This document shows, piece after piece, positions 1-64,000 of a stretch of 64,000 nucleotides of DNA. Both the position numbers and the translations under genes were made by a program. The stretch lies in the NCBI GenBank assembly GCA_964638585.1, contig CAZXAN010000003.1, positions 30,047-94,046 of the forward strand, read 5' to 3'. The stretch is from an uncultured Candidatus Saccharibacteria bacterium. GTDB lineage: Bacteria > Patescibacteriota > Minisyncoccia > Phycocordibacterales > Phycocordibacteraceae. The notes beneath the pieces were generated by a model. That model was given only the letters and a program-made list of their open reading frames with translations, did no database searches and was not told the origin of the DNA. How positions within the stretch are numbered: position 1 is the stretch's first letter; each line of letters begins with the position of its first letter.

Positions 1-8
1 TGTGTTAA

Positions 9-569
9 TTATTGCCATGGTGTAAGGTGTTCTACGATTGTTACAGAATATTGTGATCCTTTGAAACTCCACGTCACTCTTGATGTTATTTGTTCGTCAC
101 TTGCAGTAACAGCAGTGGCTTGGATTGTGCGAGTAAACGGAGTTATCGTACCGCCAGAAGTCTGCGTATAAACTTTTTTAGCTGATAGGTATAGCGGTCT
201 GCACGCACCAGAACATGCCTGTACTGTGCCACTACCAGCAGGGTCAAATGTGCAGACGGCAGGAGCAACACACTTGCCTATTGAAGCCTGTGCTAAGAAT
301 CTGGTCCACGCGACAGTAGAAGCGCTCGGCTGATTGTATACGGCAAGATATTCGTTATCACGCATAGAACGCACATGTTCAATACCCTCTTGTGCGAGAT
401 ATGATGCGATTAGTTGGTCTCTTGAGACCTCTGCGGCGACAATCGCACGGTTTGCTGTGTACAAAGGTCCAGAGACAGCAAGAGTCATTATTACTACAGC
501 AATCAGAGTCTCTACCAATGTAAATCCTGTTGGCAGTTTGTAGTTTGTAGTTTGTAGTTTTATATTCAT
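9..569 (-). CDS. Pilin-like/pseudopilin protein with prepilin-type N-terminal cleavage/methylation motif
   Basis: The N-terminus reads ...LPTGFTLVETLIAVVIMTLAV, the classic G|FTL(V/I)E prepilin peptidase site followed by a hydrophobic helix. It lies in the pilus locus. Confidence 0.8.
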   Translation of the reverse strand: MNIKLQTTNYKLPTGFTLVETLIAVVIMTLAVSGPLYTANRAIVAAEVSRDQLIASYLAQEGIEHVRSMRDNEYLAVYNQPSASTVAWTRFLAQASIGKCVAPAVCTFDPAGSGTVQACSGACRPLYLSAKKVYTQTSGGTITPFTRTIQATAVTASDEQITSRVTWSFKGSQYSVTIVEHLTPWQ

Positions 570-1087
570 AGGTCAGATCCTCTCATGGTTGCACCGGTCT
601 CAACTGTGAAAGATTTTTTTTGTTCAGGCTTCGGACCGTATGATACGTCGCCAGAAACAATCATAGTGACACGTGGCTGTCTTAAATCTCCCGGAGGCTT
701 TGCAGTGCCAGAGACATAAAATACTAGTGAAGAGACATTAACAGACTGGTCTGTAAGCGCGATGCCATTCTGATTAATGACACCACCCGAGAGTGTGTAG
801 CTTATTTCATTTCCAGCGTTTACTACAGAAAAGCTAGTCCCACCAGAGCAGTCACCGCCTGTCACCGCAGGACATTTATAACTTGTGCCTGTGCGGATAG
901 TGCGTGTCATAGTCTCAAGAGCAAAGGAAAGACTGTTGATGCCAGTGGCTATTCCTTGAGCCTGCCGATTAATACTGATCATGATGAAGTAAGCGCCAGA
1001 AGTCATCAAAACCACAATAGAAAAGAGCCCTATAGAGACTATAAGTTCAATCAAAGTGAATCCTCTTTTTTTATTATTTATGGACAT
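566..1087 (-). CDS. Pilin-like protein (prepilin N-terminal domain)
   Basis: N-terminus MSINNKKRGFTLIELIVSIGLFSIVVL. It overlaps its neighbour by 4 nt. Confidence 0.8.
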   Translation of the reverse strand: MSINNKKRGFTLIELIVSIGLFSIVVLMTSGAYFIMISINRQAQGIATGINSLSFALETMTRTIRTGTSYKCPAVTGGDCSGGTSFSVVNAGNEISYTLSGGVINQNGIALTDQSVNVSSLVFYVSGTAKPPGDLRQPRVTMIVSGDVSYGPKPEQKKSFTVETGATMRGSDL

Positions 1088-1689
1088 GATAGTGAATTCG
1101 CAACTATCGCCCCTGAAGACAATACTGATATGTTCTTCGCGTTACTCACACCGCCTTGTGGAGAGATGATCTTGATACATGCCGAAGAATAAACCGCCCC
1201 GTTCCCGCGTATAGCCGGGGTCGGGTTTGGTCGCGCAAATACAATATCAAGACTGGTCAAGCTACCACTCGCACATGACGGCCCTGCACAGAAGTCACTT
1301 ATAGTTACACTGTTACCAAGCGTATATGTCCGGATGACCTGATCGCCAGCACCGTATTTATTATCACCAGGCTTGCAATCTGGCGTCATACCAGAGCAAG
1401 ATGCCCCGCCAGCCAAATCAGCAAACAAGATAAAAGAGTTTGGAGTCCCTTTTTGCACGTTGATGCCATAGCCGACGCCAACAGAACTGCCTATCGCTTT
1501 ACCACTGATACCAAACGTCTCTGCAGAACGCAGAGTTAGAGCGATGTCATAAGCAGTATTTGAGAGAAGCAAGCTCTTATTAAAAGAACTTTGACTGTTT
1601 AGCGTAATTGAAGTTATTACACCTATAATCGCGAGCACGACTATAAGCTCAATTAGAGTAAATCCCCTATATATAGAAATAGATTCCAT
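1078..1689 (-). CDS. Pilin-like protein (prepilin N-terminal domain)
   Basis: N-terminus MESISIYRGFTLIELIVVLAIIGVITS. Confidence 0.8.
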   Translation of the reverse strand: MESISIYRGFTLIELIVVLAIIGVITSITLNSQSSFNKSLLLSNTAYDIALTLRSAETFGISGKAIGSSVGVGYGINVQKGTPNSFILFADLAGGASCSGMTPDCKPGDNKYGAGDQVIRTYTLGNSVTISDFCAGPSCASGSLTSLDIVFARPNPTPAIRGNGAVYSSACIKIISPQGGVSNAKNISVLSSGAIVANSLSCP

Positions 1690-2417
1690 TGTGTGAAGTA
1701 TGCGAGGAGGAAGCCTGCCGCCAAATAAGGGGCGAATGGCACCTCTACTCCCATTCTAGTGCCAGGAGCTCTCTTCAACAACAGCGCTATACCTATAACT
1801 GCCCCAATCCAAAATGAGAAGACAAAACCAGTGAATGCGTATGATCCAACTAAGAGTGCCAACCCAAAAGCTAGCGGAGCATCGGCGAGACCCATCGCTC
1901 GTCCGCGCGACAAGAAATGTATAAGAGCGAGAAATACTGCGATAGCAAGAGCAACAAAGACTGTCGTTATAAAGTCTGGCAGTGATGGAGAGAGCGATAA
2001 GCCAGTTATTGCGCTCATAATCACAAAGATAGCAAGCATAACAGGCGGAAGTATTTGGTGTGCTAGGTCATACAAAACAAGTGCGAGTAGAGCCGATATT
2101 GCGAAGAGCATTGGCAATAAAGCGACTGTGAGCCCTATATGCAAGTACGCGAGAACGAATAGTGCTCCTAAAACTAGTTCAGAGACAGGCGCCAAGACAG
2201 AGATGCGCGCGCCACAACATCTGGCGCGCGCGTTTGACGCCAAGTACGATATCACAGGCACAAGGTCAAACGCTTTGAGATGTGCGTTGCACGCGTCACA
2301 CCTAGAGCGTCCTGTGATAAAACTCTGTCCTGTACCCACCCGCCCTGCAACAACTCCGGCAAAACTCGCAATGATAGCTCCAAGGATAAATAGTGTGACA
2401 GAAACTAGGATAATCAT
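1653..2417 (-). CDS. pilD: Prepilin peptidase (A24 family)
   Basis: Polytopic membrane protein with an N-terminal Cys box (RSRCDACNAHLKAFDLVPVISYL) typical of PilD/leader peptidases. It sits next to pilin genes. Confidence 0.85.
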   Translation of the reverse strand: MIILVSVTLFILGAIIASFAGVVAGRVGTGQSFITGRSRCDACNAHLKAFDLVPVISYLASNARARCCGARISVLAPVSELVLGALFVLAYLHIGLTVALLPMLFAISALLALVLYDLAHQILPPVMLAIFVIMSAITGLSLSPSLPDFITTVFVALAIAVFLALIHFLSRGRAMGLADAPLAFGLALLVGSYAFTGFVFSFWIGAVIGIALLLKRAPGTRMGVEVPFAPYLAAGFLLAYFTQWNLFLYIGDLL

Positions 2418-2436
2418 TAATGCATAATAACAGAAA

Positions 2437-2470
2437 CCGCCCGTTCTCTATGAACGGGCGGTTTCTGTTT
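2437..2470. terminator. Hairpin GAAACCGCCCGTTC/GAACGGGCGGTTTC between pilD and pilA, probably the terminator after the major pilin gene
   Basis: Perfect 14-bp inverted repeat 17 nt past the pilA stop, flanked by T/A-rich sequence on both sides. Confidence 0.55.
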
Positions 2471-2486
2471 TCAAATCAAATAGAGA

Positions 2487-2897
2487 CTACGGGCAGACTG
2501 TTATTGCAGATGCCGTTACACCCACTTCTCGTTTTGAGTTGCCGGTGCTATCAACACACCAAGAGTCAGCTGGAACCGCGACGAGCTGTGTTATGACTGC
2601 GTAAGCGGCAGCTGAATCAGTGCAGATAGAACCGCCAGATCCGTTTGCCGCGTCTGCAGCATCAACAGCGCGATCAACAATCGTATCCTCGCAGGTGTTA
2701 ATGTATGTATTACCTGTCATGTATGTTAACTCAGCCTGTGCTTGTATAGAAGCAAGGTCAGACTGGATTGCCGCATCACTGCCCTTAGAGCGGGCTGTTG
2801 TAAGAGATGCGAGCACGACAGCAGAGAGAATGCCGATGATTGCGATTACGACTAGTAATTCTATAAGTGTGAAACCTCGTGAACGAATTTTTTGCAT
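2487..2897 (-). CDS. pilA: Type IV major pilin
   Basis: MQKIRSRGFTLIELLVVIAIIGILSAVVLASL is a canonical type IVa pilin N-terminus. The protein is 136 aa, with C-terminal Cys residues and a hairpin downstream. Confidence 0.85.
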   Translation of the reverse strand: MQKIRSRGFTLIELLVVIAIIGILSAVVLASLTTARSKGSDAAIQSDLASIQAQAELTYMTGNTYINTCEDTIVDRAVDAADAANGSGGSICTDSAAAYAVITQLVAVPADSWCVDSTGNSKREVGVTASAITVCP

Positions 2898-2972
2898 ATT
2901 ATATTATATTTGATTAATGGGTTAATTGTACGCCTATACAGGCCTTAAGAGGGATAGGGGGTGTGGATAAGG

Positions 2973-4178
2973 TCAAATAGAGCCGGCGAGGTTATAGATA
3001 GGCATGAGCACAGCAGCGAGCAACACTCCTACCCCTAGGCCGAGCGCGACTATCATTATCGGCTCTATAAGCCCTACCAGGGTATCAACCGCGTTTGTCA
3101 CTTCACGGCCATAAAACTTTGCCAATGTGCTAAGTATCTTACCCAATTCTCCGGTCTCTTCGCCAACCTTTGTCATAGCGACCATAATCCCAGGTATCTC
3201 TGGGTGCTTGCCAAAAGCGTCTGATATAGACGATCCGCCCTTAACAGCCGTGCTGACGTCAGATAGCACGGCCTCGTATGCTGCGTTGCCAACGACAGAA
3301 GCGGTGATCTCTATTGCCGCAACAACCGACACACCAGAGAGAAGCATGGTTGAGAAGTTGTCTGAAATACGCGAGAGGTAAAGTTTTTTATATAGGTCAC
3401 CAACATAAGGGATTGAGAGTTTTAAGCTATCTAGGACAAGTTTCCCATTTTTAGTCTTTCTTAGTTGCCACACGTAAAAACCGACGGCGATCATAGCAAT
3501 GAGTACGAAAATGCCGTACTGAACAAGGAAGTTGGACAGCCCTATAACAATCTTCGTGTAGATCGGTACTTCTTGTCCTGAATCAACAAGAATCGCACTT
3601 ATCTTAGGTATCACAAGCGTCAACATAAGCGCCATAACGCTGAAAAAGACGGCAACGACGAAGATCGGATAGATGAGTGCGTTCTCGGCCTTACTCATAA
3701 TATCGTAGGTACGATCAAGGTAGTCGGCAAGATAGTTAAATATTTCAGACAGCTTGCCTGACTCCTCTCCTGCACGGACCATATTTACGTAGAAGTCACC
3801 GAAGACGTTCGGATGTCGTGCAAGAGCCGAGCTAATAGGACTACCACCCTGAATGTCGTCACCGACACTAGAGATAATCGCTGCTAGTTGTTTATTCTCA
3901 ATCTCGCTTGCGAGTAAGCGGAATATGCGCAGAGTAGACACCTGAGCCTCAAACAGTGTCGCTATCTGTCTAGATAGGATGACAACGTCTTTATTGGATA
4001 TTCTGTTGAAAAACGTGATGTCTATTTTAAAGATTGATTTCTTGTCGGCAGATTCTATAACAGAGACTATGAGACTTCGCCTCTGGAGCGCAGACACAGC
4101 AACTTCTTGAGATGGGGCTTCAATAGTCCCATCCCTCTCGTGTCCATCTTGGTCAATCGCGTGGTATTTAAAAAGCAT
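2973..4178 (-). CDS. pilC: Type IV pilus assembly platform protein (GspF/PilC family)
   Basis: 401 aa with three TM segments and two GspF-like cytoplasmic repeats. Confidence 0.85.
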   Translation of the reverse strand: MLFKYHAIDQDGHERDGTIEAPSQEVAVSALQRRSLIVSVIESADKKSIFKIDITFFNRISNKDVVILSRQIATLFEAQVSTLRIFRLLASEIENKQLAAIISSVGDDIQGGSPISSALARHPNVFGDFYVNMVRAGEESGKLSEIFNYLADYLDRTYDIMSKAENALIYPIFVVAVFFSVMALMLTLVIPKISAILVDSGQEVPIYTKIVIGLSNFLVQYGIFVLIAMIAVGFYVWQLRKTKNGKLVLDSLKLSIPYVGDLYKKLYLSRISDNFSTMLLSGVSVVAAIEITASVVGNAAYEAVLSDVSTAVKGGSSISDAFGKHPEIPGIMVAMTKVGEETGELGKILSTLAKFYGREVTNAVDTLVGLIEPIMIVALGLGVGVLLAAVLMPIYNLAGSI

Positions 4179-4205
4179 ATTAGGCGCTAGGCTCTAGGCA
4201 CTAGC
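4179..4205. repeat. CTAG-heptamer repeat (ATTAGGCGCTAGGCTCTAGGCACTAG), left arm of an inverted pair
   Basis: Contains TTAGGCGCTAGGCTCTAG. The identical 18-mer occurs reverse-complemented at 4571-4588. Confidence 0.8.
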
Positions 4206-4547
4206 TTTATTAATCATAACATTAAGCATACGCATAACTTCGTTTAATAACACCTCCACCTGGTGAAAATCCAATTTCTGAATTTTAGGTAATTGCTTCG
4301 CTATCTCTATCTGTGTCTCCAACTCTCCACCAGAACCAAATGCAACGCGTAGAAAGTAAACAAATTCTTTAGTTGATCCCCTCAGTTTGCCTTCTGCGAT
4401 ATTAGATGGGATGGAAACTGCCGCACGTTGCATTTGTGAAGCAAGTCCATAACGTTCCTCTGGTGGGAACTGACCGGTCAATGTATACGTATGACTCGCG
4501 AGTTGTATCGATTTCTGCCAGACGACAAGATCTCGAAATGTTTGCAT
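4194..4547 (-). CDS. Four-helix-bundle protein of the '23S rRNA intervening-sequence protein' type
   Basis: 117-aa protein with the YGLASQMQRAAVSIPSNIAEG...FL..A.GS..ELETQ pattern characteristic of this family. Confidence 0.75.
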   Translation of the reverse strand: MQTFRDLVVWQKSIQLASHTYTLTGQFPPEERYGLASQMQRAAVSIPSNIAEGKLRGSTKEFVYFLRVAFGSGGELETQIEIAKQLPKIQKLDFHQVEVLLNEVMRMLNVMINKASA

Positions 4548-4570
4548 GTTTATAAATTTGTATGTGTCAA

Positions 4571-4603
4571 CTAGAGCCTAGCGCCTAATGCCTAGTCGGC
4601 TAG
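4571..4603. repeat. CTAG-heptamer repeat, right arm (inverted)
   Basis: CTAGAGCCTAGCGCCTAATGCCTAGTCGGCTAG. Its reverse complement contains the same 18-mer as 4180-4197. Confidence 0.8.
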
Positions 4604-5692
4604 TTAAAGGTAGTGCTCAAACGTCTTCGGGTCCATCGCATATTCATAGGCATGTTCAACTGTCACTTCTCCCCTCTTAACAAGCTCTGATAGAGATCGG
4701 TCCATGTCAATCATGCCCTCTTGCGAAGATGTCTGGATGACAGCGTTAATCTCGTGCGTCCTCGCGTCGCGGATAAGAGTGCTGACGGCGTTGTTATTGA
4801 TTAGAAGTTCGTATGCTGGGATGAGACCGCCAGATATTCTTGGGATCAGTCTTTGCGAGAAGATGCCTGCAAGCGAGCCTGCGAGCTGTACACGCACCTG
4901 CGCTTGCTGTTCTGAAGGGAACATGTCAATAATACGGTCTATTGTTTGTGCTGCATTATTTGTGTGGAGCGTAGAAAAGACGAGGTGACCAGTCTCGGCG
5001 GCTGTCACAGCCGAAGAAATAGTCTCGTAGTCACGCATCTCGCCAACCATGATAACGTCAACGTCTTCTCTGAAAGCAGACTGAAGAGCGGTATGGAAGT
5101 CTGGCGCGTCTATGTGAATCTCGCGCTGGTGTATAAGAGATTTTTTAGAAGTGAATAAGTACTCAACAGGGTCTTCAATAGTCAAAATGTGCTCTGCACG
5201 CGACTCATTTATAGAATCAATCATAGTAGCAAGAGTTGTAGACTTGCCCTGCCCTACTGGCCCCACGACAAGGAAGAACCCCTGTTCGCGTTGAGTGAAC
5301 ACTTCAAGAATCGGTGGCAAGTTTAGCTCTGTTAATGTACGTATTGAATGCGGTATAAGCCGTAGTGCGAGCGCTGTAGTCCCTTGCACTCTATATCCAT
5401 TAACGCGGAAACGTGCATCAGCACCATGCGCAAGAGATACGTCAATTGTTTGATCCTTTTGAAAATGGTCCCATCTGTCTTCTGGGACAATGCTCTTAAG
5501 CATGCTCTCAGTCTCTTCTTCTGTAAACGCAGGGTATTTAGAAATTGGCAAAAGAGCTCCGGAGACACGAATCATAGGCGGACCACCCACAAATACGTGG
5601 ATGTCTGACCCTCCTTCTTTAATAACTATATCCAGAAGCTCGGCGAGATGTTTGTTGGTAGACATAGTTTTATGATTACTTAACTGCGCCAA
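4604..5692 (-). CDS. pilT: Twitching-motility ATPase
   Basis: 362 aa with Walker A GPVGQGKST and PilT-type motifs. Confidence 0.9.
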   Translation of the reverse strand: MAQLSNHKTMSTNKHLAELLDIVIKEGGSDIHVFVGGPPMIRVSGALLPISKYPAFTEEETESMLKSIVPEDRWDHFQKDQTIDVSLAHGADARFRVNGYRVQGTTALALRLIPHSIRTLTELNLPPILEVFTQREQGFFLVVGPVGQGKSTTLATMIDSINESRAEHILTIEDPVEYLFTSKKSLIHQREIHIDAPDFHTALQSAFREDVDVIMVGEMRDYETISSAVTAAETGHLVFSTLHTNNAAQTIDRIIDMFPSEQQAQVRVQLAGSLAGIFSQRLIPRISGGLIPAYELLINNNAVSTLIRDARTHEINAVIQTSSQEGMIDMDRSLSELVKRGEVTVEHAYEYAMDPKTFEHYL

Positions 5693-6119
5693 TTGTTTTG
5701 ACCTCTATAGTGCGCAATGTCTCTGCAAGCACTTCAGAAGGGATAGCGGACGCTTTTATAATGTACCCGTCTGCAGAAAGTTTCTTGGCCTTCTCAATAT
5801 CAGAATCTTGCCCTTGGTTTGAGAGTATTATAATCTTCGTTCCTTTAGCTAGATCATCTTTGCGTATCATTTCAAGAGTCTCAAAACCGCCCATGCCAGG
5901 CATAATTAGATCAAGCAAAATAGCGTCCGGTGATTTTGAACCTTCTTTCTTAAGCTCTGCAATAATCTCTTCGCCACCACCAAACACTTTAACGTCATGG
6001 CCGGCATTTCTGAACTTTACTGCGTATAAGTCTAGGAGAAACCTGTCATCATCAACCAAATATATTCTGTATGCCATTGCTTTCAGTATACTATGTCCAG
6101 AATCAAGCAGTTTCGTCAA
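5676..6119 (-). CDS. Stand-alone response-regulator receiver domain protein (CheY/PilH-like)
   Basis: REC-domain signature residues (DD...D...K) present; 147 aa. Confidence 0.8.
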   Translation of the reverse strand: MTKLLDSGHSILKAMAYRIYLVDDDRFLLDLYAVKFRNAGHDVKVFGGGEEIIAELKKEGSKSPDAILLDLIMPGMGGFETLEMIRKDDLAKGTKIIILSNQGQDSDIEKAKKLSADGYIIKASAIPSEVLAETLRTIEVKTIGAVK

Positions 6120-7890
6120 CGGGGAAAAGTTCTCCGCCTAGGGTGTTTATCTCTTCAAACGGGATTACGCCTGAGAGAGCCTTTACGATTGCGTCCTCAC
6201 GCATAGTGAGCATCCCGCTTGCGCGCGCAGCTGCGTAAACACTCTCTTCATTAGATGCGGTAAGAACTGCTTGTTCAATATTCTTATTCATGCGCAATAT
6301 CTCAAAAACACCTGTACGTCCTCGAGTGCCATTTGGACACTCTGTAGTCGGCTTCGCGTGATAAAACTCTTTGAGCGGTGGTAGAAGTTTTTTGTCTTTG
6401 TCTGGTAAGTCTGCAAATTGGCGTTCAAGAAGTGATTTTATGCTAGCTTCTACAGGGAAAGGGTCCCCTGCACCTTCACACAATTTACGCACTAGTCGTT
6501 GCCCTATAACTCCGACCAATGTTGGAGCGATAAGAAATGGGTCAACGCCCATGTCAATAAGGCGCGGTATAGCACCAGTCGCCGTGTTGGTGTGGATGGT
6601 AGAAAAAACGAGATGTCCTGTAAGCGCGGCTTGTACTGCGAGAACGGCGGTCTCTTTATCGCGGATTTCGCCTACCATAATAACGTCTGGGTCTTGACGC
6701 AAGATAGAACGGAGACCTGCAGCAAACGTGTAACCGATTTCTGGGCGCACCTGACTTTGCGCGACTCCCTGAATCTGATATTCAACAGGATCTTCAAGCG
6801 ATACAACGTTTGAAGTCTCTCTATCTGTCTCCGAGAGCATCGCAAAAAGGGTCGTAGATTTACCACTTCCGGTAGGTCCAGCAATAAGGATAATGCCGTA
6901 TGGCACTTTCATCATATCGCGTACAACAACAAGCTGGTCCTTTGAGAATCCTACCGATTCAAGAGTCGCTGTCGCGTCCGATTGGTCAAGAATTCTCATC
7001 ACGACCTTTTCACCGTATTCTGTAGGGAATGTTGACACGCGGAAGTCAATGCGTCTTTTGTCTATTGTTGCTGAGAAACGGCCGTCCTGCGGTTTGCGTT
7101 TCTCATCAAGACGCAATTTTGCGAGTATCTTTATACGTGCAACAACTGCTTCATGCACTTTTGCCGGTAGCTCAAGCGATGTATGCAGATCACCGTCCAT
7201 GCGGAAACGTACACGAGTCTTGGTAGGAGATGGCTCTATGTGTACATCTGAAGAATGTCCGTCAATAGCGTATCTTAAAATCGTAGAAACGATTTTGGTC
7301 ACTGGAGCATCCTCTTTCAAAGCTTCTTTTGTTCCAGTTAACGTAATTTGTTCTTCGCCAAAACTCTGAGCGTCAATAGACGTGACTGACGGCTCTTGCT
7401 GTTTATGTTCTGACGCAGGAGGTTCGGCGCTCATGTCGTATTCAGAAAGAGCTTTGCCTATCTCACCGGAGAGGTTTTGATATGCGCTAATGACGCGATC
7501 AAAATCTTGCTTTGTAATGAGAAAAACCTTATATGGCGTGCCGATTTTGCTTGAAATAAATTGCAACGCATCAAGTGCTTCTATGTTGTCTGGGTCAACA
7601 ACCCCAACTTCAAGCGCTCCGTCTACCATATCAAGCGGGACGAACCCGTAGTGAATTGCAGAATCAATCGGTATATAGCTGAATACCTCTTCATTGGCTG
7701 GAGGATCGCCGAGTATCCTAGAAGGCAGACCATAGGAGTCACCAACCTCCTTAAGTATCTCTTCAACAGAAATCCCACGCTCACTAAAGACATCTACAAG
7801 CGAACGGTTTTTTGCGAGTTCACGCTCAATACTCACCCTGTCATTAGGAGAGATATGTCCCTTTTCAATTAATAGTCCAAAAAAATTCAT
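6103..7890 (-). CDS. pilB: Type IV pilus assembly ATPase (GspE/PilB family)
   Basis: 595 aa with an N-terminal GSPII_E_N-like domain, Walker A GPTGSGKST and Asp/His boxes. Confidence 0.9.
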   Translation of the reverse strand: MNFFGLLIEKGHISPNDRVSIERELAKNRSLVDVFSERGISVEEILKEVGDSYGLPSRILGDPPANEEVFSYIPIDSAIHYGFVPLDMVDGALEVGVVDPDNIEALDALQFISSKIGTPYKVFLITKQDFDRVISAYQNLSGEIGKALSEYDMSAEPPASEHKQQEPSVTSIDAQSFGEEQITLTGTKEALKEDAPVTKIVSTILRYAIDGHSSDVHIEPSPTKTRVRFRMDGDLHTSLELPAKVHEAVVARIKILAKLRLDEKRKPQDGRFSATIDKRRIDFRVSTFPTEYGEKVVMRILDQSDATATLESVGFSKDQLVVVRDMMKVPYGIILIAGPTGSGKSTTLFAMLSETDRETSNVVSLEDPVEYQIQGVAQSQVRPEIGYTFAAGLRSILRQDPDVIMVGEIRDKETAVLAVQAALTGHLVFSTIHTNTATGAIPRLIDMGVDPFLIAPTLVGVIGQRLVRKLCEGAGDPFPVEASIKSLLERQFADLPDKDKKLLPPLKEFYHAKPTTECPNGTRGRTGVFEILRMNKNIEQAVLTASNEESVYAAARASGMLTMREDAIVKALSGVIPFEEINTLGGELFPVDETA

Positions 7891-7893
7891 CGC

Positions 7894-8220
7894 TCATTTT
7901 CGACTTACACTAGTTGTTGATGCGTTCGTAGCCGAGGATCCTGCTAGAGGAGCCAGTGGATCAAGTCTGCCTACAACCTCTGGTGTTATTGGCGTGGTTA
8001 GGTCTACAAGCGCCATAAAGTTTATATTATCAAAAATCTTTGTTGAAAATGAGACTGATTTTAGCTTACTCACTAGGTCTTGGAACTGCATCTGAGCCTG
8101 ACTGCTCTCAACACTTACCGTGAGCGATGGGTCATTCCCAGTATCAGTGAAGAAATACCAATATGCACCGCCTGCGACTACGATCGTGACGATGATTATG
8201 GCGATTGTGTTGGAGTTCAT
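7894..8220 (-). CDS. Hypothetical membrane-anchored protein in the pilus locus
   Basis: N-terminal TM helix, 108 aa, tightly packed between the pilO-like gene and pilB. No recognisable domain. Confidence 0.4.
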   Translation of the reverse strand: MNSNTIAIIIVTIVVAGGAYWYFFTDTGNDPSLTVSVESSQAQMQFQDLVSKLKSVSFSTKIFDNINFMALVDLTTPITPEVVGRLDPLAPLAGSSATNASTTSVSRK

Positions 8221-8241
8221 AATTTAAATATTATATCCGTA

Positions 8242-8805
8242 TCATGAGCGAAGCCAATAGAAACGAATGGTCATTTTGTAAGAGTAAACACCGTTATCAG
8301 AGCCCTTTATTATAAGCTCGCGCACGTCTAGAAGGCGTGCACTCTTCTCAACTCCTATCAAAAACGCTTGGAATGCTGTATACGTACCGACAGCAGAAAG
8401 CGATAGGTCAATAAAGTCAATCGGGCCCGCTTCTAATACAGGTATAGCACCAATAGCATCGGGACCTGAACTATTTTTACTTTTTGCGATCACGTCAATA
8501 TTTGATAGAGAGATGCCAGATCTTGCCGCAAGAGTGTTCAGATCAAGGATTAATCCAACATTATCAACCGAATCTGGGAGAAACGTCTCCAGACGCGCAA
8601 GATTTGTAGGGTCAATGTCGTTTTGTTGTCTGGTTAGCTCAACTTGTTGTTCAGCGTATGTATCTGCAGCTTTAAGAGCTTCATTGTCAGCACTGATTGC
8701 CTCGTTTGTCTTAGATATTGAGCCATTCCATGTTGGATTAATGTATATAAAAAATATTGCTATGGCCACAATGAGTGCTAATGCTGGAATTATACGTGTG
8801 TTCAT
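8242..8805 (-). CDS. PilO-like pilus biogenesis protein
   Basis: N-terminal TM helix, coiled-coil and a C-terminal domain of the pattern seen in PilO. Position in the locus supports the call. Confidence 0.55.
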   Translation of the reverse strand: MNTRIIPALALIVAIAIFFIYINPTWNGSISKTNEAISADNEALKAADTYAEQQVELTRQQNDIDPTNLARLETFLPDSVDNVGLILDLNTLAARSGISLSNIDVIAKSKNSSGPDAIGAIPVLEAGPIDFIDLSLSAVGTYTAFQAFLIGVEKSARLLDVRELIIKGSDNGVYSYKMTIRFYWLRS

Positions 8806-9377
8806 GGCAAAAAGGCTGTGAGCTTAGGGTCAAGCGTTGCAGACAAATCAAACGACACTGACCCGTCTTTGTTTATGCTTATATTGGAGAAGATTGCGTC
8901 TCTTATCCTGCCGTCTTGTGCAAACGCAGTTGAAACAGCGGCAAGGGCGTTGAAACTTTTTGCTATTCCAGAACCTTCAAGCTCAGGCGAGTCAGAATCA
9001 CTTAGCGAAAGCTTGATATCCAAGAAACGTACGCTCGTTGGGAGTATCTTCTCAAGAGAAGAAAAGAAACCAGAAAACGCAATATGTTCATTTATCAATT
9101 TGTCGCTTGAGACAAGACGGTCGCGCAGACGCACAAATCCCTCAACGGTTTCTGTATCAATCTTTTCAATTGCGCTTGAGAGCTTTGCTTCTGCTGTAGC
9201 TAGCGTCTTCAGACGAATTTGCCCATATAAGAAAACACCAATGGCAATAACAAATACGATGCCGAAAATTATATACGCGATAATGCCGAATAAACCTGTA
9301 AAGTCTGCGCTTAGTTTGCGCGCATTACCTGTCTGCGCATGTGGTACAAATGATGTTGGGATAGTAGGAGGGAGCAT
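8802..9377 (-). CDS. PilN-like pilus biogenesis protein
   Basis: Single TM helix and coiled-coil. It overlaps the pilO-like gene by 4 nt. Confidence 0.5.
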   Translation of the reverse strand: MLPPTIPTSFVPHAQTGNARKLSADFTGLFGIIAYIIFGIVFVIAIGVFLYGQIRLKTLATAEAKLSSAIEKIDTETVEGFVRLRDRLVSSDKLINEHIAFSGFFSSLEKILPTSVRFLDIKLSLSDSDSPELEGSGIAKSFNALAAVSTAFAQDGRIRDAIFSNISINKDGSVSFDLSATLDPKLTAFLP

Positions 9378-9437
9378 TCACTTCAGTATACGGTACTTGC
9401 GCAAGTGTGTGCACACACATCTGTGTACAGCGCTTCT

Positions 9438-12074
9438 CTAATACAAATCGTTCAACTTGGCGCGCGTAATAGCTCCGACGTAGCCGGTGGTTTCAATGCC
9501 GTACTTCTGCTGGAAGTCTTTCACTGCGTTGAAAGTTTGGCTGTAGAAACCGCCTGTGATTTCTCCAGTGAAGAGACCTTCCATCGTGAGCGCTGTCTGA
9601 AGCGCCTTTACGTCAGCGGTATAGGGAGAGCCTACCTGCAGGTCGTTAGACCAAGTGTACGTATACTTAGTGCTCGCGCCCAAGACCGAGAATACCGGCC
9701 ATATCTGCGTGCCGGCATAGGTACATGTGTATTTACCACCACTCTCTGCGTTATATGATGAGCACCACGACATACAAGCGTCTTGTCCACCCTCGATGTT
9801 TATCGTACTCGTATACGCTTCACTGTAGTAGGTACAGGCAACAGTGGCTGACGTAATCGTAAACGACCCAACGACCTGTGGGCCAACAGCAGAATATGAC
9901 GCAGTCGCAGGATAGTAGCCGTAGCCGTTATAGGTACCAGTTTGAGAAGCCGAGAAGGTCCCTGCAGGAGTATAGGTAATGACTTCTGTAGAGCCGTTAC
10001 CTCTGGTCCACTCATCACTCGTATAGTCGCGGTAATTAGTGGGCGCATTATTGCAACCTGTGTCACCACTCTTAGCAGCACATGCCTTCACTGAAATATT
10101 TCTATTAAGTCCGGTTACTTTGACAAATAGATTTTGATCTGTGCGTACAGAGCCATTAAGAGTCCATGGGCCACTCACTGAATCAGAAACATATGTTCTC
10201 ACATTGTCTAGAGACGGAGGAGTAGAGACACTGCCGGAAGTCACTGTGAATTGTCTCGCATTACTGGTGCCGTTCGCGTTACCAACTGTGATGTTGTACG
10301 TGCCCGGGGTAACAGGAGCTGGACCCACAAAACACTGTGCACCTGCCGGACAATTATTCAACTCAGACGGAACGATAAAATTCAATCTTGTTAAGAGTCC
10401 GCCAATTGGAGCGGAAAATGGAACAACAAAACCGTTAAAATAAACGGTGCCATTATACGTAAAATCTGTGCCGTAAATGGTGACCTGTGTCCCTATAGGT
10501 CCGGATGTCGGCGAGAGCGAAGTGATTGTAGGCGCTTGTGTAGCTGAACCACTGACGTTCACACTGACGCTTGTTTGTGCTGTTTGACCAGAGTTGTTGG
10601 TAACTGTGAATCTTGGAGCATAATTCCCTGCTTGGTTATAGGAGTGGGTAAATGTTGCCTGTTGGCTTGTCGGATATGCATAAGCTAATGAACCGGAGCC
10701 ACTGCCTGCAGATGCTTCATCTCCCCACACCACACTGTAGTTGAGATTGCCTCCATTTGGATTTGACGCATTCACCGTCCATGTTCCCTGCTGACTGACC
10801 TGAAGCGAGACCGGACCGGAAACACCTGAAATAACTGGCGCTTGTGTGGTTCCGCTCGTAATCGTGAAGTAACTATCGCTTGAGTCGCATGTGGAAGTGC
10901 CGGATTGGCAGACTTCAATTATGTATGAACCATCTGATGGTAAGGATTGTCCTCCAGTAGAACTGTTTGGCCCTCCTTCGTATGAAGCTACCAGCCAGCT
11001 GAATGAAGAACCAGTAACTCTTTTTGCAATCGTGTACGGTGCATTATATGGATACGATGGACATATGTTGCCGGTACAAGGTGCGTAATATGGAGATAAC
11101 TTGATGTCATATGGAAGCCCTAGACACGAGCTCCCAGAAGGACAGATGCGAGAAATAGCAGTCCAGTCAGACCAGGAAATAGTTTGTGTCGTTCCCTTGG
11201 TCCATGTTTCTCCGCCATTAGGAGATGTGACTGTTATTGGTCCTTGTGCTGTTCCACCAGAAGTTACCGTGATGATAACAGTACCGACTGTTTCTTGGCG
11301 AGAGTACCAATCCGCACAAGCAATTTCGCTTGTTCCACTACAGGTGTTATACACTGTCTTCATTAGTTTTGCCGTGTAAGTACCGACAGAGGTGTAGGTG
11401 TGGGGGTTGGTCATGTAACAGATGCCTGCATAAGTGCAATTGTTGTCCCTAATAGGTTCAGAGGTGAGCCCGTCACCGTAGTTTATTGAGTATGGGGTCG
11501 CATATTCCCCCGAATACGCAGATTGAATTGAAAACGTCACAGCAAGAGGAGCCGGTCCAGAAGTCGGGTAGGCAGAGAAAGTATTGCTCGGCTGCGGAGG
11601 AGGAGTGATTCTGCATCCATACAAGCTATTCAATTTCGCTCTCGTGAGCGGGCCGACATAGCCAGTCTGACGGATGCCGTACTTGGCTTGGAATTGGACA
11701 ACGGCAGAAGCAGTATTTTCAATAAATACTCCATCATCGGATACCAGAGTGGCTGGCTGACCCTCAAAAGAGACTGGATCGCCAACACCCTCTTTTTGAA
11801 GAACAGTATCAAGTGCTCGCACATCGCTCCCATTGCTTCCTATGGTGAGATTGGCGTTAAACGTATGACACCAAGGTTGAGAACTGCCACTTCCACCACT
11901 TGAACCCGTGAGAGCAGAGTTGACATTTGAAATAGTCGCGCTGTCTGCACCAAAGGACGAAAGGAGCGAGAGGATAGCCTGCACCTGCGCATTCGTCAGA
12001 CCGGCGGCCTGCGTAAGCGAAGGAGAGAGCACTACAGAAACCGCAAGAACAGCGCTAAATAAGTACTTTTTCAT
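9438..12074 (-). CDS. Large secreted protein with N- and C-terminal peptidoglycan-binding (PG_binding_1-like) domains and central Ig/PKD-like Cys-rich modules
   Basis: Signal peptide present. PG-binding-like segments are found near both termini (...QFQAKYGIRQTGYVGPLTRAKLNSLYG and ...DFQQKYGIETTGYVGAITRAKLNDLY). The central region is Thr/Ser/Gly-rich with paired Cys residues. Confidence 0.7.
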   Translation of the reverse strand: MKKYLFSAVLAVSVVLSPSLTQAAGLTNAQVQAILSLLSSFGADSATISNVNSALTGSSGGSGSSQPWCHTFNANLTIGSNGSDVRALDTVLQKEGVGDPVSFEGQPATLVSDDGVFIENTASAVVQFQAKYGIRQTGYVGPLTRAKLNSLYGCRITPPPQPSNTFSAYPTSGPAPLAVTFSIQSAYSGEYATPYSINYGDGLTSEPIRDNNCTYAGICYMTNPHTYTSVGTYTAKLMKTVYNTCSGTSEIACADWYSRQETVGTVIITVTSGGTAQGPITVTSPNGGETWTKGTTQTISWSDWTAISRICPSGSSCLGLPYDIKLSPYYAPCTGNICPSYPYNAPYTIAKRVTGSSFSWLVASYEGGPNSSTGGQSLPSDGSYIIEVCQSGTSTCDSSDSYFTITSGTTQAPVISGVSGPVSLQVSQQGTWTVNASNPNGGNLNYSVVWGDEASAGSGSGSLAYAYPTSQQATFTHSYNQAGNYAPRFTVTNNSGQTAQTSVSVNVSGSATQAPTITSLSPTSGPIGTQVTIYGTDFTYNGTVYFNGFVVPFSAPIGGLLTRLNFIVPSELNNCPAGAQCFVGPAPVTPGTYNITVGNANGTSNARQFTVTSGSVSTPPSLDNVRTYVSDSVSGPWTLNGSVRTDQNLFVKVTGLNRNISVKACAAKSGDTGCNNAPTNYRDYTSDEWTRGNGSTEVITYTPAGTFSASQTGTYNGYGYYPATASYSAVGPQVVGSFTITSATVACTYYSEAYTSTINIEGGQDACMSWCSSYNAESGGKYTCTYAGTQIWPVFSVLGASTKYTYTWSNDLQVGSPYTADVKALQTALTMEGLFTGEITGGFYSQTFNAVKDFQQKYGIETTGYVGAITRAKLNDLY

Positions 12075-12153
12075 AAGGTAAATATTGTTCTTAATAATGC
12101 AACAATAATATAGCTTTATTCTAATAAATCAACCCCCTATCGAACCCTATAGT

Positions 12154-12285
12154 CTAATACAACTCGTTTAGTTTAGCTCTAGTAACAGGACCAACAAAGC
12201 CTGTGTAATCAATGCCGTACCTGAGCTGGAAATCTTTCACGGCAGTGAATGTCTGATTGTAGAAACCTCCGATGATATCACCTGC
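12154..12285 (-). pseudogene. Orphan 43-codon remnant of a PG-binding domain (GDIIGGFYNQTFTAVKDFQLRYGIDYTGFVGPVTRAKLNELY*)
   Basis: Homologous to the C-terminus of the 878-aa protein. It is bounded upstream by an in-frame TAA and has no start codon. It lies between the pilM stop and the 878-aa gene. Confidence 0.7.
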
Positions 12286-12297
12286 TTAGTGGATAAA

Positions 12298-13398
12298 CTA
12301 TTCATCAAGCTTGCGGAGAGCGAGGCCAACAGCGACGGCAAATTCGGGACCGATATTTTCAAGAACCGAACGCATAAAGGCCGGTGCAGATGTCTTGGCA
12401 AATGGGTCGGCGACGCGCACGTCTATAGAGAAAATATTTTTTGCATACGCGCTGAGCTCTTTTGTCACACCACCACCACCTGTGAGGACAATAGAGGTTA
12501 TAGATTTTCTGTGCGCAGTCTCATACTGTATCAGGACACGACGCACCTCTGAGAAGATACGTGAGAAAACGAGTTCTGGAGAGCCGAGTGTACTCTCTCC
12601 GCCAATGCCCTCTTCTTTTTTCATAACCTCCGCTCGTGCAAGAGAGACGTTGCCAGATACTGAAATTGCGCGAGTGATATCTTGGCTCCCGATACTTATA
12701 GAATGAGAGAGAGCGACAACACCATGTTCTATAACATATGCCTTGGTTGAAGCCGCACCTACGTCAAGTATCATTACCGACTTAACAGGCTCGTCAATCG
12801 TCGCGCGAATAGTACTAAAGATCTCTATTTCGTAGAAACTCGCTAAGAGATTTGCGCCGGCGACAATGCTTTGAAGTTGAGAAAGTTCATCATTATGCAC
12901 AGCGACAAGAAGCACTTCAACTTTTTCTACAGAATCTGTCGTATCGCTGGCGGATTCTTTTGACTGTTTTGGTCCAGATTGAGGTACGATAAACCAGTCA
13001 AATTGCACTTCGCTCATAGGCACAGGGATATATTTGCGCGCTTCAAGCTCTATGACAGTCTTCTGTTCTTTTGGATCAGAACGATATGGCAATTCCACTA
13101 GAATAATCAAGGAGCGTGCGAACGGAATAGAAACACCGCAATTATTAGTTGTTACCTTAGATTCGCGCAAAAGATCCTTCAAAGTTTCGGTAATTTGTTC
13201 GGCAGACAGGTTGGTCGCCTGACCCACTTCACCGCCGCCGTATGGGCCAAGAGCTAGCTCGCCATAGGTCTCTAATACTGCCTGCCCCTTCTCCTTGCGC
13301 AATTGCACGACCTTAAGCGACGAAGAACCTATGTCTACGCCAAGAACGCTCTTTTCCTTTTTTGCGAATAAATTATTAAAGAAAGACATATTTACCAT
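12298..13398 (-). CDS. pilM: Type IV pilus assembly protein PilM (actin-like ATPase)
   Basis: VLGVDIGSSSLKVVQL... is an actin-fold N-terminus. The chosen start MVNMSFF avoids overlap with the divergent comFC gene. Confidence 0.85.
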   Translation of the reverse strand: MVNMSFFNNLFAKKEKSVLGVDIGSSSLKVVQLRKEKGQAVLETYGELALGPYGGGEVGQATNLSAEQITETLKDLLRESKVTTNNCGVSIPFARSLIILVELPYRSDPKEQKTVIELEARKYIPVPMSEVQFDWFIVPQSGPKQSKESASDTTDSVEKVEVLLVAVHNDELSQLQSIVAGANLLASFYEIEIFSTIRATIDEPVKSVMILDVGAASTKAYVIEHGVVALSHSISIGSQDITRAISVSGNVSLARAEVMKKEEGIGGESTLGSPELVFSRIFSEVRRVLIQYETAHRKSITSIVLTGGGGVTKELSAYAKNIFSIDVRVADPFAKTSAPAFMRSVLENIGPEFAVAVGLALRKLDE

Positions 13399-13406
13399 AT
13401 AATACC

Positions 13407-14042
13407 ATGATGAGGCTCTTTGATTTCTTATTCCCTCCTCGCGCAGATGAGATAGCTGTGCGCGACATTTCAATAGATGATTTTTTGGTAAAAGTCTCTC
13501 CAAGTCTAGTCACATGTACAAGACCTGCCACAATTACCTTGCTGCCATTCCACGATCCTGTTGTGCGTTCTGCTATACACGAAGCGAAGTACCACGGTAG
13601 CGCCCGAGCATTTGAACTGCTCGCTCTCGCTCTCGCCGACTATCTCCGCGATGCAGATGATGTTGGACGTACGACGTCCAACACATTCCTAATACCTGTG
13701 CCGTTGGGAAAAGAAAGAAGAAAAGAGCGTGGATATAATCAGATAGAAGAGGTGGCGAAGTTAGCTGGAAAAGAATTAGGGATGCAAGTAGAAACTGACT
13801 TACTCATCCGTACGCGCGAAACAATATCCCAGATTTCGCTTCCGCGCGAAGAACGGGAAAAGAATTTGCGTGGCGCATTCATTGTCTCGCCGAAGCTCGA
13901 AGAGCGGAGGCGGATCGATCCAACATGCACATACATATTAATAGATGACGTCATCACTACTGGCGCAACGCTCCAATCCGCCATTGATGCTCTTAAATCA
14001 GCCGGCGCGCTTCATATCATTCCGCTCGCCTTGGCTCACTAA
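13407..14042 (+). CDS. comFC: ComF family protein (phosphoribosyltransferase domain)
   Basis: C-terminal PRTase motif ILIDDVITTGATL. Divergent from pilM. Confidence 0.8.
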   Translation: MMRLFDFLFPPRADEIAVRDISIDDFLVKVSPSLVTCTRPATITLLPFHDPVVRSAIHEAKYHGSARAFELLALALADYLRDADDVGRTTSNTFLIPVPLGKERRKERGYNQIEEVAKLAGKELGMQVETDLLIRTRETISQISLPREEREKNLRGAFIVSPKLEERRRIDPTCTYILIDDVITTGATLQSAIDALKSAGALHIIPLALAH

Positions 14043-14063
14043 ATTTGATAAAGTACTTGCACA

Positions 14064-14153
14064 GGAGAGGTGGGTGAGTGGCTGAAACCAGCACGCTGCT
14101 AATGTGCCAGACCCGAAAGGGTCTCGAGGGTTCGAATCCCTCCCTCTCCGCCA
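14064..14153 (+). tRNA. tRNA-Ser (anticodon GCT)
   Basis: Acceptor GGAGAGG/CCTCTCC, anticodon stem GCACG/TGTGC with loop CTGCTAA, long variable arm, T-loop GGTTCGAATCC, discriminator G and encoded CCA. Confidence 0.9.
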
Positions 14154-14647
14154 TGACGAAACAAAAGAGCATATTGTTTGTATGTACTGGTAACGTGTTC
14201 AGAAGTGTTAGTGCCGAACAGTGCTTTAAAAAATACTTGTCTGATAACAATATTTCTGATTGGAAAGTCGGCTCTGCTGGCATTATTGCAGACGAAGCCT
14301 CTGTTGATCCAAAAATATTAGAAACTCTTAAGGAGCTTGGCATTGACAATGTTGTCTACCAGCAGAGAAAACTGACTCGCGAGATTCTTGAAGATTACGA
14401 CGTAATAGTCGGCATGGCAGAGAATCATATTGAATTTATGAAGTCAGAGTTTGGTTATAAATACGCGATCCTGTTCAACGAATTAGCATCAAACGAGAAA
14501 ACTTCAATTTGGGACATAGAGGACGAAATTCCTGATTATCTTACAAACCGATCTGCCGTAGAAGAAAAACTGGACCGTACCGTGAGAGAGATACACGATA
14601 AAATCCCATCACTGTTTAAAAATGTAAACGAACGTTTCTACAAATAG
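14153..14647 (+). CDS. Low-molecular-weight protein-tyrosine phosphatase / ArsC-like
   Basis: P-loop CTGNVFRS (CX5R) near the N-terminus (MTKQKSILFVCTGNVFRSVSAEQ). The upstream part of the raw ORF overlaps the tRNA and is discarded. Confidence 0.8.
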   Translation: MTKQKSILFVCTGNVFRSVSAEQCFKKYLSDNNISDWKVGSAGIIADEASVDPKILETLKELGIDNVVYQQRKLTREILEDYDVIVGMAENHIEFMKSEFGYKYAILFNELASNEKTSIWDIEDEIPDYLTNRSAVEEKLDRTVREIHDKIPSLFKNVNERFYK

Positions 14648-14668
14648 AACTGTTATAATCAGGAACAC

Positions 14669-15502
14669 ATGCGAGCTATTGCATTGCGCTCATTAAAGTA
14701 TCTGCTGATTTTTATCGGTGTTTTGGCGGTTGCATATGTCGTTCTAATTATCGCGATAAGACCGTCTCTTAGTCGCGACTGGACAAAAGATCAGATGATT
14801 CTTGCAAGAGCAGAGATAGCTGGAGATAAAGTAAGCATAACGAACATTCGTAATATTAATTACAGAACTACTAGCGACTATGACGTGCATTACTACGATA
14901 AAGAGTTTGATTTAAATAAATTGGAGTCTGTGTGGTATATGGTAGAACCATTTTCTGGACACGGAGCTGGCGCCGCACACACGCTACTATCATTTGGCTT
15001 TGAAGGTGGTGACTATGTAGCCGTATCAGTTGAGATACGTAAGGAGAAGGGAGAGTCCTTCTCCCCTATCAGTGGCATCTTGCGTCAATATGAGCTTGTC
15101 TACGTGATAGCAGATGAGAGAGACGTTATTAAACTACGCTCAAACTATCGTCACGATGACGTGTTTCTATATCCAGTGCAAACGACAAAAGAGAATATGC
15201 GTAAACTCTTTGTGTCTATGTTGCACCGCGCCAACAAACTAGCGACCGAGCCAGAGTTCTATAACACACTTACAAGCACATGTACTACAAATCTCGTGGC
15301 GCATGCCAACGAGATAGTGCCGGGCCGTATTCCATTTAGTTATAAAGTGTTAATGCCAGCATATTCAGACGAGTTGGCACACAAGATCGGGCTTATAGAC
15401 AACACTCTTTCTATAGAAGAAATGCGAGCGAAATATAAGATAAATGAACGTGCGCTTAAATATGCTGACGATCCGTTATTCTCTAAAATGATCAGAGAAT
15501 AG
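14669..15502 (+). CDS. DUF4105-family membrane-anchored protein
   Basis: N-terminal TM helix. Length and motifs (NTLTSTCTTNL) resemble the DUF4105/Lnb N-terminal domain. Confidence 0.55.
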   Translation: MRAIALRSLKYLLIFIGVLAVAYVVLIIAIRPSLSRDWTKDQMILARAEIAGDKVSITNIRNINYRTTSDYDVHYYDKEFDLNKLESVWYMVEPFSGHGAGAAHTLLSFGFEGGDYVAVSVEIRKEKGESFSPISGILRQYELVYVIADERDVIKLRSNYRHDDVFLYPVQTTKENMRKLFVSMLHRANKLATEPEFYNTLTSTCTTNLVAHANEIVPGRIPFSYKVLMPAYSDELAHKIGLIDNTLSIEEMRAKYKINERALKYADDPLFSKMIRE

Positions 15503-15508
15503 ATTCGC

Positions 15509-15554
15509 GCAGAAAAAGAAAACTGGCACCAAAGTGCCAGTTTTCTTTTTCTGC
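15509..15554. terminator. Bidirectional intrinsic terminator with a perfect 21-bp stem (GCAGAAAAAGAAAACTGGCAC/GTGCCAGTTTTCTTTTTCTGC)
   Basis: Sits between the convergent DUF4105 (+) and DUF378 (-) genes. Confidence 0.7.
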
Positions 15555-15575
15555 GTAAATTCGGGTTTGCCGAAT

Positions 15576-15809
15576 TTACATTCCAGAGCCAGAACCGCAG
15601 GCTTTGCAGTCACCCTTGTGTCCTACGGCAAGCACGACTGCTGATAGACCTACTAGCAAGTAGACAAGATTCTCAACTCCAGACCATGAGCCTAAGAGAA
15701 GATTGACTACGTTCCAATTGCTTCCCATCCAGTTACCTAGAGCATAGAGACCCCAGTTGAGGCCGCCGATAATAACTAGAACAAACGTGATTCCATGAAG
15801 TGATTTCAT
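15576..15809 (-). CDS. DUF378-family small membrane protein
   Basis: GGLNWGLYALGNW motif and two TM helices. Confidence 0.6.
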   Translation of the reverse strand: MKSLHGITFVLVIIGGLNWGLYALGNWMGSNWNVVNLLLGSWSGVENLVYLLVGLSAVVLAVGHKGDCKACGSGSGM

Positions 15810-15906
15810 GCAGATGAATAAGGTGGTTAAAGCGGGGATGTGTATCCGCTACCCTAAGTATGACGCATTTTGGCGCTGTCAAAAGACCCCCTGTGCAAAA
15901 CTCCTG

Positions 15907-16299
15907 TTACTGAAACTTGACCTGAAAGCTGTACATTCCCATAGAGCAAAGGCCCTGCAAAGTACCAGTCGCCTGTTCTGCAGATATATTGATATCTTCT
16001 GTACCAGACGATTTGAGGAATTTTTGATATGAGAGCTTAGGGATTACAAGACTCGCCGAGCAATCAAATGTGCCACTTGTGTTCACGCGAAGCACTGTTG
16101 GCACTCCTGCCTTTGCGAGCACGACACGCGGAGAATATCCGCCTTTTGCAGTTATATCTATAAACTGTTTGCCGTCTACGACCTGCGCAACAGGCTGACT
16201 GCCTGCAGTATCGTCATTTTTTGGGCCAGAAGATGCCCAAAATGCCCAGCCCACAAGCACTGTGGTGATTGCGATAGCTATGGCAACTTTTGTATCCAT
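15907..16299 (-). CDS. Cupredoxin-like domain protein (Cupredoxin_1 type)
   Basis: KGGYSP..V.AKAGVPTVLRV...SGTFDCS..LVIP...........GTLQGLCSMGMY matches the cupredoxin-like fold found next to copper ATPases. Confidence 0.6.
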   Translation of the reverse strand: MDTKVAIAIAITTVLVGWAFWASSGPKNDDTAGSQPVAQVVDGKQFIDITAKGGYSPRVVLAKAGVPTVLRVNTSGTFDCSASLVIPKLSYQKFLKSSGTEDINISAEQATGTLQGLCSMGMYSFQVKFQ

Positions 16300-16303
16300 A
16301 TTG

Positions 16304-17347
16304 TTAAAAATTAAATAACGGATTAATAATGCCGGCTGTGGCGAGAGCGTTTGTGAGATTCAAAAGCGCGAGAGCGATAACGATTATACCAGCAGTCTTG
16401 AAGAAGATACCCTTCCATGGCTTGTGTGCAATATTGAGGGAACCAAACGATAGAAGTGCGAGAACAGGCAGGGTGCCGAGCGCAAATACAAACATTGTCA
16501 TCGCTCCCTGCATAAAGTCGCCAGTAGATAGAGCGTAGATCTGCATAGACTGCGTGAATCCGCATGGTAAAAAGAATGTGCCTACGCCAACAAGAACTGG
16601 AGCAAGATAATGATCATGTTTACTGCCCTTTACCACGTGCTTGCCAAAGAAAGCTGGCAAAGTGAATTGCAATTTCTTCGTGAAGTGGAACACGTCAAGC
16701 AGGTTGACACCGAGAATTAGCATTACGAGAGCCACGATTACACCCAAGACGATATTTGCTGTAAGCCCTAGATGCATAGAGTTGCCCAAGAGGCCTACAG
16801 CCCCGCCGAGAACAAAGAACCCGACGATACGGCTTATGTGAAAGAGCGCGAGAGTGCGCCACGTGCCACCCTCTCTCGCAGAGCTCGCCGATAGCGAGAG
16901 CACAAGCCCACCGACTATTGCGAGACATGAGGAAACCGAGGCAATGAGGCCGATAATAAATGCTGTGCTGTAACTCACAGAACCGCCACCAATAAGATTG
17001 GTGAGGCCTGCCTTCTGTAACAGAATAAAACCTAAGATAATCACAACTGCGATTGGTAACGCATATGCAAAGTCGCCCCACCCGGCGTTATGCGCAACTT
17101 TTTCAACAGAAATAGTGTAGCCCTTATCGTGCACAAGCTTGGTCAACTCACTCGCAATTTGTTCAGGTGTTCCACCAAAGTCGCCTGTGACGGTGACTTG
17201 GTGAGTATCTAAAGACACCTTCACGCTCTTTATATGAGATTGTTCTGTGAGTATCTGCTCAATAAGCACCACGCAAGCGGCACAATGTGTGCCACTAACG
17301 TGAAATGTATATGTCTTTTGATTTGATTCAGGAGTCAGAACCGCCAT
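16304..17347 (-). CDS. HMA (heavy-metal-associated) domain fused to a polytopic DsbD_2/TauE-like membrane domain
   Basis: N-terminal HVSGTHCAACVVLIE metal-binding MxCxxC fold followed by 6-8 TM helices. Confidence 0.65.
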   Translation of the reverse strand: MAVLTPESNQKTYTFHVSGTHCAACVVLIEQILTEQSHIKSVKVSLDTHQVTVTGDFGGTPEQIASELTKLVHDKGYTISVEKVAHNAGWGDFAYALPIAVVIILGFILLQKAGLTNLIGGGSVSYSTAFIIGLIASVSSCLAIVGGLVLSLSASSAREGGTWRTLALFHISRIVGFFVLGGAVGLLGNSMHLGLTANIVLGVIVALVMLILGVNLLDVFHFTKKLQFTLPAFFGKHVVKGSKHDHYLAPVLVGVGTFFLPCGFTQSMQIYALSTGDFMQGAMTMFVFALGTLPVLALLSFGSLNIAHKPWKGIFFKTAGIIVIALALLNLTNALATAGIINPLFNF

Positions 17348-17366
17348 TCTACCATCTTTTTTTTAT

Positions 17367-17621
17367 TTACGCTTTGATTCTGTTAAATAGATACGCGAAC
17401 AGGCTGACGGCCAAGAGAGCAATCACGTTCCATATCACGAGACCGGAGACGAAAGTTGTGAGTGTCATGACATTTCCGCCCAAGTTCGTCGTCGTGTGCA
17501 GTGCATACAACATGAAAGTTGACCGAATGTTCGGAAACAGCAGTACGCCTACATAACAAACCGTCCACACAATGCTAATCCACGCGACCGTTACTTTCTG
17601 AATATGTTTTGTGTTAATCAT
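17367..17621 (-). CDS. Small hypothetical membrane protein
   Basis: 84 aa with 2-3 TM helices, inside the copper cluster. Confidence 0.4.
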   Translation of the reverse strand: MINTKHIQKVTVAWISIVWTVCYVGVLLFPNIRSTFMLYALHTTTNLGGNVMTLTTFVSGLVIWNVIALLAVSLFAYLFNRIKA

Positions 17622-17653
17622 ATAGATATTATATTACTTTTTAATAATTCTGT

Positions 17654-18571
17654 TTAGGCTGAACAGCCGCCACCACCCTGTACCTGTTCCGGTAGAGTGA
17701 CTTGAGAAGAAATGTTCTGGTAGCCGGATGAGCTGGAGTAAGGCGCGCTCAACATTTCTTGTGGGGACACATCTTTCCATGCTATCCCTTTATTTTTCAT
17801 ATACGTAGCGAGAGTAATGTATGTTTCTGGAAACCAATATGAATTTACAGCGAGAGCGACATTATACATCTCTTGTTCTCCAATACCCTGTGATGCCATG
17901 AGTTCCAAGAGGCCGAGCATCGCCATACCGTGATTGCAGTCCGGGAAGTGCGTGGAATTGCCGCAACACGGACGGAATATCCCACGAGATACGCGGTCTA
18001 CAAGCGTCTGTTGGTCGGCCGTAAGCGACACAAGCGCGTGTTTGTTGTAATGATTCATTGCATCGCCCTTCGCTAATGTCCACCCGCCTGTTGACGCGAA
18101 GTTCTCTGCTCCGCCGTATGACGGATTCATCATTTCTGATTTATCTTCGAGAATAGAGTTTTTGTTCGCGAGACCGAGCGCCCACAGGAGATTCAGAAAG
18201 TAGCCTGAATTTGAACTTGTGATAACTATTTTTTCACTGTTATTTTTTTCCAGCATTGTCTTATACGCTGGTGGGAATCCTCCGCGATCTTTATACAGGG
18301 CTTCAAGCTTTACTTTGTCAATTGCGCCAACTTCTACTAATTTTGCGCCAAGATCGCCCCATGATACTGGTAGTGTAACGCCATCACTCGGCAGAACTGA
18401 CTCCTGAAGTTGCGTTTGAGCTTTTGCATCTGCTGTGGTGTCTTTAGTTCTCTCTGTTGGACTATAATACAAAGCCATGGCGATAAATACACCAGCCGCG
18501 AGAATACTTATTGGCGTTGAGTACCCTTTTACGATACCTTCTATTGTTCTTTTTTTTGTTTCTGTTTCCAT
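17654..18571 (-). CDS. Membrane-anchored extracytoplasmic Cys/His-rich protein of unknown function
   Basis: N-terminal TM helix and a cluster RPCCGNSTHFPDCNHGMAML. It is co-directional with and tightly spaced among the copper/thiol-redox genes. Confidence 0.45.
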   Translation of the reverse strand: METETKKRTIEGIVKGYSTPISILAAGVFIAMALYYSPTERTKDTTADAKAQTQLQESVLPSDGVTLPVSWGDLGAKLVEVGAIDKVKLEALYKDRGGFPPAYKTMLEKNNSEKIVITSSNSGYFLNLLWALGLANKNSILEDKSEMMNPSYGGAENFASTGGWTLAKGDAMNHYNKHALVSLTADQQTLVDRVSRGIFRPCCGNSTHFPDCNHGMAMLGLLELMASQGIGEQEMYNVALAVNSYWFPETYITLATYMKNKGIAWKDVSPQEMLSAPYSSSSGYQNISSQVTLPEQVQGGGGCSA

Positions 18572-18584
18572 AATTTAATTTTAA

Positions 18585-19040
18585 TTAACAACAGCTCTCT
18601 TCCATTTTCTTTTCCAACTCGCTCTTTACTCCATTACCATTTTCGGTCTTTCGTAGCTGTGTCAATGTTATCAGAAGAAGGAATGCTATAGCGACAAGAA
18701 ACATTGTCCATAATTGTTCAAGAATCCCGTACATGGCCACAAATCCGACAGGAATGAACAACACTTTCCAGAATAGAATTCTGTTTGGAAATAGATTTTT
18801 GAATTTTTTCTCCAGTTGATATGCAACGCCGACTACTGTTCCACCCATAAGAAGTGCCGGGATTGTGAGGTCAACTTGGTAGCCGAAATTATATGCACCA
18901 AGAAGTCCGACCCACGTCAGAAACACTCCGGCGCATATAGGACAGATTGTGAACATCAGAAATTTATTCGCGAGCCACACCACTACCGAGACAGCTAGGA
19001 TTGAGATAATTGTGATAGTTATAAGCATATCTTTATACAA
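18585..19040 (-). CDS. Hypothetical polytopic membrane protein with a CPIC motif (possible DsbB-like thiol oxidoreductase partner)
   Basis: Four TM helices with CPICAGVF in TM2. It overlaps ccdA by 8 nt. Confidence 0.35.
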   Translation of the reverse strand: MYKDMLITITIISILAVSVVVWLANKFLMFTICPICAGVFLTWVGLLGAYNFGYQVDLTIPALLMGGTVVGVAYQLEKKFKNLFPNRILFWKVLFIPVGFVAMYGILEQLWTMFLVAIAFLLLITLTQLRKTENGNGVKSELEKKMEESCC

Positions 19041-19812
19041 CTAATATAAGCACGCCAATAAGAATCATCACGACGCCTGCGATTAAGCGCACGCGAGAGA
19101 GATTATTCAGTTTCCATCCCTGCATCTTATCCACGACTGCCTTATCGGCAGAAAACCACAAGACGAGCGCGAGTGGAATGATTAGAATGAAGTTGTAAAG
19201 GAATAGATACCAGAATCCTGTTACATAAGTCACCTGATCGCGGAGAAGTCCTATTACCATCAGATACGGACCGCCCATGCACGGGAACTGACAGATGCCG
19301 ACGAGCGCACCGAGTAGAAATGCAGCTATTATTGACGTCCTCTCCATAAGACGTGCCATCGGCGCGTGGACAAAGGACGGCAGAGCGAGCTTAATCGGGA
19401 CGTTCGGGAAGAATCGGTTTATAAGATTCACGATGCCAAAGATGACAAGAAGCGTCGCGCCGAGCTTCCCCATGAAGTGGGGCGTGTTGAAGATGTGCAA
19501 GACTTTTAGAATACCGAGGCCAATAAGAAGATACGATGCGAAAATGCCCGCAATGTAAACACCTCCGATTTGTAGTATCTTCTTTCGTGTCATTTGTAGA
19601 CCGAAGAGGAACGCGATTGTGATTAGAAGGATAGAGAACGAACACGGATGCACACTGTCTAGAAGCGATGAGATCAGCACGAGAGGTAAGAGCCACGCTC
19701 CACCCTGACTGATATTCCAGATAATGGAGGAAGTTACTGGAGAGAATTTAAGAATAATAATCCCCAGAATAAACACGCCAATAACGCTCGCAATAATAGT
19801 GAGACGCTTCAT
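19033..19812 (-). CDS. ccdA: Cytochrome c-type biogenesis/thiol-disulfide transporter CcdA (DsbD TM domain family)
   Basis: Polytopic protein with conserved Cys in TM1 (HPCSF) and TM4 (CQFPCMGGP). Confidence 0.7.
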   Translation of the reverse strand: MKRLTIIASVIGVFILGIIILKFSPVTSSIIWNISQGGAWLLPLVLISSLLDSVHPCSFSILLITIAFLFGLQMTRKKILQIGGVYIAGIFASYLLIGLGILKVLHIFNTPHFMGKLGATLLVIFGIVNLINRFFPNVPIKLALPSFVHAPMARLMERTSIIAAFLLGALVGICQFPCMGGPYLMVIGLLRDQVTYVTGFWYLFLYNFILIIPLALVLWFSADKAVVDKMQGWKLNNLSRVRLIAGVVMILIGVLILVV

Positions 19813-19814
19813 GG

Positions 19815-20333
19815 TTAAGGCGTTACGAGCGCCTTTATTTCAAGTTGAAGCGTACCACCCAACGTATCAGTGAGAGTTATGAACCTATCAATCCGACCGA
19901 CTCCTGCTGGACCGTGTGCATTCGGGTCATACACAACACGAACTGTGCGACTTTCGCCCGCCTTGATTAGTTCGTTGGCGGGCGGGACATAGCCCATGCC
20001 TGGCATTTTGAACGGTCCCTTGATATTTCCGTCTGGCAGAACAATAAAGGCAGATGTGCACATACAGGATGTAAGAACGGTGCTTACTTTTATATCTTCG
20101 CTCGTTGAATTATTCACAACAAACTCTTTAATCACGTTACCGTCTCTCATTGAGATTGTGCCGAAGTCGTAGAAGATTTCCGGCGCGGTGAGGACGCTTT
20201 TTGAAGTGCTTCTCGCTCCTGGAGCTCCTTGAACAGAGGCCGTTGTACTTCCCTTTCCTACATATCCCCAGACAAATAAGCCTACGAACACCAATAGAAC
20301 GACGCCGATACTTATACTAGTTTTTGATTCCAT
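19815..20333 (-). CDS. DUF1573 domain protein
   Basis: Membrane anchor plus a beta-rich domain carrying an SCMCT motif analogous to the DUF1573 SCGC signature. Confidence 0.6.
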   Translation of the reverse strand: MESKTSISIGVVLLVFVGLFVWGYVGKGSTTASVQGAPGARSTSKSVLTAPEIFYDFGTISMRDGNVIKEFVVNNSTSEDIKVSTVLTSCMCTSAFIVLPDGNIKGPFKMPGMGYVPPANELIKAGESRTVRVVYDPNAHGPAGVGRIDRFITLTDTLGGTLQLEIKALVTP

Positions 20334-20391
20334 AATAGTTAGAATTTAATAGAAATAAACTCATAGACAACGAATACGCTGTTCTTAACTA

Positions 20392-20778
20392 TTAGGATGG
20401 AGAATTTTCAAAAAGAGAAAGCCAGCGTTTTATTTTTCTATCTTGTGAAGTAAAAGGCGGAGAATTATATGAGATTGGAACGAATTGTTTGTATAAAAGT
20501 AGATGAAATGAAAATATTAAAATGATTACACTAACAAAAAGTAATGAGCTTACGAATAAACTCAACGGCACGTTGATAAACGACTGATATGCAGAAATAT
20601 GGTGAATGACTCCAGGCAAAACGTTCTGCGGGCACAGCGATACTCCAAACGAAAACGGACAGTCGCCCTGCATGCGTCCGTCAGCTCCATATGACATAGC
20701 GACGGAGCCAAAAAATGCCACCAGCAAAAACGACAATACCAGAGATGTCGTAGTGATTTTCTTAAACATAGGTTGCAT
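20392..20778 (-). CDS. Hypothetical secreted/membrane protein
   Basis: Signal peptide, then DCPFSFGVSLCP and HHISAY motifs and a C-terminal TM helix. Lies immediately downstream of copA. Confidence 0.4.
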   Translation of the reverse strand: MQPMFKKITTTSLVLSFLLVAFFGSVAMSYGADGRMQGDCPFSFGVSLCPQNVLPGVIHHISAYQSFINVPLSLFVSSLLFVSVIILIFSFHLLLYKQFVPISYNSPPFTSQDRKIKRWLSLFENSPS

Positions 20779-20787
20779 ATTTGTATG

Positions 20788-23124
20788 TTATAACTCTTTT
20801 GCCTTAAGACGAAGCGAGTTAGAGACCACAGAGACGCTTGAGAGAGCCATCGCGAGACCAGCGAAGACTGGCGAGAGTAGCCAGCCGAATACTGGATAGA
20901 ATACCCCGCCGGCGAGCGGTATGCCAACAATGTTATAGAAGAACGCCCAGAAAAGATTCTGTTTAATTCCTCTCATGGTTAATTTAGAAAGTCTCACGGC
21001 TTTCACGAGTTTAGATATGTCGCCATGGAGGAGTGTGATGCCGGCGCTCTCTATCGCGACGTCCGTTCCTGTTGCCATGGCGATGCCGACGTCCGCCTGT
21101 GCGAGCGCAGGAGCATCGTTAACGCCATCTCCTGCCATCGCAACAATCATTCCCTGCTTTTGCAACTCTTTAATTTTATTTAGTTTGTCCTCTGGCATCA
21201 CCTCTGCGACAACGTCATCAATGCCGACTTGGTCTGCGATATATCGCGCCGTGTTCTTATTATCTCCGGTGAGCATCACTATCTTTATTCCTAACGCATG
21301 CAAGTCTCTCACAGCATGCACAGCTTCTGGCTTTATCGCATCAGCAACCATTGCCACCGCGAGAACATTATCATCTTCTACGAGAATAACTGGCGTCTTA
21401 CCTTCTATCGTATCTTTTTCAAGAGACTCCGGTAACTTGGGGGTTGAACCCCCAAGTTGCTCACCAGCGAGTTTGACGCTCCCAACATGATACTGAACGC
21501 CGTCTATCTTGCCAGTAATCCCCTTCCCTTTCAGCATTTCAAAATTTTCTACAGGTACGAACTCTATGTTTTTTTCTTTTGCATACGCAATCACTGCATG
21601 AGCAATTGGGTGTTCTGACTTATTCTCAAGAGATGCAAGAATCGCAATTATTTCAGCATCACTTTTATCTGAATAATTTTTAAGGGAGACGAGCTCCGGC
21701 TTCCCTCTCGTCAGAGTTCCAGTTTTATCTACGACGACCACGTCCACCTTGTGCAACTTCTCAAGCGTCGCCGCATCTTTGACCAGAATCCCCTCCTTCG
21801 CTCCCTTGCCGACGCCGACGATTATCGCAGTTGGCGTCGCGAGACCGAGCGCACATGGGCAAGCGATAACCAAGATGCTAACAAAAGATACAAGACCATA
21901 AGATAGAGCCTGGGCGAATCCTAGATACTGCGAGCCTACGATAAGCCATGCACCAAGCGCAACAAAAGCTATAACTAAAACAATGGGCACAAAGACGCCC
22001 GAGATTTTATCTGCTAAAGCTTGTATGGGCGCTCTGCTCCCCTGCGCCTCTTCTACCATCTTCACAATATGCGCGAGCATCGTCTCCGAGCCTACTTTTG
22101 TTGCTTTAAAAGTAAACGAGCCCGACGTGTTAATTGTGCCTGCGATCACAGAATCGCCAACCTCTTTCTTCACAGGCATCGGCTCGCCAGATATCATAGA
22201 CTCGTCCACGTGTGACGAACCATCTACTAAGACACCGTCGACTGGGATCTTCCCTGCTGGCTTCACGATAATCAGGTCGCCATGCACTACCTTATCAATT
22301 GGAATTTCTAATTCTTTGCCATCGCGTATCACGAGTGCCGTCTTCGCCTGCATATTCAAGAGCTTCTCTATCGCATCCCCTGTCTTTACCTTCGCTCGCG
22401 CCTCCAGATATTTACCAAGCGCGATAAAAGTTATGACGATAATAGTCACGTCATAATATGTGGCATCTACGTTAATAAACGGTCGTAAACTATCTTCAAA
22501 GGCTGTGACAGCAAAGCTATAGACATAGGCAGCCAACGTCCCAAGCCCAATAAGCGTGTCCATATTCGCCTTGCCATACCGCAAGAATCTATAAAAGCCA
22601 AGCAGATACGGCTTGCCAACTACGAACAGCACGTAAGTCGCCATCAAGGGCAGCAAGTGGTGGAAAAATTCTTTCCAAAAAGTAGACATTTCTGGAGCGG
22701 TCCCAAATTGTGCGAGAATCTCCCACGTCAGAATAAACGCGCTGATAACAGATAGAGGGATTGCAGACATAACCATCGTGCGCATGTCCGCGATCTCTGC
22801 TAATTTATCTGCCTTAGACTGATTAAGACCTAGGTGTCCTGCGTGTTCGCTCTCTGACATCCCCATCTCACTTGCGCTGAGCGAGGCCGAAGTGGACGAA
22901 GTCGGCATTGGGTCAGCAATAATTAAAGAATATCCAAGCGGTTCTATTTTTTTAGAAAGCTCTTTCGGATTCGTCTTCGCAGAGTCGTATGAAATCTTCG
23001 CGGCTTCAGTTCCAGGATTCACTTCTATCGAGTGCACGCCGTCAACCTTTTTAAAAGTCTTTTCTATAATGCTCGCACAACTCGCACAGTGCATTCCTTT
23101 AATCTTGTATGTTTCTGTTTTCAT
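20788..23124 (-). CDS. copA: Copper-translocating P1B-type ATPase
   Basis: N-terminal HMA (GMHCASCASIIEKT), CPC motif in TM6 (ACPCALGLATP), DKTGTLT phosphorylation site and GDGVNDAPAL. Confidence 0.95.
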   Translation of the reverse strand: MKTETYKIKGMHCASCASIIEKTFKKVDGVHSIEVNPGTEAAKISYDSAKTNPKELSKKIEPLGYSLIIADPMPTSSTSASLSASEMGMSESEHAGHLGLNQSKADKLAEIADMRTMVMSAIPLSVISAFILTWEILAQFGTAPEMSTFWKEFFHHLLPLMATYVLFVVGKPYLLGFYRFLRYGKANMDTLIGLGTLAAYVYSFAVTAFEDSLRPFINVDATYYDVTIIVITFIALGKYLEARAKVKTGDAIEKLLNMQAKTALVIRDGKELEIPIDKVVHGDLIIVKPAGKIPVDGVLVDGSSHVDESMISGEPMPVKKEVGDSVIAGTINTSGSFTFKATKVGSETMLAHIVKMVEEAQGSRAPIQALADKISGVFVPIVLVIAFVALGAWLIVGSQYLGFAQALSYGLVSFVSILVIACPCALGLATPTAIIVGVGKGAKEGILVKDAATLEKLHKVDVVVVDKTGTLTRGKPELVSLKNYSDKSDAEIIAILASLENKSEHPIAHAVIAYAKEKNIEFVPVENFEMLKGKGITGKIDGVQYHVGSVKLAGEQLGGSTPKLPESLEKDTIEGKTPVILVEDDNVLAVAMVADAIKPEAVHAVRDLHALGIKIVMLTGDNKNTARYIADQVGIDDVVAEVMPEDKLNKIKELQKQGMIVAMAGDGVNDAPALAQADVGIAMATGTDVAIESAGITLLHGDISKLVKAVRLSKLTMRGIKQNLFWAFFYNIVGIPLAGGVFYPVFGWLLSPVFAGLAMALSSVSVVSNSLRLKAKEL

Positions 23125-23139
23125 AGAATTTTTGTATTT

Positions 23140-23165
23140 CCTAGTGCCTAGAGCCTAACGCCTAT
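23140..23165. repeat. CTAG-heptamer repeat (CCTAGTGCCTAGAGCCTAACGCCTAT)
   Basis: Shares the 17-mer TAGGCTCTAGGCACTAG (as reverse complement) with 4187-4203. Overlaps the csoR stop codon. Confidence 0.75.
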
Positions 23166-23437
23166 TTCCGCTTCAGCTTATAGACCTTCAGCACTTCATT
23201 TACTGCCTTACTACTCTGCCCCGATGTCATCTGCTCGTGTACGCAACCCTTCAGGTGATTCTCCATCAAGAGATCTTCAACAGTTGAGAGTGCCGCCTTC
23301 ACTGCTGACGTCTGCGCGATAACGTCAATACAATATGTATCCTTCTCTATCATCATGGCGAGACCGCGCACCTGTCCCTCAATAATCTTCAACCTTTTGG
23401 CTATTTTCGCGTCCTCTGTTTTATCTCCGTGTTTCAT
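23162..23437 (-). CDS. csoR: CsoR/RcnR-family metal-sensing transcriptional repressor
   Basis: 91-aa DUF156 protein with the conserved C...H...C metal site (YCIDV...HLKGC). First gene of the copA cluster. Confidence 0.85.
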   Translation of the reverse strand: MKHGDKTEDAKIAKRLKIIEGQVRGLAMMIEKDTYCIDVIAQTSAVKAALSTVEDLLMENHLKGCVHEQMTSGQSSKAVNEVLKVYKLKRK

Positions 23438-23448
23438 CCCCCTATCCT

Positions 23449-23465
23449 ATACCCCCTAGGGGTAT
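23449..23465. promoter_or_regulatory. Putative CsoR operator: GC-tract palindrome ATACCCCCTAGGGGTAT between a -35-like TTGACG and -10-like TAGGAT
   Basis: Near-perfect inverted repeat 12 nt upstream of the csoR ATG. CsoR operators are typically AT-flanked G/C-tract palindromes. Confidence 0.65.
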
Positions 23466-23493
23466 CCGTCAAGTGTAGTTGTGGATATGTGAA

Positions 23494-23527
23494 AGGGCGG
23501 GACATCATGTCCCGCCCTGTGTTTTCC
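23494..23527. terminator. Hairpin GGGCGGGACAT/ATGTCCCGCCC followed by GTGTTTTCC
   Basis: Perfect 11-bp stem. The T-run is on the + strand and only a weak U-run exists on the minus strand, so the strand assignment is uncertain. Confidence 0.5.
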
Positions 23528-23734
23528 GATTATCTTGGTTTTAGGATTAATCGGCAACCCCTAGTGCTTTGATTCCGAGTGAGTTTCGCCTCTCACTATC
23601 CCTCATTTAATTTATAACGCGCAGAGAGAGCTGCGCTATCGTTCAATCATCGCTACTAGGCTCCATTTTGTGGTTTACGCGGCTCTGGTCGAGGGTTTTT
23701 ATTTTCGTGAGAACCTAATAACTCACGTTGCGGT

Positions 23735-24076
23735 TCAGACGAACCGCGTCCTGACCGGCGCTTTCGCGTGCTGGCAGGAGTTGCCGTGGATGGTGGCCAA
23801 ATACGCTGCCATAATCCCACGCGGCACCATGCCCAACGGCATGTTACGCATCGTCTTGACCAAATTCCCACGTTGACTGACGCGGGTGAACTCAACGTCA
23901 GCGAACTCTTTTTTTGCAACCGGGCGCTCGGCTCTGCCGAGAAACGCGGCAAGAATGAGCTCACGGTTGGCCGCATCGTCCCCGTCGTTCTTCTTCACGA
24001 CGCGGATGACTCGTGGCGTAAACCCAGCCGCGACCAACTCTGCGATTGTCATGTCAAACACGTTTTTTCCGTTCAT
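23735..24076 (-). CDS. Hypothetical 113-aa protein, compositionally foreign (GC-rich, SD-preceded)
   Basis: An AAAGGAGAA SD lies 6 nt upstream, a TTGACA-N16-TATACT promoter lies upstream, and third codon positions are G/C-skewed, unlike neighbouring genes. Confidence 0.5.
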   Translation of the reverse strand: MNGKNVFDMTIAELVAAGFTPRVIRVVKKNDGDDAANRELILAAFLGRAERPVAKKEFADVEFTRVSQRGNLVKTMRNMPLGMVPRGIMAAYLATIHGNSCQHAKAPVRTRFV

Positions 24077-24140
24077 TGTGTTCTCCTTTTCGAGTGAACT
24101 TCGAACATGCGCATTTCTGCGCGCTTTATTACCTTCTGTA

Positions 24141-24168
24141 AGTATACACGAATAGCTGTATTTGTCAA
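24141..24168 (-). promoter_or_regulatory. Sigma70-like promoter TTGACAaata-N16-TATACT for the 113-aa ORF
   Basis: On the minus strand: TTGACAAATACAGCTATTCGTGTATACT. Confidence 0.55.
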
Positions 24169-24217
24169 TAGCTTTGGGACACCCGCCCAGAAACGCAATA
24201 AATACGACCTATTTTGG

Positions 24218-24236
24218 AACAAGGTTAAACCTTGTT
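24218..24236. repeat. Perfect 19-bp palindrome AACAAGGTTAAACCTTGTT overlapping the AbiEii stop codon
   Basis: 9-bp arms. No U-run follows on the minus strand, so it may be a protein-binding site rather than a terminator. Confidence 0.5.
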
Positions 24237-24912
24237 ATTCTAATATGATTTTGTTGACTACTTGAGGCACTTCTTTTATAAAATAGTCCTTTGCTTCTTT
24301 CCAGCTTGCTTCAAAGAAAATCTCTGGGGCAGGATCACTCTCGGCATCTTCAAAATAGACCAGACTTTTTAAGATATGGTGATAGTCATGGGCCACAAAA
24401 GGATACTGCTCTTTCACTCTTTTCATTAAATTCTCCAATGACTCTATATTCTTTGCGCACCAGTACAGGTCAAAGAAATCGCGCTTCCGCCCGCGTTGCG
24501 AAATGGCGATTATTTTCATAACGGCGATATCCAGCGGCTGTAGAATTTTTATTGAACCGTATTGAATAAAACTTTGATTGGGGACAAAGAACGGATAGGC
24601 AATAAAACTTATTTTGGCCTTAAAGAGTTCGCCATATACTGTATTTTTAGTATTTATGGTCGTCTCCCATTCGTTATTTCCTAAAAAATTTGTGAGTAGT
24701 TCAGATGTATCAAAGTCTGTTGCTGTTGTGAAAAAGTCCAAGTCTACTGACTTGCGATTCCCTACTTGCAGAGCTAGAGCTGTGCCACCAGCAAGATACC
24801 AATCACCTTCTGCGAGCCACGGTTGTTCAGATAAAAAACCAAACGCCTTTTTTGTTGCTACCGGTATTATACTAAAATTTGACTCTATTTGTTCTCTAGA
24901 AGCAGTGTCCAT
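24235..24912 (-). CDS. Nucleotidyltransferase AbiEii/AbiGii-like toxin (DUF1814 family)
   Basis: GGTALALQVGNRKSVDLDFF motif and 225-aa length are typical of type IV TA / abortive-infection NTases. Confidence 0.7.
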   Translation of the reverse strand: MDTASREQIESNFSIIPVATKKAFGFLSEQPWLAEGDWYLAGGTALALQVGNRKSVDLDFFTTATDFDTSELLTNFLGNNEWETTINTKNTVYGELFKAKISFIAYPFFVPNQSFIQYGSIKILQPLDIAVMKIIAISQRGRKRDFFDLYWCAKNIESLENLMKRVKEQYPFVAHDYHHILKSLVYFEDAESDPAPEIFFEASWKEAKDYFIKEVPQVVNKIILE

Positions 24913-25124
24913 AAATTTTTTGTTTGTGGCATTATCGAGCGCGATTTAGCGACCGTGCTTTTTAGTAGCGACTTGTCATAAAAATGATAGAGCCACTTCA
25001 CTTCGCTGTCATTGCCAAAGTCTAAAACTCTCTCAATAATGTATTGAGCATTTTTATCTGTGTCTATCTTCTCTGGATTCGTATCCCAGAATAAAGATTG
25101 TCTGAGCTTCATTACATTCTGCAT
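24885..25124 (-). CDS. Small upstream partner of the AbiEii-like NTase (putative antitoxin, family not recognised)
   Basis: 80 aa from MQNVMKLRQ. Its 3' end overlaps the NTase start by 28 nt, and the raw ORF's longer N-terminus would overlap the ABC ATPase gene. Confidence 0.45.
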   Translation of the reverse strand: MQNVMKLRQSLFWDTNPEKIDTDKNAQYIIERVLDFGNDSEVKWLYHFYDKSLLKSTVAKSRSIMPQTKNLWTLLLENK

Positions 25125-25131
25125 GCTCCAA

Positions 25132-25821
25132 TTATACCATACTTGCGCTCGTTGTTTTGATGATTTTGCCGTCGTCCAGAGTAAGGATGCGGTCAGCGAA
25201 TGAGGCATATTCGTCTTCGTGAGTCACCATAATAATAGTCTGACCTGATTTATGGAGTTCTTTAAAAAGATTCATGACGCGTGATGATGACTCGCGGTCC
25301 AGATTCGCTGTCGGCTCGTCTGCGAAGAGGATGCTTGGCTTATGCGCGATAGCACGTGACACAGACACGCGCTGTTGTTCACCTCCCGAGAGCTGACTCG
25401 GCAAGTTTTTAAGACGATTGCCGAGACCCACTTTCTCAAGCGCAGTACTAGCCTTTTCTTCTGCTACCAAACGCGAAGCCCCCTGCATAATGAGTGGGAG
25501 CGATACATTCTCTATCGCCGTTAGCTCCGGCAGAAGTGCATAATCTTGGAAGACGTAGCCAAATTCTTCTAGCCTAAACACCATCTTTTCTCTTTCGCTC
25601 ATCGCGTGCGCCTCTTTACCATTAATTAAGATCTCGCCTGATGTCGCTTCATCCAGAAGCGACATCTGATAAAGAAGAGTACTCTTCCCCGCTCCCGAGC
25701 GTCCCATAATTGCTACAAACTCGCCCTGCTTAGCGGTAAAGCTAATTCCCTTAAGCACGGTCGTAACATTTGGGCCGTCCTTAAAACTTTTTATTAGATT
25801 TTTAACTTCTATTGTATTCAT
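25132..25821 (-). CDS. ABC transporter ATP-binding protein (MacB/LolD/FtsE-like)
   Basis: Walker A GRSGAGKST, signature LSGGEQQRVSVSRA, Walker B ILFADEPT. Confidence 0.9.
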   Translation of the reverse strand: MNTIEVKNLIKSFKDGPNVTTVLKGISFTAKQGEFVAIMGRSGAGKSTLLYQMSLLDEATSGEILINGKEAHAMSEREKMVFRLEEFGYVFQDYALLPELTAIENVSLPLIMQGASRLVAEEKASTALEKVGLGNRLKNLPSQLSGGEQQRVSVSRAIAHKPSILFADEPTANLDRESSSRVMNLFKELHKSGQTIIMVTHEDEYASFADRILTLDDGKIIKTTSASMV

Positions 25822-25849
25822 GGTTCAATGTTATTCACCACAGGTATAT

Positions 25850-27109
25850 TTAATTGCGACCGAGGATAGAATCCAGCGTGTTCCGGCGAACTATCATCCG
25901 CGAAGGTAGATAGCCGGCGATGACAGTCGTGAGAATTATCAGTCCTATGCGAACCATAGTCTCGCCTATTGGTGCGACTATGATAGCCTCGCTAATCGGT
26001 AGCGATATCGGATTTGCCGATACGTAAGGCACTAGAAAACCGTAGAGAATAGCTAGACCGATGCCAGAACCGATAGCTGCATAAAATAATGATTGAAAAA
26101 CGTATGACAGCTCAATAGCAGAACCAGAAATGCCAATGCCTTTTAATATGCCAATAAATTTACGCCGAGTAATCGCATTTATAAAGATAACAATAAATAT
26201 GGTGATTGCTGCAACAACAAGACCGATAGAACCAATTGCGTTACCTATCATCGCAAACGTGTTCTGCACTTCGGCGACTCCGTTCGGTATCCCCTCTTCA
26301 AATGTCTGTACTTTTGCTTTATCTCCAACACCGCTCCGTTTCAATAGGTCCCGGAATGCCACACCGTCGGTACCGGGCTTAAGCAGGATAGCTATCTCAC
26401 TTACTGCGTAATCGTTTCTGCCCATCAATTGGCGGACTTCGGCCGCTGGCATAAAAACTCTAGCAGCCAAGGGAGAATTCGCCGGCACATCCAATATTCC
26501 CTTCACTATCACCTCGCGCGTATGGCCGTTTATTGTGAGGCGGATCTTGGTACCGGGATAAACATTTTTGAGAGGAGTGAGTCCGGGTTGTTCACCAAAC
26601 GAATATCTATCAACAAACTGCGGCCCGAGAAGAACGGTGTCGTAGTCTTTTTCAGACAGATAGTGCCCTTCGCCTACATACTTAGAAAGATTGGAAAAAT
26701 CATTTTCAACAGATGGGTCAATCCCCACTACGGACGCGCCCGTCTTATTAGCTTTTTCGTTTAAGTCTACTCGCGAATAATAATTCGCTTCAACAGTGCC
26801 AGAAGTGCTGTACCGCGCGCTAATAACCTGCGGTTGCGGGAGTGTTTTGAGAAAGGAAAGAATTTGCGGACTGTTCTCTATATAATCTTTTGTATCCAGT
26901 GGAGTAATCATCACGTCGCCAGTTTGTTGGATACGAAATTGGTTTGAAATGCCAGCTACAATGCCCACGAGTAAGCCTGTCACCACTACAAGATTAAGGA
27001 AAGTCAGAAGCATTACAAATACGATAAGAGTCGTAGTCCAACGGCTCGCACGTCGCAACTGTCGCAATGCGAGATAAAAGCCAACGCGGATATTTACAAT
27101 AGAAAACAT
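25850..27109 (-). CDS. ABC transporter permease, FtsX/MacB-type
   Basis: N-terminal TM helix, large extracytoplasmic domain and three C-terminal TM helices; 419 aa. Confidence 0.8.
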   Translation of the reverse strand: MFSIVNIRVGFYLALRQLRRASRWTTTLIVFVMLLTFLNLVVVTGLLVGIVAGISNQFRIQQTGDVMITPLDTKDYIENSPQILSFLKTLPQPQVISARYSTSGTVEANYYSRVDLNEKANKTGASVVGIDPSVENDFSNLSKYVGEGHYLSEKDYDTVLLGPQFVDRYSFGEQPGLTPLKNVYPGTKIRLTINGHTREVIVKGILDVPANSPLAARVFMPAAEVRQLMGRNDYAVSEIAILLKPGTDGVAFRDLLKRSGVGDKAKVQTFEEGIPNGVAEVQNTFAMIGNAIGSIGLVVAAITIFIVIFINAITRRKFIGILKGIGISGSAIELSYVFQSLFYAAIGSGIGLAILYGFLVPYVSANPISLPISEAIIVAPIGETMVRIGLIILTTVIAGYLPSRMIVRRNTLDSILGRN

Positions 27110-27111
27110 GC

Positions 27112-28623
27112 TTAGGGCTCCGGAGTTAGAAGAATAACGTCTCCGTTCACGAGACCGGAAAGGACGTGCGTTTGCCCAAGTGCCGGCGATATCCCTAGAG
27201 TAACAGTGCGACTATTCGTCTTATCACCGATGACGACAGACACATACGAGGTTCCGTTTTTATTACCAATAGCACCGCTCGGGATAACGACTGAATCTAA
27301 GAGCGTCCCCGTCGTGATAACAACATTCGCAGTCATACCGCTTCTTATTCGCGTGTCAGCGTTAAAAAAAGAAAGTGTAGTCTTGTACGCCGGAACGCCG
27401 TCTTTCATCGTCTCCGCCGGGTCAATAGCTATAACTTTTGATGAAAATTCTTCTGAAGATCCGTAGGCGTCAAGAGTTGTTGTAGCGCCATCCCCCACTT
27501 CAACTCCTGCGATCGCCACTTCCGGCACAAAGGTCTCAATCTGGAAGATTCCATCGCTCTGCATAGAGATTAACGATGCTGTCGGAGATACAATCTCGCC
27601 AACTTTTGCGTCCATGCGAGTTACGATTCCAGAAAACGGCGCCGTTACGTAGGTTTTAGCCAAAGCCGCTTTGGCATTATCTACATCTGCGCTGGCAGAT
27701 GCGACTGTTGCGGTTTGTGCAGATATAGCCTCTGGAGTGGATCCGGCCTTTTTCAGAGAAAGATTTTTTTTGGCTGATTCAAGTGCAGTCGTGGCATTAG
27801 TAAGAGTCGTAATCGCCGAATTAACGTTTGTACGCGCAGTCGCAAGAGTAGTCTGATGCGAGGAAATTGTTGAAGCAGAAGTATTATTGTCTGGGACGCC
27901 TTGATTCAAGGCTGCGTTGGAGTCGGACATAAGCTTCACGACCTGAGCCAGATATTTCTGCGCCTGAGTAGCCGAATCCGCCGACCCGTCATTTGTTAAT
28001 TTAGAAATAAGCAATGCAAATGAAACAAGCGCTGATTCAGAATCAACTCTGTCTTGTTCTGCCGCTGACTTCAATGCAGTATTGGAAACTATAAATGTAA
28101 GCTTTGGTTCGGTGCGAGGGTTGGTAAAAAACGCATCCACCTTATTATGAACAGCATCGTCGGAAGTCGTGTAAGCCGACTTAATAGCGTCAACGAGAGT
28201 CGATTCGGCGCTCGCGACAGAAGCGGCTGCAACTGCGATCTCTTCAGGTCGCGTTCCAACTTGTAACGAAGCCAGGTCTGCTTGTGCAGAGGCGAGTACT
28301 GCCCGCTTCTGCGCGAGCACCGCCACCAAATCTCCGTTTTCCGTTTGAGTGACAACCGTTCCAGCGACCATGCGTTGCCCAACACGTGCATAAACGCCTG
28401 ATATACGACCAGAAGCCGCGAAACCAAGATCAACATCTTTCGCGGCAATCACAGTACCAGAGACACTCACCTTTTGTGTGAAGTCGCCGGCCTGCACAAG
28501 TAGGGTCGCATTACTGCTAGCTCCGCCACTGAAGAAGAAATACCAGCCTAGAGCAAGGACAACAAGCACGGCGAGCGCATAGCGCCACCAAGTAAATACT
28601 AGGTTTTTTACGTTTGACATCAT
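27112..28623 (-). CDS. HlyD/MacA-family periplasmic adaptor (membrane-fusion protein) with a long coiled-coil
   Basis: N-terminal TM helix, biotinyl/lipoyl-like half domains and an extended Ala/Thr-rich coiled coil. Confidence 0.75.
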   Translation of the reverse strand: MMSNVKNLVFTWWRYALAVLVVLALGWYFFFSGGASSNATLLVQAGDFTQKVSVSGTVIAAKDVDLGFAASGRISGVYARVGQRMVAGTVVTQTENGDLVAVLAQKRAVLASAQADLASLQVGTRPEEIAVAAASVASAESTLVDAIKSAYTTSDDAVHNKVDAFFTNPRTEPKLTFIVSNTALKSAAEQDRVDSESALVSFALLISKLTNDGSADSATQAQKYLAQVVKLMSDSNAALNQGVPDNNTSASTISSHQTTLATARTNVNSAITTLTNATTALESAKKNLSLKKAGSTPEAISAQTATVASASADVDNAKAALAKTYVTAPFSGIVTRMDAKVGEIVSPTASLISMQSDGIFQIETFVPEVAIAGVEVGDGATTTLDAYGSSEEFSSKVIAIDPAETMKDGVPAYKTTLSFFNADTRIRSGMTANVVITTGTLLDSVVIPSGAIGNKNGTSYVSVVIGDKTNSRTVTLGISPALGQTHVLSGLVNGDVILLTPEP

Positions 28624-28650
28624 TAATTTTCACTCTACCACTCAGGTATA

Positions 28651-29301
28651 ATGAATGCCACTATGCGACGCTTTTATTTTATCCGCCACGGCGAAACACT
28701 TCTAAACGCCGAACACATCCGCCAAGGCGAAGACGGTGCACTTTCTGAAAAAGGACGCGAACAGGCAGAAAAGGTCGGTAACTATTTGAAGCTCTTCCCC
28801 ATTAGACGCATAATTACTAGCACATATCCACGTGCGCGTGAGACAGCAGAAATACTAAATAAAAATTTGAAAGCACATGTCTTGTCTTCTGCACTTCTCG
28901 CAGAGCGTAAGAACCCTAGTGAAATTATTGGTAAGCACACAGACGATCCTGAAGTTGTAAAAATTGTTGACCAGATGGACCTAGGCTATCACGAAGACGA
29001 GTTTCGGTTTTCAGACGAAGAAAACTTCGTGGATCTGAAAAAGCGCGCGAGAAAATGCCTTAATCTACTTGCGAGCCAGGGTGCGAGAGAAACAGTCGTT
29101 GTGACTCATCATGTTTTCTTAAAAATGCTTATCGCATATATGCTACACCGCGAACACCTTCACGCCTCCGACTTCGTGAAGCTTTCGTTCTTTAACTATT
29201 CAGACAATGCAGGCATCACCATCTGCGAATATAATCCGTGGCGCATGTTCTCCCACACCCGTGGCTGGCGCGTGATCTCCTATAACGAACAACCATCATG
29301 A
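28651..29301 (+). CDS. Histidine phosphatase family protein (phosphoglycerate-mutase-like)
   Basis: RHGET catalytic motif at the N-terminus. Confidence 0.8.
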   Translation: MNATMRRFYFIRHGETLLNAEHIRQGEDGALSEKGREQAEKVGNYLKLFPIRRIITSTYPRARETAEILNKNLKAHVLSSALLAERKNPSEIIGKHTDDPEVVKIVDQMDLGYHEDEFRFSDEENFVDLKKRARKCLNLLASQGARETVVVTHHVFLKMLIAYMLHREHLHASDFVKLSFFNYSDNAGITICEYNPWRMFSHTRGWRVISYNEQPS

Positions 29302-29468
29302 TGGATTTCGTAAATCCATCACATTCCTAGGTTTACCTTATTGTTCACTATAGACGATTCTAAGGTAAAGTGAAAAAATTGACATTCTAGTGAGAAAGAG
29401 GAATATGACGAATGGAAGTGAGCGCGCCTGCATCTGGATTTTTCCATTAACGAATGAAAGGTTCTGTC

Positions 29469-29612
29469 ATGAAAACAAATGCTCGCAATCTGAAAGAGGA
29501 CGACCTTCGCACAACACTCCAAGCAGGAGTGAGGAAACTGAAAAAGCACGGTAAGAAAGTTATCGCAGTCTTGGTTGGCAAAAAGCATTCTTCTGCCAGG
29601 AAGAAGAACTAA
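29469..29612 (+). CDS. Small basic protein (47 aa; MKTNARNLKEDDLRTTLQAGVRKLKKHGKKVIAVLVGKKHSSARKKN)
   Basis: Below the ORF-track size cutoff. A GAAAGG lies 8 nt upstream of the ATG, a TTGACA-like box lies upstream, and a strong terminator follows immediately. Confidence 0.45.
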   Translation: MKTNARNLKEDDLRTTLQAGVRKLKKHGKKVIAVLVGKKHSSARKKN

Positions 29613-29633
29613 TCAGTAGTACCGAAAGCAAAA

Positions 29634-29662
29634 AGCCGGGCAATGCCCGGCTTTTTTATTTT
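29634..29662. terminator. Intrinsic terminator AGCCGGGCA-ATG-CCCGGCT plus a T-run (bidirectional, also follows groEL)
   Basis: Perfect 8-bp GC stem followed by TTTTTTATTTT. Confidence 0.8.
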
Positions 29663-29666
29663 ACTA

Positions 29667-29688
29667 AAGCCTAACGCCTAGAGCCTAG
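29667..29688. repeat. CTAG-heptamer repeat (AAAGCCTAACGCCTAGAGCCTAG) abutting the groEL stop
   Basis: Same heptamer family, in inverted orientation relative to the copy at 31330-31363. Confidence 0.7.
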
Positions 29689-29689
29689 T

Positions 29690-31363
<1,674 letters not shown>

Positions 31364-31669
31364 TTATTTAATAATGCCGAGAATGTTTGATTCTGAAAGA
31401 ATGTAGTACTCCTGGCTGTCTATTTTTACTTCGTCGTAGCCGTATTTACTGAATAAAACAGTATCTCCGACTTTGACCTGCATCGGGACGCGTTTACCGT
31501 CTTCATATTTACCTGGACCAACAGCGATAACTTCGCCCTTCGCTGGCTTCTCCTTATCTACCGTCTCTGGAATAATAATGCCAGACGCGAGCTTCTTCTC
31601 GCCCTCTTTTTCGGAAGGTAATACAACTATCCTGTCGCCCAAAGGCACTAGTGAAAGTTTCTTTGCCAT
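31364..31669 (-). CDS. groES: Co-chaperonin GroES (Cpn10)
   Basis: LVPLGDRIVV... ; 101 aa. Confidence 0.95.
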   Translation of the reverse strand: MAKKLSLVPLGDRIVVLPSEKEGEKKLASGIIIPETVDKEKPAKGEVIAVGPGKYEDGKRVPMQVKVGDTVLFSKYGYDEVKIDSQEYYILSESNILGIIK

Positions 31670-31758
31670 ATCTATTTATATAAATGAATAATCGCCCCTT
31701 CTCCCACGTTGGAGGAGTATAAGGAAAATATCTTTGATATGCAACTTTTTTACAACAA

Positions 31759-33729
31759 TTAGAACTCTTGGAAGATTTGCGATACGTTCACTGTCGCCGA
31801 TCTTGTAATAGTATTGTCACCAACAGTCGTACAGGTAATGGTGTAGGTTGATCGTGCAGAGATGGCAGGAGCGATTGGAGAGCCGGTTGAAAAGGTGTTG
31901 CTAGCACTTGCGTTCCCGCTCGCGAGGATACCAGAGGGGCCAGAGACCGTACAAGACTTAACTCCTGTGGCGCTCCAAGTGATGGTGGAGGGGGTGCCTG
32001 TGCGTACGCGAGATGGGTTAGCGCTTATGGTTGCATCTGGAGCTAGGACCTGTACAGAGGCAGACGCTACTTGAGATCTACCTCCTGGCCCATCGCACCA
32101 AAATACATAGGTCTTTGTACCTGCTGTACTTAGTACACCAGTAGAGGTGTTGCCAGTGCTGTTTGTGCCGGTGAATCCGGTCGCCGTACAGCTAGTAACG
32201 CTACCTGAGACTGTCCATCTTATTGTTGTTGACTGTCCTGTCTCAATTTGAGATTTGTCGACTGATAGCGTGGCGGTGGGGGCGCAGGCTTGAATGCTGC
32301 AGGCTTGGCTTGTCGCCCCTGAACAAGCGGATCCGCCATTGAGAGGTGCCGGGTTTGTACAGGTCCTTGTCTGTGTACCGCCACCACAACTTACAGAACA
32401 AGCTGACCACGCTGACCAGCCGCCATTTATGCTGCATGTAGGTGGGTTGGTGGCGCCGTTCGTGCATGGATTGAAAGTAGTGCAGGTCGGTGGATTGTTG
32501 GCGCCGTTTGAACATGTCGCGTTTGAAACCACAATATTGGTCCACGCGCCACAGTTGTTATTCTCGTTTGATTCTACGATAACACCGTTTGGTTGTGGCG
32601 GGAGATCGGCACAAACGCGGACAGAATAGGAACCATTTGATGGGAATGTGTATGACTTGCTAAATGTGCCACTACTGCCAGCGGCTAGAGTCGTCATGTT
32701 AACTGAAGATGTGTCTGTGATGTTTCCTGTAGGATTACCGTTCGGTTTATCATTCACTTGCATGAAATTGTTGAAAGACGCACCTGTACTGCCTGTACCG
32801 ATATTGCTTATAGTCGCGCTAAGAGTGGTAGCGACACCTGCTGTTGCAGTTGTTGGAGTAACTGCGCCTGCTGTGAGGTCTGGTGGTCCGAGGACGGAGA
32901 AGTAGACTCTCGCCGGACTAGCAGGAGCCATCATCTGGAAGTTCCAACACTCGGCTTCTGCGTAATACCCTGACCTGGGCGTCATACCACCAGCTGGAAA
33001 TCCGTTATTTGCCTGATTCACGACTGTTATGTTAGCACCGCCCGTAATATCCCGTACCCACCGAGGACTGCTCTGGTCGTATGTGCCGGGAGGCAGAGCG
33101 CCGCCCGTCCGACTCATGACGCCCGGAGTGTTATATGGGCCGTAATAGAATGTTCCAAAACGTATCGGCTGCATCCAGCTTCCGGTATTTTCATACGTAA
33201 ACCAGCCGGGGCCTTGTAGGAGTTTGGTCGTTCCTATAGTAGTGGGAACTGTCCAGGTCAGAGGAGGATTGTACGGTGCACAGGTCCGTACACCTGTATA
33301 CATATCGTAAGTACAATTGTTATAGTCGTAGTACCGAGTATAGGTGACAGTAGTGGGGGTTGGGTCGTATACAGTAACCTGACAGCCGTGGACCGAATTT
33401 GTTGAAGCAAGATAGAAGGTAGCATTTTCTCCATACGGCACAGGATTTTTCTCCATACTCAGTATTATTGTCCCAGAACCGTTGTATTGAAATCCTCCAC
33501 AGCCTTCCGCTGTGACCTCTTCACAATAACCATAGGGCGGAGCGCCATGACACTGTAAATATGTGCATGCAGAAACTGCATAATTGCAAACTCCCGATCC
33601 GTCATTTTCGCAACATACACTGCCATCTGGGTTACATGTTTGAGATGCGTTCGCCACATCTGCATATCCAATAAATGAAAAACCAGCTATGACAATAGCT
33701 ATCGAGAAATATGACAGTGCGGTTTTCAT
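31759..33729 (-). CDS. Secreted Cys-rich protein with a thrombospondin type-1 (TSP1)-like repeat and two C-terminal Ig-like repeats
   Basis: Signal peptide present. The segment [35 protein letters not shown] matches the TSP1 WSxWSxCSxxCGxGxxxRxRxC pattern. It is followed by two ~80-aa repeats containing TI(R/T)W(T/S)..G..SCT. Confidence 0.65.
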
Positions 33730-34544
33730 ATACGAGTATTAGTAATAATGATCGCCTGTGCCAGAGGTTTTTGTTCTATTAACGATTTGACGGATATCAT
33801 GATGAACACTGGCATATCGGCTTTTACGTCAGACAGTGTGGCAGGTGTTCTGGCGTGAAGTATCTTCGCTCTCTGTGTCGAGTCAACGCTATATACGGGG
33901 ATATTATCTATTAAAGATACGCTTTTTGTCGTAGTGCTCACACCACCAGTCGGTATGTATGTTTTATATTCAAGCACCTTGTTCGTCACGTCTAGTCTAA
34001 CAACTTGAACACTAATATATATATTTTCTGCATTTAACGATAATTGGATTTGTTCTTTATTATATTCAGAAAACTTCTGTGTCGCATTGAAATCAATAGC
34101 CACTACCCCGCTCGACACACCGTCTATAATCGGAGCGAATGTCGCCATGAGATTAGTACCAGCTTTCACATCCGCAATATTCACTTCTCTGGACTTCATA
34201 TCTTTTTCCACCCCTTTGTCATCGGTAAGCGAGAGAGTCTCGGTAATGACAGTATCGGGTTTTATCTTGAGAGTGGTTTGTTTGGATGATGTGGCAATAG
34301 TTATCTCCAATTTATCTTGGTCCACACTCACAACCGTACCTTCAAGTGTCGGCAGATCAACAATGGTATTGGTCGCAGGAGACGTAGTGACAGATGATTT
34401 TTTCATCTGCGGTATATATACCAATGCAAAAGCAATAACGAGAATTAAGACCCCTACCCCAAATGCTATTTTCATTTCGTCGGTAACTGTCACAATGGTT
34501 CTAGTATACGTCATGAGTCTCCAGTCAACGCGCCCTATCCACAC
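33726..34544 (-). CDS. Hypothetical membrane-anchored protein
   Basis: TM helix near the N-terminus and no recognised domain. The true start is probably internal (MTYT.. or MKIAF..). Confidence 0.4.
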
Positions 34545-34556
34545 GAGTGTTAATAA

Positions 34557-34826
34557 CTATTCAAATAGATCTGCGTGTGTGCCAGTGCGAACAAGTAGGA
34601 CTTCTTCGTCGGTAATATCGTAAATCAGAAGCCAGTCAGATTCTATATGGCACTCCCAGAGCCCTACGTATTCGCCAGAGAGTTTGTGCGGACGCGCGTT
34701 TTCGAGAAGCTGTTCCTCTTTTTCGAATAATCTTAAAAGTGTTACTAGCTTCTGAAGACTCCAGTTACGTTTCTGGATTCGTTTCAAATCTCTTTTATAC
34801 CGTGCTGTCGGGAGAAGAATTTTCAT
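34557..34826 (-). CDS. yafQ: Type II toxin YafQ (RelE/ParE superfamily mRNA interferase)
   Basis: 89 aa ending ...DEEVLLVRTGTHADLFE, as in YafQ. Paired with an upstream DinJ-like gene. Confidence 0.75.
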   Translation of the reverse strand: MKILLPTARYKRDLKRIQKRNWSLQKLVTLLRLFEKEEQLLENARPHKLSGEYVGLWECHIESDWLLIYDITDEEVLLVRTGTHADLFE

Positions 34827-34832
34827 TTCCTA

Positions 34833-35141
34833 CTATTTTGCACGCCAATTCTTTCCGAGGATAGCGGTAAACATTCCCTCTGTCGTCGCGTAACTTTTTA
34901 ACTTGTCTCGCTTAGCTGGGTTCCTGAGTTCCTCTATTGCTTTTCGGGTTTCTGCGTTTGGGGTATGACTTGGATAGGGACAGTCTGCTTCGAGAACGAG
35001 TCTCCGGTCACGCACGAATTGTTTTAACATCGAATTCATCACTGTCGTCAGAGGCACTCCAATTTCTTGAGCTGTCTGTTTCGCATCGTCGCGAAGCTTT
35101 TTGGGCGTTTTTACCGTAAGAGTCGTATTCATACTCATCAT
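34833..35141 (-). CDS. dinJ: Antitoxin DinJ (RelB/DinJ family)
   Basis: A ribbon-helix-helix-like N-terminus (TLTVKTPKKLRDDAKQTAQEIGVPLTTVMNSMLKQ), located 6 nt upstream of yafQ. The exact start is uncertain (M at 35141 or 35132). Confidence 0.65.
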   Translation of the reverse strand: MMSMNTTLTVKTPKKLRDDAKQTAQEIGVPLTTVMNSMLKQFVRDRRLVLEADCPYPSHTPNAETRKAIEELRNPAKRDKLKSYATTEGMFTAILGKNWRAK

Positions 35142-35230
35142 ACTACTTTTAGTACGATTTATTGTCAAACGGTAAAGTTATTCCCATGTCTCCGGTGCCC
35201 TAACTCTTGAAATGTTACAATTGTAGTTAT

Positions 35231-38200
35231 ATGAACAAATATCTTATTGGCACCGCCTTTCTGCTCGCCGCTCTTTCTCCATCTCTTGCTGTAGCACAAG
35301 CGGTCACCCCAACCGTAATAACTGACATTACCTATAACGGGAACCTAAAACTTGACCTGTATCGTCCAGGAATCGCGAATGCTCCAGTCGTGGTCTATAT
35401 ACACGGAGGGACGTGGGCTGGTGGTGATAAGGGTCCAGCGAGTAGCGTTATAAACGATGCCAGTGTCATTCCAAGAGCCCTGTCCAACAAAGGACTTAAT
35501 GCAATTTCAATAAATTACACGTACGTTCCACAGGGTTCTTACCCGAAACAGCTACAAGATGTAGATTGTGCCCTCCGATGGATTGCGTCCAACGCTGTAA
35601 GCTATGGATTTAATTTAAACAAAATATATCTCGGCGGTGCCTCTGCGGGCGGGCACATGGCACTGCTATATAGTCTAAATCAGGCGGCTTATCGTGACCC
35701 AACATGCCCATATAACGTAGTGTCTCCATCTGTAAAAAAAGTTTTCTCATTTGCAGGACCAACTGATCTCACTAACATCCCTCAGACGGTAACCATTCCC
35801 GATGGCACTGTTATACAAATTAAGCAGGGCGTAGATCGCTTCTTAAATGGTACGTCTGCTTCAGTAGCAAGCCCCATCACATACGCAAATAGATCAAACG
35901 GCGTTCAATATTTGTTGATAAACACTAGGGACGATGATGCAGTAATCTTCGCTGACCAAGCCACTCCTTTTTACAATAAACTTCTCCAATGGAATCCTGG
36001 CAACGTGCAAAATAAATGGTACGACACACTCGGTGGCGGACATGGCACGCTTGGCCCGGTCAGATACGTGTGGGACAGTACTGCGCCAGAATATCCTGAT
36101 TATTTTAACACTATCTCATCTTTCGTATTGATGAGTAGTGTAGCACCGCCACCCTCTAGATCTTTCTCAAACGTGAGAGTGTATGTAGCCAGCACAAAAG
36201 ATGAAAACGCAAATTGGGTGCAGAATGGTTCGGTGCGATTTGATCAACATCTATACGTCAAGGCGACGGGTCTTGACTCTTCACGGCCACCAAAAATCTG
36301 CTCTGATAAAGTAACCGCCAGTGGCTGTAACAAATACTCAGGCTTACACTACCGAGACTACATAGACAGCGAGTGGGTTGACTCAACAACCGCAATAACT
36401 CACGTCGCCCCATATCAATTCCCTGCTGGTACCTACAATGCCTTTGGATATTACCCAGAAACTGGGGTGAAAAAGGTTGGAACGTTTACTATAACTCGTG
36501 TGCCATCTGCAACAGTGGCTCCCACACAAGTAAAATCAACCACTCCGTCTAGCCCCAGCCAATCTCCACAAACAATGCCGTCATATCAGACTGTATCTAC
36601 TGGTCCCGCTCCTAAAATCACACTTTCTTATCCTTCTGTAGTAACTCAAGGAGAGTCAACAACGATAACAGGATACGGTTCTAACCTCCTGCAGGGTCTA
36701 ATGATATTCTTCACAGGCTCTGCAACAGGCTCGCTTTCTCCTTCTTTTGTATCTTCAACAAAATACCAATTTAATTCTGGCACCTTCACTCCTGGTAGCT
36801 ACTCTTTCTACGTGCAAAATCCTAATGGTAAGAAGTCTGGCAGTCTGTCACTCACAGTCAATGCTCCTCTTGTTGTGACTGGAGGTGGCGGTGGTGGTGG
36901 AGGGAGTGGTGGCGCCATCCCTCCCGGACCTTCATGTGGCGGAGCGATAGTGACTACTGGGAGTGGTACTGGCGGAACCACTAATACATGTATTTGGAGC
37001 TACAGCGGTTTCAGTCCCGCACCTCCTGCGCCATCTGCTTCTTCGTGTACACAGAGTAATATTGGGGCAACGACGGGAGACTCGCGTGGCACATATACCT
37101 GCGCCTGCGCGTCGCAGAGTACAACTTCTGTGAACGGCACCTGTGGCACTTCTGCTTGCCAGTCATTCTCTTCTGCTCCAACTGCAGGGCTATGCAGTAC
37201 CGGCACAGCTTCAACCGCCACTGGTTCTGGTCCATTCACATGGACGTGCTCTGGCAGTAACGGAGGCAGTACTGTGAGATGCTCTGCCGGTCTCGGTTCT
37301 GGAGGAGGTGGCGGCGGAGGTGGTGGTGGAGGTGGGTCTCCTGCGACTTGCAACACTGCTGCGGGAGAAGTCTTCGGACCAAACGACTACATCAATCCAA
37401 TGGGATCCGGCACTCTCTACCCGAGAGAGGGACAATTGCAGGCGACTGGTAATCTCGGCATTGCCATTATGTTTACTGCTGACTCACGCGCCATATCAGA
37501 TGTTATGAGAATGGGTATACACGACGAAGGAAGTCATGGGGCCAAAGAGGTAGTCATTAGCAAGTGCCCGCACAACTTCGAACCCGCTGGAGGCAATGCT
37601 GCGTGTCGTATAGATAAATCGTATGATTATGATGCTCGCTTTGATCTAAGGTTCGGTCAGCAAATAAATAGATACGAATGTGCTATACCAGCGGGCGAGA
37701 CGTATTACATGAATTTCCGAGATGCCACTACACCGCGCGGTACGGTAGCAGCATATGTTCTTAATTACTCTGGAGTGTCTAACGGCCAGACTGTTAACGG
37801 CTCGTGCGGCTCCTCAAACGGCAAATCATTCAGCGTTGCGCCGACAAACGGCCTTTGTACAAATGGAACGCCGTCCAGGATATCAACAGGCTCTAACTTC
37901 ACTTGGACATGCGCTAGCTTAAACGGTGGTACTACTGCGAGCTGTTCGGCGAACAAAGGAACTGCAGGTGGTGGAGGCGGAGCTGTTAGTTGCAACGTTT
38001 CTGCAGGAGAGACATTTGGACCGAATGACATTACTAATCCGATGACTATCGGGTATCTTTGGCCGACTAGTTTGGCGAACATTAGTGGTCCACTCGGAAC
38101 TGCTGTCAAATTTGTAGCAGATGCCACAACATTCCCGAGCGGTCTTGAAATGCAAGTGTTTGACGAGGGTGGACATCCTACAAAAGAAGCTGTGATTAGC

Positions 38201-38407
38201 GCCTGCCCTCACAACTTCACTCCAATCAACAATAGTATTTATTGTCGCAATGCGCATATATCGCTTCACTCTAGTTTTAGACTCAGCTTCGGACAGCCTA
38301 AGACAGCGTACGATTGCAACTTGCAACCAAATCAAACATATTATTTGAACGTCCGCGCCTCTGATCTCGGTTCAACAGCAACGCAGTTCTATAACTTTAC
38401 TCGCTGA
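35231..38407 (+). CDS. Large secreted protein: N-terminal alpha/beta-hydrolase (esterase/lipase, GXSXG=GASAGG) fused to Gly-linkers and repeated Cys-rich C-terminal domains
   Basis: Signal peptide present. Esterase motifs VVVYIHGGTWAGGD and LGGASAGGHMAL. Two Cys-rich C-terminal repeats, G10-13 linkers, and a domain shared with the 878-aa protein. Confidence 0.7.
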   Translation: MNKYLIGTAFLLAALSPSLAVAQAVTPTVITDITYNGNLKLDLYRPGIANAPVVVYIHGGTWAGGDKGPASSVINDASVIPRALSNKGLNAISINYTYVPQGSYPKQLQDVDCALRWIASNAVSYGFNLNKIYLGGASAGGHMALLYSLNQAAYRDPTCPYNVVSPSVKKVFSFAGPTDLTNIPQTVTIPDGTVIQIKQGVDRFLNGTSASVASPITYANRSNGVQYLLINTRDDDAVIFADQATPFYNKLLQWNPGNVQNKWYDTLGGGHGTLGPVRYVWDSTAPEYPDYFNTISSFVLMSSVAPPPSRSFSNVRVYVASTKDENANWVQNGSVRFDQHLYVKATGLDSSRPPKICSDKVTASGCNKYSGLHYRDYIDSEWVDSTTAITHVAPYQFPAGTYNAFGYYPETGVKKVGTFTITRVPSATVAPTQVKSTTPSSPSQSPQTMPSYQTVSTGPAPKITLSYPSVVTQGESTTITGYGSNLLQGLMIFFTGSATGSLSPSFVSSTKYQFNSGTFTPGSYSFYVQNPNGKKSGSLSLTVNAPLVVTGGGGGGGGSGGAIPPGPSCGGAIVTTGSGTGGTTNTCIWSYSGFSPAPPAPSASSCTQSNIGATTGDSRGTYTCACASQSTTSVNGTCGTSACQSFSSAPTAGLCSTGTASTATGSGPFTWTCSGSNGGSTVRCSAGLGSGGGGGGGGGGGGSPATCNTAAGEVFGPNDYINPMGSGTLYPREGQLQATGNLGIAIMFTADSRAISDVMRMGIHDEGSHGAKEVVISKCPHNFEPAGGNAACRIDKSYDYDARFDLRFGQQINRYECAIPAGETYYMNFRDATTPRGTVAAYVLNYSGVSNGQTVNGSCGSSNGKSFSVAPTNGLCTNGTPSRISTGSNFTWTCASLNGGTTASCSANKGTAGGGGGAVSCNVSAGETFGPNDITNPMTIGYLWPTSLANISGPLGTAVKFVADATTFPSGLEMQVFDEGGHPTKEAVISACPHNFTPINNSIYCRNAHISLHSSFRLSFGQPKTAYDCNLQPNQTYYLNVRASDLGSTATQFYNFTR

Positions 38408-38477
38408 AGCCTCGGTGCTAAAAATTCTGGCGATGCGACCATTGTTTTTAAAATAAATTCTAACTCTTTGTCAAGAC

Positions 38478-38505
38478 TTGACGGAATATGGCACAAGAGT
38501 AGGGT
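38478..38505 (+). promoter_or_regulatory. Promoter-like TTGACG-N16-TAGGGTGC upstream of small secreted protein 1
   Basis: The TAGGGTGC box recurs at 39189-39196 upstream of secreted protein 2. Confidence 0.4.
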
Positions 38506-38585
38506 GCTGTCAGGAAGAAGTTGTAAAAGTTGCTAAGTGGATTCCCCACTTGGCGCCCTGTTTGACAAACCAAAGGAGCAGTAAA

Positions 38586-39098
38586 ATGAATAGGATCGCT
38601 CGCTTCACCGCATCACTGCTGTTCGTCGCCGCGCTGTTCCCCGTCCAGGCAATGGCTCAGAAAATGGGTATCCTCGGGGAGTGGGGGTTCAACTTTTCCA
38701 ACGGTCGTTTCCTCAGCCAATCGGTGGAACACAGCTTCGCCGACCTTGGAATGGGTACGGTAACTGTTGAGTTCTCAGCGGTGCCGAGAATCTCCGCGAC
38801 CAAGGAGCTCTATACCGGAAACGTCAAGTCAATCGAGGGTTGGAGCCCCGGATTACAGCCCTACCCCTTCTCTTTTGTTGAGATGTCGTGCACACCGACG
38901 TTTTGGGCGTGCGACATCAGGGTCGTGATCAACTGGAAGGGTCACCTGATCTACGATCTGAACTGGGAGATGGAGGGCAACGTCTCGGTGTCGGGTAAGA
39001 AAATGCTCGGCTCTGAAATGGGGCTTTATTACGAGCAGGGACTAAAGGATCCGTCCTTGCGGTTCTACACAGACATTCACGCCACGAAAGTGAAGTGA
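38586..39098 (+). CDS. Small secreted protein 1 (170 aa, unknown function)
   Basis: Signal peptide (MNRIARFTASLLFVAALFPVQAMAQ), SD AAAGGAG 8 nt upstream, own terminator, GC-enriched. Confidence 0.6.
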   Translation: MNRIARFTASLLFVAALFPVQAMAQKMGILGEWGFNFSNGRFLSQSVEHSFADLGMGTVTVEFSAVPRISATKELYTGNVKSIEGWSPGLQPYPFSFVEMSCTPTFWACDIRVVINWKGHLIYDLNWEMEGNVSVSGKKMLGSEMGLYYEQGLKDPSLRFYTDIHATKVK

Positions 39099-39120
39099 CG
39101 AAAAGGGCAGGACATCACGA

Positions 39121-39152
39121 CGCCGGGGACTTTTGTCCTCGGCGTTTTTTTA
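39121..39152 (+). terminator. Intrinsic terminator CGCCGGGGA-CTTTTG-TCCTCGGCG plus TTTTTTTA
   Basis: 9-bp stem with one mismatch, followed by a T8 run. Confidence 0.75.
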
Positions 39153-39164
39153 TTTAAAAAGAAT

Positions 39165-39194
39165 TTGACAAAATAACGCTATATACTGTAGGGT
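39165..39194 (+). promoter_or_regulatory. Promoter-like TTGACAAAATAA...TATATACTGTAGGGTG upstream of secreted protein 2
   Basis: Shares the TTGACAAA(A)TAA / TATATACT boxes with 39864-39892 and 24141-24168 (minus strand). Confidence 0.45.
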
Positions 39195-39263
39195 GCGACC
39201 AGATGTCCCCGTATAGGCGAAGAGATTCGTCTGCGGTTTCTGCAACTAATATTAGAGGTGATC

Positions 39264-39803
39264 ATGAAAAAGCTCGTGTTTGGTATTTTCGGCGCCATAG
39301 TGGCACTTGCAACAGCCGCAATACCTATGACAGCATCAGCCGCCATGCAGATTGACTCACAGCTGTTGGGTCGCAAGAGTCTTGAAGTCTGTAATGGCGG
39401 GTGGATGACTCCCGATGGAAGTCGCGGGAGCTTCACCTGTCGGACCTGGGAGTTGAATATGCAGTTCGGCCAGATATACCCAGCCTACCAGGGCTACCCT
39501 GAATTGGCGTTATACTTCGGAAATGTCGTAAACTCATGTGGGTCTGGATCGGCAGTTGAACTGTACATAGAGGCTACCAGGCCTGAAGTCGCCGAGATAC
39601 GAGTGCGCCTGGACGTGTGCGATGTACCGCCGATAAACGGCATCCCGCAGGTGTACCTTATCTTGAGCGGTAATCTCTACGCCACGCATCGCCAACATCT
39701 GTACGGGGTGACAACGTCGATAATGTACGATAACCGGAAGCTGGACGGCCACCCGAAAAATATCGGCATGTACGTCGGGTTCGTCGACATAACGCCGAAA
39801 TAG
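39264..39803 (+). CDS. Small secreted protein 2 (179 aa, unknown function, 6 Cys)
   Basis: Signal peptide MKKLVFGIFGAIVALATAAIPMTASA, SD AGAGGTG, own promoter and terminator. Confidence 0.6.
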   Translation: MKKLVFGIFGAIVALATAAIPMTASAAMQIDSQLLGRKSLEVCNGGWMTPDGSRGSFTCRTWELNMQFGQIYPAYQGYPELALYFGNVVNSCGSGSAVELYIEATRPEVAEIRVRLDVCDVPPINGIPQVYLILSGNLYATHRQHLYGVTTSIMYDNRKLDGHPKNIGMYVGFVDITPK

Positions 39804-39821
39804 TTTTCACTCACTCACTTA

Positions 39822-39849
39822 TCGCCAGCCACGTGCTGGCGATTTTTTT
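39822..39849 (+). terminator. Intrinsic terminator TCGCCAGCCACGTGCTGGCGA plus TTTTTTTA
   Basis: Perfect 8-bp stem followed by a T7 run. Confidence 0.8.
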
Positions 39850-39863
39850 ATACCATGACACCT

Positions 39864-39892
39864 TGACAAATAATCACTTTAGGTATATACTA
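39864..39892 (+). promoter_or_regulatory. Sigma70-like promoter TTGACA-N17-TATACT upstream of secreted protein 3
   Basis: TTGACAAATAATCACTTTAGGTATATACT. Confidence 0.55.
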
Positions 39893-39960
39893 TACGTAGT
39901 AGTTCCCCGCTAGGCATCCTGCCTATCGGGCTTTCACAACCAAAGAAAGGAAGTAAAATC

Positions 39961-40632
39961 ATGATGAAATGGCTTGCAGCTGTATTGTTAGTCCTCGGGA
40001 TTTCTGCGAATCTGCCCCAGGCCTCGGCTCAAATGGGGCCACCGACTGTAGGACCGACGCTAGTCGCCTCGTTTGCAGTCCCTTGCGAGATCTACGCCGG
40101 GTACTTCGGTATCCCGGCAGGGTACACAATGGGAATGGGGTACTTCGATGTGTATGACGGAGGCGACCCGTGGATTATCAAATACAACGGCGGCTGTATG
40201 CGGCCGGCGACGCGCTTAGCCGGCAGCATGTCAACCAACCTCGTCGTGAAGATGCTTAAGAAGGGCGCCTTGAGTGGTGGGACCACTCAATACACCTTCG
40301 GGCTCGATATAAAGACCGGACAGATGAATGACGACGGGAGTGAGTACTACTCTTCTGTCGTTCTCAATGGTTGGACGACCAATGGTGCATCCGCGACCGT
40401 CAGCTTCGACCCGAGACAAGGCGCAGGAGAGATTTATTTCTACTTACCACTTCAGACACCTGTTGGACAGGATCAGGCGTTTCTCCAATTCGGTTGCAGA
40501 TTCTTCTCTACAACAGCAAACGAAAGAGAGTGGAAAGGGTTCCTGAATAATTACGCCGATTATCAAGACGGAGGTCGTACGGTCGTCACGATCGGAGGCG
40601 GCGAGTGCTCCGCGAGCCCCAGTAAGGGCTAA
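39961..40632 (+). CDS. Small secreted protein 3 (223 aa, unknown function)
   Basis: Signal peptide MMKWLAAVLLVLGISANLPQASAQ, SD AAGGAAG 7 nt upstream, own terminator. Confidence 0.6.
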   Translation: MMKWLAAVLLVLGISANLPQASAQMGPPTVGPTLVASFAVPCEIYAGYFGIPAGYTMGMGYFDVYDGGDPWIIKYNGGCMRPATRLAGSMSTNLVVKMLKKGALSGGTTQYTFGLDIKTGQMNDDGSEYYSSVVLNGWTTNGASATVSFDPRQGAGEIYFYLPLQTPVGQDQAFLQFGCRFFSTTANEREWKGFLNNYADYQDGGRTVVTIGGGECSASPSKG

Positions 40633-40650
40633 ATCGGCATCGCAGGACGA

Positions 40651-40686
40651 ATCGCCGGGCTCCGTAAGGAGACCGGCGATTTTTTA
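40651..40686 (+). terminator. Intrinsic terminator ATCGCCGG...CCGGCGAT plus TTTTTAT
   Basis: 8-bp perfect stem with a 14-nt loop, then a T-run. Confidence 0.7.
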
Positions 40687-40697
40687 TACACGAGTTT

Positions 40698-40725
40698 ACC
40701 CAGCACCTATTCACATAGGTGCTGG
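40698..40725. promoter_or_regulatory. Perfect 12-bp inverted repeat CCCAGCACCTAT-TCAC-ATAGGTGCTGGG upstream of secG
   Basis: Lies between the preceding terminator and the secG -10 (TATATT), so it could be an operator or an RNA hairpin. Confidence 0.4.
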
Positions 40726-40766
40726 GTTGCGCGCGTTTGATGCTCCGTGCTATATTAGGAGCACAG

Positions 40767-41006
40767 ATGGAGGCACTCGTATCGGCACTACCGTACGCGG
40801 AAATAATCCTCTCAATACTCCTCATCGTCGGCATCGTGCTACAACAGCGCGGAGCCACCCTCGGGGGAGCCTTTGGAGGAGACAACTTCGCGTCGACGTT
40901 TTATAAGCGCAGAGGCGCCGAGAAATTTCTATTTAACGCGACAATCGTAATCGCGATTCTTCTCGTACTCGCAGCCGTAGCGAACTTCCTTCTGGCAGGG
41001 TTATGA
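40767..41006 (+). CDS. secG: Preprotein translocase subunit SecG
   Basis: About 80 aa with two TM helices and a Gly-rich loop (LQQRGATLGGAFGG). SD AGGAG 6 nt upstream. The raw ORF's N-terminal extension is discarded. Confidence 0.7.
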   Translation: MEALVSALPYAEIILSILLIVGIVLQQRGATLGGAFGGDNFASTFYKRRGAEKFLFNATIVIAILLVLAAVANFLLAGL

Positions 41007-42748
41007 ACGAAGAAGTGTGGGAGAAGTTAAAGCGCGTTAGAAGTGTGGTTGCGCTTGATCGTTTACAAGAGCGTGTCAGCTCTTTATCGTCTGGCGATAG
41101 GGTCATATTCTATGCACTCGCGATTCTTGTATCAATTGCATCTATATTAAGTCTGTACGAACTAGAGAAGTCGCTTCTTGTCACAGTACCAGCATATGGA
41201 GGCACGCTCGTTGAAGGAGAGCTAGGCAATCCTCGTTTCATTAATCCTCTACTTGCGATGAGTGACGCCGATCGCGACCTATCAACACTTGTATATGCCG
41301 GTCTTATGGGCTTGTCAGGCGACGGCTCTCTTGTGCCCGTACTCGCAAGCGAGTACAAGATCTCTCCTGATGGCAAAACGTATACATTTACATTGAGGGA
41401 GAATATTAATTTCTCAGATGGGACCCCCGTGACTGCATCTGATATCGTCTTCACTGTAGAAAAAGCTCAGGACCCGGCGCTCAAGAGCCCAGAATATGCA
41501 AACTGGTCTGGCGTCGGTGTTGAGGCTGTAGACGCTCGCACTATTGTATTTAAGCTCTCAAAGTCTTATGCCCCATTCTTAGGTTTGACTACTCTAGGCA
41601 TTTTACCTGCGAGATTATGGCAAAAAATTTCAAACGAAGAGTTTCCATTCTCAACACTTGAGACAAATCCTATCGGAGCTGGACCGTTTGTGATTAACGA
41701 CGTCTCTCGTAACTCTTCAGGTCTTATAGAGAGAGTGTCTCTCAAGGCGAATTCGCGCTATGCGCTAGGGCGACCGTACCTAGACGGTATTAAATTCAAC
41801 TTCTATCCACGAATTGAGGATTTAGAGGGAGCCTTCAAGAGCGGGTCTATAAAAAGCGCATACGACTTGCCTATTGATAGTAATGGAGACAAACAGGAGT
41901 TTCGGACCATGACAGCGCCATATACCAGAGTCTTTGGAGTATTCTGGAATCCGAGTGAGAAGCAGGTTTATGCACGCGTTGAAGTGCGCAAAGCTCTGTC
42001 GCTCGCACTCAATAGAGAAAAGATTGTGAGCGAAACCCTTGGCGGATATGCCACTAGTATTATGGGGCCAGTCCCTCCTGGCGGTAGTGTTAAACAGGTC
42101 GCAATACCAAAGTCTGAAAATCCGACAGCTAGCGCAAGAACAATTCTTGAAGCAAATGGGTGGACCTACGACGGACAAGCGCGTATCTGGAAAAATTCTT
42201 CGGCTAAACAACAGCTTGATCGGATCGTTCTGCGAACTTCAAACGTTCCAGAATTGAAGAACGTAGCTGGTGCGATAAAAACAGACTGGGAAAATCTTGG
42301 AGTATCCGTTGATATAGAGCTCTACGAGCCAGGCGATCTGTCACAAAACGTTATTCATCCGCGCAAATATGAAGCTCTTCTCTACGGCATGGTGATAGGC
42401 AGAGACCAAGACCTTTACGCGTTCTGGGATTCTCAAGAGAGAAATGACCCAGGGCTAAATATTTCACTCTATGTGAACAAGACAGTAGACACTTTGCTTG
42501 AGAGCGTGCGTTCAAGCATAGATCCTGTCGTGAGAGCTGACAGTTTGCAAAAGATTGAGGACACTATCGCTTCAGACTACCCGGCTGCGTTTCTGTATTC
42601 GCCAAACTTCATTTATTTAACACCAAGAACTCTAAATGGGGTGGAGCTACCACAGATCATAAACCCAGCAGATAGATTCGCTACCGTCACTTCATGGTAT
42701 GTAGAGACAGACTCTGTTTGGCCATTTTTTGCAAAGACAAGTAAGTAA
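41003..42748 (+). CDS. ABC transporter substrate-binding protein, family 5 (oligopeptide/nickel type), membrane-anchored
   Basis: N-terminal TM anchor followed by an SBP_bac_5-like domain. ATGA overlap with secG. Confidence 0.75.
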   Translation: MNEEVWEKLKRVRSVVALDRLQERVSSLSSGDRVIFYALAILVSIASILSLYELEKSLLVTVPAYGGTLVEGELGNPRFINPLLAMSDADRDLSTLVYAGLMGLSGDGSLVPVLASEYKISPDGKTYTFTLRENINFSDGTPVTASDIVFTVEKAQDPALKSPEYANWSGVGVEAVDARTIVFKLSKSYAPFLGLTTLGILPARLWQKISNEEFPFSTLETNPIGAGPFVINDVSRNSSGLIERVSLKANSRYALGRPYLDGIKFNFYPRIEDLEGAFKSGSIKSAYDLPIDSNGDKQEFRTMTAPYTRVFGVFWNPSEKQVYARVEVRKALSLALNREKIVSETLGGYATSIMGPVPPGGSVKQVAIPKSENPTASARTILEANGWTYDGQARIWKNSSAKQQLDRIVLRTSNVPELKNVAGAIKTDWENLGVSVDIELYEPGDLSQNVIHPRKYEALLYGMVIGRDQDLYAFWDSQERNDPGLNISLYVNKTVDTLLESVRSSIDPVVRADSLQKIEDTIASDYPAAFLYSPNFIYLTPRTLNGVELPQIINPADRFATVTSWYVETDSVWPFFAKTSK

Positions 42749-42802
42749 TTTCCGTACGGGTTATCACATTATTAATTTTGAAAGCCCATTAATTGAACAT
42801 CT

Positions 42803-44728
42803 ATGAACACCGCACCAGCACCTGCTCCGGCCCCGGCCGGCGCACAGTCAGGAGCAAACAGACCTCAAGCGACGCATCATGTCGGTCCTAAACGATATGA
42901 AGGGAGTGGCAGACCACCTAGCCGTTCTTCTTCGCGAGGAGCACCGCGCCCAGGTGGAGCATCAAGACGTATCCAGAGGATACTGCGCCGTCCTGCGTCT
43001 AACCCAATGCGCATTAACAATGCAATAGACTACTATCCAGAGCCGGTAGGGCCGACATCTGTCCGCATTATCCCGCTCGGCGGAGTAGAAGAAGTCGGTC
43101 GTAATATGACTGCAGTAGAGGTAGGAGCAACAGGCGATATCCTAGTATTTGACGCTGGGTTCCAATTCGTCTCTGAGGACACTTCTCCAGGCGTTGACTA
43201 TATTCTCCCAAATACAAAGTACCTAGAGAAAAATGCGAGTCGAGTAAAAGGGGTGATAATCACTCACGGGCACCTAGACCACATAGGGGGTATCCCATTT
43301 ACTCTTCCACGATTCGGTAATCCACCTATCTACACGCAAAACTTTACAGCAATTATGATCCAGCGTCGTCAAGAAGAGTATCCTGACGTACCAACATCTG
43401 TAGTTAACATTGTTGAGGTTGGACAATCTGTCGTGATCGGCTCTACGCGTGTAAAGTTCTTCCCTGTTACGCACTCTATCCCTGACTCTATGGGCGTCTC
43501 AATAGAGACACCTCAAGGCAACGTGGTTATTACAGGCGATCTTAAACTTGACCACGACGACGGTACACCGAGCGAGCGCGAAGTGAAAACTTGGGGCGAG
43601 CTCGGTAAAGATAAAAATATATTCTTCATAGCAGACTCAACAAACGCCGAGAGAGACGGGTTCTCTATACCAGAGAAGCGCGTTATACAGACGCTTGAAG
43701 ATATCATCAAGACAGTTTCGGGCCGTCTTATTATCGGCACTTTTGCATCTCAAGTTGAGAGAATGCTTCACATCATCTTAACCGCAGAAAAACTTGGTAA
43801 GAAGGTGGTCACAGAAGGTCGCTCTATACGCAACTATCTAGAATGTGCTGAAAAGGCAGGGATTGTAAAAATTGATAAAGGTACGATTATCCCAGCGCAA
43901 GATATTGGCAACTATCCGCCTGACAAAATAGTCATCTTATCTACTGGTGCGCAGGGCGAGGAGTTTGCCGCTTTGATGCGCATAGCGACTAAACAGCACA
44001 AATACATCACGCTTACCGAGCGCGACACTATCGTGCTATCGTCTTCAGTCATCCCTGGTAATGAGATCTCTGTGCAGAAACTGAAAGACAATCTGTATCG
44101 GCACAATGTCTCTCTGATCCATTATCGCTCAAGCGACGTCCACTCTACCGGTCACGGCAATACAGGTGAGCTTGTATGGATCAATAAGCAGATCCATCCA
44201 AAGTTCTTTATGCCTGCCTACGGCTATCGCTCAATGACTGCGTGCCACGCCAAGGCGGTTGAGCAATCTGGCTTCCCTCGCGAGAACATCATTATCGCCG
44301 ATAACGGAACGGTCATTGACATTGAAGACGGGGAGAGAATGAACGTGCACAAACAGAGAGTTCCAAATTCGCAAATGGTCGTTGACGGCTTCAACATCGG
44401 CGATATACAAGAAGTTGTTATCCGTGATCGTCAGTCGCTCGCCAAAGACGGCATGTTCGTGATTATCGCGAGCGTTAACCTCAAGACCGGCAAGTTGCGC
44501 AAATCGCCCGACATCATCAGCCGAGGCTTCGTCTACCTGCGCGAGTCGCAGAATTTGCTAAATGAAGGACGTATTCTAATTAAGAAAACAGTTGAAGATT
44601 CTACGCGCAACATGAACCCGATTGACCTAGACTACGTGAAGAATAATCTCACAGACGTTATGGCCGGATTCCTCTTTGCGCGCACCAACAAAGCCCCGAT
44701 GGTGATCCCAGTTCTCATCGGAATGTGA
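42803..44728 (+). CDS. rnj: Ribonuclease J (beta-CASP metallo-beta-lactamase family)
   Basis: HGHLDHIGG metal motif, beta-CASP and C-terminal domains. An Ala/Pro/Arg-rich basic N-terminal extension precedes them. Confidence 0.85.
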   Translation: MNTAPAPAPAPAGAQSGANRPQATHHVGPKRYEGSGRPPSRSSSRGAPRPGGASRRIQRILRRPASNPMRINNAIDYYPEPVGPTSVRIIPLGGVEEVGRNMTAVEVGATGDILVFDAGFQFVSEDTSPGVDYILPNTKYLEKNASRVKGVIITHGHLDHIGGIPFTLPRFGNPPIYTQNFTAIMIQRRQEEYPDVPTSVVNIVEVGQSVVIGSTRVKFFPVTHSIPDSMGVSIETPQGNVVITGDLKLDHDDGTPSEREVKTWGELGKDKNIFFIADSTNAERDGFSIPEKRVIQTLEDIIKTVSGRLIIGTFASQVERMLHIILTAEKLGKKVVTEGRSIRNYLECAEKAGIVKIDKGTIIPAQDIGNYPPDKIVILSTGAQGEEFAALMRIATKQHKYITLTERDTIVLSSSVIPGNEISVQKLKDNLYRHNVSLIHYRSSDVHSTGHGNTGELVWINKQIHPKFFMPAYGYRSMTACHAKAVEQSGFPRENIIIADNGTVIDIEDGERMNVHKQRVPNSQMVVDGFNIGDIQEVVIRDRQSLAKDGMFVIIASVNLKTGKLRKSPDIISRGFVYLRESQNLLNEGRILIKKTVEDSTRNMNPIDLDYVKNNLTDVMAGFLFARTNKAPMVIPVLIGM

Positions 44729-44755
44729 ATTTAGCCTACCTAAATTCATGTCGAT

Positions 44756-44790
44756 AAAAACAAGCAGTCCGTTCGGGCTGCTTGTTTTTA
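44756..44790 (+). terminator. Intrinsic terminator AACAAGCAG-N10-CTGCTTGTT plus TTTTAT
   Basis: Perfect 9-bp stem downstream of rnj. A second hairpin (AAACTGCGCG-TA-CGCGCAGTTT) lies at 44828-44858. Confidence 0.7.
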
Positions 44791-44890
44791 TCGACTAGGT
44801 CCAGTATTCCTGGAATCATGTCAGTAAAAGAAAACTGCGCGTACGCGCAGTTTTCTTTTACCGACGAACGCATGTGATATTCTAAGCAGA

Positions 44891-46045
44891 ATGCATCCGC
44901 GGATTATTTTGTCAGTTGGGAATTTTTTCTTCTCACTATTCTCTGCTCTCGTTACTTTTATTTTACTCCCATACCTCTCCACCTTTATGCCGGTGGCATA
45001 CACCGGCTTCGTGGTCGCAGGCAGTGCAGTCGTAGCTGTTATTTTATTCCCATTCATACCTCAAATCGTAGAGCGTTATGGGGTGCAGTATGTAGCGCTC
45101 ATTCTCGCATTTGTAGAGATGATAGTTCTCTTAGCGCTCGCTATCTCTCCCGGAGTTATTGCTGGAGTTCTTCTAATGGCAATCACGATAGCTATGCAAC
45201 CATTCCTCTCTTACAGCCTTGACCTTCTACTGGAAGCAACTATCGCAGACACAAATACGACAGGTCGCGTGCGGGCTCTATTTCGCACAGCGTGGAGCAC
45301 TGCTGCCTTAACTGCCCCACTTCTTCTTGGGGCGCTCCTTGCCGATTCTGACTCATACGGCAGGGTCTTTATTGCTGCCTCTGCAATGCTGATACCGATG
45401 GTTGTGCTCTTCTCAACAAAGAAACTACCCCAAGGCCCGCCTCCGCACATAGGACATATGCGCGATACTCTTGTCCACATTTTGCACAATCGCGACCTAG
45501 CTGCTGTTACATTCGCGAATCTTCTTCTTTATTTATTTTATATTTGGATGCCTCTATATACTCCATTTTATCTCCACAATATTTTGGGTATTTCGTGGAC
45601 AAGTCTTGGCTGGATGTTCTCAATTATGCTCGTCCCTTACGTATTAATTGAGTACCCAGCAGGATGGATCGCAGATAAGTTCATAGGAGACAAGGAACTG
45701 ATGCTAGCCGGATTCTTAATAGCTGGCGGGTCTACTGCCGCTTTAAGCCTACTAACGCCAGAAACATCACTCGCAATTATTCTAGTAATACTTGTCTGCT
45801 CGCGCGTTGGTTCTGCCTTAATAGAGGCGATGGTTGAGGCGCATTTCTTCCGTCGTGTATCAAAAAGAGATATAAATTCTGTCGGCGTGTTCCGTGGGGT
45901 GTGGCCTCTGTCTTTTATCATCGGTCCTGTTGTCGGCAGTGTTATCCTCATGTACGGTGATTATGCAGACTTCTTTATGCTCACAGGCGGATTTATCGTA
46001 CTCGCTGGGATTACCGCGACCCTTCTAATCAAAGACTTTAAATAG
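44891..46045 (+). CDS. MFS transporter
   Basis: 12 predicted TM helices; 384 aa. Confidence 0.8.
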   Translation: MHPRIILSVGNFFFSLFSALVTFILLPYLSTFMPVAYTGFVVAGSAVVAVILFPFIPQIVERYGVQYVALILAFVEMIVLLALAISPGVIAGVLLMAITIAMQPFLSYSLDLLLEATIADTNTTGRVRALFRTAWSTAALTAPLLLGALLADSDSYGRVFIAASAMLIPMVVLFSTKKLPQGPPPHIGHMRDTLVHILHNRDLAAVTFANLLLYLFYIWMPLYTPFYLHNILGISWTSLGWMFSIMLVPYVLIEYPAGWIADKFIGDKELMLAGFLIAGGSTAALSLLTPETSLAIILVILVCSRVGSALIEAMVEAHFFRRVSKRDINSVGVFRGVWPLSFIIGPVVGSVILMYGDYADFFMLTGGFIVLAGITATLLIKDFK

Positions 46046-46083
46046 GTTTAGCCGTTACGATTCTTGTGCTATGCTCGTAGACA

Positions 46084-47238
46084 ATGCGTCCGCGTACGGT
46101 TATTTTCATCGGGAACTTCTTTTTCTCGATGTTTATCGCTCTCATCACCTATATTCTGCTCCCGTATCTGTCGTCTTTTATGCAATCGGCATACACGGGG
46201 CTGGTTATATCGGGAGGAGCGCTTGTCGCCGTCATCCTCTTCCCTTTTATGCCGAAGCTGGTAGAACGTTATGGGGCACAGCGCCTCATTCTTGTGTTCG
46301 CAACTCTAGAAATGTTCGTTCTCTTGGCACTCTCTGCTTCTCCAGGCCCGATTACGGGGATACTACTCGTCGCAGTCGCTATCGCGCTCCAGCCGTTTAT
46401 GGCTTACCAACTGGATATTCTTTTAGAAACAACGGTTCTAGAAGAGAGCACGACTGGAAGAGTTCGCGCCATATTCCTTACGATGTGGAACATTGCCGCT
46501 CTCGCGGCTCCACTTCTCGTCGGAGCGCTTCTGGCTAGTGCTGATGCATACGGACATGTCTTTTTGTCAGCGGCAGTCGCTATACTACCTTTTATCGCCG
46601 TATTTTCATTCAAACAACTACCTAAGGGAGTTCCGCCAAAGCTTTCTAACTTGAAAAATACACTGACCTGTATTATGCGCGACAGAGATCTGTTCGCAGT
46701 AACTTTCGGACATCTTCTTTTGTACATGTTCTTCGTGTGGGCTCCATTTTATACACCGATATATCTGCACACTGAACTTGGTATTCCGTGGAGCGACCTC
46801 GGCTGGGTATTCTCCATAATGCTATTACCTTATGTATTAATCCAATACCCGGCAGGATTCTTAGCAGATCGAGTTTTCGGCGACAAAGAACTGATGGTGG
46901 CAGGATTTGTTCTCGCTGGAGTATCATTCGCGGCTGTCGGACTCTTCACCGCTTCAACTCCTATAATAATTATTATCTGCGTCCTGTTCGCATCAAGAAT
47001 AGGTGCGGCTCTTGTAGAAGGTATGACAGAGGGTCACTTCTTCAGACGCATGTCGGAGAAAGATGTTAACGCAATTAGTATCTTCCGCGGTATCTGGCCA
47101 CTAACAGAATTTGTAGCGCCAATCATAGGCAGTGCGATACTCATATTCGGCAGTTTTGAGCTATTCTTCTTTCTCACCGGAGGGTTAGTCGCTGTGTTCG
47201 GCTCTATATCAGCCTTGATGATACGAGACTTCCGTTAA
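46084..47238 (+). CDS. MFS transporter (tandem paralog of 44891-46045)
   Basis: Same length and co-linear similarity (MRPRTVIFIGNFFFSMFIALITYILLPYLSSFM vs MHPRIILSVGNFFFSLFSALVTFILLPYLSTFM). Confidence 0.8.
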   Translation: MRPRTVIFIGNFFFSMFIALITYILLPYLSSFMQSAYTGLVISGGALVAVILFPFMPKLVERYGAQRLILVFATLEMFVLLALSASPGPITGILLVAVAIALQPFMAYQLDILLETTVLEESTTGRVRAIFLTMWNIAALAAPLLVGALLASADAYGHVFLSAAVAILPFIAVFSFKQLPKGVPPKLSNLKNTLTCIMRDRDLFAVTFGHLLLYMFFVWAPFYTPIYLHTELGIPWSDLGWVFSIMLLPYVLIQYPAGFLADRVFGDKELMVAGFVLAGVSFAAVGLFTASTPIIIIICVLFASRIGAALVEGMTEGHFFRRMSEKDVNAISIFRGIWPLTEFVAPIIGSAILIFGSFELFFFLTGGLVAVFGSISALMIRDFR

Positions 47239-47243
47239 CTATA

Positions 47244-47903
47244 TTATTTTGCTTTGGGCCATTTGTTGGCTGCGAGTGGATAAAGTTTTGTTAAGGGGTG
47301 ACTAGTGCAGTCGTGGGGGCGGGCTGGGCAGACATAACGTCCGTAAAGCACAAAACCGTTATTAACATACTTCCAATCTTTTTTTGGAATGAGTGTTTCC
47401 AAGTCTTTTGAGATTTTTGTTAGGTCGTCATTATTTGTTAAATCAAAACGTTTCGCAAATCTTTTTACATGCGTATCTGTCGCGATGCCCTCCCACATGG
47501 AATAAAGCTCGCCAAGAATAACGTGCGCTGTCTTGTAGCCAACTCCTGGTAACGCAACAAGCTCTGTCTCTGTTTTAGGGATTTTACCTCCAAACTTTTC
47601 TTGAATGATTTTCGCAGAACCTATAATCGCTTTTGTTTTGTTGTTGAAAAATGGAATGGATGAGATCTCTTTTGCAAATACTACAGGATTAGCATCTGCA
47701 AAATCTTTAGCGCTTTTATATTTTTTAAAAAGAGTTGTTGTGAGTTTGTTTACTGCCTTATCAGTGCATTGTGCAGAGAGAATAACTGCTGTGACAAACT
47801 GAAATGGTGTTTTGTGAGCAAGCTCGCTTTTAGGCTCTCTATACGCCTTTTTCAGATATGAAATTATTTTATTCGCCCTGATTTTCCTTTCACTATTCTT
47901 CAT
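47244..47903 (-). CDS. nth: Endonuclease III-like HhH-GPD DNA glycosylase
   Basis: Helix-hairpin-helix LVALPGVGYKTAHVIL and a catalytic Lys/Asp region. The C-terminal FeS cluster appears incomplete (only two Cys). Confidence 0.7.
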   Translation of the reverse strand: MKNSERKIRANKIISYLKKAYREPKSELAHKTPFQFVTAVILSAQCTDKAVNKLTTTLFKKYKSAKDFADANPVVFAKEISSIPFFNNKTKAIIGSAKIIQEKFGGKIPKTETELVALPGVGYKTAHVILGELYSMWEGIATDTHVKRFAKRFDLTNNDDLTKISKDLETLIPKKDWKYVNNGFVLYGRYVCPARPHDCTSHPLTKLYPLAANKWPKAK

Positions 47904-49047
47904 GTTCGCGCGGGAATGCAAAATGAAAGAAGATTATCAACAAAGTTCCGGCAGAGAACGTGGTTAGTAAGATAACTATAAAAAAGCCGATATACGGTAT
48001 TAGAGAAATGAGAGACAGAACGAGCATCCCTACGACGCCATCGTGCCAAAGAACTGTATCGCGACCTGCGTAACGGCGCGCAAACAAGTTGCCAACTAAA
48101 ATCCCTGCATAAATAAGGGACAAGAGAACTATTGTCGCGTATGAGATAAGTAACAATATAGCGATACCTAGACCAACAAACGTTAATGCCAACAATAATA
48201 AGAGTACTGGAGTCACTACAAACACAGCAAAACCGAGCAGTATCGTCAACAAAATTCTGGTTGGACGCAATGTCATTGCCCTATCTACTAACATTTCTGC
48301 AGGTCTAGGAAATAGGCCCGCAAGCAACCCTGCCAAGATCAAAGCGCCCAAGATTCGTACCAAAAGAAATAGTCCGATACTTATTATTGATAAGATTCTT
48401 GACGTGCCAGCGTCTGGTAGATATGAAGCGTTTGTATATTCAACTCCGCCAAGGATAGATGCAGACGAGGGGATAGTAGCCTCTTCTGGCGCCTCGTAAG
48501 AAAGCTTGCCTGCGATTGTCGTACTCGCCACTAGAGTAACACTGCCACTGGAGACAATATTTACATCATCAGCAAAGTCACCGGCAAGTGAAATGTTGTT
48601 GCCATAAATAATAACTGGACCAGTAGCTCCATTTGTCATAGAGACATTAGCCGCGATTATAAAAACGTTCCCGCGTGCGCGACCAGAGTCTCGTACTGAA
48701 AGTCCAAAAGCGATAATGTCCCCTGAAACAGCCTCTTCAATATTCACACTCCCGCCAACCGCTCTAAAATCTCCTAACACTGGGGCACGCGAGCTCACAG
48801 AACCCGCAAAAAGCAGTTCATCTCCAGCGACAGTGGCGGCAGTGACTATTGAACCGCCAACTGCAGACAAGTCGCCTGCTACTGGTGCGGTGATAACAAC
48901 TGAAGCCCCTGCGGCATACGAATTTCCGAGAGAAGAACTTGCTGACAAGAGCGAATTTCCAGCTGAAAAAGATGATGGTGGGCGAGCGGCAAATACTCCC
49001 GTCGGCAAGAGGAGTGCGACGATTAGGATTATAATGGCTCGTTGCAT
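47893..49047 (-). CDS. Bactofilin-like (polymer-forming, beta-helical repeat) domain fused to a C-terminal polytopic membrane domain
   Basis: Signal/TM helix, then repeated AGDLSAVGGSIV / LGDFRAVGGSVN / SGDIIAFGLSV / AGDFADDVNIV units, then about five TM helices. Start taken at MQRAII. Confidence 0.5.
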   Translation of the reverse strand: MQRAIIILIVALLLPTGVFAARPPSSFSAGNSLLSASSSLGNSYAAGASVVITAPVAGDLSAVGGSIVTAATVAGDELLFAGSVSSRAPVLGDFRAVGGSVNIEEAVSGDIIAFGLSVRDSGRARGNVFIIAANVSMTNGATGPVIIYGNNISLAGDFADDVNIVSSGSVTLVASTTIAGKLSYEAPEEATIPSSASILGGVEYTNASYLPDAGTSRILSIISIGLFLLVRILGALILAGLLAGLFPRPAEMLVDRAMTLRPTRILLTILLGFAVFVVTPVLLLLLALTFVGLGIAILLLISYATIVLLSLIYAGILVGNLFARRYAGRDTVLWHDGVVGMLVLSLISLIPYIGFFIVILLTTFSAGTLLIIFFHFAFPREHEE

Positions 49048-49069
49048 AAAGGCTACGGTGCCGGCTTCC

Positions 49070-49573
49070 CTACGGAAGTCCCGATGCGGGAGGCATCGTA
49101 AGGTGCGGTTTTGATGGAGGGATGGGCGGTATTGAAACTGGCACAACTTTCTTCAGTGGTTCAATAAGTGTCGCCAGTACAAAAATGATAACCGTGATTA
49201 CTGCTGACGCCAGACAATAGACACACAAGGCGTTTATTAAGAAAATTTGAACTGCTGTTGTTATAACTGAGACTATGAGGCCTACAAGCGCGAACGCTTG
49301 AAGCACTCTGCGCAGAAGCTTGTCAAAGATTGCGAGCTCCAGAGCTGCAAGTACAAAGAGAATGCTGTAAAAAAGCACTCCAAAATCTGCTGTAGGGATC
49401 CCGAAGATACGCGAATATTGGCTGTTCGCCACGATGTTACAGCCCGAGAGGTTCTCAATGTTGCAGATAAGCGGAGTACCGCTAGACTCGTGTTGAGCGA
49501 GATAGATAGAGTCGGCAAGCCCAGCAAAGGCGAAAATCAGTATTAGAACAACACCTAATCTCTTCATTCCCAT
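49070..49573 (-). CDS. Vitamin K epoxide reductase (VKOR) family protein
   Basis: Loop Cys pair CNIENLSGC and active-site CVYC within a TM helix. Four to five TM helices. Confidence 0.7.
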   Translation of the reverse strand: MGMKRLGVVLILIFAFAGLADSIYLAQHESSGTPLICNIENLSGCNIVANSQYSRIFGIPTADFGVLFYSILFVLAALELAIFDKLLRRVLQAFALVGLIVSVITTAVQIFLINALCVYCLASAVITVIIFVLATLIEPLKKVVPVSIPPIPPSKPHLTMPPASGLP

Positions 49574-49722
49574 AGGATACGCGCTCTATAGCCTATGTGC
49601 AACCATTCACGCAAAGGCCCTGTTATAGGAGATGGAGCCGTTCTTTGTCGGAACAAGGAGCATCGAGGGGCACGATATTGCCTCGATTACCAAAATCCTG
49701 ATTCCGATAGCGAACAAGAAAC

Positions 49723-49762
49723 CCATCCACCCTACTCTTCTGTGGATGGTTTTTTATTTTTT
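49723..49762 (+). terminator. Intrinsic terminator CCATCCAC-N11-GTGGATGG plus TTTTTTATTTTTT on the + strand, inside the VKOR-dedA intergenic region
   Basis: Perfect 8-bp stem with a T-run, and no + strand CDS upstream. Confidence 0.6.
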
Positions 49763-49782
49763 AAAATCGTAAATCTGATAGA

Positions 49783-49816
49783 CCACCACACCAATACAAA
49801 AATATTGGTGTGGTGG
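49783..49816. repeat. Perfect 14-bp inverted repeat CCACCACACCAATA-CAAAAA-TATTGGTGTGGTGG upstream of dedA
   Basis: Candidate operator or RNA hairpin 20 nt before the dedA start. Confidence 0.5.
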
Positions 49817-49834
49817 TAGACTGAAACGATTCGC

Positions 49835-50446
49835 ATGATATTAAACTTTTTGACTAATCTAACTGGAGGCACAATTAGTAGCGAGATTCTATTGTCGCTT
49901 GCGATAGTGCTGTGCGCGATATTTATAGAAGATGTAACTACTGTAGTCGTGGGACTGCTAGCCGCAGACGGCCTTGTCCCTGTGCCAATCGCCTTTATCT
50001 CGTTGTATATCGGCATAGCTATTGGCGATACTGCTTTATATTCTCTTGGTGCTTTTGCGCGGAGCCACCCGCGACTTGCACACTATATTGACCACAACTT
50101 CACTGCACCATTTCGTTCATGGCTGGGACATAAATATGCTCTTAAGGTTTTTACAGGACACTTCGTGCCGGGATTCCGATTTACTACATATGTTGCTAGT
50201 GGATTCTTCCGTTTCCCTCTTAAGACTTACGTACCGATGGCTATCGCTGGAGGACTGGTTCTTGAGACAACGCTTTTTACACTTTCATACTGGTTCGGCA
50301 GTTTCTCTTCTCAGTGGGTCGGCGAGGTACGCTGGGGCATCGCAGTCGTATTCTTGTTAGCCATATTCTTTGTTGCCAGACACAACATACGTGCGTACAT
50401 AAAGAACAAAAATGCAATGGAAATAGTTCAAAATGACAAACTTTGA
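49835..50446 (+). CDS. dedA: DedA/VTT-family membrane protein
   Basis: Polytopic protein with DedA-type re-entrant motifs (G...GD...Y..G). Confidence 0.7.
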   Translation: MILNFLTNLTGGTISSEILLSLAIVLCAIFIEDVTTVVVGLLAADGLVPVPIAFISLYIGIAIGDTALYSLGAFARSHPRLAHYIDHNFTAPFRSWLGHKYALKVFTGHFVPGFRFTTYVASGFFRFPLKTYVPMAIAGGLVLETTLFTLSYWFGSFSSQWVGEVRWGIAVVFLLAIFFVARHNIRAYIKNKNAMEIVQNDKL

Positions 50447-51383
50447 TGTGATAGAGAAATATACTAGGAATGTGAGTCCACGGCTGATTCGTGCTGTCGT
50501 TGCATTGGCACTTGTTCTCGCATCTGGGGTCGTGGGATATTCTGCTGGCGATAATTCAGCTCCAGAGAGCGTGAGTATCCCCGTTCAAACGGTAACGGCA
50601 CTAGAGAAAGATTCTGTACGGGTGATCTACAGCCTAGATCAGAAACAAAATGACCAAGAGATAATTGCGCTCATTAAATCTGCAAAAACACATATCTATT
50701 TTGCAATTTATACTTTCACTCTCCAGAACATCGCCGAGGCTCTTGTTGAAGCTAAAGAACGCGGTGTAGATGTGCGTGGGATAGTTGACTCGGGGCAAGC
50801 GAGAGACAGTTATGGTGCACCGATTATTAAAACACTCCTGGACGGCGGTGTTTCGGTAGTGACAGAGAAACATGCGACTGGTAACGGCATTATGCATATT
50901 AAACTTCTGGTGACAGAACAGGCGTATGCATTTGGCAGTTATAACTGGACGAAATCTGCTACAACAATAAATGACGAGATACTTGAGATTGGCACAGACG
51001 AGACACTCCGCAGGGCGTATGAAAATATTTTGAAAAAGTTACTGAACGCCTATCGAGGCAACAGCGCGGCCGCGGGAGCGGCCGCGCCAGTTTCTATCGG
51101 AACGATTGAGTATACAGAAGCAAAGAAGCACATAGGCGAATACGCCTCTGTGCGCGGTACCCTAGTTGAAGCATACACTTCTAAAACCGGCACTGTATTT
51201 TTAGACTTCTGCGAAAATTACAAAACCTGCCCGTTCACTGCCGTCATCTTCGCTGACGATGCCAAACAATTTGGCGACCTCTCCCGCTACAACGGCACTG
51301 TCATCACCCTCACCGGCAAAATCGTTTCCTACGAAGGCCGAGCCGAAATCGTCCTCTCCTCTCCGTCCCAGATTTCTGATTGA
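50433..51383 (+). CDS. Membrane-anchored phospholipase-D-family (single HKD, Nuc-like) nuclease fused to a C-terminal OB-fold domain
   Basis: HKD motif HIKLLVTEQAYAFGSYNWTKSA. The C-terminus resembles an OB-fold nucleic-acid-binding domain. ATGA overlap with dedA. Confidence 0.65.
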   Translation: MTNFDVIEKYTRNVSPRLIRAVVALALVLASGVVGYSAGDNSAPESVSIPVQTVTALEKDSVRVIYSLDQKQNDQEIIALIKSAKTHIYFAIYTFTLQNIAEALVEAKERGVDVRGIVDSGQARDSYGAPIIKTLLDGGVSVVTEKHATGNGIMHIKLLVTEQAYAFGSYNWTKSATTINDEILEIGTDETLRRAYENILKKLLNAYRGNSAAAGAAAPVSIGTIEYTEAKKHIGEYASVRGTLVEAYTSKTGTVFLDFCENYKTCPFTAVIFADDAKQFGDLSRYNGTVITLTGKIVSYEGRAEIVLSSPSQISD

Positions 51384-51433
51384 AACCATTTGCGTCCCTA
51401 CCCTTTTTCATGCTATAGTGCCCTTAACTTCCA

Positions 51434-51985
51434 GTGGCTACCGACCGACTTAGGATTAATAACGAGATTCGCGCAGCAGAGCTGCGCGTTATTAGCGCTG
51501 ACGGGTCTAATCTCGGCGTCTTGAAGCTCGCGGATGCCCAAGCGGCCGCCCTCTCTGCCGGCTTGGATCTTATTGAGATATCGCCCTCGGCCGTGCCTCC
51601 AATTGCGAAAATCATGGATTATGGTAAATTTGAATACGAGCGAAGCAAGAAGGAAAAGGTAGCCAAAGCCAAGGTCAAAGTCTCTGAGACCAAGGAGGTC
51701 CAGATTAAGGTCGGCACAGGCGACCACGATATGGATCTAAAGGCTAGAAAGGCCGCCGAATGGCTCGCCGAAGGCCACCGCGTACGTGCTGAGCTGTTCC
51801 TCAAGGGTCGCTATAAGGGTATGGAGGAGAAGTTTCTCAAGGAACGCCTAGAGAAGTTTCTCGTGCGTATCCCCTATGCCTATAAAATCGCCGAACCTGT
51901 GACGAGAAGTCCAAAGGGCTTCGCAGGGGTGATAGAGAGAGATCTGATAGCTCAAGCTAAACGCGACAAAGAATCAAAAACATGA
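51434..51985 (+). CDS. infC: Translation initiation factor IF-3
   Basis: RINNEIRAAELRVI..., 183 aa, GTG start as is common for infC. Followed by rpmI and rplT. Confidence 0.9.
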   Translation: MATDRLRINNEIRAAELRVISADGSNLGVLKLADAQAAALSAGLDLIEISPSAVPPIAKIMDYGKFEYERSKKEKVAKAKVKVSETKEVQIKVGTGDHDMDLKARKAAEWLAEGHRVRAELFLKGRYKGMEEKFLKERLEKFLVRIPYAYKIAEPVTRSPKGFAGVIERDLIAQAKRDKESKT

Positions 51986-52176
51986 AAACAAATAAATCTT
52001 ATACAAAGAGAATCCGCGTCACCAGAAATGGGAAGATGATGGTGCGCGTCAAGGGTCAGAACCATTTCAACGCGAAGTCTAGTGGCTCAGAGAGAGCTGC
52101 AAAACGTCGTTCAGTATCTATAAATCTATCAGCAAAAGTCCGCGCACGCTTCCTTCCCGGCTCTGGTGCAAAGTAA
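51982..52176 (+). CDS. rpmI: 50S ribosomal protein L35
   Basis: MKTNKSYTKRIRVTRNGK... Confidence 0.9.
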   Translation: MKTNKSYTKRIRVTRNGKMMVRVKGQNHFNAKSSGSERAAKRRSVSINLSAKVRARFLPGSGAK

Positions 52177-52182
52177 TTTATT

Positions 52183-52206
52183 AAAGCCTAGTGTCTAAAG
52201 CCTAAT
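52183..52206. repeat. CTAG-heptamer repeat (AAAGCCTAGTGTCTAAAGCCTAAT)
   Basis: Same family, a degenerate copy between rpmI and rplT. Confidence 0.6.
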
Positions 52207-52218
52207 AACTAATTTAAT

Positions 52219-52566
52219 ATGACAAGAATCAAAGGAGGCATAATGGCGCAGAAACGCCGCAAGAATATCCTAGAGAGAGCCAAGGGCTACCGTGGCATCC
52301 GCTCTAAGAAAGAGCGCTACGCACACGAAGCGCTTATGCGCGCCGGTCGCTACGCCTTCGCCCATCGCCGCGACAAAAAAACAGACTTCCGCCAGCTCTG
52401 GATAGTGCGCTTGAACGCGGCTCTCCGCGATAATGGCCATAAATCGTACTCCACTTTCATAAACAAGCTGAAAAAGTCAGGATTCAAACTCGATCGTAAA
52501 GTCCTCGCCCAATTCGCCTCCGAGCACCCAGAGATTTTTGCCCGCATCGCCAAGCAAGTCGTCTAA
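52219..52566 (+). CDS. rplT: 50S ribosomal protein L20
   Basis: MTRIKGGIMAQKRRKNILERAKGYRG aligns with the L20 N-terminus. Confidence 0.9.
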   Translation: MTRIKGGIMAQKRRKNILERAKGYRGIRSKKERYAHEALMRAGRYAFAHRRDKKTDFRQLWIVRLNAALRDNGHKSYSTFINKLKKSGFKLDRKVLAQFASEHPEIFARIAKQVV

Positions 52567-52594
52567 CAAAAACCGCTCGCAAGGGCGGTTTTTT
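52567..52594 (+). terminator. Intrinsic terminator CCGC-TCGCAAGG-GCGG plus TTTTTTG
   Basis: Follows the rplT stop. Confidence 0.65.
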
Positions 52595-52608
52595 GTTACA
52601 ATCAATCT

Positions 52609-52929
52609 ATGGTAGAAACTCCGAGAGTGCCACAAAAAGGTTTTTATTATCACTACAAGCATGACCCGAGTGGCGCGTTTAATAATTATGCATACGAAGT
52701 CGTTGGACTCGCCCGACATACCGAAGAACAGACTCGGCTTGTCATATACCGACCCTTGTATGAAAACACCTATTTGGACGCTGAAGACTTCTCCGTCCGA
52801 CCGTTAGACATGTTTAACGAGAACGTTATAAAAAACGAAGTTCCTGTTCCACGTTTTTCGCTCATCACAGACCTAGAAATAATTTCTAAGCTCGAAGAAA
52901 TCAAAGCCCGAATGTATCCTGTTAACTAA
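52609..52929 (+). CDS. DUF1653 domain protein
   Basis: GFYYHYKHDPSG...YEVVGLARHTEEQTRLVIYRPLY matches the DUF1653 pattern. Confidence 0.6.
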   Translation: MVETPRVPQKGFYYHYKHDPSGAFNNYAYEVVGLARHTEEQTRLVIYRPLYENTYLDAEDFSVRPLDMFNENVIKNEVPVPRFSLITDLEIISKLEEIKARMYPVN

Positions 52930-53015
52930 ACGAATTTCTTTACAGAATCTTTTGTAATCTCCCAAGATTGGCTGAAGTCGGGAACGACGGTGCGCACCGA
53001 ACTCTTCCGCCAAGC
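52926..53015 (-). pseudogene. Orphan 29-codon remnant of a beta-CASP RNase C-terminus (AWRKSSVRTVVPDFSQSWEITKDSVKKFV*)
   Basis: Homologous to the C-terminus of the intact gene at 53712-55115 (AIVPDFGQSWEITKEAIKRVSVL*). It has an upstream in-frame TAA and no start. Confidence 0.65.
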
Positions 53016-53030
53016 TTATCCCCTATTTAT

Positions 53031-53054
53031 AACGGTCGTATATAATAGCGGATA
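53031..53054. repeat. 23-nt direct repeat ACGGTCGTATATAATAGCGGATA (copy 1, abutting the stop of the 193-aa gene)
   Basis: An identical copy lies at 53651-53673. Confidence 0.8.
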
Positions 53055-53636
53055 TCATTTCAAGCCGAAATGCTCGCGCAAATGCTTGTCGTTCTCTATT
53101 TCCTCAACGACCATATACAACACCGCCGCTCCAATTTTCAGTTCTGCCTTAAGTAAGGCAACGAACTCCTCGCAGTCATATGGAAATACCCACACACTGT
53201 CCTGCAAGCGCATGAAGCCAAGCTCCCGCATCAAAACGCGTAGTCGATCTCGCACCTTGCGTCTCCGTTCTGGTATATCAAAAATAACTACGCGCCATCG
53301 CCCATTCCACCGCCGCTTTTTGGAAAGATCCAATTTATTTTTCTCTAACTCAAATGCTAATTTCTCACGTCCTACGTCGGTGATGCGTGCGTATGCCTTC
53401 CCTTCTCGTTTCTCGAACGTGATGTAGCCGAGTGCTGCGAGCCGCCCGATGGCTGTCCGGTATCGAGCGCGCAGTTGTGCGTGCTTCATGCTCGGGAGTT
53501 TCGAAAGCGCCATAGGGAGAGCTGGCGCCACGGCGGCAACTAATATCACGCCAGAAAGAGCAACTGTCGCGAGGATTGCCTGTTGTATATATCCTTTTTT
53601 CCGCTTCTTTTGTGCTCCTGATTCAACGATTCCCAT
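53055..53636 (-). CDS. Membrane-anchored winged-helix protein with a PaaX-C/Cas2-like domain (putative transcriptional regulator)
   Basis: A basic N-terminus and TM helix, a wHTH (RLAALGYITFEKREGKAYARITDVGREKL), then WRVVIFDIPERRRKVRDRLRVLMRELGFMRLQDSVWVF, which is typical of the PaaX C-terminal fold. Confidence 0.5.
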   Translation of the reverse strand: MGIVESGAQKKRKKGYIQQAILATVALSGVILVAAVAPALPMALSKLPSMKHAQLRARYRTAIGRLAALGYITFEKREGKAYARITDVGREKLAFELEKNKLDLSKKRRWNGRWRVVIFDIPERRRKVRDRLRVLMRELGFMRLQDSVWVFPYDCEEFVALLKAELKIGAAVLYMVVEEIENDKHLREHFGLK

Positions 53637-53650
53637 ATCCTCAATATACC

Positions 53651-53673
53651 ACGGTCGTATATAATAGCGGATA
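53651..53673. repeat. 23-nt direct repeat (copy 2), 14 nt upstream of the start of the 193-aa gene
   Basis: Identical to 53031-53053. Contains TATTATATA on the sense strand, which is -10-like. Confidence 0.8.
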
Positions 53674-53711
53674 GAGCTGAAGGATGAATAGTGTGCATTC
53701 TATAAAACGTA

Positions 53712-55115
53712 CTAAAGTACAGACACTCGCTTTATTGCTTCTTTCGTTATCTCCCAAGATTGGCCGAAGTCGGGGACGATGGCGGTAGCGCCGAGATAGT
53801 CGTGGATGCGCTGGGCGAGGAATCGTTCGGTTGCTGGCTCGCCCATGGCTGTAAAAATGGTTTTTGTACGCCCGCCTGCGCTTGTAAGCGAGGCTTCGGC
53901 AAATTTGAGAAGCTCGTCGCGGTCGGCGTGGGCCGACCAGCCTTCTAGATTCTCCACAGTGGCCCGTATTTCTATATCCCGCCCATTGAGGCGTACACTC
54001 CTCGCGCCCTCTCTCATGCGCCTCCCAGGGCTACCCGGGGCCTGGTAGCCCACTATTATGAGCGTAGAGGCGCTATCAGGCAGATATTTGGACTCCCAGC
54101 CCCCTATCCTGCCACCGTGGCTCATACCGGCGCCAGCGATGATTATCTTAGGCCCAGCAACCTTCTCTATTTCTGCCGAATGGTCGCGAGATAAGGTTTG
54201 TTTAAGAAATGGAAACTTGAATATACTCCCTTCTCTCTTTATCTCATCTTCTACATCTTTTTTAAAATAAGTGGCTCCCCACTTCTCATACACGTCAGTG
54301 ACGTGAATCGCGAGCGGCGAATCTAGATAAACTGGAATTTCTGGAAGTTCTTTTGCAGAAAAAAAGTTAGAGAGCTCGTAGAGCATCAGCTGGGTGCGTT
54401 CTAGCGAGAATGCCGGTATTAGAATAGTGCCGCCTCTTTCTATGGCTCGCCGTAGTGTCTCGCGAAGGCGACTAACGCGTTCAGAATGTTGCGGGTGTAA
54501 TCTGTCGCCGTACACGCTTTCCATGACAATCGCATCTGCATCGGTGATTGGTTCCCAGTCGGGAAGGAGTGGCGACGGGCAGTTGCCGATATCACCTGTT
54601 AATGCGATAGATGTGCCATCAGAAAGGTCCTTAATCCGCACGCTCGCCGAGCCAAGGATGTGACCAGTGTTGCGTAAGTAGACCGATAGTCCCGGCGCGA
54701 CCTCTTTTTCAGTATGATATTCAAGAGTTTCCATTTGCGTAAATGTTTTCTCAACATCTTGCACTTCGTATAATGGCGCGACGCCTCGGCGTCGCGCCTC
54801 CTCGCCCAAGATCCCGACCGAGTCTAGCATAATAAGCTCCGCCAAGTCTTTTGTCGCCGATGTCATATATATTTTCCCGCCAAAACCGTCGCGCACTAAT
54901 TTAGGGAGTCTGCCAACGTGATCCAGATGCGCATGAGTTAGCACGACTGCATCAACACTTTTCACATCATAGTGAAAAGCGCCGTAGATATGCTCTTCAA
55001 CAAAGTCGGCGCCCTGCTCTATTCCGCAGTCCACAACAATTTTCCCGCGTGTGCCTTCTATTAAAAAATTAGAGCCTGTCACCTTCCCTGCTCCGCCATA
55101 AAATGTGAGTTTCAT
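53712..55115 (-). CDS. MBL-fold beta-CASP ribonuclease (RNase J/CPSF-like)
   Basis: Start MKLTFYGGAGKVTGSN, then the HAHLDHVG motif and beta-CASP motifs. The raw ORF's 45-aa N-terminal extension is discarded. Confidence 0.8.
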   Translation of the reverse strand: MKLTFYGGAGKVTGSNFLIEGTRGKIVVDCGIEQGADFVEEHIYGAFHYDVKSVDAVVLTHAHLDHVGRLPKLVRDGFGGKIYMTSATKDLAELIMLDSVGILGEEARRRGVAPLYEVQDVEKTFTQMETLEYHTEKEVAPGLSVYLRNTGHILGSASVRIKDLSDGTSIALTGDIGNCPSPLLPDWEPITDADAIVMESVYGDRLHPQHSERVSRLRETLRRAIERGGTILIPAFSLERTQLMLYELSNFFSAKELPEIPVYLDSPLAIHVTDVYEKWGATYFKKDVEDEIKREGSIFKFPFLKQTLSRDHSAEIEKVAGPKIIIAGAGMSHGGRIGGWESKYLPDSASTLIIVGYQAPGSPGRRMREGARSVRLNGRDIEIRATVENLEGWSAHADRDELLKFAEASLTSAGGRTKTIFTAMGEPATERFLAQRIHDYLGATAIVPDFGQSWEITKEAIKRVSVL

Positions 55116-55132
55116 TTCTCTTACTATACCGC

Positions 55133-55164
55133 AAAAATCCACTCCTTTAGGAGTGGATTTTTGT
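55133..55164. terminator. Bidirectional terminator AAAAATCCACTCC-TTT-AGGAGTGGATTTTT
   Basis: Perfect 13-bp stem flanked by A5/T5 on both sides. Confidence 0.75.
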
Positions 55165-55349
55165 GGAACTGTTCTCTCCGGCAACTTTTTTATGCCAGGT
55201 GGGATAAACAACGACGGCTTTCGGATTCCTTCACAGGCTTCACCAAGCACGTCTTAATGCTATTCTCCCGAGTTAGTATCAAGTTGCGTTTTCAAGAACA
55301 GCTCCACTTATAACTATACACCCTGTGTCAAATTGTCCTGTGGAAAACC

Positions 55350-55934
55350 TCACTCGCCGTTGCGCTTGTAGTTATAGATTTCTTTCTTCCCAAACCAGTG
55401 TTCTATCTCGTGAACAGCCTCTTCTGGTGTCTCTGATGCATGCAATATATTCGCGACAGCGCGTTTTTCTGCGTTGGCAAGCGCTGGCGAATCATTTGAA
55501 TAATCCCCTCTTATAGTTCCCATATCAGCTATATACGGCATTGTTGGTCCACTTATCTTGCGTACCATATCCACCGAGTGAGTCCCTTCAACGACCATTT
55601 TTACTAGAGGAGCCGAAAGCATGTAGTCTACGAGCCATTTGCGAATCTCCGGACCGATTTTTTCTGGCTCTCTCGTGCCGAAGTCAGCTATCGCATCATA
55701 TGAATATTTGTCGTATGTAGCGATTGTTTTCTCACCCAAGCGTGTAATCCATTTATCATCCTTGGGATAATGCTCATCAATCTCTTTGTGCGTAGGCTGG
55801 AACATCTCTAACGCTACAATTTTCAAATTTCTCTGTTCAAAACGTCTTATGACTTCACCTATCAGCCCTTTTTTTACACCATCCGGCTTGATCATTACGT
55901 ATGTCCTCTCTAGTTTTGGATTTTTATTAGCCAT
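55350..55934 (-). CDS. ndk: Nucleoside diphosphate kinase (long form with insertions)
   Basis: ERTYVMIKPDGVKKGLIGEVIRRFE... ; 194 aa. Confidence 0.8.
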   Translation of the reverse strand: MANKNPKLERTYVMIKPDGVKKGLIGEVIRRFEQRNLKIVALEMFQPTHKEIDEHYPKDDKWITRLGEKTIATYDKYSYDAIADFGTREPEKIGPEIRKWLVDYMLSAPLVKMVVEGTHSVDMVRKISGPTMPYIADMGTIRGDYSNDSPALANAEKRAVANILHASETPEEAVHEIEHWFGKKEIYNYKRNGE

Positions 55935-55963
55935 ATTTTAAAAATAAAATGCGCAGAGCGCTG

Positions 55964-56728
55964 TTATTTGGTTATAATACGCGCTTTATCCTTTTCTATC
56001 AAGATGGTGTGTTCAAAGTGGGCGGAACGGGAGCCGTCGCGAGTGCGATAGGTGTAACCATCGGAGTCTAGTTTTACTGATGCTTTCCCGATATTTGCGA
56101 TCGGTTCAAGAGCGAGCACCATGCCCTCTTCCAATTCTGGACCCGTCCCAGGATAGCCGAAGTTGGGGATGAATGGCTCTTCGTGCACATGATCTCCCAC
56201 GCCGTGTCCTCCAAGATCTTTCACGACGCTGAAGCCAGCATCTTCAATCTCTTTTTGAATCGCATTTGAAATATCACCGATATGATTCCCCGGCATCGCT
56301 ACCGCGATGCCGGCCTCGAGCGCGCGCTCTGTCGCGACGAGCAACTTCTTCGTTATTTCATCTACTTCACCGACAGCCACCGTGATAGCCGCGTCAACAA
56401 TCACACCGTTATGCGAGAGGCCTAAATCCAGTCCCACAATATCACCTGCTTTTAAAATTTTTACTGACTCATTTGGTATGCCATGCACCACTTCATCATT
56501 AATAGAGACACAGAGCGTCGCTGGATACGGCCGCTTCGCGCCCTCTGGCGTGTAACCGAGAAAGCACGGTTCATCACCGCCATCTCTAATCATCTTTTCT
56601 GCCAAGTCATCAAGCTCTTCAGCCGTCACTCCAGGAGCGACTTTTACCCGCAATGCTTCAAGCACTGTGGCGAGGCGCTTGCCACCCTCTATGAGGTTCT
56701 CACGTTCTGTATCGTTCTTGATTGTCAT
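55964..56728 (-). CDS. map: Methionine aminopeptidase type I
   Basis: MetAP fold with metal ligands D, D, H, E, E. Lies in the canonical position after adk. Confidence 0.9.
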   Translation of the reverse strand: MTIKNDTERENLIEGGKRLATVLEALRVKVAPGVTAEELDDLAEKMIRDGGDEPCFLGYTPEGAKRPYPATLCVSINDEVVHGIPNESVKILKAGDIVGLDLGLSHNGVIVDAAITVAVGEVDEITKKLLVATERALEAGIAVAMPGNHIGDISNAIQKEIEDAGFSVVKDLGGHGVGDHVHEEPFIPNFGYPGTGPELEEGMVLALEPIANIGKASVKLDSDGYTYRTRDGSRSAHFEHTILIEKDKARIITK

Positions 56729-57291
56729 TAGATTTTGAGTTTTTTCTTTATATCTTCTGCTATTTTTTTTGGTGATGGTTCGCCATCTATATCAATCAAC
56801 ACTCCCTTTTTATGAAATAGTTTTATTACTGATTCAGTATGCTCATTATATTCCTTTATCCTCTCATCTACAGCTGAATCATCGGCACGATCTTCAATAT
56901 TCTTACGAAGTGCGATCCTATGACGAACACTTTCATCAGATATCTGTATGTTTAGAACAACGAACGGTCTCCCTAGCCAATCGAGAGAATCTGCAATAAG
57001 CTCAGCTTCTTGAAGCTTGCGACCAGAGCCGTCAAAAATAATTCCTTCGTCTTCGCGAATAATGAACAACGCTTTTAGATACAAATATGTGGCTAGCCAA
57101 TATGGCTGAAGAAACCCTGCGTCGTTCTCGGCCTTTATCTTTCTTCCGACAGGGGTATCCTCCTCCGCCATAGCCCTGAACTGCTGGCCTGAAGATATGA
57201 CTCTCCAGCCTGTTAATTCTGACAGAAATTTCGCCTGCGTCCCCTTACCGCTCCCCGGCTTCCCTATAAAAAATATTGTTCGTGTTTCCAT
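56728..57291 (-). CDS. adk: Adenylate kinase-like nucleoside monophosphate kinase (divergent, short)
   Basis: P-loop FIGKPGSGKGTQ, positioned between secY and map. Confidence 0.7.
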   Translation of the reverse strand: METRTIFFIGKPGSGKGTQAKFLSELTGWRVISSGQQFRAMAEEDTPVGRKIKAENDAGFLQPYWLATYLYLKALFIIREDEGIIFDGSGRKLQEAELIADSLDWLGRPFVVLNIQISDESVRHRIALRKNIEDRADDSAVDERIKEYNEHTESVIKLFHKKGVLIDIDGEPSPKKIAEDIKKKLKI

Positions 57292-57310
57292 CCAACTACT
57301 TTAACACTTT

Positions 57311-58585
57311 TTAATATTCTCGCAGAGAGACTTGGGCGTCGATTTTGCGAGCGAGGTCGAGAGCGACCTGTACGGCGATGAGGAGGGCTGTGCCACCGAG
57401 GACAATCGTGGTGATTCCTGTTAAACCTTGGATTATAGACGGAGAAATAGCAATAAGACCGAGGAATATTGCTCCGGGGAATGTAACGCGATTTACAACA
57501 TTGCTGATAAAATCTTCTGTCTCTCGGCCTGGGCGCACTCCTGGGACAAAGGCTCCGGACTTCTGAAGGTTCTCTGCAACTCTGTGCGGTTCAAACGTTA
57601 CAGAAGTATAAAAATAGGTAAAAAGAACAACAAGAATAAAATAGACCGTTCCATAATTCCACGGGTTGGTGAGGAATGCCGAATACCAGAGCGCAGCGCT
57701 AGATGCAAACGAAACATTCACAGCTCCAAGCATTGAGAGCGCCATCTGTGGCACAAGCAAGAGGGATAGAGCGAAGATGATTGGGATAACGCCAGCTTGT
57801 AAGAGGCGTATGGGTAGGTATGTAGCAGCGTTCTGTGCAAGCGCCGCGCCACGGACTGCGCGCGCATATGCGATAGGTATAGACCTCTCTGCATCAGACA
57901 CTACGACTACCGCATAAATCATTGCAAGTGACAGAATAGTGAAGCCTAAGTATGCAGGAATATCTGATGCGCCCGCAACAAAAAGAGCGTTTGAGATGCT
58001 TGATGGCACGCTCGCTAGAATGCCTGCAAGAATGACCAACGAGACGCCGTTACCAATACCAAACTCTGTCACCAGCTCTCCGATCCACATAAGTAGTAGG
58101 GAACCGGCGGTTACGATCGCGATGTTCGCGATAAGCGTTACCGAATTCAAGTGCGATATAACGCCCTGACTCTGGAGCAAGAACAAGAACCCAACGGCTT
58201 GCAAAACTGCCATAGGTATAGTGAGTAAACGGCTCCAATTGATAAACTTTGCGCGCCCAGCCTCTCCCTCTTCATGATACGCCTGCTTAATTTGTGGAAA
58301 AATAATCGTGCCTAATTGCATAATGATAGACGCCGTGATGTACGGTCCAACACCGAGCATAACTATTGAGAGGCTTGATAGCCCACCGCCAGAGAAAATA
58401 TTTAAGATGCCGAGGAATTGATTGTTTGAGAAAAATGCTGCAAGCGCTGTTTTATCAACGCCAGGGATTGGAATTGAAGCGAGAATGCGGAAAAGTGCCA
58501 GCGCACCAACTAAAAAGAGTATACGGAAGCGGATTTCAGGATCTCCGAAAGCGAGTTTGAGTTTGTGTATAAAGGTTTTAAGCAT
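57311..58585 (-). CDS. secY: Preprotein translocase subunit SecY
   Basis: 10 TM helices in the operon-conserved position. Start taken at MLKTFIHKL. Confidence 0.9.
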   Translation of the reverse strand: MLKTFIHKLKLAFGDPEIRFRILFLVGALALFRILASIPIPGVDKTALAAFFSNNQFLGILNIFSGGGLSSLSIVMLGVGPYITASIIMQLGTIIFPQIKQAYHEEGEAGRAKFINWSRLLTIPMAVLQAVGFLFLLQSQGVISHLNSVTLIANIAIVTAGSLLLMWIGELVTEFGIGNGVSLVILAGILASVPSSISNALFVAGASDIPAYLGFTILSLAMIYAVVVVSDAERSIPIAYARAVRGAALAQNAATYLPIRLLQAGVIPIIFALSLLLVPQMALSMLGAVNVSFASSAALWYSAFLTNPWNYGTVYFILVVLFTYFYTSVTFEPHRVAENLQKSGAFVPGVRPGRETEDFISNVVNRVTFPGAIFLGLIAISPSIIQGLTGITTIVLGGTALLIAVQVALDLARKIDAQVSLREY

Positions 58586-59033
58586 GGGTTTGTGTGCCGC
58601 CCACCGCAATTACTGCAGCGAGAGCAGATGCAGACAGTGTACAACCCTTTATAACGAGAGCCTTTGTGAGAGATCCTGTACCCAAGATCTTAACAACCGG
58701 CGCGCGACCCTTCTTTCTACGGACCAAGCCTTTAGCAACCAGAGAAGACGGTGTGACTGTCTCTCCTGCCTTATACATAGACTCAAGAGCAGATAGACTG
58801 ATAACTGTCGTAGCGATACGATTAGTCTTAACAGTGCGAGCACGATTCTTGCCAAAGCCACGGCGCTTTGGGAGCTTCTTTATAAGGTCACGCACCTCTG
58901 GGCGTATGTGGTGTCCTGCGCGTGCTGTTTGCCCCTTACCACCACGGCCGCTTGTTTTGCCACGCTTGCCTCCTCGGCCTACGGGTGCATTCTTCTTATT
59001 TTTAGTGCGTGCTTTAAATGTGTGGAGTTGCAT
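58578..59033 (-). CDS. rplO: 50S ribosomal protein L15
   Basis: Gly/Arg-rich N-terminus GRGGKRGKTSGRGGKG. Confidence 0.9.
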   Translation of the reverse strand: MQLHTFKARTKNKKNAPVGRGGKRGKTSGRGGKGQTARAGHHIRPEVRDLIKKLPKRRGFGKNRARTVKTNRIATTVISLSALESMYKAGETVTPSSLVAKGLVRRKKGRAPVVKILGTGSLTKALVIKGCTLSASALAAVIAVGGTQTHA

Positions 59034-59043
59034 ACAAAATTTA

Positions 59044-59661
59044 TTACGCCTTGCGAAGTTTCTTAAGAGCAGCGACCGTCGCACGAGCGATAGTGAGCTT
59101 GTTCTTAGAACGACTGTGAATCTTTGTCACGACATCTGTCACACCAGCAAGATCAAGCACAGTGCGGACAGCCGAGCCGGCGACGAGACCACGACCCTGT
59201 GATGGGATTATTTCTACAGTGGACGAAGCATATTTGGTTACAACTTGGTGCGGGATAGAACCAGAAGCTGTGCGAGGAATAGTGAAGAGGTGTTTCTTTG
59301 CATCACGCACAGCCTTATCTATAGCGAGAGCCGTATCAATACCTTTGCCTAAGCCGACACCAACACGCCCCTTCTTGTCGCCAATGACGACCACGAGACT
59401 GAAGTTGAATCGACGACCACCTGCCATAACACGAGCCACGCGTCGCGCATCAATCGTTACTTGCTCAAACTCTCCGCGCTCACGTGGTGCTCGACTGCGA
59501 CTGCCACCTCTCTGTGCACGACCTCTTATAGATCCACGACCTCCGCGAGCCGGCACGGTAGCTACAGGAGAAACCTCTTCTGGAGTTATTTCAACTGGTA
59601 CTGGAACACCGGTAACGATGTCTTCTTCTTTTATTATTTCTGGCTCCATTGGTGTAGTCAT
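59044..59661 (-). CDS. rpsE: 30S ribosomal protein S5 (with an acidic N-terminal extension)
   Basis: S5 dsRBD and C-terminal domain motifs. Directly precedes rplO, so no L30 gene is present. Confidence 0.9.
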   Translation of the reverse strand: MTTPMEPEIIKEEDIVTGVPVPVEITPEEVSPVATVPARGGRGSIRGRAQRGGSRSRAPRERGEFEQVTIDARRVARVMAGGRRFNFSLVVVIGDKKGRVGVGLGKGIDTALAIDKAVRDAKKHLFTIPRTASGSIPHQVVTKYASSTVEIIPSQGRGLVAGSAVRTVLDLAGVTDVVTKIHSRSKNKLTIARATVAALKKLRKA

Positions 59662-59667
59662 AAGTAT

Positions 59668-60018
59668 TTAAAATTTGAGTCCGCCTTCGCGAGCCGCATC
59701 GGCGAGCGACTTAACCTGTCCGCCGTAGCGATAACCGCCACGGTCAAAGACTGCTGCCGTGACTCCGAGCGCGACCGCCTTCTTGGCGATCGCCGAGCCG
59801 ACCGACTTCGCCTGAAGCGACTGTGCGCCCTTGAACTCTCGTCCGTGTGCGGCCGCAACCGTCTTTCCTGCTGTATCGTCAATCAGCTGTGCCGAGACGA
59901 AGCGGTTACTACGGAAGACAGCGAGACGCGGACGCTCAGCAGTGCCCTTCACTGTCGCCCTTACTCTCGCATGTCTGCGCTTGCGTAGTTCGCTATTTGT
60001 TTTAGGTTTGTGATTCAT
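59668..60018 (-). CDS. rplR: 50S ribosomal protein L18
   Basis: 116 aa, RPRLAVFRSNR... Confidence 0.9.
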   Translation of the reverse strand: MNHKPKTNSELRKRRHARVRATVKGTAERPRLAVFRSNRFVSAQLIDDTAGKTVAAAHGREFKGAQSLQAKSVGSAIAKKAVALGVTAAVFDRGGYRYGGQVKSLADAAREGGLKF

Positions 60019-60048
60019 GTTTTTGTATTTCCTGCTTACTGCTTTCTG

Positions 60049-60579
60049 CTACACGGCCTTCTTACCTTGCTTCCTGCGGATCACCTCTCCTTCATAGTGA
60101 ATGCCTTTGCCAAGATACGGCTCCGGTGGCTTTACACGGCGAACGTTTGCGGCAAATTGTCCGACTGCCTCCTTGTCAGAACTCTCAATCGTCATAACAT
60201 TCTTTTCTGCCTTTGCTGTAATTCCTTCTGGAATCGGGAGTGACACTGTGTGAGAGAATCCGACAGTTAGAATTACATCCTTACCCTTCACTTCCATACG
60301 GTACCCAACGCCGTCCAAAATAAGCTTTTTTATGTATGGTGTCTCAACACCTTGTACCATATTCTTCACATGCGAGGCGAATGTGCCGGTGAGTGCCTTA
60401 GCGAGACGCGAAGTATTCTTCGGCGTAATCATCACTCCATCAGCGCCTACCTCGATATCAATAGACGGATGTACGCGCTTGATGAGCGTACCCTTCGCTC
60501 CTTTCACGACGAGATCCCCACCTGTCACCGAGACAGTCGTCTTTCCTATTGATATTGGCTTCTTAGCGAGTCGTGACAT
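60049..60579 (-). CDS. rplF: 50S ribosomal protein L6
   Basis: MSRLAKKPISIGK... ; 176 aa. Confidence 0.9.
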   Translation of the reverse strand: MSRLAKKPISIGKTTVSVTGGDLVVKGAKGTLIKRVHPSIDIEVGADGVMITPKNTSRLAKALTGTFASHVKNMVQGVETPYIKKLILDGVGYRMEVKGKDVILTVGFSHTVSLPIPEGITAKAEKNVMTIESSDKEAVGQFAANVRRVKPPEPYLGKGIHYEGEVIRRKQGKKAV

Positions 60580-60583
60580 AAGT

Positions 60584-60616
60584 AATTATTTATAGTGAGC
60601 GTAGTCGAACTACCAG
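60584..60616. repeat. 32-nt repeated intergenic/3'-end sequence AATTATTTATAGTGAGCGTAGTCGAACTACCA (copy 1, rpsH-rplF junction)
   Basis: Near-identical to 61016-61047 (one substitution). Confidence 0.7.
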
Positions 60617-61014
60617 ATCTGGAACAACTCTTCGCCACCAGAGCGAGTCTTGCGCGCCTCTGAGTCAGTGATAATCCCAGACGGCGAAGAAATAACCATC
60701 GCTCCTGTGCCACCCTTCACCTTGTGCGCCGTCGTGAACGGCGTGTAGAGCCGTCGACCCGGCTTGCTTATTCTCTTCACGCCACGGAGCTTCGCGACAC
60801 CATGCTCGTTGTACGCGAGCGTTACTGCAAAACTTCTCTGCACTTTTTCATCTTCTGCTTTTTCTATTTTTACAGAATCTATAAATCCAAGCTCTTTCAG
60901 TTTCTTCGCGATCGCGACAAGGTGGAGCGAGTAGGGTACAGAAACGTCCTTCTTGCCGACGATAGCGGCATTCTGCAAACGGATTATAAAATCTCCAACT
61001 TTATCCGTAATCAT
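60610..61014 (-). CDS. rpsH: 30S ribosomal protein S8
   Basis: 134 aa, operon position. Confidence 0.9.
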   Translation of the reverse strand: MITDKVGDFIIRLQNAAIVGKKDVSVPYSLHLVAIAKKLKELGFIDSVKIEKAEDEKVQRSFAVTLAYNEHGVAKLRGVKRISKPGRRLYTPFTTAHKVKGGTGAMVISSPSGIITDSEARKTRSGGEELFQIW

Positions 61015-61015
61015 A

Positions 61016-61047
61016 AATTATTTATAGTGAGCATAGTCGAACTACCA
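61016..61047. repeat. 32-nt repeat copy 2 (rpsN-rpsH junction)
   Basis: AATTATTTATAGTGAGCATAGTCGAACTACCA. Confidence 0.7.
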
Positions 61048-61311
61048 AGAGGCCTTCTTAACGCCCGGTATCTTCCCTTCTCGCGCGAGCTCGCGGAACT
61101 TGATGCGTGAGAGTCCGAATGTGCGCATATAGCCTCGAGAACGGCCGGTTATACCACAGCGGTTCTTCAGCCTTACTGGCGAAGAGTTTCTCGGGAGCTT
61201 CTGGAGGCCTTCAGAATCACCAGCCAACTTCAAAGCCGCACGCTTAACGGCGTACTTCTTTACGAGTTTCTGCTTCTTAGCAAGTCTCGCCAATTGGGAT
61301 GCTTTTGCCAT
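61042..61311 (-). CDS. rpsN: 30S ribosomal protein S14
   Basis: 89 aa, ...[26 protein letters not shown]... Confidence 0.9.
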
Positions 61312-61444
61312 AGGGATAATTAAGGGCTCTCTGGGACTCTACCTACCTCCCGCACTCATTTTGAAGTAAAAATAAAGCCCCCGAGGAGCGTGAATATAAT
61401 GTATCACCTAGTTCCTGCGCCGTCAAACTTCCTTTTGCATGAAA

Positions 61445-61472
61445 GGGAAACCCCACTGAAGTGGGGTCTTTC
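61445..61472. terminator. Hairpin GGGAAACCCCACT-GA-AGTGGGGTCTTTC downstream (sense) of the HTH gene
   Basis: Stem of about 11 bp with one mismatch, 13 nt after the HTH stop. Confidence 0.45.
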
Positions 61473-61484
61473 TGAGTGGCTTAA

Positions 61485-61703
61485 CTAGTCCACTATTGTT
61501 CCTTTTCGGGCGACGATGATGTTAAAAAGAGCTAGACGTGAGGCAGAAATAAGTGGGCTCTTGCGCTGCTCCCAGTTTCTGACTGTCCCGAGCGGTACAT
61601 CGAACGTATCGGCAAACTGCTCCTGCGTCAGCTTCAAGGAGTTTCTAAAGCCAATTAACTCTTCTGAGGTAACCGCCGCCTTCGATACACTCCTCTTACT
61701 CAT
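61485..61703 (-). CDS. XRE-family helix-turn-helix protein (72 aa; antitoxin/Cro-like) inserted in the r-protein operon
   Basis: HTH LTQEQFADTFDVPLGTVRNWEQRKS. A GGGGGTG SD lies 5 nt upstream and a TTGACA box further upstream. The raw ORF's N-terminal extension is discarded. Confidence 0.7.
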   Translation of the reverse strand: MSKRSVSKAAVTSEELIGFRNSLKLTQEQFADTFDVPLGTVRNWEQRKSPLISASRLALFNIIVARKGTIVD

Positions 61704-61778
61704 GAGACACCCCCTATTTGTCGATTTAAAAATGCACATTAAGAAACATACATTGCCGTTCGATGCCATGTCAAATGC

Positions 61779-61811
61779 AAAGGGTCATGGCCGAACAGCC
61801 ATGACCCTTTT
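61779..61811. terminator. Perfect 13-bp hairpin AAAGGGTCATGGC-CGAACA-GCCATGACCCTTT between rplE and the HTH gene
   Basis: Immediately after the rplE stop on the sense strand. Confidence 0.5.
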
Positions 61812-61824
61812 AAAAATTACGAAA

Positions 61825-62373
61825 TTACTTCTTAGTTGCCTCTACGATAAGCGGCATGCCAATGTGGCGGAAGAATGCCTCGGCTTCGGCTTTTGACTTG
61901 GCCGTGGTGACTATCGTTATGGCGAGACCGAACACGTCCTTCAGATCTTCATCTGAGGTCTCAGGAAATATTGTATGCTCTTTTATACCAATCGTAATGT
62001 TACCCATATCGTCTATGGTTGACGCTTTAAGACCGCGGAAGTCGCGTGTACGCGGGAGGGCGATATGGATGAGCTTATCGATAAAGTCGTACATGCGAGC
62101 GCCGCGGAGCGTCACTTGGAGGCCTACAGTGTCGCCCTCGCGCACCTTAAAAGCGGCGATAGAGATCTTCGCGCCGCGTAGAGCAGACTTCTGCCCTGTA
62201 ATCTTGGCGAGGCGATCTTGAATCACTTCTATTTGTTTTTTATCTCGTTTCTTCCCTACTCCACTAGAGACGATGACTTTTGAAATGCGAGGGCCCTGCA
62301 TAGGACTGGTATAGCCGAACGCTTCTTTGAGTGCGATGTAGGCTTCTTGCTGACGTTGTTTAGTAATAGACAT
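61825..62373 (-). CDS. rplE: 50S ribosomal protein L5
   Basis: 182 aa. Confidence 0.9.
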   Translation of the reverse strand: MSITKQRQQEAYIALKEAFGYTSPMQGPRISKVIVSSGVGKKRDKKQIEVIQDRLAKITGQKSALRGAKISIAAFKVREGDTVGLQVTLRGARMYDFIDKLIHIALPRTRDFRGLKASTIDDMGNITIGIKEHTIFPETSDEDLKDVFGLAITIVTTAKSKAEAEAFFRHIGMPLIVEATKK

Positions 62374-62376
62374 AAT

Positions 62377-62652
62377 TTATTTCTTATTAGCCTTGACTGG
62401 CTTATCTGACACTTCGAGAGCCGACTTAGTCTTCGTCGTTGAAACGAGCGCGACGTTGGACACATGAACAGCGCGAGGTCTCTCTACGATACGACCAGTC
62501 TGTCCCTGACGGCCTCTCGTGTGGCGCTTATAGAGCGCTACGCCTTCAATCACTACTTTATTCTCCTTTGGCAGGGCGCGTGCGACCACACCGGTCTTCC
62601 CTTTATCCTTTCCCGATATGACTCTCACTTTGTCTCCTTTTTTAATTTTCAT
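62377..62652 (-). CDS. rplX: 50S ribosomal protein L24
   Basis: [21 protein letters not shown] is a KOW-motif N-terminus. Confidence 0.9.
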
Positions 62653-62660
62653 ACAAATAT

Positions 62661-63038
62661 TTATACGACTTCGGGCGCGAGCGCGACGATAGAGTGCCAT
62701 CCCATCAAGGAGAGCTCGCGAGGCACAGGGCCGAAGATGCGGTTCCCTTTCGGCGCCATCTCCTTACCTTGCTTTTCTATAAGCACGACGGCGTTCTCAT
62801 CAAAGCGGATGTACGAGCCGTCCTTGCGACCGAAAGGCTTTACCTGGCGAACGACCACTGCGCGAAAGATGTCCTTCTTCTTCACCGCTTTACGTGGCAT
62901 TGCCGTCTGAATAGAAACAACGACAACGTCGCCGATCTCTGCGTAACGACGTTTACTGCCACCGAGCACCTTAAAGACGCGTGCGACAGTGCCGCCTGAG
63001 TTATCTGCAACTGCAACTATGGATTGTGGTTGTAACAT
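62661..63038 (-). CDS. rplN: 50S ribosomal protein L14
   Basis: [16 protein letters not shown]... Confidence 0.9.
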
Positions 63039-63045
63039 AAGAATA

Positions 63046-63074
63046 ATTAGGCACTAGGCTCTAGGTCTTTAGCC
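63046..63074. repeat. CTAG-heptamer repeat (ATTAGGCACTAGGCTCTAGGTCTTTAGCC) between rpsQ and rplN
   Basis: Overlaps the rpsQ stop codon. Confidence 0.7.
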
Positions 63075-63322
63075 TTCACGACATTCAAAATCGCGAAGCG
63101 CTTCAGTTTAGAGATGGGTCGCGTCGCGACGATAGTGACCGTGTCGCCAACTTTCACAGTATTACCTGGGTCGTGCGCGAGATACTTCTTAGAGCGCACA
63201 AAATACTTCTTGTACTTCGCATTCTTGACGTAGCGATCTACACGGACCGTAGCCGTGTCCTTCATCGCCGTCTTTACGACAGTACCAACGAATGTTTGCT
63301 TGAGTGAAGTTTTTGTTTCCAT
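63047..63322 (-). CDS. rpsQ: 30S ribosomal protein S17
   Basis: 91 aa. Confidence 0.9.
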   Translation of the reverse strand: METKTSLKQTFVGTVVKTAMKDTATVRVDRYVKNAKYKKYFVRSKKYLAHDPGNTVKVGDTVTIVATRPISKLKRFAILNVVKAKDLEPSA

Positions 63323-63324
63323 AA

Positions 63325-63540
63325 TTATGCGATTGCGACTTGCCGTGTACCTGTCGAACGGGCGCGTTGTTCGGTCAATACTCGAGCGATGGTCACACGG
63401 TGCTTCCTCGGCGCATTGGACTCCTTGGCACGTGCGCCTGCTGCAGAGAAACGTTCGGTGCGTAGCACTTCTCGTGTATCGGTGAGGAGCTTCACGAGCT
63501 CTGTGTCAGTCTTGGTCTTCATGTTGTCTCTTTTTGTCAT
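63325..63540 (-). CDS. rpmC: 50S ribosomal protein L29
   Basis: 71 aa. Confidence 0.85.
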   Translation of the reverse strand: MTKRDNMKTKTDTELVKLLTDTREVLRTERFSAAGARAKESNAPRKHRVTIARVLTEQRARSTGTRQVAIA

Positions 63541-63562
63541 AAAAATTGGAATAGCGCAAGGT

Positions 63563-63985
63563 TTATCGGCGAGCGATGATAGACGTAGTCAAAGGAAGCT
63601 TCGTCCCAGCCTGCTTCAGGTGTGCACGAGCAACACCCTCTTCAACGCCATCGAGCTCGAAGAGAATTCGACCTGGACGCACCTGAAATACATAGTGCTT
63701 AGGGTCGCCCTTACCGCTACCCATGCCCACCTCCGCCGGCTTCATCGTCACTGGTCGGTCGGGGAAGATTCGGATCCAGAGCTTGCCGGTCTTCGCTGTC
63801 GCGCGAGTGAGAACTTTTCTTGCAGACTCAATCTGGTTGCTCGTCACACGCGCGCTCGTGAGAGCCTTCAGCCCGAACGAACCAAACGCAACGGTAATAC
63901 CGCGCGTCTCCGGACGATTCAACCTCTTCGGACTCATCCTCTGAGTCTGCCACTTGCGGTGCTTCACTTTTTTAGGGAATAACAT
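63563..63985 (-). CDS. rplP: 50S ribosomal protein L16
   Basis: MLFPKKVKHRKWQT... ; 140 aa. Confidence 0.9.
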   Translation of the reverse strand: MLFPKKVKHRKWQTQRMSPKRLNRPETRGITVAFGSFGLKALTSARVTSNQIESARKVLTRATAKTGKLWIRIFPDRPVTMKPAEVGMGSGKGDPKHYVFQVRPGRILFELDGVEEGVARAHLKQAGTKLPLTTSIIARR

Positions 63986-64000
63986 AGCAGTTAATTTACA

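Follow-up and report, generated by a model that had tools for sequence, protein, structure and literature searches.

ORF113, a 113-aa open reading frame in the 64,000-nt stretch of DNA analyzed here (the window), is probably an exchangeable accessory gene that occupies a promoter-defined slot and was acquired from GC-richer kin. We hold this overall reading to be the best one, with confidence somewhat better than even. The locus is self-contained, with its own promoter, leader, Shine-Dalgarno (SD) sequence, and ORF, and would form a monocistronic accessory unit in which a strong sigma-70-type promoter, a two-hairpin leader, and a strong SD precede the gene for a basic protein. The slot appears to be a variable one in a Patescibacteria (Kaiserbacteria/Paceibacterota-like) chromosome, lying between defense/efflux genes and the csoR-copA copper island. 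Acquisition of this sort would be an ordinary kind of event in a very rare orphan family, and it does not overturn current understanding. It offers a small but well-documented example of gene flow, namely an orphan gene with foreign codons behind a conserved promoter in a genome of the candidate phyla radiation. The coordinates of all features are listed in Table 1.

Table 1. Features of the ORF113 locus, in window coordinates
Feature	Position	Strand	Remarks
Palindrome, 19-bp perfect, AACAAGGTTTAACCTTGTT	24218..24236		Forms the far end of the conserved promoter block; overlaps the stop codon of AbiEii
Conserved promoter block	24142..24236	minus	Palindrome, spacer of ~50 nt, and -35/-10; matches L089 2761-2855
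Sigma-70-type promoter	24141..24168	minus	TTGACA-16 nt-TATACT; 11/12 consensus positions
5' leader, two hairpins/palindromes	24089..24122	minus	GCGCA-GAAA-TGCGC (24122-24109); TTCGA-AGTTCAC-TCGAA (24105-24089)
Shine-Dalgarno core AAGGAG	24083..24088	minus	6 nt before ATG; kept in all homologues
ORF113	23735..24076	minus	113-aa basic protein, pI 10.4; orphan family, five known members
Non-coding tail	23519..23734	minus	Probably 3' UTR or junction DNA; background GC
Hairpin, 12-bp perfect, GC-rich	23494..23518		Putative terminator of ORF113 transcription
csoR promoter TTGACG-17-TAGGAT with CsoR-type operator ATACCCCCTAGGGGTAT (23449-23465)	23444..23472	minus	Right-hand boundary, context

ORF113 is a genuine gene of a very rare family

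The first-pass annotation of this DNA called the ORF and recognized no family for its product. The ORF is present as claimed, and only four conserved homologues, at 57–69% identity, turned up among the 1.8 and 5.8 billion proteins that were searched. The family is thus very rare, with five sequences among billions, all on short contigs; four of the five come from Logan assemblies, and the runs behind these four have similar accession numbers (SRR22387852-SRR22388342). ORF113 is a genuine gene under purifying selection. Family dN/dS values are 0.16–0.39 and stay below 0.41 in both halves of the ORF, the alignment has 56, 31, and 85 variable columns at codon positions 1, 2, and 3, and the protein is conserved over its full length with in-frame indels tolerated.

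We also considered that the functional element might be a structured non-coding RNA (leader, GC-rich body, and 3' tail) or the DNA itself, with the ORF a by-product. A 256-nt stretch with the tail and hairpin does fold better than shuffled sequences (z = -3.4 and -4.3), and conservation is stronger in the leader than in the coding sequence. However, variation follows codon position, dN/dS is well below 1, and the conservation of the protein over its full length tolerates in-frame indels; the codon-position pattern largely refutes the non-coding reading, which we regard as highly improbable. Without the terminator hairpin, the sense strand of the tail drops to z = -1.5, not significantly better than shuffles; the opposite strand gives z = -2.6. 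The tail had been described as a GC-rich stretch of roughly 200 nt with small hairpins; it is not GC-rich, as its GC content is 44.9–46.3%, at background level, and it is no recognizable RNA. It is conserved in no homologous locus, and blastn and tblastx found no match to it in 89 related loci or in the rest of the window. Rfam returned nothing relevant, either for the whole window at gathering thresholds or for 23400-24300 at E <= 10. The tail was also considered as a pseudogene remnant of the 144-aa gene found in relatives (see below) or of any other gene, for which tblastn and tblastx found nothing.

The lack of a recognized family for the protein was borne out. No match to Pfam, PHROGs, NCBIfam, PADLOC, or a PDB sequence profile reached the curated threshold for any of the five members. 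The best profile matches are noise: LepB_GAP_C has E = 0.28, and PHROG families without known function come up at E = 0.006–0.009 with two homologues only. AlphaFold gives a model of medium confidence (pLDDT 71.6) with a long basic beta-hairpin at residues 55–80 and helices on either side, and this predicted fold matched nothing in PDB or BFVD. Further relatives or copies of the leader were sought in JGI metagenomes and IMG/VR by peptide pattern and leader DNA motif, and none were found.

The family pI range of 10.4–11.3 and the predicted hairpin suggest that the protein probably binds nucleic acid, although it has no recognizable DNA-binding domain. ORF113 shares with HU/IHF-type nucleoid proteins its small size, its basic character, and, by prediction, a beta-hairpin arm. 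This likeness is superficial, and HU/IHF identity was rejected at an hhalign probability of 0.07%. Residues 11–31 (IAELVAAGFTPRVIRVVKKND) resemble the first helix of the TALE-like repeat of P0003, a metagenomic protein. The hit to P0003 has an E value of 2e-16, which overstates the likeness because one weak match recurs 10 times. The idea of a single TALE-like repeat is kept as a weak lead only, with an hhalign probability of 15.6% over 21 columns and a loop that is not conserved in the family. Unlike either of these proteins, ORF113 has no Pfam match to their families.

A conserved promoter block and leader precede ORF113

The TTGACA and TATACT hexamers of the first-pass annotation are present, at 24168-24163 and 24146-24141, and transcription would start near 24134. 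Only one other promoter in the whole window matches 11 of the 12 consensus positions (39863-39891), and it likewise reads TTGACAAATA...TATACT. The palindrome upstream, with perfect 9+9 nt arms 50 bp from the -35 element, was also correctly noted; it recurs at 2761-2779 of locus L089, from a close relative, with its spacing to the promoter unchanged. It may act as a terminator, an insulator, or a factor-binding site. The whole block is 81% identical to L089 over 95 nt (E = 4e-20), and the homology ends directly after the -10 element. All six loci share the elements TTGACAAAT and TTCGTGTATA without variation.

The promoter had been taken as an imported part of a foreign module. Its conservation at the equivalent place in L089, where it drives an unrelated gene, contradicts this. 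In L089, the palindrome-promoter block is followed by an SD-led 83-aa gene and then by DUF3800.

The leader is nearly invariant across the five ORF113 loci, with few substitutions, which fall in loops, versus only about 70% identity in the coding sequence. There are no compensatory pairs among these loci, and because covariation is lacking, a role of the leader as RNA is inseparable from one as DNA. We infer that the product is expressed in abundance and is a regulator or accessory factor that binds nucleic acid, and it may bind the invariant palindromes/hairpins of its own leader. The conserved leader of this rare basic family makes such autoregulation a directly testable hypothesis.

The SD of ORF113 is the strongest among the 77 ORFs of the window, and an SD core of even 4 nt precedes only 11 of the 77, in agreement with the earlier statements that the ORF has a strong SD and that native genes mostly lack one. 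In a clade whose native genes are nearly SD-free, the accessory and orphan genes do use SD sequences, which offers a simple marker for recently exchanged Patescibacteria genes.

ORF113 occupies a variable slot and its alleles are mosaic

The homologues lie in Patescibacteria relatives with 57% GC (loci L085-L088), where they share a chromosomal position between GroEL and DUF378 and have the same promoter as in the window. The upstream neighbor is an ABC ATPase in L088 (85% identical), GroEL in L086 (92% identical), and His_Phos in L085; DUF378, Pribosyltran, and PilM lie downstream. ORF113 therefore occupies a syntenic slot in these relatives and not a random insertion site. In the window, the slot holds DUF6922 and AbiEii.

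By PilM, the closest relatives of the window are L089 and L093 (87% and 82% identical), and neither has an ORF113 homologue; PilM of L085, which does have one, is 77% identical. The gene is thus absent from the closest relatives, two of which were examined, and present in more distant ones, the distribution that horizontal acquisition would leave.

Within L085, L086, and L087, the coding body of ORF113 is only 58–82% identical, versus 96–100% identity from the last 50 nt of the ORF through DUF378. The alleles are mosaic and have been swapped between near-identical strains. Three relatives also carry an orphan 143/144-aa gene without a family 125–170 nt downstream of ORF113, which is absent from the window.

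A hypervariable coding body within near-identical flanks could also mark a conflict gene (defense, anti-defense, immunity, or antitoxin-like) whose divergent alleles balancing or diversifying selection maintains within a defense island. The contents of the slot fit this idea, with DUF6922 and AbiEii in the window and, in L089, a DUF3800 protein that resembles the PADLOC candidate PDC-M04A (E = 1.2e-6), as do the orphan gene downstream in relatives and the leader palindromes, which recall autoregulated toxin-antitoxin operons. However, the dN/dS of both halves carries no signal of positive selection, ORF113 has no PADLOC or PHROG match, and nothing related is present in IMG/VR. Furthermore, the candidate partner is too distant for translational coupling and is missing from the window, and ORF113 occurs without AbiE in all relatives. 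We consider a conflict gene of this kind rather improbable.

Foreign composition is confined to the coding sequence

The segment 23560-24080 had been reported as markedly GC-rich. Its GC content is indeed 53.7%, whereas the window averages 47.0% (z = 1.9; among the highest 3% of all 520-nt segments), but the enrichment is confined to ORF113, which alone has 57.6% GC. The GC3 of ORF113 is 0.719 against a mean of 0.476 (sd 0.084; z = 2.9), the highest of the 77 window ORFs. We then compared a codon model of the 57%-GC relatives with two alternatives, the bulk of the window and its ribosomal-protein genes. ORF113 fits the relatives' model better than either alternative. Its log-likelihood difference is +0.126 bits/codon, whereas 50 native window genes have a mean of -0.354 (sd 0.151) and a maximum of -0.013. 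By GC3 and by codon model against a plausible donor pool, ORF113 has the composition of a horizontally acquired gene, and the earlier description of it as compositionally foreign is upheld.

Neighboring genes give a useful comparison. Their window orthologues have GC3 values of 0.39–0.51 versus 0.61–0.79 in the relatives and are fully ameliorated; ORF113 itself has 0.72 in the window versus 0.79–0.82 in the relatives. Its synonymous divergence is saturated against all sampled homologues (dS 1.1–2.1) and so points to none of them as the donor.

These data also bear on vertical descent, in which ORF113 would be an ancestral, core-like gene with later losses from L089 and L093, and its high GC3, strong SD, and consensus promoter would reflect selection for very high expression. 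The syntenic position in four relatives, a promoter block conserved even in L089, and synonymous divergence saturated like that of neighboring genes would all fit. Highly expressed genes of the window do have raised GC3: ribosomal-protein genes reach 0.50–0.60, and the gene for L20 (GC3 0.65, codon-model difference +0.03) shows a shift similar to that of ORF113 though weaker. The high GC3 of ORF113 could therefore partly reflect selection for expression. However, it exceeds that of every ribosomal-protein gene, and ORF113 prefers the relatives' model over the ribosomal-protein model by +0.137 bits/codon. Native highly expressed genes of this genome do not use SD sequences, both closest relatives lack the gene, and its alleles are swapped among near-identical strains. 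Taken together, we find vertical descent unlikely.

A model for exchange and comparison with known systems

For the favored reading of ORF113 as an exchangeable accessory gene, we propose a slot in which the promoter block stays constant and the content behind it varies by genome. The cargo in the window, which comprises the leader, ORF113, and the tail (24141 to about 23488), would have recombined in from a GC-richer member of the same clade, with transfer running from the GC-richer kin into the window genome. Within that clade, ORF113 alleles are themselves traded among near-identical strains.

A bolder joint reading is conceivable, though we think it doubtful. ORF113 would then found a new small basic protein family, with deeply diverged alleles under one invariant promoter and leader that are shuffled between strains and across lineages differing in GC. 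The product would be a strain-level conflict or host-interaction determinant of an episymbiont (immunity, anti-defense, or specificity), and the promoter block would be the recombination anchor of an integrase-free cassette-exchange slot.

The ORF113 slot resembles strain-variable hotspots and defense islands in that its flanks are conserved (GroEL/His_Phos to one side, csoR or DUF378 to the other) and what they enclose was different in each of the genomes compared; it also holds defense-type genes (AbiEii in the window, DUF3800/PDC-M04A in L089), and its cargo is of atypical composition. Unlike in such islands, neither an integrase nor a transposase was seen at the slot, nor a tRNA target or direct repeats, and its constant element is a promoter block and not an attachment site. 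Also different is the host, a Patescibacterium nearly without SD usage in which the cargo genes are SD-led. What sets this promoter-anchored slot apart for attention is that its cargo varies among close relatives while its alleles are mosaic among near-identical strains.

The locus also recalls integrons, in which different genes follow a conserved promoter region, and the homology break right after the -10 element strengthens the likeness. However, there is no integron integrase, attI, or attC-like site, there is one cargo unit, and the leader and SD travel with ORF113, so that the resemblance is in logic only. With phage morons, ORF113 shares compactness, a strong promoter of its own, a downstream hairpin, atypical composition, and a small protein without annotated function. 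Unlike morons, it does not sit in a prophage context in the window, has no convincing PHROG match, and lacks a counterpart in IMG/VR or BFVD. The leader palindromes bring to mind type II toxin-antitoxin systems; in the window, ORF113 is not followed by a toxin gene.

The three genes at 38.5–40.7 kb in the window have an architecture like that of ORF113, and the first-pass annotation had assigned both segments to the same donor or mobile source. Codon shift, SD use, and, in one case, promoter hexamers are indeed common to both, and the two clearest fits to the relatives' codon model are ORF113 and the first island gene (the three island genes score +0.18, +0.04, and -0.01). There is no sequence homology between the module and the island, so a shared donor rests on composition alone. 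A string of the hairpin had also been cited as common to the module and the terminator region at 39.1 kb; the match, AAAGGGC(G/A)GGACATCA at 39102-39117 with 15 of 16 positions, is at chance level because its BLAST E value is 2.5 within the window, and at 39.1 kb the string lies outside the hairpin there. A mobile source did not hold up either: neither integrase nor transposase, no flanking repeats, no second copy in the window, and no IMG/VR match were found, and the module is bordered by AbiEii and csoR.

The hairpin and the csoR boundary

The hairpin between ORF113 and csoR has perfect 12-nt arms, as originally described. Its U-run is good on the plus strand (GTGTTTTCC) and weak on the minus strand, on which ORF113 lies, with only TTTCAC. 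It probably ends the ORF113 transcript and keeps read-through from reaching the copper-regulated csoR promoter, in which case the strong upstream promoter would not override CsoR control of csoR-copA. The copper island was also considered as an insertion found only in the window; this was ruled out, as the island is also present at the equivalent place in L089 and L093. The homology of the csoR promoter with these two loci ends at 23477/23487, and the hairpin lies just outside it. Many Patescibacteria have this conserved csoR promoter/operator region in their csoR-copA loci.

Promoter and cargo in the slot upstream of csoR

The 113-aa ORF upstream of the csoR-copA copper island (ORF113) belongs to an orphan family with extremely few members. 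It is an accessory gene that can be exchanged, and it sits in a variable slot, where it follows a conserved promoter. We consider this evolutionary and architectural description fairly probable. The kind of event is ordinary; the family was previously unknown. All genes around ORF113 lie on the minus strand. The ORF with its SD and promoter was found at exactly the positions given by the first-pass annotation, as were the hairpin and the palindrome (see the table below).

Judged by PilM, the window is closer to two contigs, L089 (87% identical, 52.5% GC) and L093 (82%, 54.7% GC), than to any ORF113-bearing contig. Neither carries an ORF113 homologue, an absence from related strains of the sort that the first-pass annotation had looked to as a check. 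Both carry the same island running from csoR-copA through cupredoxin to DUF378; the copper island is therefore ancestral here, and we rejected it as the insertion. His_Phos adjoins csoR in L093, at a distance of 77 nt. L089 has a 95-nt block that aligns with window positions 24236–24142 at 81% identity (E = 4e-20) and contains the same palindrome, spacer, and -35/-10 elements. Homology stops directly past the -10 and picks up again at the csoR promoter/operator. Next after the -10 comes an unrelated 83-aa gene that has an SD and a terminator of its own, and after it a DUF3800 gene whose product matches the PADLOC candidate defense protein PDC-M04A (E = 1.2e-6); the slot thus behaves like a small defense island. 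Since L089 keeps the promoter block but has other genes after it, the block is, as judged from these alignments, the slot's fixed feature, while the cargo varies between genomes.

A nucleotidyltransferase toxin gene (AbiEii) also lies here, paired with a DUF6922 protein gene rather than a canonical AbiEi (24235–25208). The pair was not found at this position in any relative examined.

Features of the ORF113 region and of related loci
Sequence	Feature	Coordinates	Strand	Remark
Window	DUF6922	24885–25208	minus	
Window	AbiEii	24235–24912	minus	28-nt overlap with DUF6922
Window	Palindrome	24218–24236		
Window	Promoter	24168–24141		TTGACA-16-TATACT
Window	ORF113	23735–24076	minus	
Window	Non-coding stretch	between ORF113 and csoR		297 nt
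Window	Tail	23519–23734		non-coding
Window	Hairpin	23494–23518		12 bp
Window	csoR promoter block	23437–23472		TTGACG-17-TAGGAT
Window	CsoR-type operator	23449–23465		ATACCCCCTAGGGGTAT, between hexamers
Window	csoR	23162–23437	minus	
Window	copA	20788–23124	minus	then further copper-island genes to cupredoxin
Window	DUF378	15576–15809	minus	
Window	Three-gene island	38478–40690		
L085	ORF113 allele	394–738		
L086	ORF113 allele	631–990		
L087	ORF113 allele	163–510		
L085	143/144-aa gene	864–1298		
L086	143/144-aa gene	1160–1591		
L087	143/144-aa gene	680–1111		
L089	DUF3800	3286–3915		

ORF113 loci in relatives

Four ORF113 homologues were found on short contigs of 53–57% GC (L085–L087, 56–57%; L088, 53%). 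Their neighbors are orthologues of window genes: upstream lie GroEL (92% identical, L086), His_Phos (L085), or an ABC ATPase (85%, L088), and downstream an orphan 143/144-aa gene, DUF378 (78%), Pribosyltran (69%), and PilM (77%). All homologue loci therefore occupy one common chromosomal interval, GroEL to DUF378. The orphan gene, which has an SD and lies 3' of ORF113 in three relatives, is absent from the window and matched no family in any library searched.

All five ORF113 loci carry the promoter motifs TTGACAAAT and TTCGTGTATA without change. The leader is nearly invariant, with GCGCA-GAAA-TGCGC, TTCGA-AGTTCAC-TCGAA, and AAGGAG in order. Its few substitutions fall in loops and none is compensatory, so an RNA hairpin and a DNA operator are indistinguishable here.

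Among L085, L086, and L087, the promoter and leader are 90–93% identical, and the stretch that starts ~50 nt before the end of the ORF and runs across the 144-aa gene and DUF378 (downstream 1 kb) is 96–100% identical, yet the coding body between them is only 58–82% identical at the DNA level, with a dS of about 1.1 in the N-terminal half. A divergent body within near-identical flanks shows that old alleles are swapped between near-identical strain backgrounds. The alleles gave no signal of positive selection (dN/dS < 0.41).

ORF113 is a real gene of a very rare family

Among 5.8 billion proteins, a word-indexed search matched ORF113 only to itself. Exhaustive HMMER against 1.84 billion cluster representatives returned one full-length homologue (P0002, 69% identity), and a profile search brought the family to five members of 113–119 aa. 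Pairwise dN/dS is 0.16–0.39, codon position 3 varies most often in the alignment (85 columns, as against 56 at position 1 and 31 at position 2), and indels are in frame. The first-pass annotation recognized no family for the protein, and we likewise found no match in Pfam, PHROGs, NCBIfam, PADLOC, or PDB sequences.

The family proteins are basic (pI 10.4–11.3). AlphaFold2, run from the five sequences (pLDDT 71.6), predicts the order short helix, strand, helix, long Arg/Lys-rich hairpin (residues 55–80), final helix; a Foldseek search of PDB and BFVD turned up no similar fold. The charge, predicted basic hairpin, and invariant palindromes would suit nucleic-acid binding. As the most likely role we propose that this small protein is strongly expressed, binds nucleic acid, and may act on its own leader; we hold this biochemical proposal only tentatively.

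The HMMER search also returned P0003, solely through a weak repeat match to ORF113 residues 10–34. This 1013-aa protein, from a 19,975-bp ENA metagenome contig, has 14 tandem repeats of ~55 aa each, ‘ITQLAQIIQAGFTPxAIVSVLS[HD/NN/HG]GGSKNLAALKELLTV’. The repeat consists of a TALE-like core, in which a variable di-residue occupies the RVD-like position, and a linker of ~20 aa.

Composition points to probable acquisition from GC-richer kin

The window derives from a Patescibacteria (CPR) genome of ~47% GC. Its CopA is 70–78% identical to Kaiserbacteria, Nomurabacteria, and Paceibacterota MAG proteins, and a PilM search returned thousands of Parcubacteria-group relatives. The genome is a low-GC outlier of its clade (GC3 about 0.45); relatives with PilM 77–87% identical (L085–L093) have 52–57% GC and GC3 of 0.58–0.75. 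Window orthologues of relatives' genes have GC3 of 0.39–0.51 versus 0.61–0.79 in the relatives.

The GC-rich segment described by the first-pass annotation proved to be ORF113 only (57.6% GC); the tail, at 44.9–46.3%, is background. ORF113 has the highest GC3 of 77 ORFs (0.719; window mean 0.476, sd 0.084), as against 0.79–0.82 in relatives. In a codon-usage likelihood test, all 50 native genes, 10 of them for ribosomal proteins, favored the window model (mean -0.354, sd 0.151, maximum -0.013). ORF113 favored the relatives' model (+0.126), and that model also beat a window ribosomal-protein model (+0.137). L20 scored +0.031. On the GC3 and codon-model results, ORF113 was probably acquired from GC-richer kin, and expression-linked codon bias may contribute. 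Against every homologue sampled, synonymous divergence is saturated (dS > 1), and no donor can therefore be named.

The three-gene island at 38.5–40.7 kb

The first-pass annotation suggested that ORF113 and this island come from one donor or mobile source. They have in common a compositional shift (island GC3 0.62–0.73; codon scores +0.184, +0.037, and -0.011) and similar kinds of expression signal, but they share no homologous sequence. The 16-mer common to the hairpin region and 39102–39117 is at chance level (E = 2.5 within the window). The same kind of source is plausible; the same donor is unproven. The island encodes consecutive, mutually dissimilar proteins of 170, 179, and 223 aa without a Pfam family, and their hydrophobic, signal-peptide-like N-terminal leaders suggest secretion. 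Each gene apparently has its own SD and terminator, as read in the sequence, and a near-consensus promoter precedes the third.

Expression signals

The ORF113 promoter matches sigma-70 at 11 of 12 positions. The only other such match in the 64 kb, both strands counted, lies at 39863–39891 and shares TTGACAAATA...TATACT with it. Native genes mostly lack an SD, as previously noted: a core of at least 4 nt precedes just 11 of 77 window ORFs, and AAGGAG of ORF113 is the best among them. The window's ribosomal protein genes have none. SD motifs upstream of native genes are similarly rare in L089 (3/27) and L093 (0/30); they occur on orphan or accessory genes, namely ORF113, the 144-aa gene, the L089 83-aa gene, and the 38.5–40.7 kb genes.

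The tail had no Rfam match and no DNA or translated match in 89 related loci or the rest of the window, and without the hairpin its sense strand folds not significantly better than shuffles (z = -1.5). Comparison ruled it out as a remnant of the relatives' 144-aa gene, and we regard it as either 3' UTR or junction DNA. The hairpin sits just beyond the csoR-promoter homology and is the sole strong structure between the near-consensus ORF113 promoter and the operator-controlled csoR promoter. We infer that it terminates or insulates, albeit with a weak minus-strand U-run. With 6 nt between the end of its -10 and the ATG, csoR is probably leaderless. Its promoter/operator block is kept in csoR-copA loci of many Patescibacteria.

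Follow-up and report, generated by a model that had tools for sequence, protein, structure and literature searches.

We propose that the gene analysed here, located on the chromosome of a Patescibacteria bacterium, encodes a Sec-exported, disulfide-stabilised, modular protein of the cell surface that has gained a short thrombospondin type-1 repeat (TSR) by domain shuffling and may function as a tail-held stalk or adhesin. We put the probability of this reading as a whole at roughly 60%. A conserved base, composed of a CARDB domain, a Cys-rich linker, two Ig-like repeats and a C-terminal tail, would bear a fast-evolving orphan head, while the TSR put into this base would belong to a compact subtype circulating among uncultured lineages. 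The protein would project from the cell, with its P-x-F-x-E-x tail holding it near the envelope; the TSR would serve as a rigid laddered stalk and/or an adhesive module, and the variable head may determine which partner cell or matrix is bound. The features of the gene and of its surroundings in the window (the whole 64-kb stretch of DNA that was analysed) are collected in Table 1.

Table 1. Coordinates of the TSR gene, its protein segments and two further genes, numbered along the window.
Feature	Residues	Window position	Strand	Basis or properties
TSR gene, whole ORF	1-656	31759..33729	minus	656 aa, ATG start, 28 Cys, secreted multidomain protein (predicted)
Signal peptide	1-28	33646..33729	minus	MK...ADVANA/SQ, by inspection
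Orphan N-terminal head	29-282	32884..33645	minus	12 Cys; composition, homologue search, AF2
CARDB	283-393	32551..32883	minus	PF07705, E 1e-11, 45.4 bits vs gathering score 22.7
Cys-rich linker	397-433	32431..32541	minus	two copies of C[ST]NGA[NT]NPPTC
Thrombospondin type-1 repeat	434-484	32278..32430	minus	Pfam, phmmer, AF2, Foldseek
Ig-like repeat 1	485-563	32041..32277	minus	Cys514/Cys545; AF2 pLDDT ~90; conserved in relatives
Ig-like repeat 2	564-650	31780..32040	minus	Cys593/Cys633; AF2 pLDDT ~90; conserved in relatives
Free C-terminal tail		31762..31779	minus	QIFQEF-COOH, matches (P)-x-[FY]-x-E-x-COOH
272-aa membrane-anchored protein		33726..34544	minus	function unassigned; directly upstream of the TSR gene
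VKOR homologue		49070..49573	minus	PF07884, E 1.8e-25; extracytoplasmic disulfide-forming; unlinked to the TSR gene

Little is known about how Patescibacteria, which are ultra-small, host-dependent and almost all uncultured, attach to their partner cells and recognise them. Our analysis indicates that these organisms have a compact, prokaryote-specific form of a matrix and adhesion module otherwise familiar mainly from animals and apicomplexan parasites, and that this form is shuffled among their surface proteins, pilins and secreted enzymes. The recombinantly expressible disulfide-laddered domain, the variable head and the conserved tail would each offer a handle on episymbiont attachment and anchoring.

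The initial annotation had matched a segment of the protein to the TSP1 consensus, a reading that our analysis upholds. The quoted peptide corresponds to residues 437-482 of the ORF (window 32284-32421) and is the sole open-frame match to WSxW/CSxxCG in the 64 kb. The Pfam scan proposed as a check gave a significant hit to TSP_1 (PF00090, clan CL0692) that spans positions 2-49 of the 49-position profile, with an E-value of 1.4e-9 and a score of 38.4 bits (gathering score 21.6). Since the scores against the TSP1_spondin and TSP1_ADAMTS profiles fall under the cut-offs, the repeat is assigned to the canonical subtype. The best phmmer matches among PDB sequences are TSRs of human thrombospondin-1 (7yyk, 3r6b, 1lsl) and UNC5B/D (E 5e-15 to 4e-13). 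TSRs are defined by two bottom disulfides between strands I and III and a top C3-C4 disulfide (bioRxiv 10.1101/779553). All six Cys of the repeat (444, 448, 457, 469, 477 and 482) align to C1-C6 of TSR2/3 of TSP-1, and the disulfides C444-C477, C448-C482 and C457-C469 are predicted by homology; the Cys spacing, named in the annotation as a possible point of refutation, is thus compatible with a TSP1 layout as judged from this sequence alignment. Strand I carries W438 and W441 (WSAW), which are at least 90% conserved in the mixed TSR alignment (A2) and invariant in the short-form alignment (A3). Strand II contributes only R455 to the RxR pair, with Q453 at the other position, and the TQTR motif is invariant in the short form. 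This single Arg does not exclude TSP_1 membership, because incomplete CWR layers also occur in accepted members, for example in CCN3 (bioRxiv 10.1101/779553).

Because the pLDDT of the full-length AF2 model drops below 50 at the TSR, the repeat was modelled anew on its own, from a deep alignment of TSRs. The resulting model, which had also been proposed as a check, has a mean pLDDT of 91.1 and predicts the elongated three-stranded antiparallel fold of a TSR. With this model, Foldseek ranks 1-50 in the PDB are essentially all TSR entries (query-normalised TM-score 0.5-0.73), with UNC5D, TSP-1, ADAMTS13, C6-C9 and properdin as top matches, a support that is not independent given that TSR structures were part of the AF2 training data and that the alignment included eukaryotic TSRs. 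Taken with the profile and alignment evidence, the model supports a true TSR of the canonical thrombospondin (C3-C4) type in a predicted-secreted bacterial protein.

The likeness to TSR2/TSR3 of TSP-1 and to the UNC5 repeats comprises one-to-one correspondence of the six Cys, the WSxW and CSxxCG motifs, the Arg before C3, the P-x-P...GG element, 48-56% identity in Foldseek alignments and the predicted three-stranded layered fold. In contrast to these repeats, however, the TSR described here is shortened in a coordinated way, by 3, 2 and 2 residues in strands I, II and III; it has two aromatic layers instead of three, and Gln453 stands where the RxR pair has its first Arg. Its Cys spacing class, 2-3-8-11-7-4, was found in 48 of 119 metagenomic and 101 of 130 GTDB repeats but in none of the 140 eukaryotic ones, and is the dominant spacing among the prokaryotic TSRs sampled. 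The short form is characterised by two Trp, a single Arg and a Gln that is invariant. On this sequence signature, the repeat is assigned to a prokaryote-specific short form and not to a recent import from eukaryotes. When 389 TSRs were compared by nearest neighbour and identity, the eukaryotic and prokaryotic repeats were not cleanly resolved from each other, which leaves the indel signature as the only informative one. The repeats nearest in sequence (80-88% identity) are those of prokaryotes (Rickettsiales, Moraniibacteriota, Bdellovibrionales and Gammaproteobacteria MAGs), and the best eukaryotic identity, 70%, is to an oyster TSR. C-mannosylation and O-fucosylation are eukaryotic TSR modifications and are not expected here, because the protein is prokaryotic.

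The fold had been called rare in bacteria, which is correct overall but needs qualification. A scan of GTDB species-representative prokaryotic genomes with two narrow peptide patterns yielded 223 tblastn-confirmed TSR loci, mostly in Patescibacteria and further in DPANN archaea, Rickettsiales, Bdellovibrionota and others; these locus counts are raw rather than set against the number of genomes, and both the patterns and the ranking favour query-like sequences. The scan used the short-form alignment A3, because the mixed alignment A2 was too diverse. Among the best 80 of the 223 loci, 37 belong to Patescibacteria, 10 to Gammaproteobacteria/Pseudomonadota, five each to archaea (four of them DPANN), Rickettsiales and Bdellovibrionota, three to Planctomycetales, two each to Omnitrophota and other Alphaproteobacteria, while 11 are unclassified. 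TSRs also occur in roughly half of the protein's 106 prokaryote-like relatives. The repeat is thus real but not unique, as many uncultured bacteria and archaea carry its compact form. Many of the uncultured lineages bearing short TSRs are commonly considered to depend on hosts or prey, yet this link is not exclusive, because MAGs of Gammaproteobacteria and Planctomycetales carry TSRs too. The architecture of the protein, together with the lineages that bear such repeats, makes a role as adhesin plausible. A comparable design is known from the apicomplexan adhesins TRAP, CSP and MIC2, likewise modular extracellular proteins with a single TSR from host-dependent organisms. These occur among the PDB matches but are much weaker (E 7e-4 to 0.8) and, unlike the protein studied here, are eukaryotic, transmembrane-anchored and equipped with divergent TSR subtypes. 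Our literature searches yielded no account of thrombospondin type-1 repeats from CPR, DPANN or Bdellovibrio; the nearest find concerned type-3 repeats in giant genes of Omnitrophota.

The domain identities and their order, the export signal, the Cys pattern and the distribution of the family are directly shown. A signal peptide is followed by the orphan head, CARDB, the Cys-rich linker, the TSR, two Ig-like repeats and the tail IFQEF, with an even total of 28 Cys. The only hydrophobic segment (Kyte-Doolittle, 19-mer window above 1.6) starts from residues 2-10 onward with none outside residues 2-28, and AF2 places a helix at residues 4-16, in agreement with the earlier prediction of secretion. 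From these features we infer a location at the cell surface. A class III pilin signal (N_methyl, G/FTLIE) was not found at the N-terminus, which reads [17 protein letters not shown]...ANA/S. CARDB scores above its gathering threshold and is modelled as a beta-sandwich (pLDDT ~85-94). The two Ig-like repeats, noted before, are predicted as two beta-sandwiches at residues 485-562 and 565-650 and share 33% identity with each other (E 2e-13). With the full-length model, Foldseek retrieved only generic Ig-array proteins (complement C3, alpha-2-macroglobulin). The strand of the gene, CARDB, the N-terminal signal peptide and the conserved tail were absent from the initial annotation.

The head is rich in Thr (11.8%), Gly (11.8%), Pro (9.1%) and Tyr (9.1%) besides its 12 Cys, which bears out the composition ascribed earlier to the N-terminal half, and its pLDDT is below 50 in the full-length model, built from a 23-sequence alignment. 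An exhaustive HMMER search of residues 25-282 against 1.84e9 representatives returned only the protein itself and P0121, and this region has no family, PDB or profile match. The similarity to P0121, a Thr-rich protein with near-identical tandem repeats that look cadherin-like by eye, was judged compositional. The base, in contrast, has hundreds of homologues. It defines a family of Patescibacteria CARDB surface proteins (among them P0003, P0008, P0013 and P0029; 35-54% identity over residues 280-656) that share CARDB, the Cys-rich linker (alignment A1), the two Ig-like repeats and a ...VNVxPxFQEF tail, while the head is unique to our protein and the TSR occurs in a subset only, at varying positions. 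At NCBI they are named 'CARDB domain-containing protein' or 'thrombospondin type-1 domain-containing protein', and the names of the relatives are those of CPR (Candidate Phyla Radiation) organisms. The assignment of the bacterium as Paceibacterota-like also draws on its GroEL, whose 90%-identity cluster bears the name Patescibacteria / Ca. Paceibacterota. In P0003, the closest relative, the base is the same but lacks a TSR, whereas P0029 and P0066 have the TSR at other positions; because relatives carry it elsewhere or not at all, the TSR is a shuffled module.

The same module is found in other contexts. In P0024, a pilin N-terminal methylation motif (PF07963) precedes four short-form TSRs that are ~80% identical to the repeat described here. 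This is reminiscent of the modular type IV pilins of Streptococcus sanguinis, in which adhesive modules are grafted onto pilins, and a complete type IV pilus cluster lies in the window ~18 kb from the TSR gene; the TSR protein itself nevertheless differs from such pilins by its ordinary Sec-type signal peptide without class III motif. P0114 is a TSR-esterase fusion; its esterase domain and that encoded by a 1066-aa gene neighbouring the TSR gene share 29% identity (E 2e-19). P0043 pairs TSRs with PF01522, which we take to be a polysaccharide deacetylase. Further enzyme or anchor domains, identified by Pfam accession, are likewise joined to TSRs.

The tail may be an anchoring signal. It carries Q at position -6, where P is usual, and 67 of the 106 Patescibacteria-like relatives end with P-x-[FY]-x-E-x-COOH, in two flavours (...VNVxPxFQEF and ...KKKPxFxEN). 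AF2 predicts no strand beyond residue 650 and no TM helix follows the tail; NCBIfam scans of the tails and relatives gave no model covering it, and a literature search found no paper on it. A variable N-terminal region, an Ig-like stalk and a short conserved C-terminal motif recall the LPXTG/sortase-anchored adhesins of Gram-positives (MSCRAMM logic). Here, however, the protein ends 0-1 residue past the motif and no TM helix or basic tail follows, so that the motif is not a signal of the sortase or exosortase type (LPXTG, PEP-CTERM). A bolder and tentative extension, which we consider possible but doubtful, is that the tail represents a new Patescibacteria-specific, TM-free sorting or anchoring signal in the form of a free C-terminal linear motif, tethering many and diverse secreted surface proteins, the present one included, to the envelope, a pilus or a dedicated receptor and that, in parallel, the short TSR is a distinct prokaryotic subfamily which serves in contacts between cells and has passed horizontally among episymbiotic and predatory lineages. 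If the tail is a sorting signal, the surface proteome of Patescibacteria would become predictable from sequence. A conserved neighbour gene that could explain the tail was not found: a homologue of the 272-aa protein (37% identity, E 2e-35) lies directly upstream of P0003 only, is absent beside the more distant relatives checked, and the other relatives have unrelated neighbours.

The immediate neighbours of the TSR gene are the 272-aa membrane-anchored protein, a toxin-antitoxin pair, groES/groEL (with groES at 89 nt) and the large secreted esterase. The 272-aa gene and the TSR gene are probably co-translated, because the stop codon of the former overlaps the ATG of the latter by 4 nt (ATGA). 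The previous placement among surface proteins of a host-interaction type is weak, with the pilus cluster at a distance, and groES/groEL and the toxin-antitoxin pair are uninformative on adhesion.

Whether the protein recognises cells at all is the point at which an alternative departs from the adhesin reading: it could be an envelope or S-layer-like structural component, with the TSR as a mere rigid spacer. This fits with CARDB and Ig-like arrays as generic surface scaffolds, with the generic Foldseek matches of the full model, with the TSR-free P0003 and with the housekeeping groES/groEL next door. However, the combination of a conserved base with an orphan head that diverges rapidly is typically seen in binding proteins. 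The fusion of TSRs to a type IV pilin N-terminus in P0024 also counts against a purely structural role, and pili mediate attachment in Saccharibacteria; we consider this alternative rather unlikely. Less likely still is a secreted enzyme or toxin with a catalytic head that is targeted to its substrate by the TSR, CARDB and Ig domains. The fusions in P0114 and P0043 do join short TSRs to enzymes, but the matchless residues 25-282, rich in Thr, Gly, Pro, Tyr and Cys and modelled with low confidence, suggest no known catalytic fold.

A eukaryotic origin was weighed in two forms. A recent horizontal acquisition, yielding a mimicking effector against the matrix or receptors of a eukaryotic host, is suggested by the overwhelmingly eukaryotic TSRs in curated databases, by the oyster repeat and the incomplete separation of nearest neighbours, and by CSVSCG and WSxW motifs resembling those with which thrombospondin binds CD36 and heparin. 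Against it stand the short-form spacing, the majority form in prokaryotes yet absent from the eukaryotic sample, the closer prokaryotic TSRs and a gene GC of 0.475-0.489, near that of most of the window, so that we regard this origin as very improbable. An assembly or contamination artefact placing a eukaryotic fragment in a bacterial bin is effectively refuted by recurrence: the identical protein was recovered from 8 contigs with its gene order preserved, the four listed ones coming from four sequencing runs, and the overlap with the upstream bacterial gene and the proximity of groES point the same way.

The preferred reading of a disulfide-stabilised surface protein is accompanied by genes of matching function in the window, where a DsbD-family gene (DsbD_2) occurs besides the VKOR homologue; like the signal peptide, both serve only as support for disulfide formation in the TSR protein.

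The protein encoded at 31759-33729 carries a true thrombospondin type-1 repeat (TSR) of a compact form, and within its family this repeat is a module shuffled around a conserved C-terminal base. Only CARDB and TSP_1 exceed the Pfam-A gathering scores in this protein, and the TSP_1 match covers the very peptide in which the initial annotation had recognized the TSP1 consensus; the spondin-type and ADAMTS-type TSP1 models of Pfam-A stayed under their cut-offs. By the definition of Xu et al. (bioRxiv 10.1101/779553), TSRs comprise about 50 residues, among them six Cys as well as two each of Trp and Arg, and form three antiparallel strands with stacked Cys/Trp/Arg layers, two bottom disulfides (strands I-III) and one top disulfide; the thrombospondin/ADAMTS/UNC5/properdin group makes the latter between C3 and C4. 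In HMMER alignments Cys 444, 448, 457, 469, 477 and 482 align with C1-C6 of thrombospondin-1 (TSP-1), a spacing compatible with the three-disulfide layer that by homology implies the putative pairs C444-C477, C448-C482 and C457-C469. W438 and W441 form the WxxW motif; R455 is the sole Arg, and Gln453 takes the other ladder position. The best matches among PDB chain sequences are the TSRs of human thrombospondin-1 (7yyk, 3r6b, 1lsl) and UNC5B/D (E 5e-15 to 4e-13), followed by ADAMTS13/5, BAI1, MIC2, complement C6-C9, properdin and TRAP. Modelled alone by AF2 with an alignment of 73 TSR sequences, the repeat reached a mean pLDDT of 91.1, and Foldseek against PDB returned essentially only TSR-containing proteins (UNC5D with E 6e-6, TSP-1, ADAMTS13, C6-C9, properdin; TM-scores 0.5-0.73). 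This is consistent with a TSR fold but not independent support, because AF2 was trained on TSR structures. A six-frame motif scan of the 64-kb window revealed no second WSxW/CSxxCG combination in an open frame.

The domain architecture is likewise demonstrated (see table). Residues 1-28 are the sole hydrophobic segment and end in ANA/S, and are therefore assigned by inspection as a Sec-type signal peptide; a C-terminal hydrophobic segment is absent. The two Ig-like repeats previously noted behind the TSR are confirmed as beta-sandwiches with 33% mutual identity (E 2e-13). The protein contains 28 Cys in total, and the VKOR and DsbD-family genes indicate that extracytoplasmic disulfide machinery is encoded in the window. 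The Cys-rich linker is an unannotated mini-domain of this Patescibacteria family; in alignment A1 of the relatives, those lacking a TSR have a larger Cys-rich core between the two copies of its motif.

Features of the TSR protein, its surroundings and the C-terminal tails of its relatives
Feature	Residues	Window position (strand) or handle	Remarks
TSR gene		31759-33729 (-)	ATG start, 656 aa
Signal peptide, Sec-type	1-28		ends ANA/S
N-terminal head	29-282		Thr/Gly/Pro/Tyr-rich, 12 Cys
CARDB	283-393		Pfam-A E 1e-11, 45.4 bits (gathering score 22.7)
Cys-rich linker	397-433	32431-32541 (-)	C[ST]NGA[NT]NPPTC twice
TSR	434-484
TSP_1 match	437-482		Pfam-A E 1.4e-9, 38.4 bits (21.6); profile positions 2-49 of 49
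Ig-like beta-sandwich 1	485-563		AF2 pLDDT ~90
Ig-like beta-sandwich 2	564-650		AF2 pLDDT ~90
C-terminal tail QIFQEF	last six	31762-31779 (-)
Upstream gene		33726-34544 (-)	272 aa, N-terminal TM anchor
Toxin-antitoxin genes		34833-35168 (-), 24235-24912 (-); L001:1904-2173	L001, a locus
Secreted BD-FAE/alpha-beta-hydrolase esterase		35207-38407 (+)	1066 aa, divergent from TSR-side genes
Type IV pilus cluster, complete		1-13503
Four pilin genes		9-569, 566-1087, 1078-1689, 2487-2897
A24 prepilin peptidase		1653-2417
T2SSF protein		2973-4178
PilT-like ATPase (T2SSE)		4604-5692
PilB-like ATPase (T2SSE)		6103-7890
PilO		8242-8805
PilN		8802-9377
Secreted protein, PKD + PG_binding_1 (two matched stretches)		9438-12074	878 aa, between pilN and pilM
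PilM		12298-13503
Metal/redox envelope genes		16304-23124 (-), 49070-49573 (-)
HMA-DsbD_2 fusion (DsbD-family)		16304-17347 (-)
DUF1573 protein		19815-20333 (-)
HMA-containing P-type ATPase		20788-23124 (-)	probably pumps copper or another heavy metal
VKOR homologue		49070-49573 (-)
Tail-bearing proteins and loci		31762-31779 (-); relatives P0002-P0120; L007, L010, L012, L013, L016, L024, L029, L038, L059, L061, L077, L085, L086
[WY][KR]E[VI]xP ending		L011, L015, L028, L034, L064, L066; proteins P0064, P0116

An alignment of 22 relatives shows a conserved C-terminal module of CARDB, Cys-rich linker, two Ig-like repeats and tail, above which the N-terminal regions are highly variable. At 54% identity across 58% of the query, P0003 is the closest relative; it keeps the entire base, with a different Cys-rich segment at the TSR position. 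In the relative P0029 the TSR immediately precedes the Ig repeats and CARDB is missing; in P0066 it replaces CARDB ahead of the linker. P0024 carries a type IV pilin N-terminus (Pfam match PF07963; G/FTLIE-type methylation motif) followed by four short TSRs, and six GTDB loci from Rickettsiales, Bacteriovoracaceae, Alphaproteobacteria and Moraniibacteriota MAGs (L008, L050, L062, L065, L071, L073) combine short TSRs with pilin-like N-termini as judged by regular expression only. In P0114 an esterase is fused to two short TSRs; its catalytic domain is distantly akin to the neighbouring 1066-aa esterase (29% identity, E 2e-19). Further fusion partners of the short TSR are polysaccharide deacetylase (PF01522), dockerin (PF00404) or cohesin (PF00963), PG_binding_1 (PF01471) and DUF11 (PF01345).

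Compared to TSP-1, the repeat is shorter by three residues in strand I, two in the strand I-II region and two in strand III (HMMER alignment). We classified 389 TSRs from relatives and loci by the spacings W-C1, C1-C2, C2-C3, C3-C4, C4-C5 and C5-C6, which read 2-3-8-11-7-4 here, distinguishing a short (2-·-8-·-7) from a canonical (5-·-10-·-9) pattern. The short pattern occurs in 48 and the canonical one in 14 of the 119 metagenomic, prokaryote-like TSRs; for the 130 TSRs from GTDB genomes these numbers are 101 and 3, a proportion inflated because this set was gathered with patterns favouring the short form. Among 140 TSRs of 14 eukaryotic proteins 106 are canonical and none is short, an absence that is free of the GTDB-pattern bias. 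GGW..W..C...[18 protein letters not shown]....C is invariant in the short form (17 sequences, alignment A3 of short-form TSRs).

Two short-form peptide patterns, scanned over 185,579 species-representative genomes, yielded 223 tblastn-confirmed TSR loci. By raw counts, the best 80 of these, in a ranking that favours query-like sequences, comprise Patescibacteria (37), Gammaproteobacteria/Pseudomonadota (10), Archaea (5; four DPANN, one Methanosarcinales), Rickettsiales (5), Bdellovibrionota (5), Planctomycetales (3), Omnitrophota (2), other Alphaproteobacteria (2) and unclassified genomes (11), nearly all metagenome-derived. The supposed rarity of the fold in bacteria thus holds as a small fraction of species, yet the repeat recurs in uncultured lineages. 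Many of these lineages are commonly considered to depend on a host or prey. Enrichment in them is suggestive, since the counts are not set against genome numbers and the ranking favours the query. Automated annotation already names such products, e.g., 'thrombospondin type-1 domain-containing protein [Candidatus Moraniibacteriota bacterium]'; databases thus already record TSP_1 in bacteria, and the present gene is one among many. Within the literature searched, three features appear undescribed: the compact, prokaryote-specific class of Cys spacing, its apparent concentration in uncultured lineages that depend on hosts, and the conserved tail of the Patescibacteria family.

The best-supported reading is that of a Sec-exported, disulfide-stabilised, modular protein at the cell surface. 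We infer that the conserved base would keep the variable head at a distance from the cell, that the short TSR may act as a rigid laddered stalk and/or an adhesive element, and that the tail would provide retention. As rivals, the protein could be a purely structural envelope component or a secreted enzyme with an unrecognized catalytic head. Searching 1.84 billion cluster representatives with the head (residues 25-282) gave no homologue beyond one match judged compositional. A recent import of the repeat from eukaryotes is disfavoured by its short-form signature. The closest TSR (88% identity) stems from a Rickettsiales MAG, those of Moraniibacteriota, Bdellovibrionales and Gammaproteobacteria share 80%, and the top eukaryotic identity is 70% (an oyster TSR); nearest-neighbour analysis gave no clean eukaryotic/prokaryotic split. 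An assembly artefact is excluded, since the identical protein occurs in the same gene order on 8 contigs of up to 255 kb, of which the four shown represent four runs. Named relatives of the protein belong to Nomurabacteria, Paceibacterota, Minisyncoccia, Parcubacteria, Kaiserbacteria and Moraniibacteriota, and the GroEL encoded next to it clusters at 90% identity with sequences named 'Patescibacteria group bacterium' and 'Candidatus Paceibacterota bacterium'.

On a 38.8-kb IMG/VR viral contig, the gene for a 346-aa protein bearing two short-form TSRs (L090:3749-4789) lies beside phage-type exonuclease, SSB and methyltransferase genes, and such a virus is therefore a possible vehicle for TSR transfer. 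On the viral contigs L093, L094, L102 and L103 the TSR-like repeats are divergent, differ in their Cys patterns and form arrays of 7-12.

The proposed position of the gene among host-interaction surface proteins is only loosely true, given its neighbours and a pilus cluster located at 1-13.5 kb. Downstream, 89 nt off, lie groES and groEL. Upstream, the stop of a gene for a 272-aa protein without family match overlaps the ATG of the TSR gene (ATGA); a homologue also precedes P0003 (37% identity, E 2e-35), the only relative with this conserved position, and is absent beside more distant ones. Toxin-antitoxin genes lie on both sides of the region: past this gene a YafQ/ParE-like toxin is paired with a RelB-like antitoxin ORF, whose Pfam match is weak and below threshold, and an AbiEii-type nucleotidyltransferase toxin is found at 24.2-24.9 kb. 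About 800 C-terminal residues of the 1066-aa esterase are unannotated; they include Gly-rich tracts and '...FTWTC..GG..SC' mini-domains resembling those of many relatives.

Many members of the TSR protein's family share a conserved tail P-x-[FY]-x-E-x-COOH at the extreme C-terminus. A hydrophobic-x-E-x-COOH ending is present in 67 of 106 prokaryote-like relatives (58 of them with Pro at -6 and Phe/Tyr at -4), in none of 14 eukaryotic hits and in 4 of 170 unrelated ORFs of the fetched loci, one of the four being a clear ...KKKPAFIEN tail. Two flavours, ...VNV[IVT]PxF[QEK]EF (including the protein studied here) and ...KKKPx[FY][IK]E[ND], come after different domains. In named genomes, 10 of 30 complete Patescibacteria ORFs for TSR proteins end with the tail, versus 0 of 25 from the other named groups. 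Neither NCBIfam models nor our literature search matched this tail, which we propose as a candidate motif for anchoring or sorting that is specific to the lineage. AF2 places it past the last strand, and the lack of a subsequent TM helix rules out a sortase or exosortase signal. A second recurrent ending, [WY][KR]E[VI]xP(x1-3)-COOH, is seen on some TSR proteins in MAGs of Moraniibacteriota, Yanofskybacteria and Bdellovibrionales, and possibly represents a variant of the P-x-[FY]-x-E-x tail.

Follow-up and report, generated by a model that had tools for sequence, protein, structure and literature searches.

Three small genes follow one another on the forward strand directly upstream of secG, within the window (the whole stretch of 64,000 nt that was analysed). 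Gene A occupies positions 38586–39098 and encodes 170 aa, gene B lies at 39264–39803 (179 aa) and gene C at 39961–40632 (223 aa). A Sec/signal peptidase I signal begins with a charged n-region, continues with a hydrophobic h-region and ends in a c-region whose −3 and −1 positions are small residues. Using our own heuristic (charge, Kyte-Doolittle hydropathy and an AXA site) rather than SignalP, we found that all three products carry such a signal, as the initial annotation had claimed. Their N-termini have one or two Lys/Arg within the first 8 residues, the 11-residue Kyte-Doolittle maximum of their h-regions is 2.4–2.8, and AXA-type cleavage is predicted after AMA and before Q in A (about residue 24), after ASA and before A in B (about residue 26) and after ASA and before Q in C (about residue 23), where two further modules follow.

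Each product would be cleaved to a small, mostly beta mature protein with paired cysteines. The mature part of A is all-beta with a single CX6C pair, and the mature parts of A, B and C hold 2, 4 and 4 cysteines, respectively, which are even counts throughout. Oxidative folding is plausible; the window also encodes a VKOR homologue (49070–49573). Lipoproteins have a lipobox, L-[AS]-[GA]-C, at the cleavage site, while sortase-anchored proteins end in LPXTG followed by a transmembrane segment. None of the three proteins has a lipobox Cys near its cleavage site, an LPXTG motif (the C-termini are ...HATKVK, ...VDITPK and ...SASPSKG) or a hydrophobic window beyond residue 35 that could form a later transmembrane segment, which rules out a lipoprotein or sortase-anchored identity. 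Given the absence of a membrane, lipid or sortase anchor, the products probably either leave the cell or stay on its surface through non-covalent contacts.

Transcription and translation signals

Each gene would form a monocistronic unit made up of a promoter, a hairpin-bearing 5′ UTR, a Shine-Dalgarno (SD) sequence, the ORF and an intrinsic terminator. An intrinsic terminator is a GC-rich hairpin with a U-run after it, a short distance past the stop codon. The strong terminator that had been proposed for every gene was recovered in all three cases, with hairpins that begin 17–21 nt past the stop codons and are followed by T-runs: at 39119–39153 after A (12-bp stem, −23.1 kcal/mol, z = −4.2), at 39821–39850 after B (9-bp stem, −15.3 kcal/mol, z = −5.9) and at 40649–40688 after C (−26.7 kcal/mol, z = −3.8; also found as an inverted repeat), all on the forward strand. 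The SDs proposed for each gene are likewise present, with AAGGAG located 7 nt before the ATG of A, AAGGAAG located 7 nt before the ATG of C, and GAGGTGATC directly abutting the ATG of B.

A sigma-70 promoter has a −35 box TTGACA and a −10 box TATAAT with 16–18 nt between them. The proposal that each gene has a sigma70-like promoter holds for C, where TTGACA-N17-TATACT (39863–39891) has 11/12 consensus matches, but is less secure for A and B. Their predicted promoters (TTGACG-N16-TAGGGTGC at 38478–38507 and TTGACA-N18-TAGGGTGC at 39165–39196) follow the pattern TTGAC[GA]-N16/18-TAGGGTGC, in which the −35 box is good and the −10 box, TAGGGT, retains only TAnnnT; both were missed by a sigma-70 scan. 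The composite motif is present in 2 copies in the window (0 are expected) and is conserved ahead of two cassettes on a related contig (L006), with the B promoter being homologous to that of an unrelated gene, D, on the same contig. In a metagenome scan, the shared promoter pattern had 0 matches. A GTCAAG-A-CTTGAC palindrome overlaps the −35 box of A's predicted promoter. We found no terminator between the upstream esterase gene and A, and A may therefore also be transcribed by read-through from upstream.

The 5′ UTRs of the three units are 70–80 nt long and contain a hairpin; that of A (38508–38585) has a central 9-bp hairpin and includes the SD. Individually, these hairpins are mostly no better than those of shuffled sequences. 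A search of the 5′ UTRs against Rfam gave sub-threshold chance matches only, and RNAalifold found no consensus structure among them.

Homologues, modules and leaders

A and B were searched with a word-indexed tool only, and C was the one protein submitted to an exhaustive phmmer search (1.84 billion representatives). The word-indexed search of 5.8 billion proteins returned self-matches and a single homologue of A, P0002, which is encoded on L006 from another uncultured bacterium and is 84% identical. When A is compared with this orthologue, the mature part has a dN/dS of 0.12 at a dS of 0.85, and by this measure A is under strong purifying selection. B is a singleton, its only database match being B itself, while the exhaustive search for C yielded homologues at E = 1e-12 and 1e-10. 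The genes are real, with A under purifying selection and C matched by homologues at these E-values. A, B, C, D and the C-like protein P0006 had no match in Pfam, NCBIfam, PHROGs, PADLOC or PDB sequences, and A, B and C matched no known defence, toxin or phage family profile in PADLOC, PHROGs, Pfam or NCBIfam. The initial annotation had recognised no family for any of the three proteins; this agrees with the database searches, but C does have remote relatives.

The relatives of C reveal two modules. Its N-terminal module (40075–40218, about aa 39–86) is one copy of a Cys-rich unit, C..YAGxYGIPAxxT.G....Y.GGC, and its C-terminal domain (40198–40608, about aa 80–216) has two conserved Cys. Residues 28–92 match the tandem repeats of P0005, P0007, P0008 and P0009 (phmmer E = 1.2e-12 to 3.6e-6), and residues 39–86 align at 35–45% identity to the YAGxYGIPA...YTGGC repeat of these large secreted proteins. 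C shares with them the YAG, G-IPA, T-G and Y-GGC positions and the outer Cys pair; A46, G47, G50, P52, G58 and G78 are invariant, and C42, Y45, T56, Y75 and C79 nearly so. AF2 predicts the module with confidence, as a small beta unit (pLDDT above 90). Whereas the large proteins carry 2–6 tandem copies, C has a single copy without the second Cys pair, joined in a 200-aa protein to a C-terminal domain of another kind. The repeat is not represented by any model in Pfam or NCBIfam. The giant secreted proteins that share it also carry PG_binding_1 and M6/reprolysin-like domains, and one of them (MDO8552194.1) is annotated as a peptidoglycan-binding protein. The initial annotation had proposed effectors, toxins or immunity proteins, but the only functional lead, the module of C, points to surface binding and not to toxicity.

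We found no mutual similarity between the mature parts of A, B and C by blastp. The C-terminal domain of C forms a small three-member family with P0006, which is encoded on a second related contig (L062), likewise from another uncultured bacterium, and probably with D on L006 (hhalign of D against C/P0006: 0/120 shuffles scored as high). The other pairings were not significant: B against the C family (6/120, then 14/100 shuffles as high), A against the C family (16/100), the A family against D (72/100) and the A family against B (39/100). As only the pairing of D with C/P0006 is supported against shuffles, we rejected the idea that A, B, C and D are all diverged paralogues. The description of the three proteins as unrelated consequently holds for the mature parts, but not for the leaders, since the 5′ UTRs of A and C are alike (z = 7.0).

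The leaders resemble one another across contigs as well. The 5′ UTR of A is identical at 60/74 positions to the one preceding its L006 orthologue (z = 17.9) and at 57/72 positions to the one preceding D (z = 12.5). In its signal-peptide DNA, A resembles D (z = 7.9) more than its own orthologue (z = 4.3), with alternating patches in the alignment. The window and L006 cease to be homologous in DNA sequence immediately past the −10 box of the following cassette, in which L006 has D and the window has B. According to these alignments, homologous pieces form a mosaic in the promoter, 5′ UTR and signal-peptide DNA of the cassettes. Such a leader would have recombined among cassettes with unrelated mature parts.

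In the avidin/calycin fold, 8 up-and-down strands close into a barrel that has a ligand pocket. Comparison with such barrels gave a shape hint only, with weak models at pLDDT of about 50–55 (48.8 for the AF2 model of A) that suggest no more than a generic beta-barrel, and nothing significant by Foldseek; A, B and C share no sequence similarity with these barrels, and ligand-binding residues are not assignable.

A variable site between groES and secG

The three genes occupy the right end of a 9097-nt accessory region (31670–40766) that splits a divergent pair of anchors. On the left is groES (31364–31669, reverse strand), identified from a Cpn10 annotation on L001 and from synteny in relatives; on the right is secG (40767–41006, forward strand; PF03840, E = 1.5e-12), which is 73–97% identical in all relatives and always precedes an SBP_bac_5 gene. 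The region encodes a CARDB/TSP1 secreted protein, a 272-aa ORF, a YafQ/ParE toxin-antitoxin pair and a 1066-aa secreted esterase, followed by A, B and C. Across 80 distinct relatives, 84–5494 nt separate GroES from SecG (median 424, and below 200 nt in 32), compared to 9097 nt here. In the closest long-contig relative (L058, 74% identity in the SBP protein), an esterase-like gene runs straight into secG. A tblastn search for A, B and C against the loci of 129 relatives found no homologue except in L006, where A is followed by D and not by B, and in L062, where a C-like gene stands alone, directly upstream of secG as it does here. ORFs with signal-peptide-like N-termini are not enriched in the relatives' gaps (14/57 versus 267/1260, p = 0.51).

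The junctions are identical in at least seven independent contigs from several samples, and so they are real and not an assembly artefact. All copies from the source population are 100% identical, and we saw no polymorphism in the presence or absence of the genes. In a metagenome scan, the SBP protein had no relative above 75% identity, and exact-sequence look-ups of SecG returned the same population only.

Composition sets the three genes apart from their surroundings. Their GC3 is 0.725 (A), 0.633 (B) and 0.621 (C), compared to 0.435 ± 0.046 for the bulk genes (n = 41), with z-scores of 6.2, 4.3 and 4.0, while the spacers between them have a host-like GC of 0.42–0.45. No ribosomal-protein gene in the window reaches the GC3 of A, B or C. 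Their codon shift from bulk does not follow the ribosomal-protein shift (r = 0.07, and −0.17 among GC-ending codons), and they use GGG, CCC, CGG, AGG and CTG, all of which the ribosomal-protein genes avoid. The absence of a ribosomal-protein correlation led us to reject translational selection as the source of the high GC3 at the codon level; the high GC3 may have some selective cause. The codon usage is unlike that of both the bulk genome and the ribosomal-protein genes, and it resembles that of higher-GC relatives. The carrier of the C-like gene, L062, has a GC3 of 0.63–0.70, and in L006 and L062 the small genes have a somewhat higher GC3 than the genes around them. Both A orthologues are GC3-rich at a dS of about 0.85, which one old transfer with subsequent drift to host composition does not explain. 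The other GC3-rich genes in the window encode the ribosomal proteins L20 and L18 and IF-3.

These measurements bear out the earlier description of a compositionally distinct island with elevated GC: a 9.1-kb accessory insertion splits a conserved pair, and the genes are missing from the relatives' loci outside L006 and L062 and are non-host-like in codon usage. They clearly do not fit the opposite picture of housekeeping exported proteins that are conserved in all relatives without compositional deviation. A classical genomic island combines atypical composition and absence from the syntenic site in relatives with an integrase or transposase, a tRNA target and flanking direct repeats. The first two features are found here (GC3 z-scores of 4.0–6.2; missing from relatives); the others are not, as we detected no integrase, transposase or recombinase within 31.3–41.2 kb, no tRNA at the accessory region (the only one in the window is at 14064) and no flanking repeats around A, B and C. 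The locus shares with genomic islets and plasticity hotspots the insertion between fixed anchors, variable content, atypical codons, a nearby toxin-antitoxin pair and lineage-specific genes of unknown function. It differs from them in having no integrase, tRNA or flanking repeat, and its cargo is self-contained monocistronic genes for secreted proteins instead of a mobile-element backbone. Integron cassettes are promoterless ORFs, each followed by an imperfect attC palindrome, downstream of intI and attI. We ruled them out here, since each gene has its own promoter-like site and Rho-independent terminator, and neither a shared attC-like repeat nor an integrase was found near A, B and C.

Origin and possible role of the patch

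We consider it probable that A, B and C form a lineage-restricted accessory patch of secreted-protein genes at a groES-secG plasticity hotspot of a Candidatus Kaiserbacteria/Paceibacterota (Patescibacteria) genome. Its most likely history would be that related Kaiserbacteria exchanged genes and that the hotspot turned over piecemeal, and not the transfer of one block; GC3-rich codon usage that is unlike the bulk and ribosomal-protein genes and like higher-GC relatives argues for this. The occurrence of A with D in L006, and of a C-like gene alone in L062, fits piecemeal turnover, possibly with some vertical descent, better than one acquisition. The initial proposal of a laterally acquired cassette is accordingly retained in part: absence from relatives and atypical composition speak for it, but there is no integrase, transposase, tRNA or flanking repeat, and the genes do not travel as a block.

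Alternatively, the genes could be native to a Kaiserbacteria subclade, vertically inherited and fast-evolving, with a high GC3 that arose by selection on expression or mRNA properties and not from a foreign origin. The C-like gene at the same position in L062 is consistent with vertical descent, as is the retention of A, GC3-rich in both copies, at a dS of about 0.85. The strength of the C promoter, the SDs and the terminators suggests high expression, and the GC3-rich genes elsewhere in the window are those for L20, L18 and IF-3. We nevertheless regard this account as somewhat doubtful: the codon preference is not ribosomal-protein-like and freely includes the otherwise avoided GGG, CGG, CCC and AGG, GC3 is above that of every ribosomal-protein gene in the window, B has no counterpart in any database searched, and L058 has no such genes between its esterase-like gene and secG. 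Recent acquisition of one block from a single GC-richer donor, as a classical genomic island or mobile cassette, would account for three adjacent genes on one strand with similar GC3 that are missing from relatives, in a region that also holds a toxin-antitoxin pair. It appears quite unlikely when relatives carry other combinations (A with D, or a C-like gene alone), the spacers have host-like GC, mobility genes, a tRNA and direct repeats are absent, and every copy in the source population is identical, with no presence/absence polymorphism.

A third alternative concerns function, namely that the genes make up a toxin/immunity or bacteriocin-type module in which one or more secreted toxins or effectors directed at the host or at competitors are paired with a protecting partner. 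The circumstantial evidence is that the proteins are small, secreted, Cys-containing, lineage-specific and subject to fast turnover, and that their genes adjoin those for a secreted esterase/deacetylase and a peptidoglycan-binding protein. All three products have export signals, however, and therefore none looks like a cytoplasmic or membrane immunity protein. There is also no dedicated transporter or processing gene and no match in PADLOC, PHROGs, Pfam toxin families or PDB, and A is under purifying rather than diversifying selection. Taken together, these observations make such a module very improbable. A further reading, which we judge unlikely, is that a modular leader (TTGAC-N-TAGGGTGC, hairpin UTR and signal peptide) is recombined onto unrelated cargos at the fixed hotspot by secG. 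If true, this would constitute a cassette-exchange system without an integrase that diversifies the secreted proteins of Kaiserbacteria. What the locus contains is three hypothetical secreted proteins, which is a common situation in CPR genomes and not a new mechanism.

The lifestyle assumed for CPR/Patescibacteria is attachment to other microbes, mediated by molecules that, to our knowledge, are mostly unknown. As products of an accessory secreted-protein patch, A, B and C would act outside the cell, binding host-cell or cell-wall surfaces or small ligands, and C would join a Cys-rich module of the adhesin type to what may be a small beta-barrel. Exported, disulfide-bonded proteins that are specific to a lineage and encoded at a fast-turnover locus are reasonable candidates for contact or scavenging. 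In a Gracilibacteria genome, 24 small signal-peptide proteins and a hypervariable secreted gene have been described (PMC6851277). Like the secreted and hypervariable surface genes of CPR bacteria, A, B and C encode uncharacterized Sec-exported proteins in a reduced, presumably symbiotic genome, and the variable locus is likewise thought to face the outside world. The known hypervariable genes differ in showing intragenic repeat variation within a population, whereas here the variation consists of gene presence/absence and leader recombination between species.

The groES-secG site offers a defined place for strain comparison, and a leader common to unrelated cargos gives a hint of how secreted proteins that are new come to be expressed. 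Between C and secG, we also read from the sequence a perfect 12-bp palindrome, CCCAGCACCTAT-tcac-ATAGGTGCTGGG (40699–40726); L006 has a similar palindrome, CAGCAC...GTGCTG, upstream of its cassette A.

Three monocistronic genes for small exported proteins

Genes A (38586-39098, 170 aa), B (39264-39803, 179 aa) and C (39961-40632, 223 aa) are monocistronic, lie on the same strand and code for small exported proteins; a Shine-Dalgarno (SD) sequence lies upstream of each ATG. As the initial annotation had claimed, all three products begin with a textbook Sec signal peptide when judged by our own heuristic (MNRIARFTASLLFVAALFPVQAMA followed by Q in A, MKKLVFGIFGAIVALATAAIPMTASA followed by A in B and MMKWLAAVLLVLGISANLPQASA followed by Q in C). 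The same heuristic detected no lipobox, later hydrophobic segment or sortase motif in any of them, and their mature parts contain two, four and four cysteines, respectively. A terminator hairpin with a T-run begins 17-21 nt past each stop codon (free energies are -23.1, -15.3 and -26.7 kcal/mol for A, B and C; z-scores versus shuffles are -4.2, -5.9 and -3.8), consistent with the strong individual terminators originally described. No terminator was found between the upstream 1066-aa gene and A.

The individual sigma-70-like promoters also proposed for these genes held up for C, which has a near-perfect predicted TTGACA-N17-TATACT, and only in part for A and B, which share the predicted motif TTGAC[GA]-N16/18-TAGGGTGC. 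A motif search finds two copies of it in the window (0 expected); its -10 box retains only the TAnnnT positions, and a generic promoter scan therefore missed it. A GTCAAG-A-CTTGAC palindrome (38469-38483, + strand) overlaps the -35 box of A, is kept at ~2639-2653 in L006, a related contig with an A homologue, and also yields a TTGACA box on the other strand; it could serve as an operator or as a bidirectional promoter.

A variable site between groES and secG

The neighbours of A, B and C are secG, an SBP_bac_5 gene and RNase J. Using the SBP protein as query, we fetched the loci of relatives, which are Candidatus Kaiserbacteria/Paceibacterota MAGs (49-75% identity in this protein) and always carry divergent groES-groEL upstream of secG-SBP. 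Across 80 distinct loci, the gap between groES and secG is 84 to 5494 nt (median 424 nt; below 200 nt in 32 loci), compared to 9097 nt in the window. Within this long gap, A, B and C come after a secreted CARDB/TSP1 protein, a 272-aa ORF, a YafQ/ParE toxin and its partner, and a 1066-aa secreted BD-FAE esterase. By tblastn, counterparts of the three genes were found in none of 129 related loci except on two short contigs of another study. In L058, the closest relative represented by a long contig, two secreted esterase-like proteins are followed by a terminator and, ~100 nt later, by secG; small genes are absent from this stretch. The region lacks a tRNA, a recombinase and flanking repeats. 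Its junctions are identical in at least seven independently assembled contigs from several samples and are therefore not chimeric, and all assembled copies of the locus from the source population are 100% identical. A, B and C sit at a variable site between conserved anchors.

Several independent assemblies of the source population break in or beside gene A (L005 stops past A, L007 begins inside A and L008 begins just before B), which could stem from strain heterogeneity or from problems with coverage there. Elsewhere in the variable region, a 656-aa secreted Cys-rich protein (31759-33729, - strand) carries both a CARDB domain and a thrombospondin type 1 repeat (PF00090, E 1.4e-9), a domain known chiefly from animals. 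The 1066-aa secreted protein (35207-38407, + strand) comprises an esterase domain of the BD-FAE/alpha-beta-hydrolase type at its N-terminus, poly-Gly linkers and a Cys-rich C-terminal domain that is duplicated internally (~44% identity between copies); diverged versions of it occupy the same hotspot in relatives. The YafQ/ParE-family toxin (89 aa) and its upstream 99-aa partner (34557-35132, - strand) are in keeping with accessory or mobile DNA.

Protein relatives and a shared leader

In a word-indexed search of 5.8 billion proteins, A had a single homologue (P0002, 84% identical in the mature part), and B and C matched nothing but themselves. The mature part of A is clearly under purifying selection (dN is 0.10, dS is 0.85 and dN/dS is 0.12 versus P0002); the two signal peptides are heavily diverged. 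An exhaustive phmmer search of 1.84 billion representatives uncovered two kinds of relatives for C. Residues 39-86 match a ~50-aa Cys-rich unit (C..YAGxYGIPAxAT.G...WTKNSC....YTGGC) that large secreted proteins contain as two to six repeats; one of these proteins bears M6/reprolysin-like, TIG and PG_binding_1 domains. Residues 80-216 match P0006, a secreted protein of 173 aa (33-35% identity, E 1.4e-10). Its gene, on the related contig L062, is a positional counterpart of C, as it lies directly upstream of secG, behind the gene for a 972-aa PG_binding/CARDB protein, and has its own predicted TTGACA-N17-TATACC promoter, UTR hairpin and terminator.

On L006, an esterase-like gene and a polysaccharide deacetylase precede the A homologue, which is followed by D, a 153-aa secreted protein with blast similarity to nothing. 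Against the C/P0006 profile, D has an hhalign score of 25.3, compared to 11.9 +/- 2.2 for composition-preserving shuffles (0 of 120 were as high), and the two conserved cysteines line up; this profile match makes D a probable third member of the C family. For the mature parts of A and B, no relationship emerged with this family or between the two, and the description of three unrelated proteins therefore applies to the mature parts only. At least A and C are real genes, and all three are nearly unique to the lineage. The AF2 model of A, from two sequences, is all-beta (pLDDT 48.8); that of C, from a 14-row alignment, has a pLDDT of 60.9 (above 90 in the N-terminal module and ~55 in the C-terminal domain).

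At the DNA level, the window is homologous to L006 across the -35 box of A, the gene, its terminator and part of the next promoter; the homology ends just past a TA[GA]GGTGC box, where B starts in the window and D in L006. The window's A 5' UTR matches both the L006-A UTR (60/74, z 17.9) and the L006-D UTR (57/72, z 12.5), and the signal-peptide DNA of this gene is nearer to that of D (53/71, z 7.9) than to its orthologue's (z 4.3). In a three-way alignment of these leaders, the patches alternate. Such alternating homology suggests that the expression-and-export leader is a recombining module common to unrelated cargos. The C UTR weakly resembles the A UTR (z 7.0), and the B UTR is similar to none of the other cassette UTRs compared. 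Each of the cassette UTRs contains a hairpin at its centre; neither a consensus RNA structure nor an Rfam family was found for them.

Composition, origin and other elements of the window

The raised GC content first noted is a property of the genes (GC3 is 0.725, 0.633 and 0.621 for A, B and C versus 0.435 +/- 0.046 for 41 bulk host genes; z-scores are 6.2, 4.3 and 4.0), while the spacers between them are host-like (0.42-0.45 GC). Because the remaining GC3-rich genes of the window encode ribosomal proteins L20 and L18 and IF-3, we examined translational selection as a possible cause. Relative to bulk, the log RSCU shift of the three genes is uncorrelated with that of ribosomal and chaperone genes (r = 0.07, or -0.17 when restricted to GC-ending codons), ruling out the signature of a highly expressed host gene. 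The three genes freely use GGG, CCC, CGG, AGG and CTG, which ribosomal-protein genes avoid, and under-use the host-preferred TCT, CCA and CGT. The compositional deviation is real, and the codon usage is non-host-like. The main caveat to a foreign origin is that the A orthologues are old, according to their dS, yet both are still GC3-rich. The small genes in L006 and L062 are likewise somewhat GC3-richer than their neighbours (L062 is GC3-rich throughout, 0.63-0.70), and a selective cause is possible.

We infer that A, B and C belong to an accessory set of secreted-protein genes whose turnover is driven by recombination and probably involves exchange among related, GC-richer Kaiserbacteria. Their products would act extracellularly, most plausibly as binding proteins; the toxin, effector or immunity roles suggested initially are backed by no test. 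CPR genomes commonly contain small secreted proteins that are uncharacterised, as well as variable surface loci (e.g. PMC6851277). What is new here, namely the groES-secG hotspot, three tiny new families and the mosaic leader, is detail and does not constitute a new kind of system.

Elsewhere in the window, an 878-aa ORF (9438-12074) is 49% identical at its N-terminus to the 972-aa PG_binding protein of L062 and contains a weak match (11397-11516, - strand; E 0.001) to the Cys-rich YAGxYG repeat of C's N-terminal module. A VKOR homologue (PF07884; 49070-49573, - strand), encoded 8 kb downstream, could supply disulfide-bond formation for the region's many Cys-rich exported proteins. A non-secreted 113-aa ORF (23735-24076, - strand), flanked by an AbiEii toxin gene and a CsoR-type repressor/copper ATPase operon, shares the compositional oddity of A, B and C (GC3 0.72, z 6.1) and has its own predicted TTGACA-N17-TATACT promoter (~24141-24168), a hairpin in its UTR and AAAGGAG as SD; searches of Pfam, NCBIfam, PHROGs and PADLOC gave no match, and none of the fetched loci has a homologue. 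From its stop codon, ~230 nt of non-coding DNA (23500-23735, - strand), with no Rfam family at the gathering threshold, lead to a strong terminator-like hairpin, GGGCGGGACATGATGTCCCGCCC. Just upstream of secG, a hairpin (40742-40762, + strand) pairs GCTCC with the SD GGAGC, and an analogous CCCCCT/AGGGGG hairpin covers the secG SD in L062 (~4130-4156); these could be a conserved SD-sequestering element controlling secG translation.
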